Shown: piece after piece, positions 1 to 64,000 of the stretch
Numbering within the stretch: the first letter of the stretch is position 1
How the letters are laid out: each line of letters starts with the position of its first letter
Assembly: GCA_032718475.1 (NCBI GenBank)
Contig: JAUCBJ010002501.1
Coordinates: 12,675 to 76,674, forward strand
Length of the DNA stretch: 64,000 nucleotides
From: Nemertoderma westbladi
Lineage: Eukaryota > Animalia > Xenacoelomorpha
Direction of reading: 5' to 3'
Made by a program: the position numbers and the translations under genes
Notes under the pieces: generated by a model
Databases searched by the model: none
Told to the model about the DNA's origin: nothing
Seen by the model: only the letters and a program-made list of their open reading frames with translations

Positions 1-21
1 GCCTAACCGCTCTCATACATT

Positions 22-440
22 GTGAATATATCTCTCAGTAGCGTCTCAGTGCCAAAACAAATGAAAATTGCGCGTATCACACCTATTTTCAAATCAGAAA
101 ATCCGACATTCGTACAAAATTACAGACCAATATCAGTACTTACATATTTCTCAAAAATACTCGAATTGAACTCGATTGTACAAACCGAACTAACAGACTA
201 TTTATTTATGCTAATTAATTAACAACACAGCCTCATCTACGACTCACGTCCATTGTATCCGCACCGCTATTAACAACAACTGTGTAACGCACCGGACTAG
301 GTTATTGGTCGCCAGGCAATCCATCAGGTTCCAAGCACCCGAGGTCTGGAACAGCCTCCCAATCTCTGTAAGGCACCGACCTAGAATATCTATCTTTAAA
401 TTGTCTCTAAAACGATATCTAAAAACAAGTAATCAAAACC
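22..440 (+). pseudogene. CR1/L2-type LINE reverse transcriptase remnant and 3' end, internally deleted
   Basis: KIARITPIFKSENP...NYRPISVLTYFSKILE is the CR1/L2 RT domain 0/1 motif. The same sequence is at 22369-22629 on the minus strand. Confidence 0.8.
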
Positions 441-1840
441 AATAATAAGTAACTCATATAAAATTTTGTACACTAGTTATAAATTAGTCATCCTTTAAAC
501 TTATATATCTTAGCTTATTTTATAGCTTTATCCATATCTTACATATCTCAGGTAATTTTCCAGCATTATCCCATCTATTACAATAATTTTCTTAAACCCT
601 TTTCTCAATCCAGCATACAGTAACTCTTATTAGAAAGGGTTTTATTATTAGAACGGCTTTATATCTACATATAAGATTAATCAACTTATACCCTTGTGTG
701 CATGCATAGTAATATAGATGATATATATCATTTATACGATATACCGGTTCTTTGTTTTATACATTTATTTTAGGTATGTAATTTACAGTAGTTGTAGTAA
801 GACGTACTACAGTATATACGGATTGTTTAAATACGATACGTAATCTTGTTATATACTGTATGTATATGTGTAAAGGAGGTGGTTTGCGTAATGGGCCTTC
901 CCGGCAAGCCACCGTCTGTGCACTGTTGAATATCCTAATAGGAATTAAATAGCATGGTGAAGGAGCTACGTACTGCTATATTATTATTTTATATATAACC
1001 CAATATTATGCGGTGCAATTCAATTACATGTATGTATACGGAAAATTGTTACATTAAAAAAAAACATAAACACATAATTTAATACATGTAGTCTAGATAC
1101 CCAACCCATATCATGCGTGCGAAGTGTAGAATAATATACAGCTAATTCAATACCGGAATGATAAATTCACTTTTTTATCTTCAGTTTTCTTCTGTCACAG
1201 CATCTCAGCAGTGTCGAAAGCGACCCACTCTTAATGGACTACAACATTGGTGGAAATTGGAGACTGTGTAACAATGTACATTACATTACGTATAATGGAT
1301 TTGTAACACCCGTGTTGTTTTTGTTTTGCTCTCTATTAAATATGATATAACATTTAGTTTTATTTAGTACATAATTTAAAATTCGATATTTTAAGCATTA
1401 TATTAGTGCATTAGTCTCTCATACGTATTTTACTATTTCGTCAGTTAGGGTATCTATAAGAGGCTCCATTAACCGCGTACCTAATGCCTAAAAGTTTGTC
1501 GACAAGCCGGAACAGCATTCTTAAAAATGCAGCTGCAATGCAGCATGCCGATCCTAGTAGTACCTAAGGCCAGTAATAATAATAATTACCTGTACCTTGT
1601 GACTAAGATCTGAAATAATAATACATTTTTAAACATTCACTAGTGTATTACTAATTATAATACATGATTAATAAACCGGAAGCTTAACTTCTTAAGTTTC
1701 TTTATACTTATTATATTAAATATAATATAAATAATATAAATATACTAACTTTATAATAGCTTAATCATAAGCCATTTCATAAGCCATAAGCCATAAATCA
1801 TATTTAGGTCCTCTCTAGTCATCAGAGGCCTATAATTTTC

Positions 1841-2176
1841 ACCGTACGCATACACCATACGCATACACCACCTACGCATACACCATACGCATAAACCATA
1901 CCTACGCATACACCATACCTACGCATACACCATACGCATACGCCATACGCATACACCGTACGCATACACCATACGCATACACCATACGCATACACCATAC
2001 GCATACACCATACGCATACACCATACGCATACACCATACGCATACACCATATGCATACACCATACGCATACACCATACGCATACAACATACGCATACACC
2101 ATACGCATACACCATACGCATACACCATACGCATACACCATATGCATACACCATACGCATACACCATACGCATACA
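1841..2176. repeat. 13-bp minisatellite (CACCATACGCATA)n
   Basis: Directly visible array. The overlapping ORFs repeat with a 13-aa (3x13 nt) period. Confidence 0.95.
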
Positions 2177-2532
2177 TTCGTATTTGCAGCCAGTGGAATC
2201 CGGACTGAAATGAAATGAGACAGTGCAAATAAGTTTACAAAACTTCCCACTAAAATGTACCAAACCTGTCAAATAAGCCCTAATTAATATAACTAATAAT
2301 CTTCTTGTTCAATAGACGAGTGAAAAACCGTTACTAAAGTTAACTAACATTGAACACTTTCTTTAAATTCTCAAAAGCAACAAGCTAATAGTTCGACAAT
2401 CTACATGACCGCCAATCTAAACAGAAATGTATTTGTTTTGTACAAATTGACAAATTCTAAATTGTAGTACCAATTAGTCTCTACTAGGATCGGCATGCTG
2501 CATTGCAGCTGCATTTTTAAGAATGCTGTGCC

Positions 2533-2876
2533 GGCTGTTCCAGACCTCGGGTGCTTGGACCCTGATGGATTGCCTGGCGACCAATAGCCTAGTCCGGTGC
2601 GTTACACAGTTGTTGTTAATAGTGGTGCGGGTACATGGTCGTGAGTCGTAGATGAGGATGTGTTGTTGGAAGTCAGTGTTACCCCTGCTTTGTACTATCC
2701 ATTGAGCCCTCTGTTGTAGTCTGTGCAGTGATTAAATTGTAGTATTTGGGTTCTCAGTATCTGTCTGTTGTTTCCGCCTTCGTCTGGAGTGTCGATGTAT
2801 TGGCGTTTGTCTTGGTGGCCCTGTATTGTCGTTGTTTGTATTAGATTTTTGTGCCCAGACAGCATTGCAGTATTGT
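2533..2876 (-). repeat. Direct copy of LINE segment 21570-21914
   Basis: ggctgttccagacctcgggtgc...cccagacagcattgcagtattgt occurs in both places, followed here by (TATG)n at ~2880-2903. Confidence 0.85.
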
Positions 2877-2902
2877 TTTGTATGTATGTATGTATGTATG
2901 TA

Positions 2903-3007
2903 TTTAATGTTTTGTATATTTTTAGTATTGCATCTTTGGATAGGACGTATTTAGTTTTCCGCAGAACCAATAGATTTCTCGAAACTAAGTTAATTAATTC
3001 TAGGACG
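2903..3007 (-). pseudogene. Downstream continuation of the CR1/L2 ORF2 interrupted by the BEL element
   Basis: Removing 3008-14653 and one TSD joins ...FSSNFKFNDHV (14654+) to LELINLVSRNLLVLRKTKYVLSKDAILKIYKTL, a typical CR1/L2 post-RT region. Confidence 0.8.
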
Positions 3008-3609
3008 TATGACGTCACCTGGTGGCCTGTAAAATGACAAAATGACACTTCCGGTATCCACCAGATAGCAGACAGCAGAAGTGACAGGACACGACTGCAC
3101 TACTCCTGCAACACAGAGAGTAGCCTACCGATGTAGGCATACTGCAGTACTGCTAACTACTGACTGGGAAAATTCATAAAGTTCTTATGGGATTTGTTCC
3201 CAATCCTACAATAACAGACAACATTACTCACCAGCGCCTAGAACAATCCACCAGGTCACCGGGTCCGTCGTCCGTTCTCTATTATATCGTGGGTTACAAC
3301 TTATATTTCCGTCACTCTATTCCGCCGTGGGGAGGGGCTTCACTCGCGGTCAAGCGAGCAAGGTAACTTTGGCAATCAGGTAACTCTATTGGGTTTGGCA
3401 GTTTGGGTATTTATATTAAGGTGCAGGGAGAGCCTGGAGTCTGTTTGGGAGGTTTGGACATCCTTATAAAAGGAGCTCTAGAATTATCAGCCCAGTCAAG
3501 GCTTACACGTGGCCCAGGGGAAGAAATACTTGGAGTACCGCAACCGGCCCTCCTTATTTCCTTCCCGGCTATAGAATCTTCACAAAGGATTCTTTTAGCC
3601 AACGTGATA
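3008..3609 (+). repeat. 5' LTR (602 bp), termini TATGACGT...ACGTGATA
   Basis: Direct repeat of 14075-14653. Differences seen: a 36-nt vs 13-nt replacement (3052-3087 vs 14119-14131) and one G/A substitution. Confidence 0.95.
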
Positions 3610-3627
3610 ATAAGAACTTTTGAATTT
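3610..3627 (+). promoter_or_regulatory. Putative self-complementary primer-binding site
   Basis: ATAAGAACTTT-TGAATTT directly follows the LTR and is the reverse complement of LTR 3170-3188 (AAATTCAtAAAGTTCTTAT, one bulged T). No TGG-type tRNA PBS is present. Confidence 0.55.
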
Positions 3628-5490
3628 AAAATAAAATCGCAGTTCTTCACAATTTCCTTGGCTCAGCAGCCTTGGTGATTAGTGGACTACGGCAGCTCTT
3701 CACCAAAGACTCTGTAGTCTGCGATCAATTTACTTTAGATTACCTCGCATATCGAGTGTCTTTTGTCAGTTGGTCATCAACCAGTGTATATGCGCTGGGT
3801 AGGACAGACGTTCGCTTCCGCAACGGGTCGAAAATTTGCCCTGGAAAAATTATAATCAATCCAAGTCATTATTATTGTTTTTCCGCCAAATTTAATTTAA
3901 TTTTTGGCACAAACCTATATGTTTACCGGCTGAATCAAACTGTCAATGTCAACTGGTCAAACCGCGTTCTGACATTTAATTGGCCAAACCTGCAAACATC
4001 CTTTTATATTGCGACATTTCCGCTGGGAACGTACCGGTCTGTCGGTAGTTTAGGCCCCTACCGTATAGATTTGCAATATATATAATTACCGGTGCGGTAC
4101 CTGTAATAAATTTTATATTGGTACCTATACTCCAAACACAACCCTATTCATACATTAGGGAACTAAGCTCAATCAGCGGTAGTTTTTGTGAATGAGTAGA
4201 CCTAAACTTTCAGGTGTATTTGAGTTGTTTATGTTTTTGCACTTTTGTGTGTGTGTTTGTTTTATATACAGATATTGGCCTACCTAGGCCAATACAGTCT
4301 TGAACCCGTTTTCTGCCAGTCTGTGTCCCTGCTACCGTACATTTGCGAGTAGCCTAGGCCTATGGCCTACCGGTCTTAAATATCTAATCTGAACACAGGT
4401 AGGCCTAATATTTTAGTTATTCATGATTATAATCTGATGATCTGTGAAGTTGTGCATTTTCACATTCCCACATTCAGATTAATTCAAATTTTAATTCCAA
4501 GAAATTTCAAATTTAAATCCTGAGTACCGGTACTGGTCATATTTTGTATAAATTAATTAATATATACCGGCTGACCGGTACCTTCTGCAGTTCTGCTTCT
4601 GTTCAGATTTAGTGGTATACCGGTTTCAGGAGTTTTGCCTATCAGCCTATACTGCTATATATACCGGTATATATCTATATATCTGTACCGTATATAACCT
4701 AGTTAACTCCAGAACTCATAACTGGTTGATAGACCGAGTTACTGAGTTAACCAATTTCAGTACCAGTATTTGATAGGCTATTATTGTCTATTAAAGTGTG
4801 TATATTAATATTATTACATAATAATATTAAAGGTAATAGCGTCCTACATATACTCAACTCAGACGTTATTTCGTTATTATATATATAAAGTACCGATATC
4901 TGAGTATAGACACTGACAGACTGTCTAGTATCTACCAATATATGGTTCGTATCTATATAAATATCAGTATATAGCTAGCCTATATGTATTTAGTATTTAA
5001 TACACTGCCCAACAGCCCAAGCTGCCATAGTGCATAGGCCTATTTAATTGTGTATCTAGGTAGGCCCTACTTCAATATTTACAATATAGACATTATTCAC
5101 CCTCGTCTTATGAGTAATTAACTGCTTCAGTCTAGCAGTAAATCCTATTAATTCTGTAAATATATTTGTGTTTGCCTAATTGTAAGTTACTAGTTTTTGA
5201 TTGCAGTTCTGCAGTTAAGTTTAAAATATAAACACAGTATCGGTACCTACCTGTCTGTTTCAGCCAATTTTAATCTTTTAGGCTATCCACTGACCATGAT
5301 TGAATACAATCTTTTGTGAAAAGGGGATATCATATTACGCTTCCCTACTGCTCCCAATAGGTACAGATAGAGTACCCAACATTTATATTCGGTTCAGTAA
5401 AAGTAGTAGTAAGCTTGCTTCTTTTTAAGACATTCAGACCATTTGGCTTTATTAGGCCTTTGTTGAATATTTCATATATCAATTTTAAAC

Positions 5491-7492
5491 ATGTCTGATG
5501 ATAATGGACAGTATACTACAGATGGGGAAAATCCGAACAATTCGCCATCAGCTTCTGACTTAACAGTAGTTCCCCCACAGCAAGAAAGTGATGAAACCAA
5601 ATCAGAAGAACACCAGCTATTAGCTGTAACAACGAGACCCCTTAGTGAGAGAGCCACAGACTCCTACTTATCAGCTTGTATGCAGTTGAAATTGGAGGGT
5701 ATTGACCCCACTGTCTCTTGTGAACGTTTAGACCACATAAGCTCAGGATATTTATCAGCGTCGACACGGTATCTAAACACATTGGAAGCGAAACTCACCC
5801 CCGAGTATTTCCAGGCTCACCGTCCAGACGAAGTATACACATGGAATGTTGAATTGGAAGCAAAACGACAACGCCTTATGTCTCATTTGGAGTGGATACG
5901 TCTCGTTGCCAAGGCCCGACAATTGGACACTCTTGATCATAGATTACAGATGCGCGCACGTGAGCACGATGGCAGATATCAAAAAATATCTAGTCTATAC
6001 CAAAAATGGTGTGGAGCAGCAGGAGTAATGATGCCTCTATTTTCACCCCCGATCTGCACATTAAGCGAAAGCAGTGTTGCCTCTTCAAAAAGGGAGGACC
6101 GGATGCAACGCTTTGAAATAGCAAAGAAACATAGGGATCGTCGCCTTAAGGAATATCACCAACAGGAAGAATTGATCACTCAACGAAAGCAAACAGAAGC
6201 ATAACAACTGAGAGATAACATAATACTGAGCTCCCAGAAGAGAGCCAACCAACAAGCTGTGGAAGAAAGGATAGCCCAATCTATGAAACGAGAGGTTGAA
6301 GAAAGAGTTGCTGCGGAACAACGTCATCAAGATAATATATTTGAGGAGTTAGCGGAACAGAAGAAACTGAAAGATATGGAGTTTCAATTGCAGAATGATG
6401 CCCTAGATCAACAACAGAAATTTATCCGTCTGCAGTCCCAGCTACAGGAAGTAAATGACACCATTCTGGATGATGCCCCTTTTGTTTCAATTGGACAAGA
6501 AGGGCAGTCTTAGCTACCAGCTGCAAGAGGACCTATCAGCTCATCTCCAATTAATCCCAGTTCCGAGACTTTGCAGCGATATTTACAGCAACCCCTGGTA
6601 CCTGATTTGAATCGGTTGGTTATGGAAGAAAATCAAGAGGATCACTTGATAGACAAAAACCTAGAAGATAGAAAGGGAATGAAGGTCAACGTTGTAACCA
6701 CCCAACCCGACTTGTCACGTCACGTTGAGTTTTGCCCACCAGTACCTAACAAGAGGCGAGCTGACGAAATTCCACCGGAAAAACATAGAATTCTCCTGGA
6801 ATCAGAGGCTTTGAAAGAGGCAAAAGGAACTCCTAAACCTGGTAGAATTGAGCCAAGACATGTAACCTCAGAGATTAGATATGAGCGGCAGGACACTGAG
6901 ACGGCACCATCCTCCCACTATTTCCAGAAGAATCCTGGAAGTGGAAATATACCACAAATATCTTCACCGAGGTATCAAACCTCGAGAGAACCAAAGGTTA
7001 TCTTACATCCAAGGATACAATCAATACCTGTACCACCTCCAATATCCATGCAATACTCTACAAGTATAGGCGGAACCATTCCTAAACACACAAATGCTAT
7101 ATACGATAATAAAATGGGATGGTCACCAATAGACCAATATTCGAATTGGAGATATGAAATGGAGCAGAGTCTGCAGGGTTTATCCCAGAAGATTAATGAA
7201 ATACAGGGTTTACAACCACCCCATGGGCACTGGGGACAGCACATAAGTCAGCTAGCCAAGAACATGGACATATGGTTAAAGGACATTCGGAAGAGTTGCT
7301 TTGATCATGTGGATAGGATCCAAGCAGAAGTTGCGCTCAATGCAGATACGGCCCAACTGCCCCCTCATGAAACTCTAACTTCCAATGGTACCTCAGCTAG
7401 ATAACACTAAGATATTGAACGATCTCGCAGCTAAGTTAACAGAACCCACTCGTCGACGATGGGTAAAGGCATAATTACGTCACCAGCGTCGA
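5491..7492 (+). pseudogene. BEL/Pao gag N-terminal/central region with in-frame stops
   Basis: ORFs 5491-6204, 6259-6513 and 6571-7404 share one frame and encode coiled-coil-like and low-complexity sequence. A frameshift near 7390 leads into ...LNDLAAKLTEPTRRRW, typical of the BEL gag core C-terminus. Confidence 0.7.
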
Positions 7493-9826
7493 TTGAATGA
7501 TCCTAATATTGCCAAAGCCGAACATTTTGTCCAGTTTTTGGAAGAAGAGGTGGATATTCTGGTTTTAATGCCTGTTGCGAAGCCCAATAATACCACAATT
7601 CTTAATAAAGATATTAAAAGAATTTCGAGGGTAAATGCAGTAAGAACAGATGACTCAAGTGATGATGATGAGTTCTTAAATCGGATAGTGGCGAAATTGC
7701 ATAAGCCAGCAAAAGGAAGACATCAGCAATCCAAGGCTCTTAATGCTATCACTCGACCTTCTAAACAAAATATCCCACCCAAACCAACTGTATCCAGAGG
7801 GACAGGTGAGTTGAAATGTATTAAATGTGGAGATACCCATAACTTATTTAAATGTGAAGACTTTAATAAGATGAATCTAGAGAAAAGAAGATCCTTTTGT
7901 CAATGTGAAAAACTTTGCTACAACTGTTTATCAAGCCTCCACCTCCGATCCCATTGTAAGAATAAAAATCGTTGTAAAATTTGTGGTGAAGCCCACCACA
8001 CTATCTTTCATAAAGAAGAACTTACCTCATGTGAAACTAAACGAGAAGAGGCTGCAATGAGAATAGTAGAATCTGAGACAGATTCAGATGCTGCTGGTGA
8101 TGAATATGGAGTTACTGAGTTTGCAGAACATGAGTCAAATTTTATCGATAATGCTGCCATAATTTCCTGTAGACTCAATCGTAGAGGTGGTCCAGTACGT
8201 GAATTTCCGGTTTTGACCTTGAGACTAAATGGCGATAAGGGTTCAACAATTGTTAATGCTCTTGTAGATACGGGTAGCTCGACTACCTTTCTAGATGGGG
8301 ATATTTTCGACCGGTTGTTTGGAGTAACCAAAGAAACTAACCTGCACTTAACGGCCGTAGCCTGGTACCAAGAGATGCCTACGGTAGTGGCAAAGGGTAA
8401 ACTTAGTCCAGCCAGGGATGACGTGGAAGGGGAAATGGCAGAGAACATCAAAATTATACGTATGAATGGTTTAAAAAACGCACTTGGGACTCCCCATGAC
8501 TGGTTGAGTGATGATTTTTCCAAACAATACCAGATTCCTCTAGCAACGGCTGAAGATCCTAAGGTTGTCATGCTCATAGGGCAGAACTGCCCTGAAGCCT
8601 TTCGCGTTTTAGAAACAATCCCGGCAGCTTTCTTGGGAGTGGGGTCATCCAAATACAGTTCGCCATTTGCGGCACGAACACCTCTTGGATGGTATTGTTC
8701 GGGACCATCAGAGAGAACATTAAAAGAGAGAGAATCTGAGAGTATAAATTACATTGAAATACTCACTCATGAATCAGTATGTCGACTACAAGATACATTC
8801 ATAGAACAGGAATTGGCAGCCTTAGGTAGAGACATGACTGAACTGCCCACTCAGGATACTTACGATACCTTAATGCACTTGGTGACTCATAGTGAATCAT
8901 CTAGAACCAACGACGATTATCATAATAATGAAGAATGTTCAGCTTGGGATAATATGACTCTTGATTTGGCCATGCAACGATGGCTTGAGAATGACAGCAC
9001 TAACGTGAATGAGGATAAATTAGCAATGTCTCCAGACGACCTCCATGCTGTGGAGATCCAGCATCGGACGCGCAAACTTCTGCCTGATGGACATTATCAG
9101 ACTGGCCTGCTGTGGCGGGATGATCCTCCACAGCTTATTAACAATTCTAGCCTAGCATATAATAGAGCTCTGAACATGAGAAAAAGGCTGAAGAAGAACC
9201 CTAAATATTTAGATATGTATCAACATCAAATGGATAAATACCTCAAAATTGATTGCGCAGAATTGGTTCCATCTGACCAACAACAATTTGGTCCCAGGTC
9301 ATATTTTATGCCGCATCATTTTGTAACCCATGAAAACAAACCCAACACTGTACGAGTTGTTTTCGACTGTCATGCTACATATAAAGGTAAATCACTCAAT
9401 ACAGAGATACTTCCTGGACCAAACTTATTACAATCTTTGGTAGGAATTCTTATTAGATTTCGTGAGTTTAATGTAGCTTTCGTAGCAGATATAGAAGCAA
9501 TGTTTCTACAGGTACGTGCCCTCCCAGTGGACCAAGACAGCCTCCGATATTATTGGTGGCCGACAACTGAGCTTGAAGGTGAGCCAAGCCAATATTGGAT
9601 GAAGTGCCAACCCTTTGGAGTAATATCCTCACCTAGCAATGCTGAGAGTATTGTGTATGCAACAGCTGATGACAATGCCAATGATTTCAAAAAGGTTATA
9701 ATTGAAACAATAAAGAATAGTTTATATATGGATGATGTTCTTAAGTCACATCCAATCAGTGGAAACTTAATTGATATTGCTCATGTGTTCAAGATTGCCT
9801 GCTCCGGGGTGGCTTTCGACTGGTGA
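7493..9826 (+). pseudogene. BEL/Pao gag zinc knuckles, aspartic protease and reverse transcriptase
   Basis: Triple Cys-His knuckles (CIKCGDTH, CYNCLSSLH, CKICGEAHHTIFH), protease ALVDTGS, RT motifs RVVFD, SLN, ADIEAMFLQ and YMDD. Frameshifts into 9823-10116. Confidence 0.92.
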
Positions 9827-12524
9827 AATTCGCTAGCAACAGCAAGGAACTACTACAGACATTTCCACCAGAAGAACGGGCCTCCCCTACCCTAGACTTA
9901 GATGTAGAGCAGCTCCCAGTAATGAAAACATTGGGACTACGTTGGCGAATGCAAGAAGATGAGTTCTACTTCACAGTTGCCTTTATCGATAATGTGCCAG
10001 CAAAAACACGACGCCAATGCCTTTCGAAAATGCACAAGGTCTTCGACCCATTTGGATATGTTGCGCCAGTAATTATGAGGGCTAAGTTCTTGCTTAAGAA
10101 AACACTTGGCTTTTAGATTTAGATTGGGATGATACTATTCCCCAATTTCTGTTTGAGGCCTGGAGTAAGTGGGAAAGGGACCTTAAACATATAGAACAAT
10201 TAACTATTCCCAGAACATACTTTCCTCACTTGCAAACAACCGAACAACTTCAACTTCATGTCTTTGTTGACGCTTGTGATAATGGGATGGGTGCAACGGC
10301 CTATTTTAGACGAGAGTTGAAGGGTATATTTTCAGTAACCTTTGTTGCTTCAAAATCTCGTATTATGCCTAAACAGGAACTATCAACCCCTAAGGCAGAA
10401 TTGCAAGCTGCTGTGCTGGGAACTGAACTTGCTGAGATTATCACAGCTGAACTTACTCTCAAGGTAGAACAATATTATTGGACTGATGCTACCATAGTAT
10501 TACAATACCTGCATAACCGAAAACATAAACTCTCTGTGTTTATAACAAACCGGGTGACTCGAATATTAAAACGATCACTCCTATATCAATGGCGTCATAT
10601 AGCTGGTACCATTAATCCAGCTGATCTGGCCTGTCGTGGCTCAACAGCAGAAGAATTAGTCAATTCTTCCATATGGTGGAAAGGTCCAGATTTCTTGTGG
10701 GAGACAGAAGATGAGTGGCCTCATGTACTGCGAGATCTAAATCTCCCCAAGGGAGCGGAGATAGTTCCCGATAGAGTATACCCCCCCAAATCTAGGTTGA
10801 TTTCAGGAGAAACCAATACAATAATAAATGTTGAAGATGATCCTACCCCAATTCCCAAAGGTTCAAGTAAAGAGATTCAATTTCCAAACTTAGACAAAGG
10901 ATTGCATCCTTGGTTGAAAAGACTTCTGAGCAGTCAGCAAAGTCTTCGTGCCTCGATTCGGGATATTTGCTACATTCGCCGCATGGCACATTGGTATTGT
11001 TGGCGACAAAAGAATCCCAATACGACCGAGAAACCTCTTAGATTTTTTTGTCCATTAACACTAGAAGAACTAAGGACCAGTTTACAAATGAGACTTCGCC
11101 TCTCACAAAGAATAGCAGATCCAGAACTTTTTTTGAAACATCAACATAATAACCCTATCCCCCCTCAGCGTGTTGCCACAATCATGTCAAATGGGATTAT
11201 TCGAGTTCAAACACGCCTAACAATGGCTCCAGTGTCCTATGACACTATACATCCTATCATGTTGCGCGAACCACTCCTCTTGGAACAATTATTTTATGAC
11301 ACTCACCTTGAACTTAATCACTCAGGAAGAGACCATATCTTGAGTCATTTGAGACAACACTATTTTCTAGTTTCACCCTGGAACTATCTACGGAATGTTA
11401 TGCGCAATTGTCTTCACTGCCGGAGATACAACTCACCACTGATGAAGCAACAGATGGGAGATCTACCCAACGTTCGGATGGCGGCATATGAGCCAGCATT
11501 TACCAATTGTGGAGTGGATATGTTTGGCCCGATATTAGTTAAGCGCACCAGAACTACTGTCAAACGATGGGGCTTATTGGCGGTATGTATGACTACAAGG
11601 GCGATCCATCTGGACGTTTTGTATCAAGCTAACATGGGTTTGTTTTTGTCCGCATTGTCCAGATTGATTGCACGGCGCGGACAACCACATCATATCACCT
11701 CTGATAATGGAGGAAACTTCGTAGCAGCCGAGAAAGAGCTTCGTAAGAATATCAATGAGTGGAATATGCAATCGCTACACGAGCTTCTTGATAATCATCA
11801 AATAAACCTCATAGACTGGTACTTTACTCCACCCCACGCTCCTTGGTATGGGGGAACTTATGAAAGGCTGGTACAGAGTGTCAAACAAGCTTTCTACAAA
11901 CTGTTGCCCGAGGATGAGACTTACACGTATTTGGATGATGAGGCGTTGCGCACATTGTTGGCTCAGATCGAATTAGTTTTGAACAACCGACCATTAACAC
12001 GTATTTCGCAATCTTCTGAATCAGCTGAAGCTCTCACTCCAGCACATTTCCTCTTCTCTAAACCAGCCATTACGATACCAATATCCGAAATGGAGGATAA
12101 TGATCTTCATTCCCGACGCACCTGGAAAGTTCTTCAACTCCTGACTCAACGATTCTGGAACAATTGGTTGATTGACTATTTACCTTCTCAACGCCTAAGA
12201 TCGAAGTGGTTTTGCCAACGACCAAATCTAAATATTGGTGATATCGTCTTAATTCATGACCCTGTACGGCCACGGCGGGATTGGCTTACAGCTACTGTCT
12301 TAGAACCTAACTACAGTGGCGATGGCTTAGTCAGAAGCGCTAAGTTGAAGACGCAGAATGGGAGTATTCTCGAAAGACCGATACAGAAATTATGCCTCCT
12401 TGAACAAGACTCAGAGAAGACAGGTATATATGGTCAATTTCAGCCTCTTCAACATAATCAGCCATGGATCCTTAGTAATATTACAAATACCCAACGGAAA
12501 TCTGTTGACAAACATAAACCGTAA
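9823..12524 (+). pseudogene. BEL/Pao RT thumb, RNase H and integrase (frameshift near 10110)
   Basis: KFASN, KTLGLRW, FDPFG; LHVFVDAC, PKAELQAA, WTDATIVL, NPADLACRG; HHCC zinc finger; GVDMFGP, SDNGGNF, GGTYERLV; C-terminal RPIQKLCLL. Confidence 0.93.
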
Positions 12525-14074
12525 ACGCCGTGTTAATAACTTTAATGATTCTACTTATTAACTGAAACTGTATACAGATAACCGATTTAATATAGCAAAG
12601 AATGAGTGTATTATAATGCGTTGTATGTTTAGTATGAATAGATCGTATGATGTTCATATTTATCTGATCTAAGAAACTAGCGCATGAATTAGAACAAAAT
12701 ATGACATACATAGAGACATATAAACATAATTCCGGTAATAAATTTAAATTTATTTAAATTTATTGAGATTTGTTGAATTTATAGTTAACGATAAAATTTT
12801 TAATTAATGACCAACTTTCAAAAGTAATTCGAGAAAAATTTAATGACTTAATAAAATACATTTTAGACCGAAGGAGGGTCGGAGTGTTTAAAAAATAAAA
12901 ATAACATTTATTATAACTAAAACTGTTTAATTAATTAAAAAATAATTAATCTCTGAAGTTATTCTTCCTCTTGGTTTCAGTTTGGTGAATTTAAGTTATC
13001 ACCAATTTGATTACTTTTACATTTTAAGAGGTAATCGCCTGATTGGATTGATTTTGATTATGAAACAGTGTGATATTATATAACATAATAATAATATAGA
13101 AAAACCCAGGCTATCTCTATGGGTTTATTATTATTGGGGGGAATCGAACGGTGGGTGAGGGACTAATTGCCTTCTCGCCAACTTTGGAATACTCAATTTG
13201 ACTCCCCACGGCAACGGCTATTTACCTAGACTATGGAACCACAGACGTCCTGGGACAAAGATGTTTCGTTGGACCGATGCTAGACCTATATATACCTAGA
13301 CGGATCGGATCTGCGTGACGTGATGGGTGACTCGTCATCTAACTTACCGGTGAACCAAATAATTATCTCAACCTTTCCCTGGAAATTGCCTGCAGACGGG
13401 AAAAACACCGGGTGAATGACCTTCAGGAGTCAGTCCCCGAAAACGGAGTCTATTAGAATTTCAGAAGTTTGATTAATTTGGCGTTGAAATGTTTATATTG
13501 TTAATACTTGGTTTGTTGATAATTTCTTTGATATGATAACTTTACTTGCCGGTAATATAGTTTTATTCAGAAAGCCTATTATATTAATCATGTTATTATT
13601 CTAAGAATATATATTAAGTTATACATATAGTGCAATAGTTTTTACTGGATCAGCAAACATTACCTAGAGAAACCTTGCCTAAATGGGAGCCAGCAAGTAC
13701 TAAGTATTTCATTTCGAGTTAATCATACTCAATCGTAAATTTTTAGAAATTTTTGTTGTTGTTGTAATAACGGTGCAATAATTAAATTAAATGCCTTTGT
13801 TAGTTTATTTTCCCTTATTGATAGTTAATTAATTTGAGTTCCAACTCAAAATGTATACACCATATATACTTAACTACAACTACGTAAATAATTAATAGTT
13901 TAGTATGTGATAGTCACAAATATAGTAGTTTACAACAATTATTAATAACGTATTGTGTTACCAATATAATTATTTACGTGTGTCATAATGGTGAAGGGAT
14001 TACGTGCAATTTATTGTACCACCAGTTTCCTTTTTGTTTATAAATAATTTATAAATAAATTTTTTAGGGAGCGG

Positions 14075-14653
14075 TATGACGTCACCTGGTGGCCTGTAAA
14101 ATGACAAAATGACACTTCTGCACACTTCTACGACACGACTGCACTACTCCTGCAACACAGAGAGTAGCCTACCGATGTAGGCATACTGCAGTACTGCTAA
14201 CTACTGACTGGGAAAATTCATAAAGTTCTTATGGGATTTGTTCCCAATCCTACAATAACAGACAACATTACTCACCAGCGCCTAGAACAATCCACCAGGT
14301 CACCGGGTCCGTCGTCCGTTCTCTATTATATCGTGGGTTACAACTTATATTTCCGTCACTCTATTCCGCCGTGAGGAGGGGCTTCACTCGCGGTCAAGCG
14401 AGCAAGGTAACTTTGGCAATCAGGTAACTCTATTGGGTTTGGCAGTTTGGGTATTTATATTAAGGTGCAGGGAGAGCCTGGAGTCTGTTTGGGAGGTTTG
14501 GACATCCTTATAAAAGGAGCTCTAGAATTATCAGCCCAGTCAAGGCTTACACGTGGCCCAGGGGAAGAAATACTTGGAGTACCGCAACCGGCCCTCCTTA
14601 TTTCCTTCCCGGCTATAGAATCTTCACAAAGGATTCTTTTAGCCAACGTGATA
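14075..14653 (+). repeat. 3' LTR (579 bp)
   Basis: Direct repeat of 3008-3609, preceded by a PPT and followed by the TSD. Confidence 0.95.
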
Positions 14654-17020
14654 GGACATGGTCATTGAACTTGAAATTGGAAGAAAATACCAGTCCCGGG
14701 TGTTTGTGAGTCTCACCACACGGAAGGGCCTCACCATTTAGATGTAGTGACACTGTCTGGTAGGGGATGGAACCATACATAGTCATTACAATGGTTTTCT
14801 CTGGGTTAAAAGTTACGAGCCATTTAGTAGCCCAAGTGTGTAGTTCATGAAGTTCGTGGTTAAGAAAGTGAGCGCGCACAACAGGATGACTGATTCTAGA
14901 TGAAAGAGATGTATCGTCAGCAAACAGTGAACAGTTTGCCGACAATACATCAACAAGGTCATTTATGTAAATAATAAATAAGATGGGACCGAGCACACTT
15001 CCCTGGGGTACGCCAGTGAGCACCGCCAGAAACAGTGAGCATGTCCCATCTAGTACTACACGCTGCCAACGCCCTGATAAATAACATTGGAACCATGCCA
15101 ATAAACGACCGCGGATTCCCATTCTATATGATTTTTCAAGGAGACCTGCGTGCCATACCCTGTCAAAGGCTTTTGTGACATCACAGAATATTACTTGTGT
15201 GACGTCGCCTTCGTCCCAGGCCTGGCACCAGGAGTCGTATAGGAAGAGAAGTTGGTTTTGGCAACTATCGCCGGGAATAAATCCTGATTGTCGTTTCGAT
15301 ATTTTATGCCATAGGAAATTCCAGATATGCTTTCTGACAACAGTTTCAAAAAGCTTAGAAAGGTTATTTAATAAAGAAATTGGGCGATAGTTGCCAGAAT
15401 TATAAAATTCTCCCTTTTTAAAAATTGGAGTAATATTAGAATACTTCCAGGATTGTGGAAAAATAGAAATGTTAAGTAACGCATTAAGTAAAATAGTTAA
15501 ACCAACTATTAAAGAGCCGGATAATGATTTAATAACGCTGTTACTTATTCCATCGATACCAGGAGATCCATTCGTATTTAAGGATGAAATACCTGAACCT
15601 ACGTCCTCTTCTGAAATCTGTATGTGCTCTAGGACTGCTTCTTCAGGGACGCACTGAACAGTCGCGGGGTCGGGGTGTACTGTAGTGAAGTCGGGGGTAA
15701 AGATTGTGGTATGGGATGTACCGCTGCAGGCTCCACGAGATATACCACCGATGGTACAGTCTGGGGTATGGGGTGTGCCGCCGGTGGTACAGTCTGTGGT
15801 ATGGGATGAAGCACTGGGGGCACTACAGGATGTACCACCGATGGTATAGTCTGGGGTATGGGGTGCACTGCTGGAGGTACAATCGGAGGTGTGGGATGTA
15901 CTACCGGTGGTACAGTATGGGGTGCACTGCTGGAGGTACAATCGGAGGTGTGGGATGTACTACCGGTGGTACAGTCTGGGGTATGGGGTGCACTGCTGGA
16001 GGTACAGTCGGAGGTGTGGGATGTACTACCGGTGGTACAGTCTGGAGTATGGGGTGCACTGCTGGAGGTACAATCGGAGGTGTGGGATGTACTACCTGTG
16101 GTACAGTCAGGGGTATGGGGTGCACTGCTGGAGGTACAATCGGAGGTGTGGGATGTACTACCGGTGGTACAGTCTGGGGTATGGGGTGCACTGCTGGAGG
16201 TACAATCGGAAGTGTGGGATGTACTACCGGTGGTACAGTCTGGAGTATGGGGTGCACTTCTGGAGGTACAATCGGAGGTGTGGGATCTACTACCAGTGGT
16301 ACAGTCGGGGGTATGTGGTGAAGCACTGGAGGTACTACAGAAAGTACCACCGGTGGTACAGGCTGGTGTGTGGGATGTACTAGCGGTGGTGCTGTCTGAG
16401 GTGTGGATTGTACTGGGGTCGTCGGTAATAAACCTGGTAAAGTGGAATTAATGACAAATCTGTTATTTAGAACTTGGGCATTGTCAAAGGCTTCATACAC
16501 CGCTGTATCACCATCAAATAAGAACGGGATGGATAATAATTTGTTTTTCCCCAGTACCGACTTTACTATTGAAAACTATTTCTTAGAGTCTAAGTTGCTG
16601 GAACTTTTGGTTGATAAATACAATTCACTAGAATATGAAGCCTTAGCTAAGCGAACTTTTTGAGTGACAAAATTTCGATATTTTCTGAATTTGACCCATT
16701 GATTTGAGTTGTTGGGTGTCCCTTTGGCTCGTTTGTGTAGCCTTTCCCTGCGCCTGAACAGTGAGCGCAACTCATTATTTATCCACTTAGGGTCGCTGGA
16801 TCTGGTTTTTATTTTGTGGCTGGGAATAAATCTATTCGTACCTTCAAGTAAAGTCTCTGTGAGAAAATTAACACCTTCAACAGGGTCATCGGCATGTGCA
16901 CCAAAGTAGCTACTAAGACATTTGCTATTTAGGAATTGTCTGAATTCTCTCCAGTTCACTTTGTCATAATCCCATACGGTACGAATGAAAAGGGGTGGCG
17001 GTTTAATATCAACGTGAGAC
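14654..17020 (-). mobile_element. 5'-truncated CR1/L2-type LINE ORF2 (linker and RT), host of the BEL insertion
   Basis: WDYDKVNW, PKWINNEL, SPGIDGI, NYRPISLL, DVTKAFDRVWH, GVPQGSVLGP and LFADD in ORFs 16576-17043, 15901-16500 and 14613-15941. Confidence 0.92.
15700..16420 (-). repeat. 66-bp (2x33-bp) coding minisatellite within LINE ORF2
   Basis: Encodes (VVHPTPPIVPPAVHPIPQTVPP)n. A 7-nt deletion near 15917 shifts the frame. Confidence 0.9.
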
Positions 17021-17023
17021 AGA

Positions 17024-17982
17024 CTTGCACCATTCTTGTTCATAATTGTTGTTGACTATGTTCTACGCATGTCCTTAGATCATCATAATGATGATGGGGT
17101 GATGATAACTCCACCTACTGGTTCCAGAAGTCGAGGAAATCCTGCCAAGTACCTAACTGATCTAGACTTTGCTGATGACTTAGGGGTACTCTCAGAATCA
17201 CTAGAGGGAGCCCAATGGCTCCTCAGCTCATTAGAACATGCTGCTTCTAGTGTTGGTCTTTTTATTAACTCCAGAAAGACCAAAATTTTGACAGTTAACT
17301 TTGAAAGTCCTCAGCAAGTCTCTGATCGGATGAGCATAAGCTCAAAAGATGGTATGCTTGAGCATGTGGATGACTTCTGTTACCTGGGATCATGGATCCG
17401 GAAGTCAGGTGAGGACGTTCGAATACGTAAGGGAAAGGCATTGGCAGCCTTTAATAGGCTTTCCAGGATTTGGAAGTCACCGAGAATTAATCGGAAACTT
17501 GAGGTCCGATTATTTAGAGCAGCAGTAGTTCCAGTACTCCGCTATGGGATTCCATGCTGGGCTCTAACTGCTCAGGACACCAAATCTCTGGATGGCACAT
17601 TCACAAGAATGCTACGCCGGGTTCATTGTGTCAAGTACAATGCACACATCTCCAACGAGACACTATATAACATTGGAGGTATCTCATTGCTTCCCCCAAG
17701 CTTGACACTAGAACAAAATCGCCTCCGCTTTGCAGGACATTGCTTTCGCCGTGAGGACCAGCCAGTGCATAATCTTGTACTTTGGCAGCCCCATGGAGTG
17801 AATAAGCATGGTGGACAGCCCATGACTTTCTTGAGACGCATCTTAAAGGACACTGGCCTTGAAGATGCGGATAATCTAGCAAATGTCATGGGTGATAGGG
17901 AGTTGTGGCGGTGCAATTTTGTCGATAAGCCGGCACAGCATTCTTAAAAATGCAGCTGCAATGCAGCATGCCGATCCTAGTA
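17024..17982 (+). mobile_element. RTE-clade LINE 3' fragment (RT C-terminal half and short 3' UTR)
   Basis: LAPFLFIIVVDY, LDFADDL, DFCYLGS, RLRFAGHCFRR. Its tail ...gcagctgcaatgcagcatgccgatcctagtag recurs at ~1495-1560, 2481-2536, 18945-19007, 29550 and 31915. Confidence 0.9.
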
Positions 17983-18288
17983 GATACTAATTGGTACTAC
18001 AATTTAGAATTTGTCAATTTGTACAACACAAATACATTTCTGTTTAGATTGGCGGTCATGTAGATTGTCGAACTATTAGCTTGTTGCTTTTGAGAATTTA
18101 AAGAAAGTGTTCAATGTTAGTTAACTTTAGTAACTGTTTTTCACTCGTCTATTGAACAAGAAGATTATTAGTTATATTAATTAGGGCTTATTTGACAGGT
18201 TTGGTACATTTTAGTGGGAAGTTTTGTAAACTTATTTGCACTGTCTCATTTCATTTCAGTCCGGATTCCACTGGCTGCAAATACGAAT

Positions 18289-18665
18289 ATATGCGTATGG
18301 TGTATGCGTATGGTGTATGCATATGGTGTATGCGTATGGTGTATGCGTATGGTGTATGCGTATGGTGTATGCGTATGTTGTATGCGTATGGTGTATGCGT
18401 ATGGTGTATGCATATGGTGTATGCGTATGGTGTATGCGTATGGTGTATGGGTATGGTGTATGCGTATGGTGTATGCGTATGGTGTATGCGTATGGTGCAT
18501 GCGTATGGTGTATGCGTATGGTGTATGCGTACGGTGTATGCGTATGGCGTATGCGTATGGTGTATGCGTAGGTATGGTGTATGCGTAGGTATGGTTTATG
18601 CGTATGGTGTATGCGTATGGTGTATGCGTAGGTATGGTGTATGCGTATGGTGTATGCGTATGGTG
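18289..18665. repeat. 13-bp minisatellite (TATGCGTATGGTG)n
   Basis: Reverse complement of the 1841-2176 array, with a different copy number. Confidence 0.95.
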
Positions 18666-19281
18666 AAAATTATAGGCCTCAGATGACTAGAGAGGACCTA
18701 AATATGATTTATGGCTTATGGCTTATGAAATGGCTTATGATTAAGCTATTATAAAGTTAGTATATTTATATTATTTATATTATATTTAATATAATAAGTA
18801 TAAAGAAACTTAAGAAGTTAAGCTTCCGGTTTATTAATCATGTATTATAATTAGTAATACACTATTGAATGTTTAAAAATGTATTATTATTTCAGATCTT
18901 AGTCACAAGGTACAGGTAATTATTATTATTACTGGCCTTAGGTACTACTAGGATCGGCATGCTGCATTGCAGCTGCATTTTTAAGAATGCTGTTCCGGCT
19001 TGTCGACATACTTTTAGGCATTAGGTACACGGTTAATGGAGCCTCTTATAGATACCCTAACTGACGAAATAGTAAAATACGTATGAGAGACTAATGCACT
19101 AATATAATGCTTAAAATATCGAATTTTAAATTATGTACTAAATAAAACGAAATGTTATTATCATATTTAATAGAGAGCAAAACAAAAACAACATGGGTGT
19201 TACAAATCCATTATACGTAATGTAATGCACAGTACATTGTTGCAACAGTCTCCAATTTCCACCAATGTTGTAGTCCATTAA

Positions 19282-20703
19282 CCCTATTACCACTGGGGTG
19301 TTTTGACCATTAGCACCACTGGGGGGGGGGGGCCGATTCGGCCCACCCACTATATTTTTGTAGTCGTCCAATGAAATCCTACAAAATTTGGGCTGTTGGT
19401 GAAACAACTATAGATGAACACTACCAAACCTTAAAAAATTAAAATTTCATAAGCAGGGACTCATAATTTTGATGAAAAATAAAAGTAGTCCCAGGACAAA
19501 ATTACAAAATTTTTCGTTTTCTAAAAACTAATAGTGTGGCAGTGTTGGCTAGATTTAGTAGGTTTTTCAAGACGCTGAATCGAATGTGATTATATTCCAC
19601 TTCCAAAAATTGAAGTGGATGCTATTTTTCGTGCACCTAAGAAGTGGGCGTGGCACTTCAAATTTTGAAAAATTAGATATTCAGAAAAAGCCCCTAATTT
19701 TTTTATTTCAACGCATCTTTATGGGTTTTCTGGGCCGCTGAATCGATTGAAAGTAATATAGAAGCCTGAAGACTGAGTGGTTCGCCATTTTTGGTGCACC
19801 AAAATTAGGGCGTGGCACTTCAAATTTTGAAAAATACGAGATTCGGAAAATAAACCAAAATTGAAATTTTAACGAATTTATATAGGTTTTCCAGACCCCT
19901 GAATCGATTGAAAGTAATATAGAAGCCTGAAGACTTAGAAGTTAGCCATTTTTTGAAATCAAAACTTTAGTGTTTTTTCCGAATAAAGTAATTTTGAAAA
20001 TTTGAAGTGCCACGCCCTAATTTTGGTGCACCGAAAATTACGTACACAAAGGATTTGAGGCTTCTATATTACTTTCAATCGATTCAGCGCTCCAGAAAAC
20101 CTATAAAATTAATTTGAAATCAAAACTTTAGTGAATTTTCCGAATCTCGTATTTTTCAAAATTTGAAGTGCCACGCCCTAATTTTGATGCACCAAAAATG
20201 GCGAACCACTAAGTCTTCAGGCTTCTATATTACTTTCAATCGATTCAGCGCTCCAGAAAACCTATAAAAATGCTTTGCAAATCAATACTTTAGTGTATTT
20301 TCCGAATCTCGTATTTTTCAAAATTTGAAGTGCCACGCCCTAATTTTGGTGCACCAAAAATAGCGAACCACTACACTTACATACTTGTATAGAGCATTAG
20401 AGTGATCCAAACCAATAAAAATAAATAAAAATAGCCCAAACATAAATAATTACTAAATCACGAATGACTTTGTAAAATTCGAAAATTTCAAAAAATTTGG
20501 TGCTGGAGACCAAATTTTGAGGTGGCACCCACATCGAAATGTAGAAATCCAATTGCAACGGCGTTTTTTGCAAAAGATGCGGCATTAAATTTGGCTAATT
20601 CTCACAAAAAATTGGGCCGGTACGTAATGTCGTTGCATAGTTACAGCAACTAAAAACTAGGAAGGGGCCGATTCGGCCCCCCCCCCCCCCAGTGGTAATA
20701 GGG
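19282..20703. mobile_element. piggyBac-like non-autonomous DNA transposon
   Basis: TTAA TSD (19278-81, 20704-07), TIR CCCTATTACCACTGGGG/CCCCAGTGGTAATAGGG and internal inverted ~120-bp repeats. The empty site ctcTTAAtgg is at 1228-1237. Confidence 0.93.
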
Positions 20704-23060
20704 TTAAGAGTGGGTCGCTTTCGACACTGCTGAGATGCTGTGACAGAAGAAAACTGAAGATAAAAAAGTGAATTTATCATTCCGGTATTGAATTAGCTGT
20801 ATATTATTCTACACTTAACACGCATGATATGGGTATCTAGACTACATGTATTAAATTATGTGTTTATGTTTTTGTGTAACAATTTTCCGTATACATACAT
20901 ATAATTGAATTGCACCGCAAAATATTGGGTTATATATAAAATAATATTATAGCAGTACGTAGCTCCTTCACCATGCTATTTAATTCCTATTAGGATATTC
21001 AACGGTGCACAGACGATGGCTTGCCGGGAAGGCCCATTACGCAAACCACCTCCTTTACACATATACATACAGTATATAACAAGATTACGTATCGTATTTA
21101 AACAATCCGTATATACTGTAGTACGTCTAACTACAACTACTGTAAATTACATACCTAAAATAAATGTATAAAACAAAGAACCGGTATATCGTATAAATGA
21201 TATATATCATCTATATTACTATGCATGCACACAAGGGTATAAGTTGATTAATCTTATATGTAGATATAAAGCCGTTCTAATAATAAAACCCTTTCTAATA
21301 AGAGTTACTGTATACTGGATTGAGAAAAGGGTTTAAGAAAATTATTGTAATAGATGGGATAATGCTGGAAAATTACCTGAGATATGTAAGATATGGATAA
21401 TGCTATAAAATAAGCTAAGATATATAAGTTTAAAGGATGACTAATTTATAACTAGTGTACAAAATTTTATATGAGTTACTTATTATTAGTTTTGATTACT
21501 TGTTTTTAGATATCGTTTGAGACAATTTAAAGATAGATATTCTAGGTCGGTGCCTTACAGAGATTGGGAGGCTGTTCCAGACCTCGGGTGCTTGGACCCT
21601 GATGGATTGCCTGGCGACCAATAGCCTAGTCCGGTGCGTTACACAGTTGTTGTTAATAGCGGTGCGGGTACAATGGTCGTGAGTCGTAGATGAGGGTGTG
21701 TTGTTAGATGTCAGTGTTACCCCTGCTTTGTACTATCCGTTGAGCCCTCTGTTGTAGTCTGTGCAGTGATTTAATTGTAGTATTTCGGTTGTCAGTATCT
21801 GTCTGTTGTTTCCGCCTTCGTCTGGAGTGTCGATGTATTGGCGTTTGTCTTGGTGGCCCTGTATTGTCGTTGTTTGTATTATATTTTTGTGCCCAGACAG
21901 CATTGCAGTATTGTAAGTAGCGGCCTATCATCGTGTTATACAGTATTGTGAGAATCTGTGGGTTGATGGAGTTTTTTATTTTGTTAATAAAACCGACATT
22001 CCAGCTTATTTTGGTCCGTATATATTCGAAATGGTGTTTCCAAGTCGAAATGATGCGTTGTTTATTGTCACAGTTGTGTCAGTGTCTAGTTTCAGATTTC
22101 TGTTGTTAGTATGGAAGATAATGTAAGTCGGAAGAATGGAAGTCGGTTTAGTTGGAACCATTTAGTCAGTTTATATAAATCGTCGTTTCGATGTGAGATA
22201 AGTTGATGAATGTCCGTACCTGATTTTAGAATGTTCATGTCGTCATCAAACTTTGGTGGTTCACTGTGAACTCACACTTGTCCAGTGAAAGGAGGGTTAA
22301 TAATGCGTGTTGGGTGCACCGTTTTGTTCTAAATCCGAATTGTGCTGGTGTTAGTATAATTAAATAAATTAATTAATTAGCATAATTAAATAGTCTGTTA
22401 GTTCGGTCTGTACAATCGAGTTCAATTCGAGTATTTTTGAGAAGTATGTAAGTACTGATATTGGTCTGTAATTTTGTACGAATGTCGGATTTACTGATTT
22501 GAAAATAGGTGTGATACGCGCAATTTTCATTTGTTTTGGTACTGAGCCGCTACTGAGAGATATATTCACAATGTTTGAGAGCGGTTCAGCTATTAGTGTG
22601 ATGGTCGGGTACACAGCAGTGGCTGGCAATCAAAGTGGTGGACAATATTTTCGTTCACTGCAGATATATCTCTATTGATATATCCTGCCACCATTGGTTG
22701 ATGGCCAAATGACATTGAATCTGTGATTAATGCTGAGAGAACCACATTCTCGTAAGTAATTGTCTCTATCCTCTCTTTGACCCCCGTCGCAGTGCATAAA
22801 GATCTCAATTATCAAGCCTCTGATAGATACAGCAATGAATGACTCTCTGTCTGTGCCAGTTTTAATTCGTTCACAGTGCTGGTATATATTTTCCTTCCTT
22901 CATGAAAATGGCAGTGCCACCTTTGCCTCTCACTGTCATTTTCGGTATGGAAATGCCTTCAGTGATAGTGAAAAGGCAGTAGTAAATATTCAATGTAAAT
23001 AGGACAATATGATAATGCTCTCCATAGCGAAAAGTATCAACCGGCCCTATTGGGACTTGA

Positions 23061-23104
23061 ACCCGGTACCTAGGTTTCAAACTTCTGGTTATCATCAGCC
23101 GGGT
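23061..23104 (-). ncRNA. Type I hammerhead ribozyme, retrozyme copy 1
   Basis: rc reads ACCCGG CUGAUGA U AAC-CAGAA-GUU U GAAA CCUAGG UA CCGGGU. Confidence 0.82.
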
Positions 23105-23428
23105 GAGTGTACTGAGCTACCAGACCGGATGAATATTTCGCTGTGGAGTGGGAGATCATATTTAGGCCAACTAATCACTCAAAGGAAAGTACAAGTTCGT
23201 TATTCCCGTGCCTTGCCAGAAATGGCAACCATGCCTCAAAGAATAACTATTATACAGTGTTGTAGAAACCACTGTAACCCTGTACGCCTGGCCCAGGCTG
23301 TTATTTAATAATAATAAGTGAATTGTTGTGGGGTGAGTGACGCGGTGTATTAAATATACAATGTAAATAGGACAATATGATAATGCTCTCCATAGCGAAA
23401 AATATCAACCGGCCCTATTGGTGCTCGA

Positions 23429-23472
23429 ACCCGGTACCTAGGTTTCAAACTTCTGGTTATCATCAGCCGGGT
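23429..23472 (-). ncRNA. Type I hammerhead ribozyme, retrozyme copy 2
   Basis: Identical core, 368 nt from copy 1. Confidence 0.82.
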
Positions 23473-23643
23473 GAGTGTACTGAGCTACCAGACCAGATGA
23501 ATATTTCACTGTGGAGTGGGAGATCATATTTAGGCCAACTAATCACTCAAAGGAAAGTACAAGTTCGTTATTCCCGTGCTCTGCTAGAAATGGCAACCAT
23601 GCCTCAAAGATCTCCCACTCCACAGCGAAATATTCATCCAGTC

Positions 23644-23713
23644 TGGTAGCTCAGTACACTCACCCGGCTGATGATAACCAGAAGTTTGAAACCTAGGTAC
23701 CGGGTTCGAGCCC
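23644..23713 (+). promoter_or_regulatory. tRNA-type internal Pol III promoter flanking the hammerhead
   Basis: A-box-like TGGTAGCTCAGT (23644-55) and B-box GGTTCGAGCCC (23703-13). Also present on the minus strand in the other two copies. Confidence 0.7.
23662..23705 (+). ncRNA. Type I hammerhead ribozyme, inverted retrozyme copy 3
   Basis: Helix I ACCCGG/CCGGGU, CUGAUGA 23668-74, helix II AAC/GUU, GAAA 23688-91, palindromic helix III ACCUAGGU, GUA cleavage triplet 23697-99. Confidence 0.85.
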
Positions 23714-24439
23714 CAATAGGGCCGGTTGATATTTTTCGCTATAGAGAGCATTATCATATTGCCCTATTTACATTGTATATTTAATACACCGCGTCACTCA
23801 CCCCACAACAATTCACTTATTATTAAAAGGCAGTAGTTGCAGCCCTTATGTATTATCTCGTCCCGCATCCCTAACCAGTCTTCCTGGATGATAAAGATGT
23901 CTGGTCTGTTCATTGTGAGAAAGTTATTAATGTATTGTTTATTCCTGGTATATCCTTGACAGTTATAGGTAGCAATACTGATTTTGGTTATCATCCTATC
24001 CATTGGGTGTCTCATATCATCAGACTAGGATAATTTATCAACAGTAGTATTAACAATTTATCAAGAGTCTATCAAGCCTGTATATAGACTGACTCAAGGT
24101 ATTATTGGATTAATCAAGTTGGATCTTGACTATAATCAGTTTATTTGAGATATATTATCTTTGTTGGATTTGGATAAAATTAGAAATACTTCTCGTTCTT
24201 AAACCACATGGAGCAACATACAATGGCTAATACAAGATCTGCTGTCATGTAAATTGTGGAAAGAAAGAGAAAATATATATTACTCATTTCATATGCTATA
24301 GCCAAAACGTTTAATATTGTACATGGTACCATTGTATTCAACACAATGATGGTTGCTCTTTCATACATTTAATAACACATGCCTACACTACTAACTAATG
24401 TACAGGTTAACAGTATATTATGACGATGGGCTTACTGAT

Positions 24440-25702
24440 TTAATATAGAGTACTCCCTCTAGCTCTAATGATAACTAGATAGCTAATGATTATGATGAGA
24501 AATGGAACGATGGGAAGACTAATCAATGAGGCAGCTGATTGGAAACCAAAATAGTCATCTAACATTCCTCCAAAGAGCGCACCTATGATGTTTCCACAAG
24601 CCAAAGATAACCTAACAATTTGTTGAACCAATGTCCGTATATCGACGTTGTCTGTTCTGTCCTTTAATGCAATGCGAGTTAGAGTTTCTGTACCGCAACT
24701 AATAAACAATCCTACACCAACTCCGAGAAAACAGCATCCAAATATTGACAATGGCAGACTCAATGGTAACCCTAGCAACTGTGTTGGTCCAATCAATTGC
24801 ATGGAAATTATTATTGAAACATATCCTATGATGGTGGGATACACTGGGTTTAGAAGTGAACATTTCTGCATTACAAAACTCATTGCAAACACGGTTGCAG
24901 CAGATGAAACAACATTCCCCACCATGATCAATCCGATGTTCATTTGTGGCATTTCGTAAACATCATGGACATACACAGCGTAGTTTGCAGCATAATATAG
25001 ATATGTTGTTTCGCCAACTATTGTCAAAATCGATAGTGTACTAGTACAAAAGTTGCTAAGCAATGAAATCAAGTCGGGTCTTGGTTCGGTAGATGACGAT
25101 CTGTCAAGTATATTTTCTGGAGACTCGAAACAACAATATAAATTTACAACCAATATGGTAATTCCTGGAATTAAAAATGCTCCTCTAAATCCAATGGTTG
25201 TGTATAAGAATGACCCAAGCACAGGTGCAGACGTCAAGCCTAATCCAAGCATCACTTGTGAGATTCCAACAACCATAGTTCGATTGTGAGGATATAGATC
25301 CATTAGTAAGCTGAAACTAAAGATGTAACTGATGTTTCCTCCAATAGCATCTAAAGTTCTAAAGATAAAGCATGTACAAATATGAACAGTATTGTTGGTG
25401 ATATCCTCCACAAATCCGAATGCTGAAAGAGAAAGTGCTCCAAGGATCCCAAACACACCATAGGAGAGGCGACTTCCGAGATTTATAATGGAGTTTCCAC
25501 ATGTGATGAATATGATAAGTCGTGCAGCTGGGTATATAGCTAGCACACTACCAGTCATGGTCTTAGACCAGTTACGACCTTCGACAACAATTGGGAAAAA
25601 GGAGTCTAAAAGTGCAAAGCACAACCCTGGAATAACCTGGGAGAAAAAGAGAAATCCTGTGAGTATTATTTTCCTGCGGTTGATATCCATTATAGTTATC
25701 AT
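24440..25702 (-). CDS. MFS transporter, SLC18B1-like, single coding exon, copy 1
   Basis: Uninterrupted ~420-aa ORF with about 12 hydrophobic segments and SLC18B1-like motifs LLDSFFP, RTLDAIG, GLGLTSAPVLGSFLYTTIGF, GALFGGMLDDYFGF. First ATG at 25702; an upstream exon is not excluded. Confidence 0.85.
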   Translation of the reverse strand: MITIMDINRRKIILTGFLFFSQVIPGLCFALLDSFFPIVVEGRNWSKTMTGSVLAIYPAARLIIFITCGNSIINLGSRLSYGVFGILGALSLSAFGFVEDITNNTVHICTCFIFRTLDAIGGNISYIFSFSLLMDLYPHNRTMVVGISQVMLGLGLTSAPVLGSFLYTTIGFRGAFLIPGITILVVNLYCCFESPENILDRSSSTEPRPDLISLLSNFCTSTLSILTIVGETTYLYYAANYAVYVHDVYEMPQMNIGLIMVGNVVSSAATVFAMSFVMQKCSLLNPVYPTIIGYVSIIISMQLIGPTQLLGLPLSLPLSIFGCCFLGVGVGLFISCGTETLTRIALKDRTDNVDIRTLVQQIVRLSLACGNIIGALFGGMLDDYFGFQSAASLISLPIVPFLIIIISYLVIIRARGSTLY

Positions 25703-26077
25703 TGATGGACCACCATATAAAAAACACAAGAAATAAAATATAGCACAATATATAACTATATAATACCAGAAGACTTATAAATAACCTACTTTACTGTACT
25801 TGTTTACATTTATTTTACAATTATTTTAGGGTTTTCTTTTGGCTAGAGTTATTGGGATGACAGCAGAGTGAAGTTCTCCACTGAGAAATAGTGATAGTGA
25901 AGAATGGTCCTACACACAGTGATGTCCACTATACCTTTCATGTAAGTATATAGTAAATGTTTAGAATGATCTTGGTAGGTAATATTTTTGTCAACAACAT
26001 TCTGATGGAAACCCAACTGGCATCTTTGGGGTTTTTCCTAAAAATTACCATATTCTACATCGGATCATGACTTATTA

Positions 26078-26268
26078 GGCCGCGTTCACATTACCGAGTC
26101 AAAGTCAAAAGACAAAAATGTAAAACACATCACATGAAATTTAATTTTTTCTAGAATGCCCTTATGTATTATATTAGGCCTATATAATGTATTATTATTT
26201 ATTATTGCAAGCTAGCTATAATTATTTTCTTTTGACTTTGACTGTGACTTGGTAGTGTGAACGCGGCC
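26078..26268. mobile_element. PIF/Harbinger-type MITE
   Basis: TIR GGCCGCGTTCACA/TGTGAACGCGGCC with a TTA TSD, ~375 bp upstream of the MFS ATG. Confidence 0.8.
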
Positions 26269-27149
26269 TTATGCAAAAACAATACGATTTTCGAATCTCA
26301 AGTTCGAAAAAAGTGTTCCAGAACTTTTTTACTCACCATTATTCCAATGGAAACAGCCACGGTCTCAAGTTATAAAGTGTGCTAATCTTAAAGACTATGA
26401 ACTTTTAAGGTGAAAGAATTTAAAAGAGAAATTCAATAACACAATTGCATAAACTCATAATAAAATCTAATATATTTAAAAACCATTCATCAATTGCAAT
26501 AGATGTATTAAATTCAACTATCTGCCAAATACATTCAAAATACATAATTACATATTCGTCTCCAGCAAAAATAAGTGAGGTGTGACTGGATTTAAAATTG
26601 ACAAAAAAGTGTGTCCTATAGCGTTACATCATAGTATTCTCCATAGAGATTACTATGATGTAAGTTAAACAGTTATGGAAATAAATATGTACAATTTAAT
26701 ATATTATAGGGAAGAAATCGGATAAAATGTCTTAACCATTCCTTGAGAGGATTTCTTAATGGCAATTTATATAAAACCCTCAATGATCCTCAACTGGGCA
26801 TCAGTGTGATTATTGATGACAATCGTATTACCATAATACAAAATATTTACTATATACTCCCATGCAAGGTTCAGTGAATAAAAGTTCGTTCAATAAATAT
26901 GCCGGATTATCAGTGAGGTTTCATGCAAGATCCATGCATGATTAGTATTAATTCATTCAGTCATATGTGGAATCAACTTCAGGGTATCAATAATGAATTT
27001 ATATGGGGATATAAAAATTCATTTGAAGTGTCATGGGTGACACACTTGCTTTTATTATCTTTATTATGGTGGTTGATTATTTACTGCGAATTTCTCAACA
27101 TAATACAGATGGTGTGGAAATACAAACAGACTGTGGTAGTAGCTGCCAG

Positions 27150-27392
27150 TAGTGCGAGAAAAGCGCCAATATATTTATTGGACCTAGACTTTGCTGATGA
27201 TGATCTGTGTTTAAAGTCAGCAAAATTGGATGGTGCAAAAGCAGCATTCATTGTCAATGTATCTATAAATGCTATGAATTCCAAAATTTTGATTCTAAAC
27301 TTGGATTCCCCCCAGCAAGTCTTTGACTGTTAGAGTCTTCATTAAGATTTTGGTTGAAGTTATTGATCATGTAGTAGACTTCAGCTACCTGT
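27150..27392 (+). pseudogene. Old RTE RT fragment (duplicated at ~42670-42900)
   Basis: YLLDLDFADDD...NLDSPQQV resembles the 17036 ORF. Confidence 0.65.
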
Positions 27393-28384
27393 GCTGTGAG
27401 AAATAAAGTTTGTATTAAATATATTTACTTTACAAAGTCAACATATTTTTGTAAACATTAGCGTCTTGGGGCTTTATAACAGCCCTTTTTAGTTTCTTAT
27501 TTTAGAAAAACTACATCCCTTGAAGATTAAAACACCTATATGGGTCTAAGGGTCACAAATACAAAAACTGAAAATATTTTGTCGAGATTTTTTTGTTACT
27601 AGATGTACGGAAAATGCTTTATTTGCAGTAAGTGCAGGTAGCATTGAAATTTACAAGTAGTGAAAAGCATAAGCTAGACTCATCGCCAAAACCGACCACA
27701 ACTACCACACTGCTATGAAGGCTCAGGATATATGTACCAATTAATATGGTTTGCGTTTAAGTTAAAAAGTCAAATAATTCGGTCGTTGATAGATCGTGAT
27801 CCACACCAGCTTCCAAGGTGGGGGTGGGACCATCACAGGTCAAATGCGAGGTGACATTTAGTAACTGCGACGACAGAGGTTTAGCCAAACCTCTGTCGGT
27901 CATAGCTTGATGAGTGCAACACAACTAGAGTAAGGCAACGATTCTGAACATTTTTTTAAATTCCATGCACTTCACTATTTTTGAGAAGATGAAAAATGTT
28001 GTTAATATATGTGGCAGTGAAAGCGAAAAGGTACCTTAAGGTGAAATTGAGGTTTTTGAGTTAGATATTGCATGTGATTGGCCAACATCTCAGCTCTCTA
28101 ATGAGCTATAAATCATCCTGATTGGATGAGTACATCAAGAGTTATTAGAAATTAAGTATTGGCAAGACAACCAGATGGAAAATATACTATTATGAGTAAA
28201 TCGCGTTTAAAATTTTAATAGTATTTTAATAGTCGTAGGGATTACTTACAAAATATCTTGAAAGTGAGTTTGCTAAATCGGAGTGGGTCTGTTGTTGTGT
28301 TGTGATGTTGAGGCTTGAGGGGCAAAATGTGTAATAGGAATGTATATTAGCAAACTAATGAACAACGATGCTGCCTTTTTTTTC

Positions 28385-29190
28385 TAGCCTGGGACTTCGA
28401 GCAGCACGTGATCAACTAAGCTGGATGGTTATCTAAGGCAGGGACTTCGAGCACCACGTGAACAACTATGCTGGGTTTTTATCTAGTCTGGGACTCCGAG
28501 CAGCACATGAACAACTAGGGTAGCTAGTTATCTAGTTTGAGACTTCGAGCAGTACGTGAATAACTAAGGTAGCTAGTTATCTAGTATGGGACTTCGAGCA
28601 GCACGTGAACAACAAAGCTAGATAATTATCTAGTTTGAGACTTTGAGCAGCATGCGAACAACTAAGGTAGCTTAGTCTGGGACTTCAAGCAGCGCGGGAA
28701 CAAGTAAGCTAACTATGATTATCTATTTTGGGACTTCGAGCAGCACGTGAACAACAAAGCTAGCTAGTTATCTAGTTTGAGACTTCGAGCAGCACATGAA
28801 CAACTAAGGTAACTATGGTTGTCTAATTTGGGACTTCGAGCAGCACGTAAACAACTAAGGTAGCTAGTTATCTAGTTTGGGACTTCGAGCAGCACGTGAA
28901 CAACAAAGCTAGCTAGTTATCTAGTTTGAGACTTCGAGCAGCACGTGAACAATAAAGGTAGCTAGTTATAGTAGACTAGTCTGGGACTTCGAGCAGCACG
29001 TGAACAACAAAGGTAGCTAGTTATCTAGTCTGGGACTTCGAGCAGGACGTGCACAAATATGCTACGTTTTTATCTAGTTTGGGACTTCGAGCAGCACGTA
29101 AACAACAAAGCTATCTAGTTATCTTGTTTGAGACTTCGAGCAGCACGTGAAAAACTGAGGTAGCTAGTTATCTGGTCTGGGACTTCGAGC
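28385..29190. repeat. ~50-bp tandem repeat (GGGACTTCGAGCAGCACGTGAACAAC...TAGCTAGTTATCTAGT)
   Basis: Visible head-to-tail array; the last unit is interrupted by an RTE fragment. Confidence 0.9.
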
Positions 29191-29550
29191 GACATTGTGT
29201 CAAGTACAATGCACACATCTCCAACCAGACACTATATAACATTGGAGGTGTCTCATTGGTTCCCCCAAGCTTGACACTAGAGCGGGATCGCCTCCGCTTT
29301 GCAGGACATTGCTTTCGCCGTGAGGACCAGCCAGTGCATAATCTTGTACTTTGGCAGCCTCATGGAGTGAATAAGCATGGTGGACAGCCCATGACTTTCT
29401 TGAGACGCATCTTAAAGGACACTGGCCTTAAAGATGCGGATGATCTAGCAAATGTCATGGGTGATAGGGAGTTGTGGCGGTGCAATTTTGTTGACAAGCC
29501 GGCACAGCATTCTTAAAAATGCAGCTGCAATGCAGCATGCCGATCCTAGT
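29191..29550 (+). mobile_element. RTE LINE 3' fragment
   Basis: Nearly identical to ~17625-17980; splits the repeat unit at gggacttcgagc|agcacgtgaac. Confidence 0.9.
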
Positions 29551-31909
29551 AGCACGTGAACAACAAACCTCAAAAACCCGTATACGTTCAGAATTATCAA
29601 TCGAAACACAACAATTTTTTATTTGACATTTTTTACTTGTACTTTTCGTCCTGGGGTCAAAAATAGCACCAAAAATGGTGGTTGTATCGCTAAAAATATT
29701 TTTAACATTTTTTATCGTGATCAGCGACCTCAAAAACCCGCATACATTCAGAATTATCAATCGAAACACACCATTTTTTAATTTGACATTTTTTTACTTG
29801 TACTTTTCGTCTTGTGGGTCCCAAATAGCACCAAAAATGATGGTTGCATTACCAGAAAATATTTTTAAGATGTTTTATCGTGTTTAATGACCTCGAAAAC
29901 CCTTATACCATCAAAATTATAATTTTTGAGCCAAGATCTAAAAATTTATAAAATGACTGACAACACTTAACAGATAAACAGACAAACAGACGGACAGACA
30001 GACCGATTGACAAACAAACATATTGAAAATAACTGGAAGATAGTTTTCTATTGGAATAATAAGGCATATAAATTAATTTATAAGAGTAAATCTACATAGA
30101 ACAACATAATATCTATCGGGAATGAGATTTAAATTTCAAAACTTCTGACTACTCTCAATCAAAGCTGATTATCTCCAAAACTAAGCTAGCTGTTAACATA
30201 CCGTTAACAGATTTGGATTCCTCATTAAAAACTGCATATATCACATTGAAAATAAAAAAATTGAAAATTTTGACTAGAAAATTTAATTTTTCTTTAAGTG
30301 CGATTTTCTCAAAACGTACAGTTTCTCAGTAATATGGCTTCGTTCGCATTCATCATGTAATTTTGGGTTGACAACACTATAGGCAGAGAGTTTTGCCATC
30401 ATAGTAATCTTTACACGGGTTCACATATGAAGATGTAGTTTGGCAAATGTCGCAATAGGTTAGCTTTGAAGAGATCAGGGAATTATCTATTCAAAACAAA
30501 GTTAAAAGTTATTACCAATTTTGGATAACCCAAAAACGATAAAAATCAAAAAATTCTAAAAATCTTCAGGCTAGGGTTCATCGCCCATGTTATGGGGTTA
30601 TAGAGAATTATGGTGCATCGCCGGCTTTACTTATTTAAAGGTAGGGGTCAGTCTTTCCAATCAATTACTTTATATTGCGTCATAAGTCAATAGCGTATTG
30701 CTATTGTTACTTAGTTGTTATGTCGCATTATAATAATCCATGGCCGTTCACTATGGATTATTATATTACCAGTAAAGTGTTGCGGTACGACGCCATCCTT
30801 TGTTATTACAAGGACTATTAAATCCTTCAAAGCCAAGGTAAATTAAATTATAATAATTCCGTACATAATAATATTTATTAGTATACGTAGCTACAAGTCT
30901 TTATTATAGTATTATTAAGTCTAGTATTGTTGTAAAGAAAGAAATCTCTCAGTTTTGAATTTCAGAAATGCCCCTCAAAATTAATAATATACTATTTCAA
31001 TAAAATATTAATTTGATATTGATGGACCTATTTTATTTCTTTATTATTACAGAATAACCTTAACACCTTAATAAAGAAATCCAACCCTAAAGACAGTAGT
31101 TGCGATGTTGTAACCTCAAACTCTGCTAAGTATTCAATAGAGGATCATATCAAATGAATGAATAACACCAGTTCAGTTCCGTATCTTACATATTATATTT
31201 AGTTACCAAAAATATTTAATAGTAATTTATATCAAATGTAATTACATAAATGATGTAAATTCTATGATGATTCATATTAATATAGATTTGAAGATATAAC
31301 TTACTACTACTACTACTACTAAACACTACTGACATAAATGTATGCAAATGTCAAGTCATATCATATTGTGAATAAAATTGCGAAATTGTTTTCGTAATAA
31401 CAATTTTCATAAAATTGTCCTTCATATTTGCGAAAAAATATAGTGTTACTGAAATAATATTTACCGTATTATATTTTACAATTAATTTATGTTTGCCAAA
31501 TGCTAATAATTGTGTTATTAGTACAAAATAAAGTGGCTAACACAAAAGGTTTTGTATGGATATCCCACTCAAATTATCTTAGGAAACAAACTGGTCAACC
31601 ATGTGTTAGGGGTATAAAATTAAACTCCCTATCTCATGAACGTAAATATCCTTCATGCTTTTATGATGGTTTAGCATTTGCTCATCAACATCAAAGGAGA
31701 TCCTGTTAGAACTTAACTGTATTTCAGTAATAATTGTTTTGGTAGTTGTTCTCCTATAACAACATCATACAGCACAAAGCAATTAATTTAATTCTTGTAA
31801 GGAGATTACAAATATTATTATCCCGCACAATTCCTGTTTCAAACGATTTATAACCAACTTAATTATCACTGGCATTGGATTTTATATTGTGACACAAATG
31901 CTCTACGAC

Positions 31910-32165
31910 TACTACTATCGGCATGCTGCATTGCAGCTGCATTATATATATTACATTTATATTAGGAATGCTGTGTCGGGATGTCGACAAAATTGCGCAG
32001 CCGAAACTCCCTATCCGCATCATCAATACCATTCATTGTCTGTTAAGAGGCGTCTGGGAGAAAGTCATGAGCTGTCCGGGCTTGCGAAAGTCATGGGGGG
32101 GAGGGAGTTGTGGCGGTGCAACTTTGTTGATAAGCCGGCATATCATTCTTAATTCACGCTGCATT
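31910..32165. mobile_element. Two diverged RTE 3' ends in inverted arrangement (duplicated at ~45020-45275)
   Basis: Reverse-complement tail atcggcatgctgcattgcagctgcat followed by a forward ...RELWRCNFVDKPA. Confidence 0.7.
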
Positions 32166-32302
32166 GGGCCTGTCAATTGTGGATTGCATGGTGGTGACAA
32201 AATGTGGGACTGTGCTGTGCAAATCTTTAGTTTGTTTAGCACTGTTAGAATTTATAAGTTTGTCTTACAGTGTTTCATAAGATAATTAATTAATGTAGAA
32301 AG

Positions 32303-33812
32303 TACGGAGCCCCTAAAGGGACATTTAAAAAAATTATTTTTTTCGCTAACTCGTACGAACGACATACTAAGTCGTGCGAACGACTTACTAAGTCGTGCGA
32401 ACGACATACTAAGTCATGTGAAAGACATACTAAGTCGTGCAAACGACTTAACTCACTCGTGCGTAAGACTTAGTAACTCGTGCTTTAACTACTTACTTAC
32501 TTACTACTTACTTAACTACGACTTACTAACTTTACTTTGATAGGCTAAATAATACTGGTAATAAAAGTACAACCTTTTTAGCGGAATTTTCAATTCAATC
32601 TACAGCATTGTTGTTGATGGCATTATTGGTTGAAAATTTTATTATCGATGTCTGAACGTGCTCTGTTAATATTGACGTCCTTTAACTTAGGCTGACAATA
32701 CAACCGACATATTGTAGCAAATTATAATATATTTAACACATTAATTTTATTGTAACTAAGTCACTGAATTGCTGTATTATCTACGGTTGGGGCTGTTAGA
32801 TAAGCTGATTATAGTGTCAGGTGTAGTTGTGTCTCACTATTGTATCAAACAGCTGTAGTCGAAATCTCAGGTTTTGGGGGGAGGTGAGATAGGTCCTACT
32901 ATTTATAGTATTTTACAATATTGTGACTCCACCACAATATTCGATTTAAATAAAGTACGTACCCGTATTTCACTTTCAGGCTCTTGTTTCAAATTTCACT
33001 CATTCGCTTACACTCGTTCTTTATAAAATTAATTCGAATAAGTAATGCTTAACATCCCTAATGAAACCAGTGGGTGCATGGATGGATATACCCGGAAAAT
33101 GATTTGGTTGAACGTGTATAACACCAACAATGACAGTAAAGTTATCGGGGGCTACTTCCTGGAAGCGATAACTGAGAACAAGGGTGCTCCGCGGATTGTT
33201 CTTGGGGATTTTGGAACAGAAAATGTTAGCATTCGAGTCTTTCAGAAGTTCATCCGTAGAGATCACACTGACAATATGCAACAGACCTGTTACATCGATG
33301 GCGCGAGCACAGCTTAGGATAATTTCATTATTTAGTTTTAAAGCAGATCAAATTAGTCCGTATGATAGGCCTAAGTAAAAGTACGTCGATATTAACAGAG
33401 CGCGTTCAGCCATTGATAATAATATTTTCATCAATAATGCCATCAACAACAATGCTGTAGATTGAATTGAAAATCCCACTAAAAAGGTTGTACTTTTATT
33501 ACCAGTATTATTTAGCCAATCAAAGTAAAGTTAGTAAGTTGTTTGCAACGACTTAGTAAGTCGTTCGCAACGACTTAGTAAGTCGTTCGCACGACTTAGT
33601 ATGTCGTTTGCACGAGTAAGTTAAGTCGTTCGCACGACTTAGTAAGTCGTTCGCACGACTTAGTATGTCGTTCTTACAGGGTTAGTTAAGTCGTTCTCAC
33701 GACTTAGTATGTCATTCGCACAACTTAGTAAGGCGTTCGCACGACATACTAAGTCGTTTGCACCAGTTAGCGAAAAAAAAAAAAATTTCAATGTCCCTTT
33801 AGGTGCTCCGTA
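32303..33812 (+). mobile_element. IS3EU-like non-autonomous DNA transposon, copy 1
   Basis: Termini TACGGAGC.CCTAAAGGGACAT, long inverted repeats with 21-bp subrepeats, imperfect 6-bp TSD AGAAAG/AGTAAG and an internal integrase-like remnant GCMDGYTRKMIWL...PRIVLGDFGTEN. Confidence 0.75.
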
Positions 33813-35450
33813 AGTAAGTGTAAGATAATAATATAAATTGGAGATGAGCTGTTGCAACTGTAATCAATGATGTAATGTAAATTGTTTTGTTCAGAAGTGG
33901 AAAAAATGAGAAAGAGCGTCACCAGGGGTTGAAGATAATAAGTGTAAGTAGAAAAATATTACACGAAAATATTACAAATCTTAATGATATTGTATCAAAT
34001 TTTAAAACATATTCTCACTGGTAGTTTAGGTTAGCCTCATAACTTTTTAGGTTTTTCTATTTATTAATTATTTTTAACTTAGAAAATTTTTCTGGGTGAT
34101 GATTCTGATTTACTATTTTCACTTTCAAACTTTTCACTTTCCAGTGGTAGAGAGGCTCTGAGACCAACTTGTGCTTGAAATATATTATGTCACAAATGCA
34201 GTCCACAGCACCTGGTGGTATTTCCCCAGGGTGCCAGGAATAAAGGAAGATTATGTAGTTGTTATTATTATTTACTGGTAAACGAGTGGGTACCGGTAGC
34301 CTAGCTTTGGCAGGAATACTGATAATGAAACACAGTCTGGCAGTACCTAACAGTAACCGACTCCGATTTACTGCCTGAATGTGTGCTGTGACATAAACTG
34401 AATGTGTGCTGTCGCATATAATGAAAATTGAGTTAATTGCTAATAAGCCATTCTATACCACTGGACGTGTATACTGTTAGCCTATGTTGGTTGAATTGCA
34501 GCATCATAGAGTGGCCGCAAATAGTCTAATGTTATTGTGGGCATGAAATCAAAGAGAAATGGAAAACAGATAAATGTCCAGTGTGCCTACAACCACTTCC
34601 ACCGCCGGATTGCGAACCTACTCTGCTGCTATCGAAATTTGGAAATTGCTACCAGGTAGGCCTACCAGTACCACGGATTCATTAACTATATCGTGACAGC
34701 CAAAGAAGAAATCCACTGGTTTGAAACAGGTTGCTGCAGTTCATAGATCGGTAATTCCATGGTCAGAATTGGAAGGTAGTGAAAGTATAATAATGTACTA
34801 TACATAATATACCAATACCCAAACAATGCAGTACTGTTGATTTAGCACCAGAGGTTAAGCTCAAGTGTGACAAGAACAATATTGATGAAGGAGTTACAGT
34901 TTATCACAAACTAATCAGAACATTTGTGGTGGATTTGAAAGAACGTGAAGTCAAATATACCATTGCAGAAAGTGTTTGTGAAGTTCACTCACATTTAAAA
35001 GAGCACTACAGTGTTTCTAACAACCTTTCATTTGTGCTATGATTATAAAGCTAAAAGGAACAAAGACGCAAAAGACGGTGATTCAGATTTAAAGATAGCA
35101 TCGTGAACAAAATGCACTTCTAGTGAAGTAGAGAATGAAGAATCGGAATATGTGTGGGGAATGATATGGCATGGGAAGGTGGTGGTTTACAAAACGTAAC
35201 TTTATTGTCAGAATATTAATTCCCCAACTGCCATTGCTTGTGTGTCAGATCTTCATCTTGTCTGTGGTCATATTAGCTCCAATTCCAGCTCAATGTCCTC
35301 CTTGTCTTGCATCAATAATTTTATAGGTTCAAAGGCTACATTTATTAACATTATAATAATAAATAGAGCAATCTCAAGGAGATATTAAAATTTTAAATAA
35401 ACCTATGATTTTTAATAAATTCCATATTAATAGTGTGATAATCTGTAAGC

Positions 35451-35582
35451 TAGAGTTCTTTTCACTAGTTCTATTAAATTTAGTAGTGATTAGTAGTTAT
35501 TAGTAGTTAGTAGTGATTATAGTAGGTAGCTGTGATTGGTTATTTTTGTATTTGGTTATATTACTTAATATTTGGAATAAAT
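35451..35582. mobile_element. 132-bp TAG-rich insertion with 10-bp TSD
   Basis: ATCTGTAAGC at 35441-50 and 35583-92; single in copy 2 (~49226-35). Confidence 0.75.
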
Positions 35583-35634
35583 ATCTGTAAGCAGAAGTGG
35601 TCTAAATATAGTAGCTGGATCATGCAATCGCGAG

Positions 35635-38085
35635 GTGTCGTTCGACGTTACTCCAATCGAGAAACGCGTGCCGTGGCTTGTCGACACCCCTATGGGAATG
35701 GATCTGAACGGGGAAGTGGAGGGGCTGGGCACAAGGTTGGCGGCGGTCTCCATAGGTATCCCGGACACGGGGGATTCCAACGTGGCGAGAAGGTTATTCC
35801 GGGGTGCGAGTGTTGAACCCCAACCCCCAGGGTATGTAGGAAGCACGAGTACACCCATCGAACAGCCCACCCGGGATGGGGAGGATGTCCTAACTGTGTT
35901 CGGGTCTGCTACACCAGAGAGAACTGGCACCCCAACTAGATACGTTAAGAGAGTCAAGTTAACGGAGCCGATGGGACGACGAATCCCGGGACACGAGAAA
36001 GAAAACTCGAGGATTGAGGTCGCTCCGTTGATCTACAAACCAATGACGGTACCCGCCAGATGGAGGTACCTTGCTCCAGTGAGTGAGGACCCCACCACTG
36101 AGGCGGTGATAGGCGAGTTACACAGGTCCATCGAACATGAGGTTCGGAGTGTAAGTACCACGAAGAGAGCTACGAGGAACCTCTCGGAGGAGCAGAGTAA
36201 ACTCTTAAGGGAAATAAAGAAGAAGAAAGCAATCGCGATTGTACGAGGTGATAAAACTGGAAATGTAATAATTGTAGATGAGCGAATTAAACAGAAGGAA
36301 ATCGGTAGGATACTGGCCGATAAAGAAACATATCAGGAACTCCCATGGGAACCCACCAGCAAGTACATAGCAGATTTAAAGAAAACTATTCAGGATATGG
36401 ATCTGGTAGACGGACTGTTGAAAGACTTTCTAGTCATGAAACGGCCAAAGATGGGGTACGTATACCTGTTGTTTAAAGACCACAAGGACATCGACCAGTG
36501 GATTGTTTGGGAGAAAGAGGATGATGACGAGGATGGATTCGACACCATCACACCTAAAGCAAGGCTGAACGTATCCACAGCGGGGACATCGGTTGAGCGC
36601 CCAGCGAAACTGTTGAACTCGTGGATACAACCGCTGTTCGGTAGGATGCCCCACTACGCCAGGGATTCATATTCCGTGAAGGAATCCATCCCGAGTGACA
36701 CCTACCCAGAGTTGACGTTCATGTCCCTCGATGATATCGACATGTACCCGTTGATCACGTTCGACATAGCCGTGGACGCCGTTACGGCGGCAGTTAAAGA
36801 GAACCCCGACTTAGTAGAACGAACAGGGATTGATGTACAACAGATTATTTTAATATTAAAGTATGTAAACACTCACACATATTTTGAGTTTAACAAGGTT
36901 GTTTACGTATTGATAAAGGGGCTCGGGATGGGTGTCCCAGCGGGTAAGGCGAGATTGCCGTACTAGCAGTCCATCGTATACACACACACGTCAGTTTAAT
37001 ATCACTGTATGGTGCAATATTTTTTCAAACATTCGTGGACGATGGTCTGTCCATTTTTGATCATACTGTGCCGGACTTAGTAAAAGATAGTATTACGGAG
37101 GATTACAACACTGCCTGTGCGTCTGTTTATGGGGTAAATAATGTTAAATTCACGTTTGAAGTTTCCAGTACCGGTACAGTATTTTTGGATATGGAACTGT
37201 ATAGGAACAGTGAAGGGAAAGATCGGCACAAAAGTGCACTTTAAACCATTGTCAAGGAAACTACGGATCCCGTTTCATAGCAACCACGATACACAGTTGT
37301 TGAAATCGGTGGCCAGAGGCCAACTGTTGAGATTCTAGCGGCTTACAGGGGGTGGATTTAATTATGAGTGTGCGCGAGATAGGTACCTTACCAACCTATG
37401 GGTTTCTGGATATCCGATAGAGTTCCTTGAACGTATCCGGGGTGCATGTTGGGAAAGTAAATCGAGGGTACTGGTAAGCCGGAAGGATGATGATGTGACA
37501 CGATGTTATTTAGCGATAGACAGGAGGTTTAAGTCCTGCACTAAGAAGGTGCTTAGCAGGAACAAGGCAGAGTTAGGCAGGAACCAACTCCAAGTAGCAG
37601 TAACCAGTAAAGGAGGGTTGAACATAGGTCACTCGCTGGTGGTAAAGTGTGAGCGCCGTGAAGAGAGGTGAAACCGATCCTGTAACCGTAAATGTCTCAC
37701 GTGTCCGCACATGTACGACCTACAGGTTCTACCATGGGGGGAACAGGTCAGGGCCTCGTTTAACTGTAGGTCAGCCAACGTACTGTACATAATCACCTGT
37801 AAGGACCACCCATGGGGCTTTTACATAGGACAGACAGAACAGGAACTGCGGGAGAGAATGAACAAGCACAGATCGATTATCAATGCGTATAGGAAACACC
37901 CCCCAATCGACTACACTGAGTTGTCCGAGTATTTACTGTATGAGCACTTTCGCTGCTGCCCATGGGGCAGCTTTCGGATCTCAGCGTTCAGCCAGTTCAG
38001 ATCAAACAAGGCTAGGATCCAAGCGGAAGCCAACTACATTTTCCAGTTTAGACCCCCGTGGAACAAGGGCAGACCGGCTGTCTGA
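35635..38085 (+). pseudogene. PLE RT-GIY-YIG polyprotein with two frameshifts and two in-frame stops
   Basis: ORFs 35635-36966, 37035-37244, 37141-37338 and 37711-38085; TAG at 37336, TGA at 37669. Confidence 0.88.
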
Positions 38086-38909
38086 TGGAAGTAAGGTCCA
38101 GGGGCGCTGAAAAGGTGCAGCTATGCCGCGCGGCCTACATACAGTACGTGCTTACATACAATATGTTTGTGGATATTTTGCTTGGTAAAACGCTTACACT
38201 TAGTTTCAGTTTGCAATTGGGATACGGTTATACTGTCCGTCCCTAAGTAATGGTGCAAATAACAGACTGTATGACGATACAGATGTTTTATGAGTGTACT
38301 GTACGGGTTATTTTAGTGGCCAGAAAGGTGATTTATGAAATGTAACCATGTTTAGAATTAGGCCAGCTGAACCCGTGCAGTTAGTGTCTTATTGTACAGT
38401 ATAAGTATTTTTAAAAAAAAATTTAAAAATTTTTTTAGTTTAATTGTCATATCCAGTGTTAGTTATTTTATTATACAGTATAGTTAATTTAAATTGTTTT
38501 TATTAATTGTCATATTTAGTGAGTTCACTGTGAGTTTGTTAATTAGATGATTTAACATTACAGCCACGGTTACGCCAGTAATTATGTCTAGGTATATTAT
38601 ATTGCTAGGTGATCTAAGTGTTTAGGGGGTTAGTTTTTTACACGGTGCTGTGATGCAACTATGCTGCTGTTTGTACCGTAACAAGTCTGGAGACTGTACT
38701 GGATGCTAGGCCAGGCCAGTCCCAGCAAGGCCACATGCATCTGGCTGTCTGGCAGGCGACGCTACATTCAGCAGTGTCTCGTATATTATGATTGTGGTTA
38801 ATATTTATTTAATTTTGTGTCTTTAAAGTTCCTGTCCATTGCTGCATTGCCCTATTTCAGAGAGTTTCACTACCGGTAGTAGGCCGTTTTCCCTTTGTTT
38901 ATTATTGTG

Positions 38910-38949
38910 ATACCCTGATGATGCCCCGAGGGGTGAAATTGATTGGTAT
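38910..38949 (+). ncRNA. Minimal hammerhead ribozyme in the PLE pseudo-LTR
   Basis: AUACC CUGAUGA U GCCCC-GA-GGGGU GAAA UUGA UU GGUAU. Confidence 0.78.
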
Positions 38950-39958
38950 GTTCAGTTATTATTAGTTTTAATTAAATATCAAACGGGCGTATAAAACTCC
39001 AACGTTGTTTTATTGTTCGAATTCCCCCAGTTATACTATTGGTTGATGGCCAAATGACATTGAATCTGTGATTAAAATGCTGAGAGAGAACCACATTCTC
39101 ATAACTAATTGTCTCTATCCTCTCTTTGACCCCTGTCGCAGTGCATATAGATCTCAATTATATATAGTGTTTCATGGAAGAAGCCTCTGATAGATACAGC
39201 AATGAATGACTCTCTGTCTGTGCCAGTTTTAATTCGTTCACAGTGCTGGTATATATTTTCCTTCTTTCATGAAAATGGCTGTGCCACCTTTGCCTCTCAC
39301 TGTCATTTTAGGTATGGACAATGGTCATGCCTTCAGTGATAGTGAAAAGGCAGTAGTTGTAGCCCTTATGCATTATCTCGTCCCGCATCCCTAGCCAGTC
39401 TTCCTGGATGATAAAGATGTCTGGTCTGTTCATTGTGAGAAAGTTATTAATGTATTGTTTATTCCTGGTATATCCTTGACAGTTATAGGTAGCAATACTG
39501 ATTTTGGTTATCCATCCTATCCATTGGGTGTCTCATATCATCAGACTAGGATAATTTATCAACAGTAGTATTAACAATTTATCAAGAGTCTATCAAGCCT
39601 GTCTTTAGACTGACTCAAGGTATTATTGGATTAATCAAGTTGGATCTTGACTATAATCAGTTTATTTGAGATATATTATCTTTGTTGGATTTGGATAAAA
39701 TTAGAAATACTTCTCGTTCTTAAACCACATGGAGCAACATAAAATGGCTAATACAAGATTTGCCGTCATGTAAATTGTGGAAAGAAAAAGAAAATAAATA
39801 TTACTCATTTCATATGCTATAGCCAAAACGTTTAATATTGTACATGGTACCATTGTATTCAACACAATGATGGTTGCTCTTTCATACATTTAATAACATG
39901 CCTACACTACTAACTAATGTACAGGTTAACAGTATATTATGACGATGGGCTTACTGAT

Positions 39959-41221
39959 TTAATATAGAGTACTCCCTCTAGCTCTAATGATAACTAGATA
40001 GCTAATGATTATGATGAGAAATGGAACGATGGGAAGACTAATCAATGAGGCAGCTGATTGGAAACCAAAATAGTCATCTAACATTCCTCCAAAGAGCGCA
40101 CCTATGATGTTTCCACAAGCCAAAGATAACCTAACAATTTGTTGAACCAATGTCCGTATATCGACGTTATCTGTTCTGTCCTTTAATGCAATGCGAGTTA
40201 GAGTTTCTGTACCGCAACTAATAAACAATCCTACACCGACTCCGAGAAAACAGCATCCAAATATTGACAATGGCAGACTCAATGGTAACCCTAGCAACTG
40301 TGTTGGTCCAATCAATTGCATGGAAATTATTATTGAAACATATCCTATGATGGTGGGATACACTGGGTTTAGAAATGAACATTTCTGCATTACAAAACTC
40401 ATTGCAAACACGGTTGCAGCAGATGAAACAACATTCCCCACCATGATCAATCCGATGTTCATTTGTGGCATTTCGTAAACATCATGGACATACACAGCGT
40501 AGTTTGCAGCATAATATAGATATGTTGTTTCGCCAACTATTGTCAAAATCGATAGTGTACTAGTACAAAAGTTGCTAAGCAATGAAATCAAGGCGGGTCT
40601 TGGTTCGGTAGATGAAGATCTGTCATGTATATTTTCTGGAGACTCGAAACAACAATATAAATTTACAACCAATATGGTAATTCCTGGAATTAAAAATGCT
40701 CCTCTAAATCCAATGGTTGTGTATAAGAATGACCCAAGCACAGGTGCAGACGTCAAGCCTAGTTCAAGCATCACTTGTGAGATTCCAACAACCATAGTTC
40801 GATTGTGAGGATATAGATCCATTAGTAAGCTGAAACTATAGATGTAACTGATGTTTCCTCCAATAGCATCTAAAGTTCTAAAGATAAAGCATGTACAAAT
40901 ATGAACAGTATTGTTGGTGATATCCTCCACAAATCCGAATGCTGAAAGAGAAAGTGCTCCAAGGATCCCAAACACACCATAGGAGAGGCGACTTCCGAGA
41001 TTTATAATGGAGTTGCCACATGTGATGAATATGATAAGTCGTGCAGCTGGGTATATAGCTAGCACACTACCAGTCATGGTCTTAGACCAGTTACGACCTT
41101 CAACAACAATTGGGAAAAAGGAATCTAAAAGTGCAAAGCACAACCCTGGAACAACCTGTGAGAAAAAGAGAAATCCTGTGAGTATTATTTTCCTGCGGTT
41201 GATATCCATTATAGTTATCAT
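39959..41221 (-). CDS. MFS transporter, SLC18B1-like, copy 2
   Basis: Intact ORF; six amino-acid differences from copy 1 seen (I>V, F>Y, G>E, L>H, D>A, L>F). Confidence 0.82.
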   Translation of the reverse strand: MITIMDINRRKIILTGFLFFSQVVPGLCFALLDSFFPIVVEGRNWSKTMTGSVLAIYPAARLIIFITCGNSIINLGSRLSYGVFGILGALSLSAFGFVEDITNNTVHICTCFIFRTLDAIGGNISYIYSFSLLMDLYPHNRTMVVGISQVMLELGLTSAPVLGSFLYTTIGFRGAFLIPGITILVVNLYCCFESPENIHDRSSSTEPRPALISLLSNFCTSTLSILTIVGETTYLYYAANYAVYVHDVYEMPQMNIGLIMVGNVVSSAATVFAMSFVMQKCSFLNPVYPTIIGYVSIIISMQLIGPTQLLGLPLSLPLSIFGCCFLGVGVGLFISCGTETLTRIALKDRTDNVDIRTLVQQIVRLSLACGNIIGALFGGMLDDYFGFQSAASLISLPIVPFLIIIISYLVIIRARGSTLY

Positions 41222-41596
41222 TGATGGACCACCATATAAAAAACACAAGAAATAAAATATAGCACAATATATAACTATATAATACCAGAAGACTTATAAA
41301 TAACCTACTTTACTGTACTTGTTTACATTTATTTTACAATTATTTTAGGGTTTTCTTTTGGCTAGAGTTATTGGGATGACATCAGAGTGAAGTTCCCCAC
41401 TGCGAAATAGTGATAGTGAAGAATGGTCCTACACACAGTGATGTACACTATACCTTTCATGTAAGTATATAGCAAATGTTTAGAATGATCTTGGTAGGTA
41501 ATATTTTTGTCAACAACATTCTGATAGAAACCCAACTGGCATCTTTGGGGTTTTTCCTAAAAATTACCATATTCTACATCGGATCATTACTTATTA

Positions 41597-41785
41597 GACC
41601 GCGTTCAAATTACAGAGTCAAAGTCAAAAGACAAATGTAAAACGCATCACATGAAATTTAACTTTTTCTAGAATGCCCTTACGTATTATATTAGGCCTAT
41701 ATAATCTATTATTATTTATTATTGCTAGCTAGCTATAATTATTTTCTTTTGACTTTGACTGTGACTTGGTAGTGTGAACGCGGCC
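41597..41785. mobile_element. PIF/Harbinger-type MITE, duplicated copy
   Basis: Same element as 26078-26268 with a mutated left TIR. Confidence 0.75.
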
Positions 41786-44700
41786 TTATGCAAAAACAAT
41801 ACGATTTTCGAATCTCAAGTTCGAAAAAAGTGTTCCAGAACTTTTTTACTCACCATTATTCCAATGGAAACAGCCACGGTTTCAAGTTATAAAGTGTGCT
41901 AATCTTAAAGACTATGAACTTTTAAGGTGAAAGAATTTAAAAGAGAAATTCAATAACACAATTGCATAAACTCATAATCAAATCTAATATATTTAAAAAC
42001 CATTCATCAATTGCAATAGATGTATTAAATTCAACTATCTGCCAAATACATTCAAAATACATAATTACATATTTGTCTCCAGCAAAAATAAGTGAGGTGT
42101 GACTGGATTTAAAATTGACAAAAAAGTGTGTCCTATAGCGTTACATCATAGTATTCTCCATAGAGATTACTATGATGTAAGTTCAACAGTAATGGAAATA
42201 AATATGTACAATTTAATATATTATAGGGATGAAATAGGATAAAATGTCTTAACCATTCCTTGCGAGGATTTCTTAATGGCAATTTATATAAAACCCTCAA
42301 TGATCCTCAACTGGGCATCAGTGTGATTATTGATGACAATCGTATTACCACAATACAAAATATTTACTATATACTCCCATGCAAGGTTCAGTGAATAAAA
42401 GTTCGTTCAATAAATATGCCGGATTATCAGTGAGGTTTCATGCAAGATCCATGCATGATTAGTATTAATTCATTCAGTCATATGTGGAATCAACTTCAGG
42501 GTATCAATAATGAATTTATATGGGGATATAAAAATTCATTTGAAGTGTCATGGGTGACACACTTGCTTTTTTTATCTTTATTATGGTGGTTGATTATTTG
42601 CAGCGAATTTCTCAACATAATACAGATGGTGTGGAAATACAAACAGACTGTGGTAGTAGCTGCCAGTAGTGCGAGAAAAGCGCCAATATATTTATTGGAC
42701 CTAGACTTTGCTGATGATGATCTGTGTTTAAAGTCAGCAAAATTGGATGGTGCAAAAGCAGCATTCATTATCAGTGTATTTATAAATGCTATGAATTCCA
42801 AAATTCTGATTGTAAACTTGGATTCCCCCCAGCAAGTCTTTGACTGTTAGAGTCTTCATTAAAATTTTGGTTGAAGTTATTGATCATGTAGTAGACTTCA
42901 GAAGTCAACATATTTTTGTAAACATTAGCGTCTTGGGGCTTTATAACAGCCCTTTTTAGTTTCTTATTTTAGAAAAACTACATCCCTTGAAGATTAAAAC
43001 ACCTATATGGGTCTAAGGGTCACAAATACAAAAACTGAAAATATTTTGTCGAGATTTTTTTGTTACTAGATGTACGGAAAATGCTTTATTTGCAGTAAGT
43101 GCAGAGAGCATTGAAATTTACAAGTAGTGAAAAACATAAGCTAGACTCATCACCAAAACCGACCACAACTACCACACTGCTATGAAGGCTCAGGATATAT
43201 GTACCAATTAATATGGTTTGCGTTTAAGTTAAAAAGTCAAATAATTCGGTCGTTGATAGATCGTGATCCACCAGCTTCCAAGGTGGGGGTGGGACCATCA
43301 CAGGTCAAATGCGAAGTGACATTTAGTAACTGCGCCAACAGAGGTTTAGCCAAACCTCTGTCGGTCATTGCTTGATGAGTGCAACACAACTAGAGTAAGG
43401 CAACGATTCTAAACATTTTTTTAAATTCCATGCACTTCACTATTTTTGAGAAGATGAAAAATGTTGTTAACATATGTAATATGGCTTCGTTCGCATTCAT
43501 CATGTGATTTTGGGTTGACAACACTATAGGCAGAGAGTTTTGCCATCGTAGTAATCTTTACACGGGTTCACATATGAAGATGTAGTTTGGCAAATGTCGC
43601 AATAGGTTAGCTTTGAAGAGATCAGGGAATTATCTATTCAAAACAAAGTTAAAAGTTATTACCAATTTTGGATAACCCAAAAACGATAAAAATAAAAAAA
43701 TTCTAAAAATCTTCAGGCTAGGGTTCATCGCCCATGTTATGGGGTTATAGAGAATTATGGTGCATCGCCGGCTTTACTTATTTAAAGGCAGGGGTCAGTC
43801 TTTCCAATCAATTACTTTATATTGTGTCATAAGTCAATAGCGTATTGCTATTGTTACTTAGTTGTTATGTCGCATTAGAATAATCAATGGCCGTTCATAA
43901 TGGATTATATTACCAGTAAAGTGTTGCGGTACAACGCCATCCTTTGTTATTACAAGAACTATTAATTCCTTCAAAGCCAATTAAATACGTAGCTATAAGT
44001 CTTTATTATAGTATTATTAAGTCTAGTATTGTTGTAAAGAAAGAAATCTCTCAGTTTTGAATTTCAGAAATGCCCCTCAAAATTATTAATGTACTATTTC
44101 AATAAAATACTAATTTGATATTGATGGACCTATTTTATTTCTTTATTATTACAGAATAACCTTAACACCTTAATAAAGAAATCCAACCCTAAAGACAGTA
44201 GTTGCGATGTTGTGAACCTCAAACTCTGCTAAGTATTCAATAGAGGATCATATCAAATGAATGAATAACACCTGTTCAGTTCCGTATCTTACATATTATA
44301 TTTAGTTACCAAAAATATTTAATAGTAATTTATATCAAATGTAATTACATAAATGATGTAAATTCTATGATGATTCATATTAATATAGATTTGAAGATAT
44401 AACTTACTACTACTACTACTACTAAACACTACTGACATAAATGTATGCAAATGTCAAGTCATATCATATTGTGAATAAAATTGCGAAATTTTTTTCGTAA
44501 TAACAATTTTCATAAAATTGTCCTTCATATTTGCGAAAAAATGTAGTGTTACTGAAATAATAATTACCGTATAATATTTTACAATTAATTTATGTTTGTC
44601 AAATGCTAATAATTGTGTTATTAGTACAAAATAAAGTGGCTAACACAAAGGTTTTGTATGGATATCCCACTCAAATTATCTGAAACCGGAAACAAACTGG

Positions 44701-45411
44701 TCAACCATGTGTTAGGGGTATAAAATTAAACTCCCTATCTCATGAACGTAAATATCCTTCATGCTTTTATGATGGTTTAGCATTTGCTCATCAACATCAA
44801 AGGAGATCCTGCTAGAACTTAACTGTATTTCAGTAATAATTGTTTTGGTAGTTGTTCTCCTATAACAACATCATACAGCACAAAGCAATTAATTCAATTC
44901 TTGTAAGGAGAATATTATAAATATTATTATCCCGCACAATTCCTGTTTCAAACGATTTATAACCAACTTAATTATCACTGGCATTGGATTTTATATTGTG
45001 ACACAAATGCTCTACGACTACTACTATCGGCATGCTGCATTGCAGCTGCATTATATATATTACATTTATATTAAGAATGCTGTGTCGGCATGTCGACAAA
45101 ATTGCGCAGCCGAAACTCCCTATCCGCATCTTCAATACCATTCATTGTCCTTTAAGAGGCGTCTGGGAGAAAGTCATGAGCTGTCCGTGCTTGCGAAAGT
45201 CATGGGGGGAAGGGAGTTGTGGCGGTGCAAATTTGTTGATAAGCCGGCATATAATTCTTAATGCACGCTGCATTGGGCCTGTCAATTGTGGATTGCATGG
45301 TGGCGACAAAATGTGGGACTGTGCTGTGCAAATCTTTAGTTTGTTTAGCACTGTTCGAATTTATAAGTTTGTCTTACAGTGTTTCATAAGATAATTAATT
45401 AATGTAGAGAG

Positions 45412-47575
45412 TACGGAGCCCCTAAAGGGACATTTAAAAAAAAAATGTTTCGTTAACTCGTGCGAACGACTTACTAAGTCGTGCGAACGACATACTACTG
45501 TAAGTCATGCGAACGACATACTAAGTCGTGCAAACGACTTAACTCACTCGTGCGTAAGACTTAGTAACTCTTGCTTTAACTACTTACTTACTTACTACTT
45601 ACTTAACTACGACTTACTAACTTTACTTTGATAGGCTAAATAATACTGGTAATAAAAGTACAACCTTTTTAGCGGAATTTTCAATTCAATCTACAGCATT
45701 GTTGTTGATGGCATTATTGGTTGAAAATACTATTATCGATGTCTGAACGTGCTCTGTTAATATTGACGTCCTTTAACTTAGGCTGACAATACAACCGACA
45801 TATTGTAGCAAATTATAATATATTTAACACATTAATTTTATTGTAACTAAGTCACTGAATTGCTGTATTATCTACGGTCGGGGCTGTTAGATAAGCTGAT
45901 TATAGTGTCAGGTGTAGTTGCTGTGTTGCTAAGCAACATTCCCATCTCACTATTGTATCGAACAGCTGTAGTCGAAATCTCAGGTTTTGGGGGGAGGTGA
46001 GATAGGTCCTACTATTTAGAGTGTTGTACAATATTGTGACTCCACCACAATATTCGATTTAAATAAAGTACGTACCCGTATTTCACTTTCAGGCTCTCGT
46101 TTCAAATTTCACTCATTCGCTTACACTCGTTCTTAATAAAATTAATTCGAATAAGTAATGCGTAACATCCCTAATGAAACCAGTGGGTGCATTGATGGAT
46201 ATACCCGGAAAATGATTTGGTTGAACATGTATAACACCAACAATGACAGTAAAGTTATCGGGGGCTACTTCCTGGAAACGACAACTGAGAACAAGGGTGC
46301 TCCGCGGATTGTTCTTGGGGATTTTGGAACAGAAAATGTTCGCGTTCGAGACTTTCAGAAGTTCATCCGCAGAGATCACACTGACAATATGCAACAGACC
46401 TGTTACATCGATGGCGCGAGCACAGCTTAGGATAATTTCATTATTTAGTTTTAAAGCAGATTAAATTAGTCCGTATGTTAGGCCTAAGTTAAAGTACGTC
46501 GATATTAACAGAGCGCGTTCAGCCATTGATAATAATATTTTCAATCAATAATGCCATCAACAACAATGCTGTAGATTGAATTGAAAATCCCGCTAAAAAG
46601 GTTGTACTTTCATTACTAGTATTATTTAGCCAATCAAAGTAAAGTTAGTAAGTCGTTCGCACGAGTTACTAAGTCGTTAGCACGACTTAGTATGTCGTTC
46701 ACATGACTTAGTGAGTCGTTTGCATGACTTAGTAAGTCGTTTGCACGATTTAGTAGTCGTTTGCACGACTTACTAAGTCGTTTGCACGACTTACTAAGTC
46801 GTTTGCACAACTTAGTAAGTCGTTCGCACGACTTAGTAAGTCGTTCGCATGACTTAGTAGTCGTTCGCATGACTTAGTAAGTCGTTCGCACGACTTAGTA
46901 TGTCGTTTGCACGAGTAAGTTAAGTCGTTCGCACAACTTAGTTAAGTCGTTCGCACGACTTAGTAAGTCGTTCACACGACTTAGTAAGTCGTTTGCACGA
47001 CTTAGTATGTCGTTCGCACGACTTAGTAAGTCGTTCGCACGACTTAGTAAGTTGTTCGCACGACATAGTAAGTCGTTCGCTCGACTTAGTAAGTCGTTCA
47101 CACGACTTAGTAAGTCGTTTGCACGACTTAGTATGTCGTTCGCACGACTTAGTAAGTCGTTCGCACAACTTAGTTAAGTCGTTCGCACGACTTAGTAAGT
47201 CGTTCACACGACTTAGTAAGTCGTTTGCACGACTTAGTATGTCGTTCGCACGACTTAGTAAGTCGTTCGCACGACTTAGTAAGTTGTTCGCACGACATAG
47301 TAAGTCGTTCGCTCGACTTAGTAAGTCGTTCACACGACTTAGTAAGTCGTTCGCACGACTTAGTAAGTTGTTCGCACGACATAGTAAGTCGTTCGCTCGA
47401 CTTAGTAAGTCGTTCGCACGACTTAGTATGTCGTTCTTACAGGGTTAGTTTAAGTCATTCTCTCGACTTAGTATGTCGTTCGCACAACTTAGTAAGTCGT
47501 TCGCACGACATACTAAGTCGTTTGCACGAGTTAGCGAAAAAAAAAAAATTTCAATGTCCCTTTAGGTGCTCCGTA
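45412..47575 (+). mobile_element. IS3EU-like non-autonomous element, copy 2
   Basis: Same termini as 32303-33812, with a longer right subterminal array. Confidence 0.75.
46645..47532. repeat. 21-bp tandem array (CGACTTAGTAAGTCGTTCGCA)n
   Basis: Each unit contains the palindrome CGACTTA-G-TAAGTCG; the ORFs repeat every 7 aa. Confidence 0.95.
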
Positions 47576-49233
47576 AGTAAGTGTAAGATAATAATATAAA
47601 TTGGAGATGAGCTGTTGCAACTGTAATCAATGATGTAATGTAAATTGTTTTGTTCAGAAGTGGAAAAAAATGAGAAAGAGCGTCACCAGGGGTTGAAGAT
47701 AATAAGTGTATGTAGAAAAATATTACACGAAAATATTACAAATCTTAATGATATTGTATCAAATTTTAAAACATATTCTCACTGGTAGTTTAGGTTAGCC
47801 TCATCACTTTTTAGGTTTTTCTATTTATTAATTATTTTTAACTTAGAAAATTTTTCTGGGTGATGATTCTGATTTACTATTTTCACTTTCAAACTTTTCA
47901 CTTTCCAGTGGTAGAGAGGCTCTGAGACCAACTTGTGCTGGAAATATATTATGTCACAAACGCAGTCCACAGCACCTGGTGGTATTTCCCCAGGGTGCCA
48001 GGAATAAAGGAAGATTATGTAGTTGTTATTATTATTTACTGGTAAACGAGTAGGTACCGGTAGCCTAGCTTTGGCAGGAATACTGATAATGAAACACAGT
48101 CTGGCAGTACCTAACAGTAAACGACTCCGATTCACTGCCTGAATTGAATGTGTGCTGTGACATAAACTGAATGTGTGCTGTCGCATATAATGAAAATTGA
48201 GTTAATTGCTAATAAGCCACTCTATACCACTGGACGTGTATATACTGTTAGCCTATGTTGGTTGAACTGCAGCATCATGAGTGGCCGCAAATAGTCTAAT
48301 GTTATTGTGGGCATGAAATCAAAGAGAAATGGAAAACAGATAAATGTCCAGTGTGCTTACAACCACTTCCACCGCCGGATTGCGAACCTACTCTGCTGCT
48401 ATCGAAATCTGGAAATTGCTACCAGGTAGGCCTACCAGTACCACGGATTCATTAACTATATCGTGACAGCCAAAGAAGAAATCCACTGGTTTGAAACAGG
48501 TTGCTGCAGTTCATAGATCGGTAATTCCATGGTCAGAATTGGAAGGTAGTGAAAGTATAATAATGTACTATACGTAATATACCAATACCCAAACAATGCA
48601 GTACTGTTGATTTAGTGCCAGAGGTTAAGCTCAAGTGTGATAAGAACAATATTGATGAAGGAGTTACAGTTTATCACAAACTAATCAGAACATTTGTGGC
48701 GGATTTGAAAGAACGTGAAGTCAAACATACCATTGCAGAAAGTGTTTGTGAAGTTTATCCGTAATTTAAAGCGCATCACTCACATTTGAAAGAGCACTAC
48801 AGTGTTTCTAACAACCTTTTATTTGTGCTATGATTATAGAGCTAAAAGGAACAAAGACGCAAAAGACGGTGATTCAGATTTAAAGATAGCATCATGAACA
48901 AAATGCACTTCTAGTGAAGTAGAGAATGAAGAATCGGAATATGTGTGGGGAATGATATGGCATGGGAAGGTGGTGGTTTACAAAACGTAACTTTATTGTC
49001 AGAATATTAATTCCCCAACTGCCATTGCTTGTGTGTCGGATCTTCATCTTGTCTGTGGTCATATCAGCTCCAATTCTAGCTCAAAGGTTCAAAGGCTACT
49101 TTTATACAGTAGGTTCAAAGGCTACATTTATTATCATTATAATAATAAATAGAGCAATCTCAAGGAGATATTAAAATTTTAAATAAACCTATGATTTTTA
49201 ATAAATTCCATATTAATAGTTGATAATCTGTAA

Positions 49234-49288
49234 GCAGAAGTGGTCTAAATATAGTAGCTGGATCATGCAATCGCGAGTTTGAATCCCA
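49234..49288 (+). other. Degenerate tRNA-like/SINE head
   Basis: A-box-like GCAGAAGTGGTCTAA and B-box-like GAGTTTGAATCCC. Copy 1 is cut by the PLE within the B box. Confidence 0.4.
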
Positions 49289-49593
49289 CTAAAGATATTT
49301 ATGGAAAACCAACAGTTTATTCAGAAGCCACGATAAACCAATGGCTACAGTATAACCAACGGTTTGAAACAAAAAACATGGTTTTCGAAAATATCATGGA
49401 GTTAAAAATGCACCAAATAAACTAATAGTTTTTTCCTAAAAACTGTTGTTTTTTTCGGGAAAAACCAACAGTACGTTTTTTCAGTGTATTAAAAGGGATT
49501 TTTAATCTGTTTGTTGTTTGTATTGCGGTTAATAGTAACCCAGGTAGATTCACCATTTTGGAGTGTTAAGTCTTTACATTGAGTGAAGTAACT

Positions 49594-49822
49594 GACACAC
49601 TGACATGCCACTAATAAATAATCACCAACACGGAAAACTAATCGCGGTGATACAGCAATATGTTTAATATGGTTAATTTAACGGTTAATAACTTTTAAAT
49701 AATTTAAGTTAATTTAAATAATATGGCAATGATTACGGTATGTTTAAGATATATTGCTGTATGTACCACCGCGATTAGTTTTCCTTTTTGCGATTATTTA
49801 TTAGTGGTGTGTCGTCAGTGTG
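49594..49822. repeat. Imperfect foldback (MITE-like) element
   Basis: cacactgac...ccactaataaataatc...ggaaaactaatcgcggtg is mirrored by caccgcgattagttttcc...gattatttattagtgg...gtcagtgtg. Confidence 0.6.
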
Positions 49823-50213
49823 GAGTGGAGTTGTCTGTGAGTAATGTTTCAGTGAACGTGAGTACATCCAAGCGTCTGTTAACTAGTGTGAGGTAGTCGA
49901 GAATATAATTAAAGTTTTTTGTAATGGTAAAACAGTTAAAGTTTAAAATTGTAAAATTGTGAGACACTTTTCACTTATCAAAATAACCACCATTAATATT
50001 GATATGATTGAACTTTGTTTCTGGGTAAATATGTTAATATAAATTAAATATATATTAAATATTGAAATACATTGTTTATTTCTGAAAATATATTGGTCAT
50101 TTGCAAATAATCTATAAAATTATCAGAGTCGTTCTTTACCTTTACATTTAACTAGTGACGGGCCTAGCGGCCCGATAAGGAACCGACTTTTCATTTCAAA
50201 TAAAAGAGACAAC

Positions 50214-50986
50214 GAGCTTGGCTCGGTCTGGCATGATTGGGCACGATTCAGTTCGAATTGGCTTGATCGGCTCGGTTTGGCTCGATTGGGCTCGACTCGG
50301 CTTGATTGGGCTCGACTCGACTCAGCTCGATTCGGCTCAATCGGCTCGATTGGTCTCAACTCAGCTCGGTTGCGCTCGAATCGGCTCGATTTGGCTCAAC
50401 TTGGCTCAGTCCGGCTCGACTGGGCTCGGTCCGGCTCAATTGGGCTCGACTAGGCTTGATTGGGCTCGACTCGGCTCTATTGGGCTCGACTCGATTCGAT
50501 TGGGCTTAACTCGGCTCAGTCTGGCTCGACTCGGCTTGATTATGCTCAACTCGGCTCTGTCCGGCTCGACTCAGCTCAATTGGGCTCGACTCGGCTTGAT
50601 TGGTCTCGACTCGACTCAGTCCGGCTCAATTTGGCGTGACACGGCTCGACTCGGCTCGATTGGGTTCTGCTCGGCTCGGTCTGAGTCGACTCAGCTTTAT
50701 TCGGCTCGATTGGGTTCGACTCGGCTCGGTCTGGCTCGACTTGGCTCAATTGGGCTCAATTCGACTCAATTGATTGGGATTGATTGGGCTTCACTCGGCT
50801 CGATTTGGCTCAAATTGGCCCAGTCTGGCACGATTGGGCTCGACTTGACTCGGTCCCGCTCAATTGGGCTCGACTAGGATTGATTGGGCTCTACTCGGCT
50901 CTATTGGGCTCGACTCGACTCGATTGGGCTTGACTCGGCTCAGTCTGGCTTGCTCGGCTTGATTGGGCTCAACTCGGCTCCATTCG
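50214..50986. repeat. Degenerate pentanucleotide satellite (GGCTC/GACTC/GATTG)
   Basis: 5-nt periodicity throughout. Confidence 0.9.
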
Positions 50987-52503
50987 GGTGAAGACCTCGT
51001 TTTGGAATTTCGAAACCACGCTGGTGCGATGCGCGATATCGTGTTTAGTTAATAAATTGAAAAATCCATCAATTCATGTGCAACCAGTAATAAGAAATCG
51101 CGATAAATGTAATTAAATAAAAATTATTCTAGAAAAATTTTCCTCAAAAAGTATGAAGTCTTGGCATTGGTGACGCGAAACTAGGCTAGTGAGATTCAGG
51201 ATATTGCGTTTAATATAAAAATCGAAAACGCTATCGAATTCCATAAAGGCGTTAATGAAAATACTGCAACTTTTTTGAAATTTGTAAAATTCTAGAACTG
51301 GAAAAAATTAATTTCTGAACGGCGCTGTTTGGGGTTTAGAAACATGGATAGGCTGAAAGAGGACATCGAATTAAGTTGAAAAATGAAAACCCCATCGAAT
51401 TTGGACAAAGCGTTCCGGAGTTATAGCGGATCGAAAAAAAATTGACCCCCCCCCCCCCCCCCCAGTCGCCAAAAATTTACAGTAATTTAAAATTTTGCAA
51501 AAAAAAATTTTTGCGTTATTTTTGATGGCGAATCGATTGGCAGTACTGGCTACGAAAAATTTTTTTTTGAAATTTTTGGTCAGAAAAAAAAACATGGAAA
51601 AAGTATATTTTTAAAAAGATTTGATGTCTTTGCCTATGGTCAGAGAATGATCCAACTCTGTAACTTGGCAATCGCTCAAATCCATTCAGCTGAATGGCAC
51701 AGTAGAGTAAACTAAAGTAAATTCCCTATACAATGTTCTGAAGGGGTGACTGACAGAGAGTAATCCAACAATAAAACATTTTGCAATAATGTTGGCATTA
51801 ATGTAGCCAACTCACTGTGTACGTAACAGTCATTCAGCTTACATTGGCAGAGTGAGATATTCCCATAGATTGCATTGGGAAGAGTAATTCATCTGAGGCG
51901 ATATTAGATTTCAAACTAAACCAACCAGTTAACAATGTTTGCTTTGACAGAGAGTGGTGGCCTATACAAACAGTATGGGTGTACTGAGTATAATAATCTT
52001 GGCAACCTCATCGATTTATTACTAAGCCTTCTGTAGAAATGCATTACATAAGCCATTTTTCATCACGACACCAGCTGTTATTGGTGTTATTTTACCATTG
52101 CGCCTATGGCGTTTTTTAGTTTATGTCTATTTTTCGAGCCCACGGCTCATGGACGAAATAGCGGAACATACCAGGGACCTTATAATCGCGGTATCTAGAT
52201 GCTGTGAAAATTTCATCAAAATCGTTAGAGTAGTTTTGGCTGTAGATCAGCCAGCCAGTCTCGAGCAATTCTTACAGTAATGAACCTCTCGGTTCCTAAA
52301 AAAGGAAATTTCGGGATAGAACAATGAATGCAGTACATATCATATTGTATAAATTTTTAATAAATTGCATTAAATAGTAAAAGGGAGCTGCAAGGAAGGT
52401 ATGTGGAAATTAATGTCACACAGTGCACAAGTGAAGTAGTTTTCGTTTAGATTAACATATGAGAAATAGAAGTCGCAAGTAATAAGATTGCCCTGACTCC
52501 ATA

Positions 52504-53200
52504 TCAAATGGGAGTTTTTAGGGGATGGGAGTCGAATTGGTCTAACTCGGCTCCCGTTGATACCAGCACTTGTTTGTCATTCTGGAATTTTAAAATAAGC
52601 ACTTTTCCATTTATCGAATAGGTTGCATGGATTGAGCCGTTTCTTTTAAGGGGAAGTTGCTTTTCGTAGTAGGGCCGCACCAGGTGGTCTGTGAAGTACC
52701 GTCGTCCCTTTGGAAGTAGCCCTGATAGCGGGTTGTGGTCCAGTCCGCTACTGTCCAGTATTTGATGGTTTGGAAAGTACTGGTAGACCAATTCGATGGA
52801 TTATATCCACATTTGAGGGAGGAATGTTGATATTTTCGAGGATTTAAAGGGCTTCTCTCTCTGTTTTATCCTCCAGGATGCCATGCAGAACTACATTGTT
52901 TTGGCGAGCATATTGCTCTTGTGAGTCGTTACAAAGAAGTATGATCAATATCTGTTTCTTTAGGTGAATTTATCGCTTATTATTGTAGTAACTTCATCTT
53001 TTAGTGTCTCTATTGATGCCGCGAATGATCCAGCAACGCCAAGTTGAGCTTTCAATGTGGCGAACTCGATGGTGAGTAAGTTCATAGTGGACTGGATTTT
53101 CTGAAAATTCATTAGGATTTCATCATGTTTCGGGCCTGCTTTGGATTTGTGGGAGAGCTGGTTGACCAGGAGTTTGATATTGACATTGTTTATGTGGGTA
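52504..53200 (-). pseudogene. LINE ORF1 (coiled-coil/RRM, Transposase_22-like) remnant
   Basis: The rc of ~52866-52918 includes EQYARQNNVVLHGI, matching the EQYSRRNN motif; downstream YFTDHL and TYSINGKVLI. Confidence 0.6.
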
Positions 53201-53716
53201 AGGATTAACGATTTCAGTCAATACATGGCAGTTCAATTCTCTATGTACCGAATGGATAGTTTATAAAGGGGTGATTCCATCCAAAGACAACAAATCGGTG
53301 TGGCACTATACACCCCAGATTTAAAAAATAATTCTAGCAAATGTTGTAAATTGGTTACGTAATGAGTGTTCAAAATTTGGCGCCAATTGGAGCACAGGAA
53401 AAAAATTTACAGCCACTTTTGTTTTGGTTTTTGTCAAAATTGAACAATATATTATTGGCGTTATTGTTTGTCTACAAATCGGGAAGACGTCAAAAATGTG
53501 TCTTAGGTGTACATGTTTAAAATAAATATAATGTTATGTGTTTTATTGATTAAAATAGTGTGTAAATTGAAATTGTATTGACATTTGACATGTTCATTTC
53601 GTGAAAAATACCAAAATCAATGAAATATCTGATTTGCCGACACGCCGTCTTAAGGGAGTTGTTCATTGTAATTATTAAAGAGTATGGGAACCAGGGGTCT
53701 ATCTATCTCCCTTTAA

Positions 53717-55291
53717 CCCTATTAAACCCGGGGGTGGTCAATATGACCCCCCCCCCCCGTGGTTTTTTTTATTATAATTCTGAAACAAACGCAGTTGGGA
53801 ATCTGAAATTTTATGACTTTTCCTAAAAATTTATTGTCTTCCTAGTAGTGAAAACCGTTTTCAAAAATATTGGGTACTTTTCGAGTTATAGCACCATTTT
53901 TTAACCCTACTTTTGGCACTTTTTTTGAGACGTTTTTTGAAAATTACATTTCATTAAATATGATTTGTAACATCTCTATTTTTTATTTACACCGGTTTTT
54001 TGGTGTTAGAAATTGGATGGAATTCATACAAATTGATTTAGAAATTTCAAACTTGTTTTTTTCAATGGGTGCCAAATTTTGGTGCCAGCACCAAATTTTG
54101 AAATATGTCAATTTTGTAAATTGATTGTTTGAAACTTGTTTTTTTACGCAATTGGGGTTTTTTGGGGTTCTGGATTCGATGAAATATATACGAGTTGCAC
54201 CAAGCGTATCAAACTCGTATTTTTCGGTGCTGTGTGCAAATTTTGGTGCTAGCACGAAATTTTGAAAATCCATTCAATAGATAAAATTTCTTGTGATAAT
54301 TTATTTCTTGCGTTTTAGAGGTTTATGGCTGTTCTGAATTCAATGGAATATATAATTATCGAACTACACATCTCAAACTTGTATTTTTCGGATGTGGGTG
54401 CAAAATGTGGTGCTAGCACCAAATTTTGAAAACCATCAAATATATCAATTGATTGTGTCACCTTGTTTCTTGCGTTATACGGGTTTGTGATGGTTCTGAA
54501 TTCAATGGAATAAGTAAAAATTTCATAAGAGTTCTCAAACTTGTATTTTTCGCCGGTGGGTGAAAATTGTTGTGCCAGCACCAAATTTTGGAAAATGAGT
54601 AAATTGATCAGTAGATAGTATCACCTAGTTTCTTGCGTTATACGGGTTTATGAGGGTCCTGAATCCGATGGAATCAATAAAAACAGCACTGGACATCGCA
54701 AACTTGTACTTTTTGGTGATGGGTACGAAATTTGGTGCTAGCACCGAAATCTGCCAAATTACGCCGAAAAATACAAGTAGCAATGATCTGGCATATTAGA
54801 AATGTATTCCATTAGAATCAGCGCCCTCGAAAACCTGAAAATGTGCATTTATAGCATCGTATAAGTGAATTAAAAAATTTGTGTTCTAACTGAAAAGTGC
54901 TGGTTACTTGTTTTTTCTTTTTTTCTTACGCAGAGAGGACTAAACAGCCATTTATAGTAATCATATCATTTTTAAATATTTTCCAATGTATTTTGCACCC
55001 CAGAAAAACTGTATTGAAAAATAATTAGCCGAAAATGTAACTTTCAAATTTTGTGAAAATTGTGCACTACTTGTAATTTTGGTGCTGCAATATAACCACC
55101 CCAGTACATTTTTTCGAAAATTTTTTTTTCGGTCGGATCCAGACAAGTAATACCTACGTACAAACAAAAAATCAGTCGTTTTTGTAAATATTTGTAGATT
55201 TTAGAGGGGGGGGGGGGGGGGGGTCAATATGACCCCCCCCCCCCCCCCCCCCGGTATTTGTACAACATTTTATAGCCCGGTACTAATAGGG
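53717..55291. mobile_element. piggyBac-like non-autonomous element nested in the left pseudo-LTR
   Basis: TTAA (53713-16)/TCAA (55292-95) flanks, termini CCCTATTA...TAATAGGG and internal ~120-bp repeats. The empty site cttagTTAAagggag is in the right arm. Confidence 0.85.
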
Positions 55292-55315
55292 TCAACTAAG
55301 AAAAATTCACAGTTT

Positions 55316-55354
55316 TACCGATCGATTTCTGCCACTAAGGCCTTCTTCAGGGTA
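55316..55354 (-). ncRNA. Minimal hammerhead ribozyme
   Basis: rc reads UACC CUGAAGA AG GCC-UUAGU-GGC A GAAA UCGA UC GGUA. Confidence 0.78.
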
Positions 55355-56066
55355 GATTATTAAATTATACTAAATCACATCAGACAACATGATTGGAACT
55401 AACTAATGTTGTGTATGGTACAGAGGTAGGCCTACCGGTACCGGTACAGTGTGAAAACACACATAGGTATTACACAGTAGTGTACGCTAAAATAAAGTAA
55501 ACTGCAGTTAATACAATAGGTGGAAAACACATTGATTGAAAGAAATAACTACTGTAGAAAGTTCAATAATGTAATGTAAAGGCACACACTATTGGAAATT
55601 ATGAATTACAGTAACTTATAAAAAATGAACAGCAAAATCTCAAATTTTAAGGCTAATAAGAAATACCGAAACAGGTACAGTTTAAATTCACAATGCAGAA
55701 ACTGAAACGAAATAGTAATCAGTTATTTATAAAAGGAAAACAACTACAGTAAAAGGTTCAAAATGTGAACGCACCATATTAATGGAAATAAATTGAGCAC
55801 AATGGAAGTACAGTAGACAAAACAAGAAAAATTATATATGCAGTTTCAGAAAATGTGAAAAAAGGTGTGAAAAAAATATACAAAAAAATATAAAAAGATT
55901 ACAAATAAATGCGAACTGTTAATGGTTATTTTAGCGTACACTACTGTGTAATACCTATGTGTGTTTTCACACTGTACTGGTACCGGTAGGCCTACCTCTG
56001 TACCATACACAACATTAGTTAGTTTCCAATCATGTGTCTGATGTGATTTAGTATAATTTAATAATC

Positions 56067-56105
56067 TACCCTGAAGAAAGCCTTAGTGGCAGAAATCGAT
56101 CAGTA
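56067..56105 (+). ncRNA. Minimal hammerhead ribozyme (helix I mismatch)
   Basis: UACC CUGAAGA AA GCC-UUAGU-GGC A GAAA UCGA UC AGUA. Confidence 0.68.
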
Positions 56106-57233
56106 AAACTGTGAATTTTTCTTAGTTAAAGGGAGATAGATAGACCCCTGGTTCCCATACATACTCTTTAATAATTAAAGTCAATGAAGGTCTACCTATG
56201 TATTTCGTTCTGAAAACTATGGCGGTTCGTTGGGCAATTATTGGGGATCCATTATTAGTTTTGCTTGTTGGCATATGCATTCTCAGCATGGGACTCCTGT
56301 AGATGCAGTACTTGGTAGATGCTGGCTGGCTAAATACATTACAAGTACTGTACTGTAAGGCTAGGCAATAATGTTCACTCACTGCTGACTAAAGATTGCT
56401 GATGCTTGGTGGTTTCCCACATGGGGTATAGAAACTCGCGCGGCCATGGGTAGGGTCCCCATCTCGCCGCTCCTAAAAAAAAAACGTTACAAAAACCGCT
56501 GCGCGCTGCCGTCAACTCGAAACCTATAACCCCCATCAAAAAAGTTTAATCGTAAAGTTGTAGAGAAAAAAATTCTAAGGGTCTGTTATTTCTCCGACTT
56601 TTGAATTAAGCCTTCATTTTCTAGAACATTCGAATTTTCTAAAAAAGAGACATTTTCAAAAGCATACCATTTTGAAGGCAATTGAGCCATGCGATTTTCT
56701 CCAAACTTTGATAGAAAATTTAAAATAGGTGTAAAAAAAATCGGAGTAAGGAACACCACCGAGCTAAAATTATATTAATGTAATTAAATCTCATTTCCGA
56801 TGTCAGTTTCAATATTTGATGGGATCTAGTCTGTCTGTCGGTCGGTTGTCTGTCTGTCTTAGATTTTGACTGGCAGATCGGCAGACAGATATTCTGAATA
56901 TTGAGAACTAAAATAGATCTCCCTATGCGGTTTTCAGATTTGAAATCACCATTAAATTATACTCCAGATGCACTAAAAAGGATTATGCTTAATCAATGTT
57001 TAATTTTAAACTTAGTGAAATAGTAAAACAAAATATTGCACAATCAGTCTTCTTTTTCGAGCAGCACAGTGTGATAATTCAAAAACAATATCATTAAATC
57101 TCAACAAATGCAATAATAATCATATAGGCTGACCTATCTGTGTATTGGTTATACTACTACTAGGTCGAGCGAACTCGGACAGTGGAAATGAGATCCTTCC
57201 AGGCTTGGTTATATACTGTATATTATCGATAGT

Positions 57234-59690
57234 TCATAGAGTACATGTTATAATGGCAATAAGATCACTGTTATTTTTACAACGTTTGACTTGGTCTTTT
57301 AAGATAGATTGTTCATTAGGATCTAATCTCTCAGTCAATTCGTTTGCAAGTTTTAGTAATTCATCTTTCGTCCAGTTATTTAAATGCAACATCCAGTCTT
57401 CATCAACTTTTGAAACAGGTATTACATTAAACTTTTCTAATTTTGTCTGGTGAGGTTCCCCATGAAGCATTTTTGAAACGACCTTCTTAAACCGATCACT
57501 TCCTATTAGATACAATCTTGAGTAATTTGAAGAAAGTTCGCCAGATAAACCGTGCACAAAATTATCACTGGAGGGTATTGATGGATTTAGCAGTCCACAG
57601 TCAAGCAACTCCTTCCGCCACAATTCTAGGCAGTCATTCATGCTGCGATCGTGTCTGGTTCTTTGGGAAGGACCATTTAAACCCTTAATATTGTTTGTGA
57701 ATTCTTTATTTAATTGTGATAGAGTTTGAACAGATCCATATAATTGTTTCCACTTATCCATGTCACATGGCTGTCCACGTGATAACAATGCCTTAATTTC
57801 CTTATGAAGCCCTTCAAGAAAGTAATCTGCTGCTTCACCAACAACACCAGTTTCAGACCTTGCATAGCTAAGCTCATTGATTAAGAATTCCGAAATCGAT
57901 GGTTTTAGTCGAATTAGTAGAGATATATATATAGTAGGCTGTAATCTTTTGGTACTTTGGATTACTTCTAACAAAAAATAGAGGAGCAAACTTTATATAT
58001 GTTGCAGTTACAAGCAAAGCAGAATTTTGGCGGATGCTGATACGCATCAGTATGACAGAAAATAATTGAGTGAATGTAAGATCGAATAGAACTTTGTATG
58101 TTGAGTTGTCAGATTTTGCAACATAAGCTGTCAAATCAGTCAATATTTCTTCCTCTGATAATGTTGTTTTAATAGTTGATAAATAGGGGTGTAGCAATTC
58201 TCTTGCCAATCCATAGGTTACTATTTCAATAATTTCATAACTCTTATGATGATCAGTTGCTGATTTCATGTACATTAATGAATTTTCCGTTGTACAGTCA
58301 AGACAAGTTGTTGAGAATTTTTCCAAACAGACATCCCATGCCAGAGAACTTATACATTTTATCATTGTGTGTTCTACATGTCCAAATCCCGGTTTAAACA
58401 AAAAGCGACTTGCCCATTCTGGTTGTTCTTGGAGTAGTTCAAGCATAAGTGAAAATGGATTTCCATCCATGACAACAGATATCCATTTTCTATCGTTTCC
58501 AAATGCAATTTCAGTCAAGCTGGAAAGCATCTCCTTCAGAGATTCGTAACTGCATGGATCTTTTGGTAATAGCTGATGCACAGACCAAGATGGCTTAGAT
58601 AGATTGCATTTGTAGAGGTCCTGCATAGTTCCTATTTGTTCAAATATTTTACCCTAAGAATGATCACAAAAAGATGAAGCACCAGTGTAACCTTTCAATT
58701 CCCTCAGTTCTGACAAGACAAAGGCCGCCCTTGCTTGTCGAAAAATACAATCATATTTCTCAAAATATGACTCAACAATCTGTTCGATATCTACATTACT
58801 TAAGTCCAAATATGTTATATATTCGCCTTGCAGTTTAATTGATGGTGTATGTTGAATCGAAATAACAGAGCAAACCTTTGCCACCGTAACCTTGACCGTA
58901 ACCAAACTGATTATTATCAACCACAATTGTCGAATCAGAGTTGTCTACTTTGTCCTTTATAGTGGCAGATGATTTCAACAGATTTAATAATGTAGTGTAA
59001 GTTGGTGCTGCGCTGCTATCTGAACAGACAACTACACCAAATTTCGAATTATCAACTGCATAGCACACCACAGATTCTGTGGCAGAGTAAGTTCCCACAA
59101 AGTGCAAATTTAAAGTAGCAAGTAACAACTCATACACCTTAGTTGCTATTTTTCCATTTCTGAACTTAAAGTCGGTCACGCCACAAAGTCTAAACAATAA
59201 TTCACGAACATATCCAGATGGTATTTGTTGACTATTTAAGTTCCCAATCAGATCATCTAGAGATTGTGCTCGAGGGTATGATGGGAGGTGTTCCTTATGA
59301 AGTTGTTCACGAAATTTATTGATACAGGATTCCATGTTCCAAAGTTGTAAATTGCATGACGATGTATTGGTGCTTGCTTCAGTGAACAATGTTGGAGTAG
59401 GTAAAGGTTTACTTTCAATCTCATCTTCTAATTTGTCTGGTCTCTTGCGGGTGCTGGGCAATGCAATTTTTTTCAAGTAATATGAATGGCAGGCAGTACA
59501 CATATATTTTGCTCTCTTTGGAAACACACCTCTTTCAATCATGTTGTCAATAACTTCTCGTTTGCCTTTTTTTTTTCGACAGGTCCATTATCTCATATGT
59601 GGCGACAGATGCCAATTCACTGGTGTGATCCATAACCCAATCGTGACAAAGTGTTTTACAGCACCTTTTGAAGTTAGCCATTTATTAAAT
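57234..59690 (-). pseudogene. Frameshifted large ORF, probable DUF6589/Academ-like DDE transposase
   Basis: Consecutive same-strand ORFs 58835-59542, 58654-58926, 57874-58626 and 57234-57989, with N-terminal CxxC, VVDNNQ, VVMDGNPF and FKPGFGHVEH. Family assignment is from motif recall only; no TIRs were found. Confidence 0.5.
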
Positions 59691-61241
59691 GTTGAAATAT
59701 ATTTCAATAAAAAAATAATAAAATAGTCTGATCGTTAATAAAAATAAATACAAAATCAAAATTTGTCTGTAAAAATGGACTTGGAAACAAAAATACCAGT
59801 CAGCCAGTATAGAGTGTAATAGTCTGTATGCGCTTAATTGGGTGTTCACATATTTTACTAATCTTAAGCAAAGCTCAATTAGGCATTCGTAAAATCATCT
59901 CGCTTAATTAGACGAATTTTTACTTCGATACACTTTTCTGGAAGAATACACATGCGAATTTTTTATTTACACAAGCCAAAAGATGGTATCCATGGTGATA
60001 CAGCCAGCTGTTTTGTCCAAAGAGTGTGTGTTTTTTAAGTTTAATGCGCGGTTGAGCTCTAAGTTTCCTATGGAGATTACTATAGGCAGCGCTCAATTGG
60101 GCTTAATTAATTTTTAATATAAAAAATAATTAAATTGCGCTTAATTAGGCGAAAGTACCTAACTGTAGTAGGAAACTATCACAATACCGGTACCGGTACC
60201 TAGTAAATAAAATCAATCATGATAATAAATCAGATTAGTAAAACAAAGTAAACATTTAAGAAAGAACCAACTACGACAATTGTATGGCAACAAACTTAAA
60301 GGTACCCTACATAAGTACTGTAACTGCTTAGGCCTATTGAGCAACTACTGCACCTGCAGAGTAGTACCTACCACTCAGCCGGTACCGGTACCAAACACAG
60401 AGTCATAAGCCAAACCGGTACTCTAATTATTTCAGTACCGACAGTCTGACAGTAAAGGCAACTGGCTGACCGGTTTGTACCGGTACCTACAGTATTGCGG
60501 TACCGTAGCGGTAATCAACTATCCGACTTTCAGTATATCAGTTACTGGTATTCAAGTAGCGCTACCAGATTGCCAGAAATACTTTCAGTATTAAAAGTCA
60601 ACTGTACTGTTTGTGCCGCTATAGCTGTATTCACCAGTCATGTTTAGTACCGGTATAAAAACTTTCAGTTTTAAGTCAATTGTTTAGTCAAGCGTTTCCA
60701 ATACCGCGGGTAGGCCTATTAAAACACCCAGTTAAGTCAAACAGCAAACGCTTCTGAACTAAATTAAACTTTAGTATACCTGACTGGCTGAAGGTAAGTT
60801 AATTCTTGGTGAAAATAATGAAAACTACAGTAGCCAGAAAATTAATTATTTATTTGAGTAGTAGTCTTCTAATACCGGTTAGGTATTTTCCTATCTCAAA
60901 GTGAACTAGTTATTCAGTACTGTACACCTTGGCTTAGATGGTAGTGACACGTACCACTGACATATTATTATTGCGGTAGTGGAAAATATGTTTCAATTTA
61001 ATGTCCCACGGCAACCGTCATATAATTTTCATATTTATTCTTTAAATAACTGAATGGTTATAAACAAGTGTAAATACAAGCGTAATGGATTTTAGATTGA
61101 AATCAGAAATAGTAAGCAAGTAAGCAGTTAATGCGTTTAATTATTTTCTAAAGTGACTAAATATTTTGGTATTAAAGTAATACAGTATAACCATTAATTA
61201 CTGCAGTAATTAAAGATTAAATAATTCATTCAGTAGTGAGG

Positions 61242-62421
61242 ATGGATCGAATAAACAATCGGCATCGGGTTTCTATACAAGAAGTGGTACAAGGGTACCA
61301 ATCGAAACTGTATGTTCCTAATCAGACGGTACTTATGGGAGTTATTCTTATGATTGCCCGGGTAGAAAGCCTCCTCCCCTACGTATGTTGGGGCGAATGC
61401 CAGGGTTCGAAGGTGGGGGGGGGGGGGGGTCTGCTCCACCTAAGCAGGCCAAGAAAGAGGGAGCCTTTGACCGGGAGGTAGTGCTTGGAGATCTAGACTC
61501 AGACCTATGTTTTACAATCTTTACCCGCGATTCTAACCATTCTCGCAATCTATTTCTCCATCGCGAGGTAAAACTTGGAGGGGTGGTCCAAATCTGTGAT
61601 CCTATATTTACAGGAGATTACCTGCACCACTCTTTGGATAATCCTATTATAAATACACATTCCCCACTACTTCCTGCTATTGTTCAAAGTCAGTGTCTAT
61701 ACTCTTTGCCTCTAGATATTATGTCCTCCAAGGAAGAAATGGCGTACCACCATTTTCGCCTGGTGGGGAAGAAACTGCGGTTTGACATCCCCAAGATAGT
61801 GGGACCTACCTGCTCCGGATTTCTCTGTGATAGGAGAAGGCAACGATGCAGTGCTGCTGCATCGACAAGGTGTCTACAGAAGGACGGGCATTAGCTGCTG
61901 TGGTGGTTGCTCTAACCAGCGATCATCTGATACCATTCGAGAATGGTGATTTGTGGCAGAGCTTGGGTTTGACAAATTTGTTTTTGTCAAGTCAGGCTTT
62001 GTCACTGCCCCGCTCACGGTTCGATAGCAATAACCTGCGTGAGAACATAACTAAAATGGCGATGGCTATCAATGAGCAAGGGGGTTTCACCATCTCGGGG
62101 TGGTACAAGTGTGGCAAAGCTGCCACAGATGATATTATATTATCTGTGCACGATATGCACATAGCTGCCATATCACCATCCGTTGCCCTCCAGCAGACAA
62201 ACTTGTCGATACAATATTTGCCAGCTGCGCCTTCCTTTACACCTGTTATTGCGGTCCAACCACGAACCGTGATTGTGAGCCCGGCAGATTCTGCCACTGC
62301 CAGAGCCCGTGCTATTGCTGCGGCAACTTCGACTACCACCACCTCTACTACTTCTACTACCACTTCGACTACCACGAGTACTAAATCCGCTACTACTACC
62401 GGCACTTCTGCATCATCCTAG
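61242..62421 (+). pseudogene. Uncharacterised frameshifted ORF with a Cys cluster and Thr/Ser-rich tail
   Basis: Three overlapping ORFs join at the poly-G run (~61415-29) and at ~61845 (CSGFLCDRR...CCC); GC-richer than the flanks. Confidence 0.45.
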
Positions 62422-62879
62422 TCTATTTTCATTCTTTATACAGTAGATAGAATTACCGCGAAATAGGAACATACTGTATTTCTGTATTTCTTTTACGTAC
62501 GATATTGTACAGTATATTTATAGTTACTAAGTAAACATAGGTCAGTTTAGTCTACAATGCCCACCTCCAGGCTATTGTATTGTCTCTCTGGCCTTCATAC
62601 ATCAGGAACTGATACCCCCACCCCCTGCATTCCCGACACAGCAGTAAGTGATTATTACAGTATGGAAAAGTAAAACAATAATTGTGAAATCATAACAAAA
62701 TGTTATTATTTCATATCTAGATGTATTTGATTGTAATCATGTTAAATATTTGTAAACTGATCCGTTTTAATTATTTAAAAATGTATTGTTGCCTGATTGC
62801 GATGGTTGCAGTTAAGGTTGCGGTTTCAACAGAATAATGTAGAACCGCATAAGGATTCTGTTGAAAGGTTCCTGCGTGA

Positions 62880-63200
62880 CATCCAATATGGGTTTCATAG
62901 GTAAAAATACCCTGGAGCCCATTTTTTCACTTCGTCGGATCATTGAAGAATTGTCTACGAGGCATCTAGCCATCAACTTTGTAAAATTCCTTAAGGCCTA
63001 TGATTGTGCCTCCCGTCCACGCATGTTTAACTTCTGGCTTGTGGGGTTTCTGATGATGTAAATGCTGGATTGCTGGAATCAATCACTAACAACATTTATC
63101 TCTACATCAGATGGAGAAAACGACCCAGTTGAAGTATCGTATGTCCATAAAGGTGACACCCGTGCTCCTTTTCTCTTCATTATTGCGCCGGATTATACAG
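62880..63200 (+). pseudogene. Old RTE RT fragment
   Basis: GF...IFSLRRIIEE...INFVKFLKAYD and GDTRAPFLFII. Confidence 0.7.
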
Positions 63201-64000
63201 CAAATTTAAATATGAAGCGAGTTTGAAAGATGTCGTTCGCGGTGAATACATACTAAAATCTAGTTATATTGGTGTTATAAGGGTATAAGCCACGATTCTA
63301 AGTAAAACAAATTCCTTTTTATCATATGGCCATTTCGTGTATTAACACACGTCTTCAGTGATATAAATATATATTAAAATGTTTACATAATTTGCTTATT
63401 AAAATAAGTACGTAAGTAGTAGAAGAAGAATGGTCCTTGACATAGTCCTCCCTAGCTTGTTCTATGGGACTTTGCTCGGAGGACTATTGAAAATGCTCAA
63501 TTTTGACAGATTTTAATGACCATCTGTCACCGTCAGTATTGATTCGCATCGTTGCATCAACCATTCATCGATATTCAACTACGCGTAGCCTAACCTCGCG
63601 ATGCATTCCTAGCCCCAGTTACTCCCTGATAACAAATAATTATTTCTATTTTCTAACAATATTAATATTTCATCTATTAACTTAAATTTTTGTGTGTTTC
63701 ATTTTCACTGTTGATTTATGCATCGGGTGCTAATTATAAATATAATGTATCTATTATACTTTGAAGTATACGAACACGACTATTAATGATAAATAGAATA
63801 TTGTTTCCTTATACGGTGTAACTCAGATTATAGATAGGATAATTTCGCTATTCTGTCCTACCTTCTAAGAAATTGTTATTTATAATAGTTCAGCTGGTGT
63901 ACTGATCGATTAATTTATATTACAGGGTGTCTACGGGTAAAGTGCAACAATTACATTAATTTGTATGTTGAAATAATAAATAATAATTATATTAACTTTA

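Follow-up and report, generated by a model that had tools for sequence, protein, structure and literature searches.

How does a retrotransposon that shows no tRNA primer binding site (PBS) begin to copy its RNA? The question is raised by an LTR element in the 64,000-nucleotide stretch of Nemertoderma westbladi DNA analysed here (the window). The element is of the BEL/Pao type, and these elements (Belpaoviridae) are officially tRNA-primed, their replication being poorly understood; the ICTV profile gives them an 18-nt PBS for tRNA-Arg or tRNA-Gly and a length of 4.2-10 kb (PMC8742986). The earlier note on this DNA proposed that the element primes with a segment of its own LTR in the manner of Tf1, in which, according to the available text of PMC7175516, the first 11 nt of the RNA pair with the PBS and RNase H cuts between nucleotides 11 and 12. 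Self-priming is described for Tf1, Tf2, Tj1 and the sushi and Tcn1 groups (available portions of PMC4600332, PMC5341516, PMC7175516 and PMC3601003).

The element, its ends and its coding region

Two direct repeats 11,044 bp apart bound an 11.6-kb insertion at 3008-14653 (all features of the element are on the + strand). The alignment of its 602-bp 5' LTR (3008-3609) with its 579-bp 3' LTR (14075-14653) has one base difference over 3088-3609, and a polypurine tract (14066-14074) adjoins the 3' LTR. The left target-site duplication (3003-3007) is the 5-bp sequence GGACG, and the right one (14654-14658) is GGACA, which is also the sequence of the empty site; the left copy thus departs from both at its last base. 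It had been claimed that the 3' LTR and the target-site duplication together set the LTR edge. The edge itself stands, since in public DNA runs contigs of other insertions begin at 3008 (runs X1 and X3), one of X1 stops at 3609, and empty-site contigs in X2, X3 and X5 agree, but because of the mismatch the duplication alone does not fix it. The same loose ends at 3008 and 3609 rule out a 6-bp duplication with shifted LTR ends. The termini are TAT..ATA (3008-3010 and 3607-3609) and not TG..CA, so joining by the integrase would need to take place at TA, not CA; among the relatives described below L028 likewise has TAT..ATA, and L013 and L051 end in ATA. A patch of U3 at about 3056-3087 is rearranged between the two LTRs. 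Its counterpart in the 3' LTR (14123-14131) is shortened, rearranged and next to a short inverted repeat, and the X2 and X3 contigs have extra letters at the patch, as the 5' LTR does.

The copy in the window is young, because its insertion site is empty in contigs of DNA runs X2, X3 and X5, and it is broken. Its gag-pol gene has in-frame stops at 6202 and 6511 and frame breaks near 7400, 9800 and 10110, and relative to the X2 contigs it is about 0.6 kb short near 7390. The X1, X2 and X3 contigs differ from it by about 1% internally. Its two LTRs agree at base 3170, where the X1 and X3 copies have another letter, which indicates that it probably passed through reverse transcription after diverging from them, perhaps, broken as it is, with a helper in trans.

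The gag-pol gene (5491-12524) encodes three Cys-His motifs in Gag (7817, 7916 and 7973), and such a triple motif is a mark of the BEL/Pao family. These are followed by protease (8261), reverse transcriptase (YMDD at 9725), RNase H (10263-10614, with its acidic residues present), integrase (11511-11859) and a DUF5641 domain, giving the order PR-RT-RH-IN. Pfam finds PF05380 (Peptidase_A17, E 1.5e-29), PF18701 (DUF5641, E 5.7e-22) and integrase domains, and no chromodomain at E 0.1. Among protein relatives, named or unnamed, the best identity is 36-37%, and all 72 matches carry Peptidase_A17, DUF5641 or both. The BEL/Pao identity given to the element by the earlier note is thus borne out by its Pol domains and their order, its LTRs, polypurine tract and target-site duplication and its nearest relatives; the Peptidase_A17 and DUF5641 domains, the triple Cys-His motif, the PR-RT-RH-IN order, the LTRs, the polypurine tract and the 5-bp duplication are all shared with Belpaoviridae (Semotivirus), and by sequence the element classes as a divergent member. 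It differs from the ICTV description in having no TGG site and a length of 11.6 kb (PMC8742986). The tRNA PBS is a descriptive trait in that profile, and membership of the family rests on Pol (PMC8742986).

Between the 5' LTR and gag-pol lies a long leader (3628-5490), of which positions 3641-3647 can pair locally with the PBS position. Rfam has no match over 2900-5600, ARAGORN finds no tRNA within the window, and 13 ATGs fall within 3178-5490. Donor-like splice sites are present in the LTR (3363-3385) and acceptor-like sites in U5 (3574 and 3598) and before gag (near 5429), an arrangement that suggests a spliced mRNA skipping the PBS and the 1.9-kb leader. The 3' non-coding stretch (12525-14065) is 1.5 kb long and has no ORF of 100 aa, and 13331-13654 is passed over by an X3 contig. 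DNA contigs also contain a weak joint between 5006 and 13929, with 20 letters a side.

Pairing of the PBS position with the LTR

The PBS position (3610-3627) is complementary to LTR positions 3170-3188. As the earlier note had it, the candidate self-primer, 3178-3188, finds its exact reverse complement at 3610-3620, and seven further pairs (3621-3627 with 3170-3176) follow once T3177 is bulged out. No TGG occurs within 48 nt of the 5' LTR, the first being at 3659, where it is altered in run X1. The 3' LTR repeats the candidate primer at 14222-14232. When the LTR was shuffled with dinucleotides preserved, 16 of 20,000 shuffles gave a match of at least 11 nt starting 0-5 nt from the LTR end (P about 0.001). 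The duplex energy is -16.8 kcal/mol, compared with -8.7 +/- 1.6 in shuffles, and was attained by one shuffle in 2,000. Of 1,857 possible starts in the leader only 3610 itself gives 11 nt, and 5 of 10,430 reach at least 11 nt over the whole internal region. The sequence thus has two features that a Tf1-like mechanism predicts, a PBS complementary to about 11 nt of the element's own LTR and a complement that ends at the LTR edge.

Contigs of X1 and X3, which come from other insertions, have no listed difference in 3171-3188 or 3610-3627; their base at 3170 is G, which would keep a G-U pair. The LTR is joined to the leader with the same 382-letter spacing in the X1, X2 and X3 contigs. An ordinary TGG site deleted from the window copy, raised in the earlier note as a possible refutation, is ruled out, because the non-TGG site and the spacing recur in copies inserted elsewhere. 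These copies are too close to the window element to show compensatory change.

A primer assembled by splicing was also considered for this element, and a junction search of its LTR did not find one: none of 28 junctions beats the contiguous 11 nt. The two donor-like sites (GT at 3363 and 3380) are downstream of the candidate primer, and their junctions do not match the PBS.

The position at which the RNA begins is important to this proposal. The best promoter-like motif of the LTR, TATAAAAG, lies at 3465-3472 (not 3464-71, as had been given), downstream of the candidate primer. It is both the only TATAWAWR in the LTR and its only hexamer of the AATAAA/ATTAAA/TATAAA type, and could be a TATA box, with an initiator-like A 29 nt on at 3494, or a variant poly(A) signal. 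Read as the latter it is 144 nt from the LTR end, compared with 49-126 nt in relatives, and no GU-rich tract, which a poly(A) site would prefer, directly follows it. No AATAAA or ATTAAA follows the pairing partner in the window LTR, contrary to most relatives. Near 3170-3178 there is no TATA box and one common initiator-like hexamer (near 3176; the LTR has nine). Folding predicts that the PBS would pair with a probability of 0.998-0.999 in RNAs starting at 3170-3178, 0.49 in one starting at 3100 and 0.03 in one starting at 3008. Two hairpins, likely in U5, are predicted at 3518-3566 and 3567-3600 and are predicted to be stable, and the predicted fold of 3494-3700 has a z of -4.7. In Tf2 a downstream start gives an RNA unable to prime, and LTRs in general can use more than one start (available part of PMC5341516), so both starts could be real in the window element as well.

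Related elements

Relatives were sought with an alignment of 15 proteins, which gave 78 loci in metagenome contigs, 29-42% identical; no relative came from single-protein scans of viral and metagenome contigs or from a scan of viral contigs with the alignment. No long direct repeat was present in 41 of the 78 loci. From the 37 that had one, 24 were dropped before counting because they were circular, were cut at a contig end, were internal repeats or duplicated a family. This leaves 13 relatives in which the LTR's 3' end could be set from a second copy (that of L049 is the contig end, and those of L028 and L031 were set by eye). Each LTR was searched for contiguous matches to the PBS position and for matches across GT..AG junctions inside the LTR, under rules that were tuned after the first relatives were known; the acceptor rule was relaxed between rounds, which added L034 and makes that rule post hoc. 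Many of the loci may stem from a few host species.

The check on related BEL families that the earlier note called for can thus be reported: in 10 of the 13 the PBS position, starting 0-3 nt past the LTR, matches 10-13 nt of the element's own LTR, and the letters differ between families. Two of these matches are contiguous (L039 and L051), and eight exist only across a predicted splice junction, with introns of 71-164 nt. The LTRs with predicted junctions, in the coordinates of their contigs, are L007 6465-6864, L021 7363-8014, L024 6490-7107, L028 6399-6951, L030 682-1077, L032 2079-2772, L034 6285-6686 and L049 1851-2241, to which the later L092 (1001-1770) is added. L007 and L049 would have a first exon of about 5 nt. 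The two TGG-type relatives, L004 and L013, have no LTR match, and L031 has neither a TGG nor an LTR match.

For each of the ten matching relatives the same search was applied to 200 internal control positions, and none gave a match as long as the observed one. An 18 x 18 cross-test pairs every PBS with the LTR of its own element, and 8 of the 306 off-diagonal cells reach 10 nt; six of these eight are among the sister families L021, L024 and L032, whose PBSs are near-identical and are therefore counted once, so that the distinct primer sequences number eight. In 9 of the 10 the partner is followed downstream by a poly(A)-type hexamer (AATAAA, ATTAAA or AATACA), and this order fits the one that self-priming would need. 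L007 has a TATA box 31 nt before the first paired base, and the TATA-like motif of L032 is 133 nt upstream, which indicates that some RNAs may begin ahead of their primer.

Eight open-ended loci were scanned outside the 10-of-13 count. Four (L026, L047, L062 and L064) have a junction match after an ACA, L005 and L066 have several ambiguous matches, and L041 and L057 have no match. In a later set of 15 loci, the pol match was flanked by both LTR ends in three elements. L092 has an 11-nt junction match under the fixed rule (0 of 100 controls); L081 was missed by that rule and on inspection has 11 contiguous nt at offset 4; and L085, of the TGG type, has no match. We note that L079-L093 are BEL/Pao elements in contigs filed under bacterial genome bins and in a Wolbachia chromosome, probably through host contamination or, for L085 in the Wolbachia chromosome, which is complete, with its two LTRs and a TGG site, through insertion.

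In a FastTree phylogeny of the RNase H-integrase ORF all the self-matching relatives included form one supported group, and the two TGG-type ones are outside it; this tree omits 20 of the 78 loci (short ORFs) and represents L032 by L033, and, like the trees that follow, it is unrooted and without named clade references. The window element is a long branch, of open placement in FastTree and on the self-matching side in IQ-TREE (SH-aLRT 98 and 87), and a 30-row tree joins it to another long branch. An AU test did not reject its grouping with the TGG side (p 0.24). Given this open position and the 30-42% identity, the pattern of the relatives transfers to the window element by analogy.

Self-priming and its alternatives

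Self-priming is the best reading of these observations, with a probability that we put at about 0.7, as a putative trait of many BEL/Pao families and not of the window copy alone. It is preferred because the pairing is beyond chance, is kept in other copies, recurs with different letters in relatives and is absent from the TGG-type ones. The original proposal is strengthened by the different-letter matches in 10 of 13 relatives and by exclusion of a deleted TGG site, but its scope has to change: what had been presented as the property of one element appears widespread, and most relatives would have to splice their primer, which the window element need not do.

In the window element the genomic RNA would start at or shortly before 3170-3178. 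Its 5' end would fold back to pair with 3610-3627, leaving about 420 nt of R-U5 in the loop, and a cut at or near 3188/3189 would free a 3'-OH at the LTR edge; by analogy with Tf1 the element's own RNase H would probably make that cut. Reverse transcriptase would then copy U5-R back to the cut and jump to the 3' LTR. The TATAAAAG at 3465 would be a poly(A) signal, or else a second promoter making a primer-less mRNA.

The chief competing account takes the TATAWAWR at 3465-72 and its initiator-like A at face value and has the RNA start near 3494. The partner would then be part of U3, and only its 3' LTR copy (14214-14232) would be transcribed, so that pairing would close the RNA into a circle, or a primer would come from its 3' end or from a dimer's second RNA. 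The missing GU-rich tract right behind the motif agrees with this account, which we nevertheless consider unlikely: in nine of the ten matching relatives the partner is upstream of the poly(A)-type hexamer, cutting the 3' U3 would presumably break the template that reverse transcriptase must later copy, and a start near 3494 could be one of several, as with the primer-less mRNA of Tf2 (PMC5341516, text available in part). Chance complementarity in a copy that lost its ordinary PBS is very improbable. Many elements were scanned, and four other internal starts among the 10,430 reach at least 11 nt; against this stand the P of about 0.001, the sharing of the site by other insertions and the repetition of the pattern in relatives.

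A host RNA with the same 3' end, such as a half-tRNA or another small RNA, might be the primer, with the LTR match a decoy or remnant. The last five bases of the candidate primer may resemble an Ile(UAU) anticodon loop. Half-tRNA priming occurs in copia lineages, including with half-tRNA-Ile in Bianca (PMC6317226, available part), but the PBS letters vary by family and track each element's own LTR, which a fixed host RNA would not do, and this account seems improbable. Alternatively the pairing could be real and serve packaging, dimerisation or a translation switch while priming takes another route. The PBS can also pair with leader positions 3641-3647, as a switch might, yet the matches of 10-13 nt end 0-4 nt from the LTR edge, where the 3' end of a primer must be, and they replace the TGG site instead of accompanying it; we give a purely structural role little credence.

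If self-priming is the mechanism, it would be a variant of a known one. Tf1 and Tf2 (Schizosaccharomyces pombe), Tj1 (S. japonicus), the Tf1/sushi group and Tcn1 (all Ty3/gypsy chromoviruses) have in common with the window element the lack of a tRNA PBS, the 11 nt past the 5' LTR that are complementary to their own LTR, a primer 3' end at the LTR edge and an RNase H (PMC7175516 and PMC4600332, so far as their available text goes). The window element differs in its BEL/Pao polyprotein, its TAT..ATA termini, its seven extra pairs and its loop of about 420 nt, its start and cut being predicted, and most BEL/Pao relatives differ further in that they would need splicing to make the primer. The window element may therefore work like Tf1, but its BEL/Pao domains and lack of a chromodomain indicate that it is not a member of the Tf1/sushi group.

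The C. elegans BEL/Pao element Cer7 was reportedly proposed by Ganko et al. in 2001 to encode its own primer, said to be a tRNA-like segment in the 3' internal region, whereas the partner in the window element is in the LTR. The literature searched, mostly without subscription papers, supplements or Repbase/GyDB notes, contained no self-primed BEL/Pao element, self-priming appearing only in the gypsy and copia groups, and in the same mostly subscription-free literature a splice-built primer had no precedent. In the available parts of the sources, a BEL/Pao survey (PMC3118150) lacks the terms "primer", "PBS" and "tRNA", the Sinbad paper (PMC554778) lacks "tRNA", and PMC8220671 and PMC5443660 hold nothing relevant. 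Self-priming has been predicted from sequence in the TAR lineage (Houba, Osr-1) of plant Ty1/copia elements (PMC6317226, available part); that lineage belongs to another superfamily and host kingdom and lies outside the Tf1/sushi group, and so gives repeated origins a precedent.

A self-primed branch of BEL/Pao would make it the third LTR superfamily with this mechanism, would bear on whether hairpin priming is old or has arisen repeatedly, a question posed in the available text of PMC3601003, and would explain BEL/Pao elements in which PBS finders find nothing. From the pairing one can predict start sites and LTR introns and then check them with RNA data. We also entertain, at slightly less than even odds, a wider picture in which much of BEL/Pao does without tRNA priming and uses the 5' end of its own RNA, usually spliced by the host within the LTR, so that replication is tied to splicing. 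The window element would be a divergent intron-free form, whose downstream TATA box would yield a primer-less mRNA and so separate translation from replication.

Elsewhere in the window are fragments of two non-LTR retrotransposon reverse transcriptases (14613-15959 and 17018-17947), and the BEL/Pao element sits in an abundant repeat beside the first of them. The 5' flank region (5-2876) is duplicated in inverted orientation at 17928-22586, along with a 13-bp tandem array. A 4.2-kb segment occurs twice with 97% identity (23812-28012 and 39332-43477), each copy with an uninterrupted 444-aa ORF for an MFS transporter (PF07690), which may be a retrogene or the cargo of a transposon. At 57234-59587 (- strand) and 35581-36966 there are long ORFs (250-461 aa) that have no Pfam match and are likely transposon remnants.

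Follow-up and report, generated by a model that had tools for sequence, protein, structure and literature searches.

The window analysed here, a 64,000-nucleotide stretch of a Nemertoderma westbladi contig, carries an insertion in which a hammerhead-like motif is placed between sequences resembling the A and B boxes of a Pol III promoter. This raises the question of what kind of element it is and how it could be transcribed, cut and inserted. The reading favoured here, held with somewhat better than even confidence, is that the insertion belongs to a high-copy non-coding 368-nt repeat, likely a non-LTR retrozyme that owes its copying and insertion to a Penelope-like reverse transcriptase (RT) and that carries a predicted type I hammerhead between the A and B boxes of a likely Pol III promoter.

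The insertion comprises 841 bp and is composed of 1.7 tandem 368-bp units, formed by copies 1 and 2 together on the minus strand, and an inverted partial copy (Table 1). The 13-bp target-site duplication (TSD) AAAAGGCAGTAGT is present on both sides of it. The same 13 bp was found once, as an empty site, within a duplicate of the flanking DNA, and the flank duplicates (23825-28012 and 39345-43477) showed 67 mismatches in 4189 columns (1.6%). The coordinates and the flank duplicate confirm the earlier note on this DNA, which had described a non-coding 368-bp monomer in about 1.7 tandem copies plus an inverted partial copy, with a 13-bp TSD and an empty site at 39345. No ORF of 150 aa was found across the unit. 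Neither junction of the insertion showed a poly(A) or repeat tail, and the fixed 3' tail of LINE-dependent tRNA SINEs is lacking. The partial tandem, the inverted 5'-truncated copy and the one-sided 42-bp tail together give the insertion a Penelope-type shape. Divergence among the three copies (2.8-4.0%) was above that between the flank duplicates (Fisher P 0.02, 0.18 and 0.03), and 4 of the 13 columns that differ among copies are CpG. This excess is awkward for a single circular template, and a mixed tandem template fits it at least as well as one circle.

Table 1. Features of the insertion and of its target site, in window coordinates
Feature	Position	Strand	Remarks
Left target-site duplication	22971..22983	+	13 bp
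Right target-site duplication	23825..23837	+	13 bp
Empty site, 13 bp once in flank duplicate	39345..39357	+	
Copy 1, continues copy 2 in tandem	22984..23242	-	259 nt; 3' end abuts left TSD
Copy 2, full unit	23243..23610	-	368 nt, 41.8% GC
Copy 3, inverted, 5'-truncated	23609..23824	+	216 nt; 3' end abuts right TSD
42-nt extension (Penelope-type 'tail')	23783..23824	+	at one end of insertion only
A-box-like motif TAGCTCAGT	23647..23655 (copy 2: 23487-23479; copy 1: 23119-23111)	+	predicted to pair with ribozyme core too
B box GGTTCGAGCCC	23703..23713 (copy 2: 23431-23421; copy 1: 23063-23053)	+	
T5 run	23732..23736	+	possible Pol III terminator; also part of flanking stem
Imperfect stem enclosing A box, ribozyme and B box	23618..23746 (about 23618-23648 with 23710-23746)	+	
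Predicted type I hammerhead, copy 1	23061..23104	-	predicted cut after 23067
Predicted type I hammerhead, copy 2	23429..23472	-	predicted cut after 23435
Predicted type I hammerhead, copy 3	23662..23705	+	predicted cut after 23699
Copy 3 helix I	23662-67/23700-05		6 bp
Copy 3 CUGAUGA and GAAA	23668-74; 23688-91		
Copy 3 helix II	23675-87		U.U + 3 bp, 5-nt loop
Copy 3 helix III	23691-98		palindromic

The CUGAUGA...GAAA...GUA core is present in all three copies, and copies 2 and 1 place the hammerhead in two consecutive units. Scanning of the window gave three matches to the hammerhead pattern against 0.18 expected, and none of 100 shuffles reached three. When the monomer was shuffled 20,000 times and both strands were searched, the hammerhead descriptor matched twice. 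Along with the conserved core, the 6-bp helix I and the short palindromic helix III agree with the canonical metazoan type I hammerhead (PMC4209133). The canonical 4-bp helix II with G10.1-C11.1, a pair called highly conserved in type I hammerheads (PMC4209133), is replaced by U.U and 3 bp; a minority variant of the family, U>A at position 10.1, turns the U.U into an A-U pair. The earlier note had suggested a check with hammerhead and tRNA models. Rfam returned no match at gathering score and, below it, a match to HH9 of 20 bits against a cut-off of 52 (E 0.04-0.06), while no tRNA was detected in the element by ARAGORN or the Rfam tRNA model. Sub-threshold Rfam matches to MIR807, mir-3432 and mir-788 were rejected, as they merely reflect inverted repeats.

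The A-box...B-box pattern also matched three times in the window, against 0.00 expected and with three reached in 0 of 100 shuffles; 20,000 monomer shuffles searched on both strands produced 77 matches to its loose form and 7 to its strict form. The first three letters of the B box are the end of helix I. It had been proposed that each copy reads A box, hammerhead, B box. This order is found in all three copies, but the A box in the window lacks the GG found in complete tRNA A boxes, the B box of copy 2 has lost its last C and helix II is non-canonical. The ribozyme takes up the place that in a tRNA belongs to the anticodon arm, the intron site and the variable loop, which supports the earlier suggestion that it stands in place of the anticodon/variable arm of a tRNA-like head. 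By its position, a cut after GUA (23699) would also separate the two boxes, as the note had said. Judged by their motifs, the boxes likely form a Pol III promoter. Runs of T act as Pol III terminators by rule. The T5 run, missed in the earlier note, is situated 19 nt past the B box (T5 also in copy 2, T4 in copy 1) and would, barring read-through, limit Pol III transcripts to about 100 nt. The long stem flanking the ribozyme was likewise absent from that note; its duplex was better than all of 2000 shuffles in copies 1 and 2, and in copy 3 was equalled by 18 of 2000.

The constrained hammerhead fold has a predicted energy of -6.5 kcal/mol and the dimer of the helix III palindrome -11.4 kcal/mol. 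Folds of the ribozyme region and of the monomer were no better than those of shuffles (z +0.76 to -1.39), the pairing probability of helix II was at most 0.04 in all fragments folded, and neither helix I nor an inter-copy helix III was predicted to form in the tandem transcript. In copies 1 and 3, the strand carrying the A box has a predicted probability of 0.80-0.91 of pairing with, and so blocking, the CUGA core, and without the A box helix I reaches a pairing probability of 0.89-0.97. Taken by itself, the hairpin of this block is modest, as 65 of 2000 shuffles were equally good. In Xenopus, 8 of 9 predicted retrozyme dimers are reported as uncut in vitro (bioRxiv 2026.07.22.740005).

Variation among copies was analyzed at two levels. 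Among the 174 columns common to the three copies 10 are variable, and all of these lie outside the 45-nt hammerhead (P 0.046) and outside the 63-nt interval spanning the A box to helix I (P 0.010); both intervals were chosen post hoc. To that extent the core is identical in the three copies while the flanks differ, as had been claimed. The family was also found in three DNA runs of the same organism from three studies, with 1773 (X1), 1005 (X3) and 139 (X4) contigs, numbers which are not a copy count, just as contig depth is not an allele frequency. Many of these contigs have unique flanks, as expected of a dispersed high-copy family. Two contigs at depth 3-4 in run X5 (organism B, guessed to be RNA) were not counted as evidence. 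At least 37 variable places were listed, and after setting aside 7 in which the window copy has the minority letter, none of the remaining 30 falls in the 45 constrained A-box or ribozyme positions (P 0.017). The three variants listed within the 44-nt ribozyme affect N7, loop 2 and 10.1, which are tolerant positions (P 0.004, post hoc). Those at N7 and 10.1 reach at least 3% in X4 alone (3 contigs and 1 contig, respectively) and stay below 1% of depth in X1 and X3. The A box showed no change of at least 3% among the variants listed, yet three non-private variable places are situated within 5 nt of the 9-nt box.

The copies also differ in extent. At 14 loose ends in X3 the majority letters spell a more complete A box that includes GG and lies 9 nt farther from helix I, with an agreement of only 0.5. 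Summed depth in X1 was 36-64 thousand at the A box against 110-326 thousand at the ribozyme and B box, and many family copies start directly 3' of the A box, apparently without it. Among the top 20 of 403 copy edges, positions 23351-23376 and 23473-23478 were represented and the cut site was not, hinting that inserted copies derive from uncut or rejoined RNA. The 3' edges of the copies are variable, and the joint from end to start of the unit is present in X1, X3 and X4.

These features suggest a cycle. Transcription by Pol III would begin immediately 5' of the A box and occasionally continue past the T5 run; alternatively, a host transcript may pass through a tandem copy. Two hammerheads would then pair through their palindromic helix III and cut after GUA, freeing a 368-nt monomer. 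Its 5' end would lie 3 nt ahead of the B box and its 3' end about 45 nt past the A box, which reverses the order of the two boxes. As the predicted cut lies between the boxes, the promoter would be split, and transcribable copies would come solely from RNA that is rejoined or in tandem. A host ligase may close the monomer and rebuild the order of A box, ribozyme and B box across the seam. In closed or uncut RNA, pairing of the A-box strand with the CUGA core would keep the ribozyme off. Finally, a Penelope RT may prime at AT-rich targets, begin at variable points 50-125 nt beyond the B box and continue across the seam, yielding partial tandems, inverted copies and many short promoter-less copies ending before the A box. 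Of the 27 long ORFs of the window 14 were scanned, without a Penelope ORF among them. As to host affiliation, a search with an MFS protein returned no match, an atlas pointed to eukaryotic SLC18B1-like clusters, and matches from the RT search were mainly unnamed, with some from animals.

The element has much in common with metazoan non-LTR retrozymes, for which non-coding tandem units of 150-450 bp with less than 50% GC (here 368 bp and 41.8%) and TSDs above 4 bp are described (Cervera and de la Pena 2020, PMC7229834). A type I hammerhead with short palindromic helix III, the lack of LTRs, the occurrence of monomers and partial tandems and a likely Penelope partner are also shared. Unit size, GC, tandem hammerheads, TSD and family size therefore support its description as retrozyme-like. 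It differs in its helix II, which is weaker than canonical, and in the boxes that bracket the ribozyme, whereas passages of a 2020 review describe metazoan retrozymes as seemingly promoter-less (PMC7761336). Retrozyme circles are predicted to have a free ribozyme (Li, Clavereau, Pollet, bioRxiv 10.64898/2026.07.22.740005), and here a block by the A-box strand is predicted. The schistosome repeats are given as the one tRNA-bearing exception among metazoan retrozymes (PMC4918200). Schistosoma Sm-alpha and Sj-alpha combine a tRNA-derived Pol III promoter with a type I hammerhead, a combination predicted here from sequence. In Sm-alpha, however, a full tRNA-Gln-like promoter precedes the hammerhead and both boxes are on one side of the cut (PMC6765202, PMC2770079, PMC4918200). 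The 368-bp element has no such head 5' of its hammerhead and no recognisable tRNA; its boxes straddle the ribozyme, the B box shares sequence with helix I, and the predicted cut parts A from B. The literature search, which covered its sources in part and had Repbase and Dfam outside its scope, found no hammerhead nested between A and B boxes, in line with the earlier view of the arrangement as undescribed, but the logic that cleavage misplaces the promoter and tandem copies are required was already stated for Sm-alpha (PMC6765202).

Penelope-like elements (PLEs) resemble the insertion in their partial tandems, inverted 5'-truncated copies, one-sided tails of 30-40 bp and AT-rich targets (PMC8557442), and hammerheads of their pseudo-LTRs share the palindromic helix III for dimer cleavage (PMC4209133). 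Their minimal hammerheads differ by a long helix II, and the 368-bp element has no ORF. The A-box 9-mer occurs at least once in the portion covered of the PMC8557442 supplement, outside the hammerhead table. The TRIMs Cassandra, Helenus and Ajax, which have Pol III promoters, are also non-autonomous and rebuild a small-RNA-derived internal promoter from a repeat in reverse transcription, but they use an LTR mechanism with 4-5-bp TSDs and a primer binding site and have no ribozyme (PMC10886601).

The presumed absence of a promoter in known retrozymes, which are thought to depend on read-through (PMC7761336), leads to a possible, though doubtful, alternative. An ordinary active non-LTR retrozyme may be transcribed by host read-through, its boxes being relics of a captured tRNA or SINE head, retained for their pairing in the RNA, where the A box would bind the B-box tail as well as the core. 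The closeness of the T5 run to the B box, the missing GG, the many copies beginning 3' of the A box and a flanking stem that requires sequence 5' of any Pol III start all agree with this. The perfect B box and the 9-letter A box at tRNA-like spacing, unchanged among the variants listed, argue against relics, as do the fuller A box in part of the family and the Pol III precedent of Sm-alpha.

It is rather improbable that the element is a tRNA-derived, Penelope-dependent tandem SINE which forms arrays or circles without self-cleavage, its hammerhead being inactive or a look-alike from an intron-bearing tRNA. Such genes can mimic the pattern. Metagenomes gave no match to the nested family pattern, and about 160 loci matched a hammerhead plus B box, of which 120 were examined. 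Of these, 88 begin with CUGAAGA and 68 have an A box, and they were read as intron-bearing tRNA-Phe genes; of 10 such loci given to ARAGORN, 4 had a tRNA called at the match. The weak helix II and the lack of a cut-site edge among the top 20 of 403 also suit a SINE. However, a 6-bp helix I was found in 5 of the 120 and all three helices in none, and the palindromic helix III, which disrupts an anticodon stem, is absent from those 5 but present in both window matches. The low HH9 match with no tRNA match and the listed variation, which avoids the core, also count against it. CCCGG directly precedes CUGA in 46 of the 68 A-box-bearing matches, and in the element pairing with the T-stem strand forces it; the likeness to prokaryotic tRNA-Phe was therefore rejected as evidence of descent, the hits also having been selected by a hammerhead-like pattern. 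Thirty loci from a viral scan were chance matches and tRNAs, with no nested hammerhead by inspection. Mobilisation of the same RNA element by an L1- or RTE-type LINE, with the inverted copy arising by twin priming, is very improbable: the TSD beginning TG|AAAA, the outer ends being both sense 3' ends and an RTE-like RT fragment at 17018-17947 favour it, but the missing poly(A) or repeat tail, the variable 3' ends, the overlapping sequence shared by inverted and direct parts and the one-sided, PLE-like 42-nt tail do not.

For the retrozyme with boxes around its cut site, an origin can be sketched tentatively, although it is on the whole unlikely. A tRNA gene with an intron, or a SINE head, may have turned into the hammerhead on the spot. 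In this view CUGAUGA derives from the anticodon loop and helix II from the intron; helix III with the cut triplet goes back to the 3' anticodon strand plus variable loop, and the 3' strand of helix I to the T stem. A single module of 70 nt would then serve as promoter and ribozyme, its A box acting in DNA as a promoter element and in RNA as a lock on the core, and offspring that can be transcribed would come from circular or tandem RNA only. Should the boxes be relics, or the ribozyme inactive, the element would simply add one more retrozyme or SINE family. Otherwise, a 70-nt module with boxes bracketing the cut site makes retrozyme transcription testable with few point mutants, and this bracketing would supply a direct selective reason for circularisation. 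The exact register with anticodon loop, intron site and variable loop offers a concrete route from tRNA to hammerhead. If the sketched origin is true, a ribozyme would here have emerged de novo from tRNA in a way that can be traced, and the family would be a circular-RNA retroelement that transcribes itself.

The interval 22984-23824 was flanked on both sides by identical 13-bp repeats, and the same 13 bp occurred as a single copy at 39345 within the duplicate of the flank. It is therefore a true insertion, and the target site duplication with an empty site described in the earlier note was confirmed, as was its 368-bp monomer in tandem with an inverted partial copy. Coordinates of the copies and other features of the window are given in the table. 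Both outer ends of the insertion are sense 3' ends, and that of copy 3 reaches 42 nt beyond that of copy 1. The insertion sits 616 bp downstream of an MFS transporter ORF, SLC18B1-like in the atlas. Minus-strand read-through from this ORF would produce sense RNA of copies 2 and 1 which, together with copy 3, would form a 216-bp near-perfect hairpin, a possible source of dsRNA.

Features of the window and their positions
Feature	Coordinates	Strand	Remarks
Copy 1	ends at 22984	minus	259 nt of the next unit after copy 2
Copy 2	23610-23243	minus	one full 368-nt unit
Copy 3	23609-23824	plus	inverted, 216 nt
Local duplication	23812-28012 / 39332-43477		97% alike
Local duplication	30329-33770 / 43476-46877		94% alike
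MFS transporter ORF, two copies	24440-25774, 39959-41293	minus	uninterrupted 444 codons; within local duplication
BEL/Pao LTR retrotransposon ORFs	5467-12524		Peptidase_A17, Integrase_H2C2, DUF5641 in 10098-12524
LINE reverse transcriptase fragment	17018-17947		119 relatives
Duplicated element (95-97% alike, with 13-nt and 161-nt internal arrays); 49-, 21-, 10- and 164-nt tandem arrays	220-2876 / 17928-21914, 28383-29190, 46645-47534, 50267-50984, 54047-54750		

Each copy reads TAGCTCAGT, 6 nt, type I hammerhead and B box, the first three letters of which complete helix I in every copy; the order of A box, hammerhead and B box claimed at first reading thus held throughout. Each pattern had three matches in the window, where 0.18 were expected for the hammerhead and 0.00 for the A-box...B-box pair; 40,000 strands of shuffled monomer gave the hammerhead 2 times and the pair 7-77 times. 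The nested anatomy is real, repeated and well beyond chance. At curated thresholds Rfam gave no match to the element, and below threshold HH9 alone appeared, at 20 bits. No tRNA was called in the element by ARAGORN or the Rfam tRNA model.

Partial tandems, an inverted 5'-truncated copy and a one-sided tail of 30-40 bp are hallmarks of Penelope in the available text of PMC8557442, and the accessible part of bioRxiv 10.64898/2026.07.22.740005 argues that animal retrozymes are non-autonomous Penelope derivatives. On these grounds the element is somewhat likely to be a Penelope-moved non-LTR retrozyme, with a predicted hammerhead nested between the boxes of a likely Pol III promoter. No partner ORF was found among 14 scanned of the window's 27 long ORFs. 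If the RNA were cleaved after 23699, the B box would come first and the A box last in the monomer, and the A-ribozyme-B order would be regained only by ligation or from a tandem template. A T5 run lies 19 nt 3' of the B box; it would end most Pol III transcripts at about 100 nt, which counts against the simple version of a Pol III-driven cycle. The copies end beyond this run, which shows that templates reach past it. Divergence among the three copies was 2.8-4.0%, versus 1.6% between the flank duplicates; this fits a mixed tandem template and again argues against the simple version. RtcB circularises retrozyme monomers in vitro, according to the portion of PMC7229834 available.

That the A and B boxes are relics is a rather unlikely reading. 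Nine runs were listed, six contain part of the stretch and four were compared with copy 2. Contigs matching copy 2 numbered 1773, 1005 and 139 in X1, X3 and X4, three DNA runs of one organism from three studies, X1 being possibly the source of the window itself. Among the best 20 of 403 loose ends, one group lay immediately 3' of the A box (23473-23478) and another, beside AT-rich sequence, at 23351-23376; none of these 20 lay at the predicted cut site. These positions indicate that many copies are 110-nt pieces with the junction intact, apparently lacking the A box, and numerous contigs carry just the 107-113-nt core (23473-23478 to 23366-23376) amid unrelated flanks. In a group of 14 loose ends, the majority letters (agreement 0.5) gave a more complete A box that includes GG and lies 9 nt further out, suggesting a genuine box and a second subfamily. 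Other contigs rejoin the unit at 23537-23541, which suggests a second subfamily whose A-box region differs. The same opposite-strand joint, 23425 / 23478, in one contig each of the three DNA runs represents a fold-back copy at another genomic site.

An inactive or mimic hammerhead is an improbable alternative. Helix I is 6 bp long, and the short helix III bears a palindromic loop (dimer energy -11.4), as described for metazoan type I hammerheads with cleavage in the dimer (PMC4209133, in its available part). Helix II, a U.U pair and 3 bp, is weaker than canonical and lacks G10.1-C11.1. GUA is a permitted cut triplet. Listed variants (40, at 37 places, with 11 more outside the list) left 30 places after seven were set aside where copy 2 itself has the minority letter. 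The 45 constrained positions of A box and ribozyme contained none of the 30 (P 0.017); inside the ribozyme, three lay at N7, in loop 2 and at 10.1, where the change makes an A-U pair (P 0.004). The position classes behind both values were drawn after the data were seen, and two of these three variants pass 3% in X4 only. Free folding did not single out the ribozyme region, and the active fold was not predicted for a tandem transcript. The stem enclosing the module beat 2000/2000 shuffles in two copies, with 18/2000 as good in the third; the block duplex alone was equalled by 65/2000. Within the stem, pairing of the A-box strand with CUGA and loop 2 was predicted at 0.80-0.91 for copies 1 and 3 and at 0.36 for copy 2, and in a fragment without the A box helix I was predicted at 0.89-0.97. 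Eight of nine predicted frog retrozymes did not cleave in vitro, per the accessible text of bioRxiv 10.64898/2026.07.22.740005, which counts against the simple cycle. A LINE as mobilising partner is very improbable, even with the reverse transcriptase fragment in the window, presumably RTE-like.

The nested family pattern had no match in a scan of metagenomes. The general hammerhead-plus-B-box pattern gave at least 120 loci, labelled by inspection as intron-bearing tRNA-Phe-like genes; 88 of the 120 start CUGAAGA and an A box is present in 68. Helix I of 6 bp forms in five of them and all three helices in none; both window matches form all three. Such genes, with the intron after the anticodon (L111, L108, L041, L060, L071 and others of L031-L150; likely archaeal), fit the core pattern of the hammerhead and are a false-positive source for hammerhead searches. 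Hammerhead mimics exist among them, which is a warning. Aligned with four of these loci, the element was colinear, backing the tRNA-like geometry of the earlier note. In tRNA numbering, CUGAUGA corresponds to the anticodon loop, helix II to the intron, helix III and GUA to the 3' anticodon strand and variable loop, and the helix I 3' strand to the T stem. By this alignment, few changes separate such a gene from a hammerhead. Colinearity is no proof of descent from tRNA because the matches were selected by pattern; that the hammerhead arose in place from tRNA, with promoter and RNA lock joined in one module, is a doubtful proposal.

At the level of sequence, the element has the features of non-LTR retrozymes as set out in the part of PMC7229834 available. 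Retrozymes seem to be without promoter, according to the available portion of a review (PMC7761336); among LTR elements, Cassandra, Helenus and Ajax are analogous (PMC10886601). Full-text searches of mostly open literature gave no nested case among the papers listed, and a precedent may have been overlooked or may already be annotated. In the accessible parts of PMC6765202, PMC2770079 and PMC4918200, Sm-alpha combines a tRNA promoter with a hammerhead that follows it, and that cleavage makes tandem copies necessary was already stated (PMC6765202); in the present element the hammerhead lies between the boxes. The pairing of promoter and hammerhead is already known from Sm-alpha, and the bracketing of the hammerhead by the boxes is what appears to be new.
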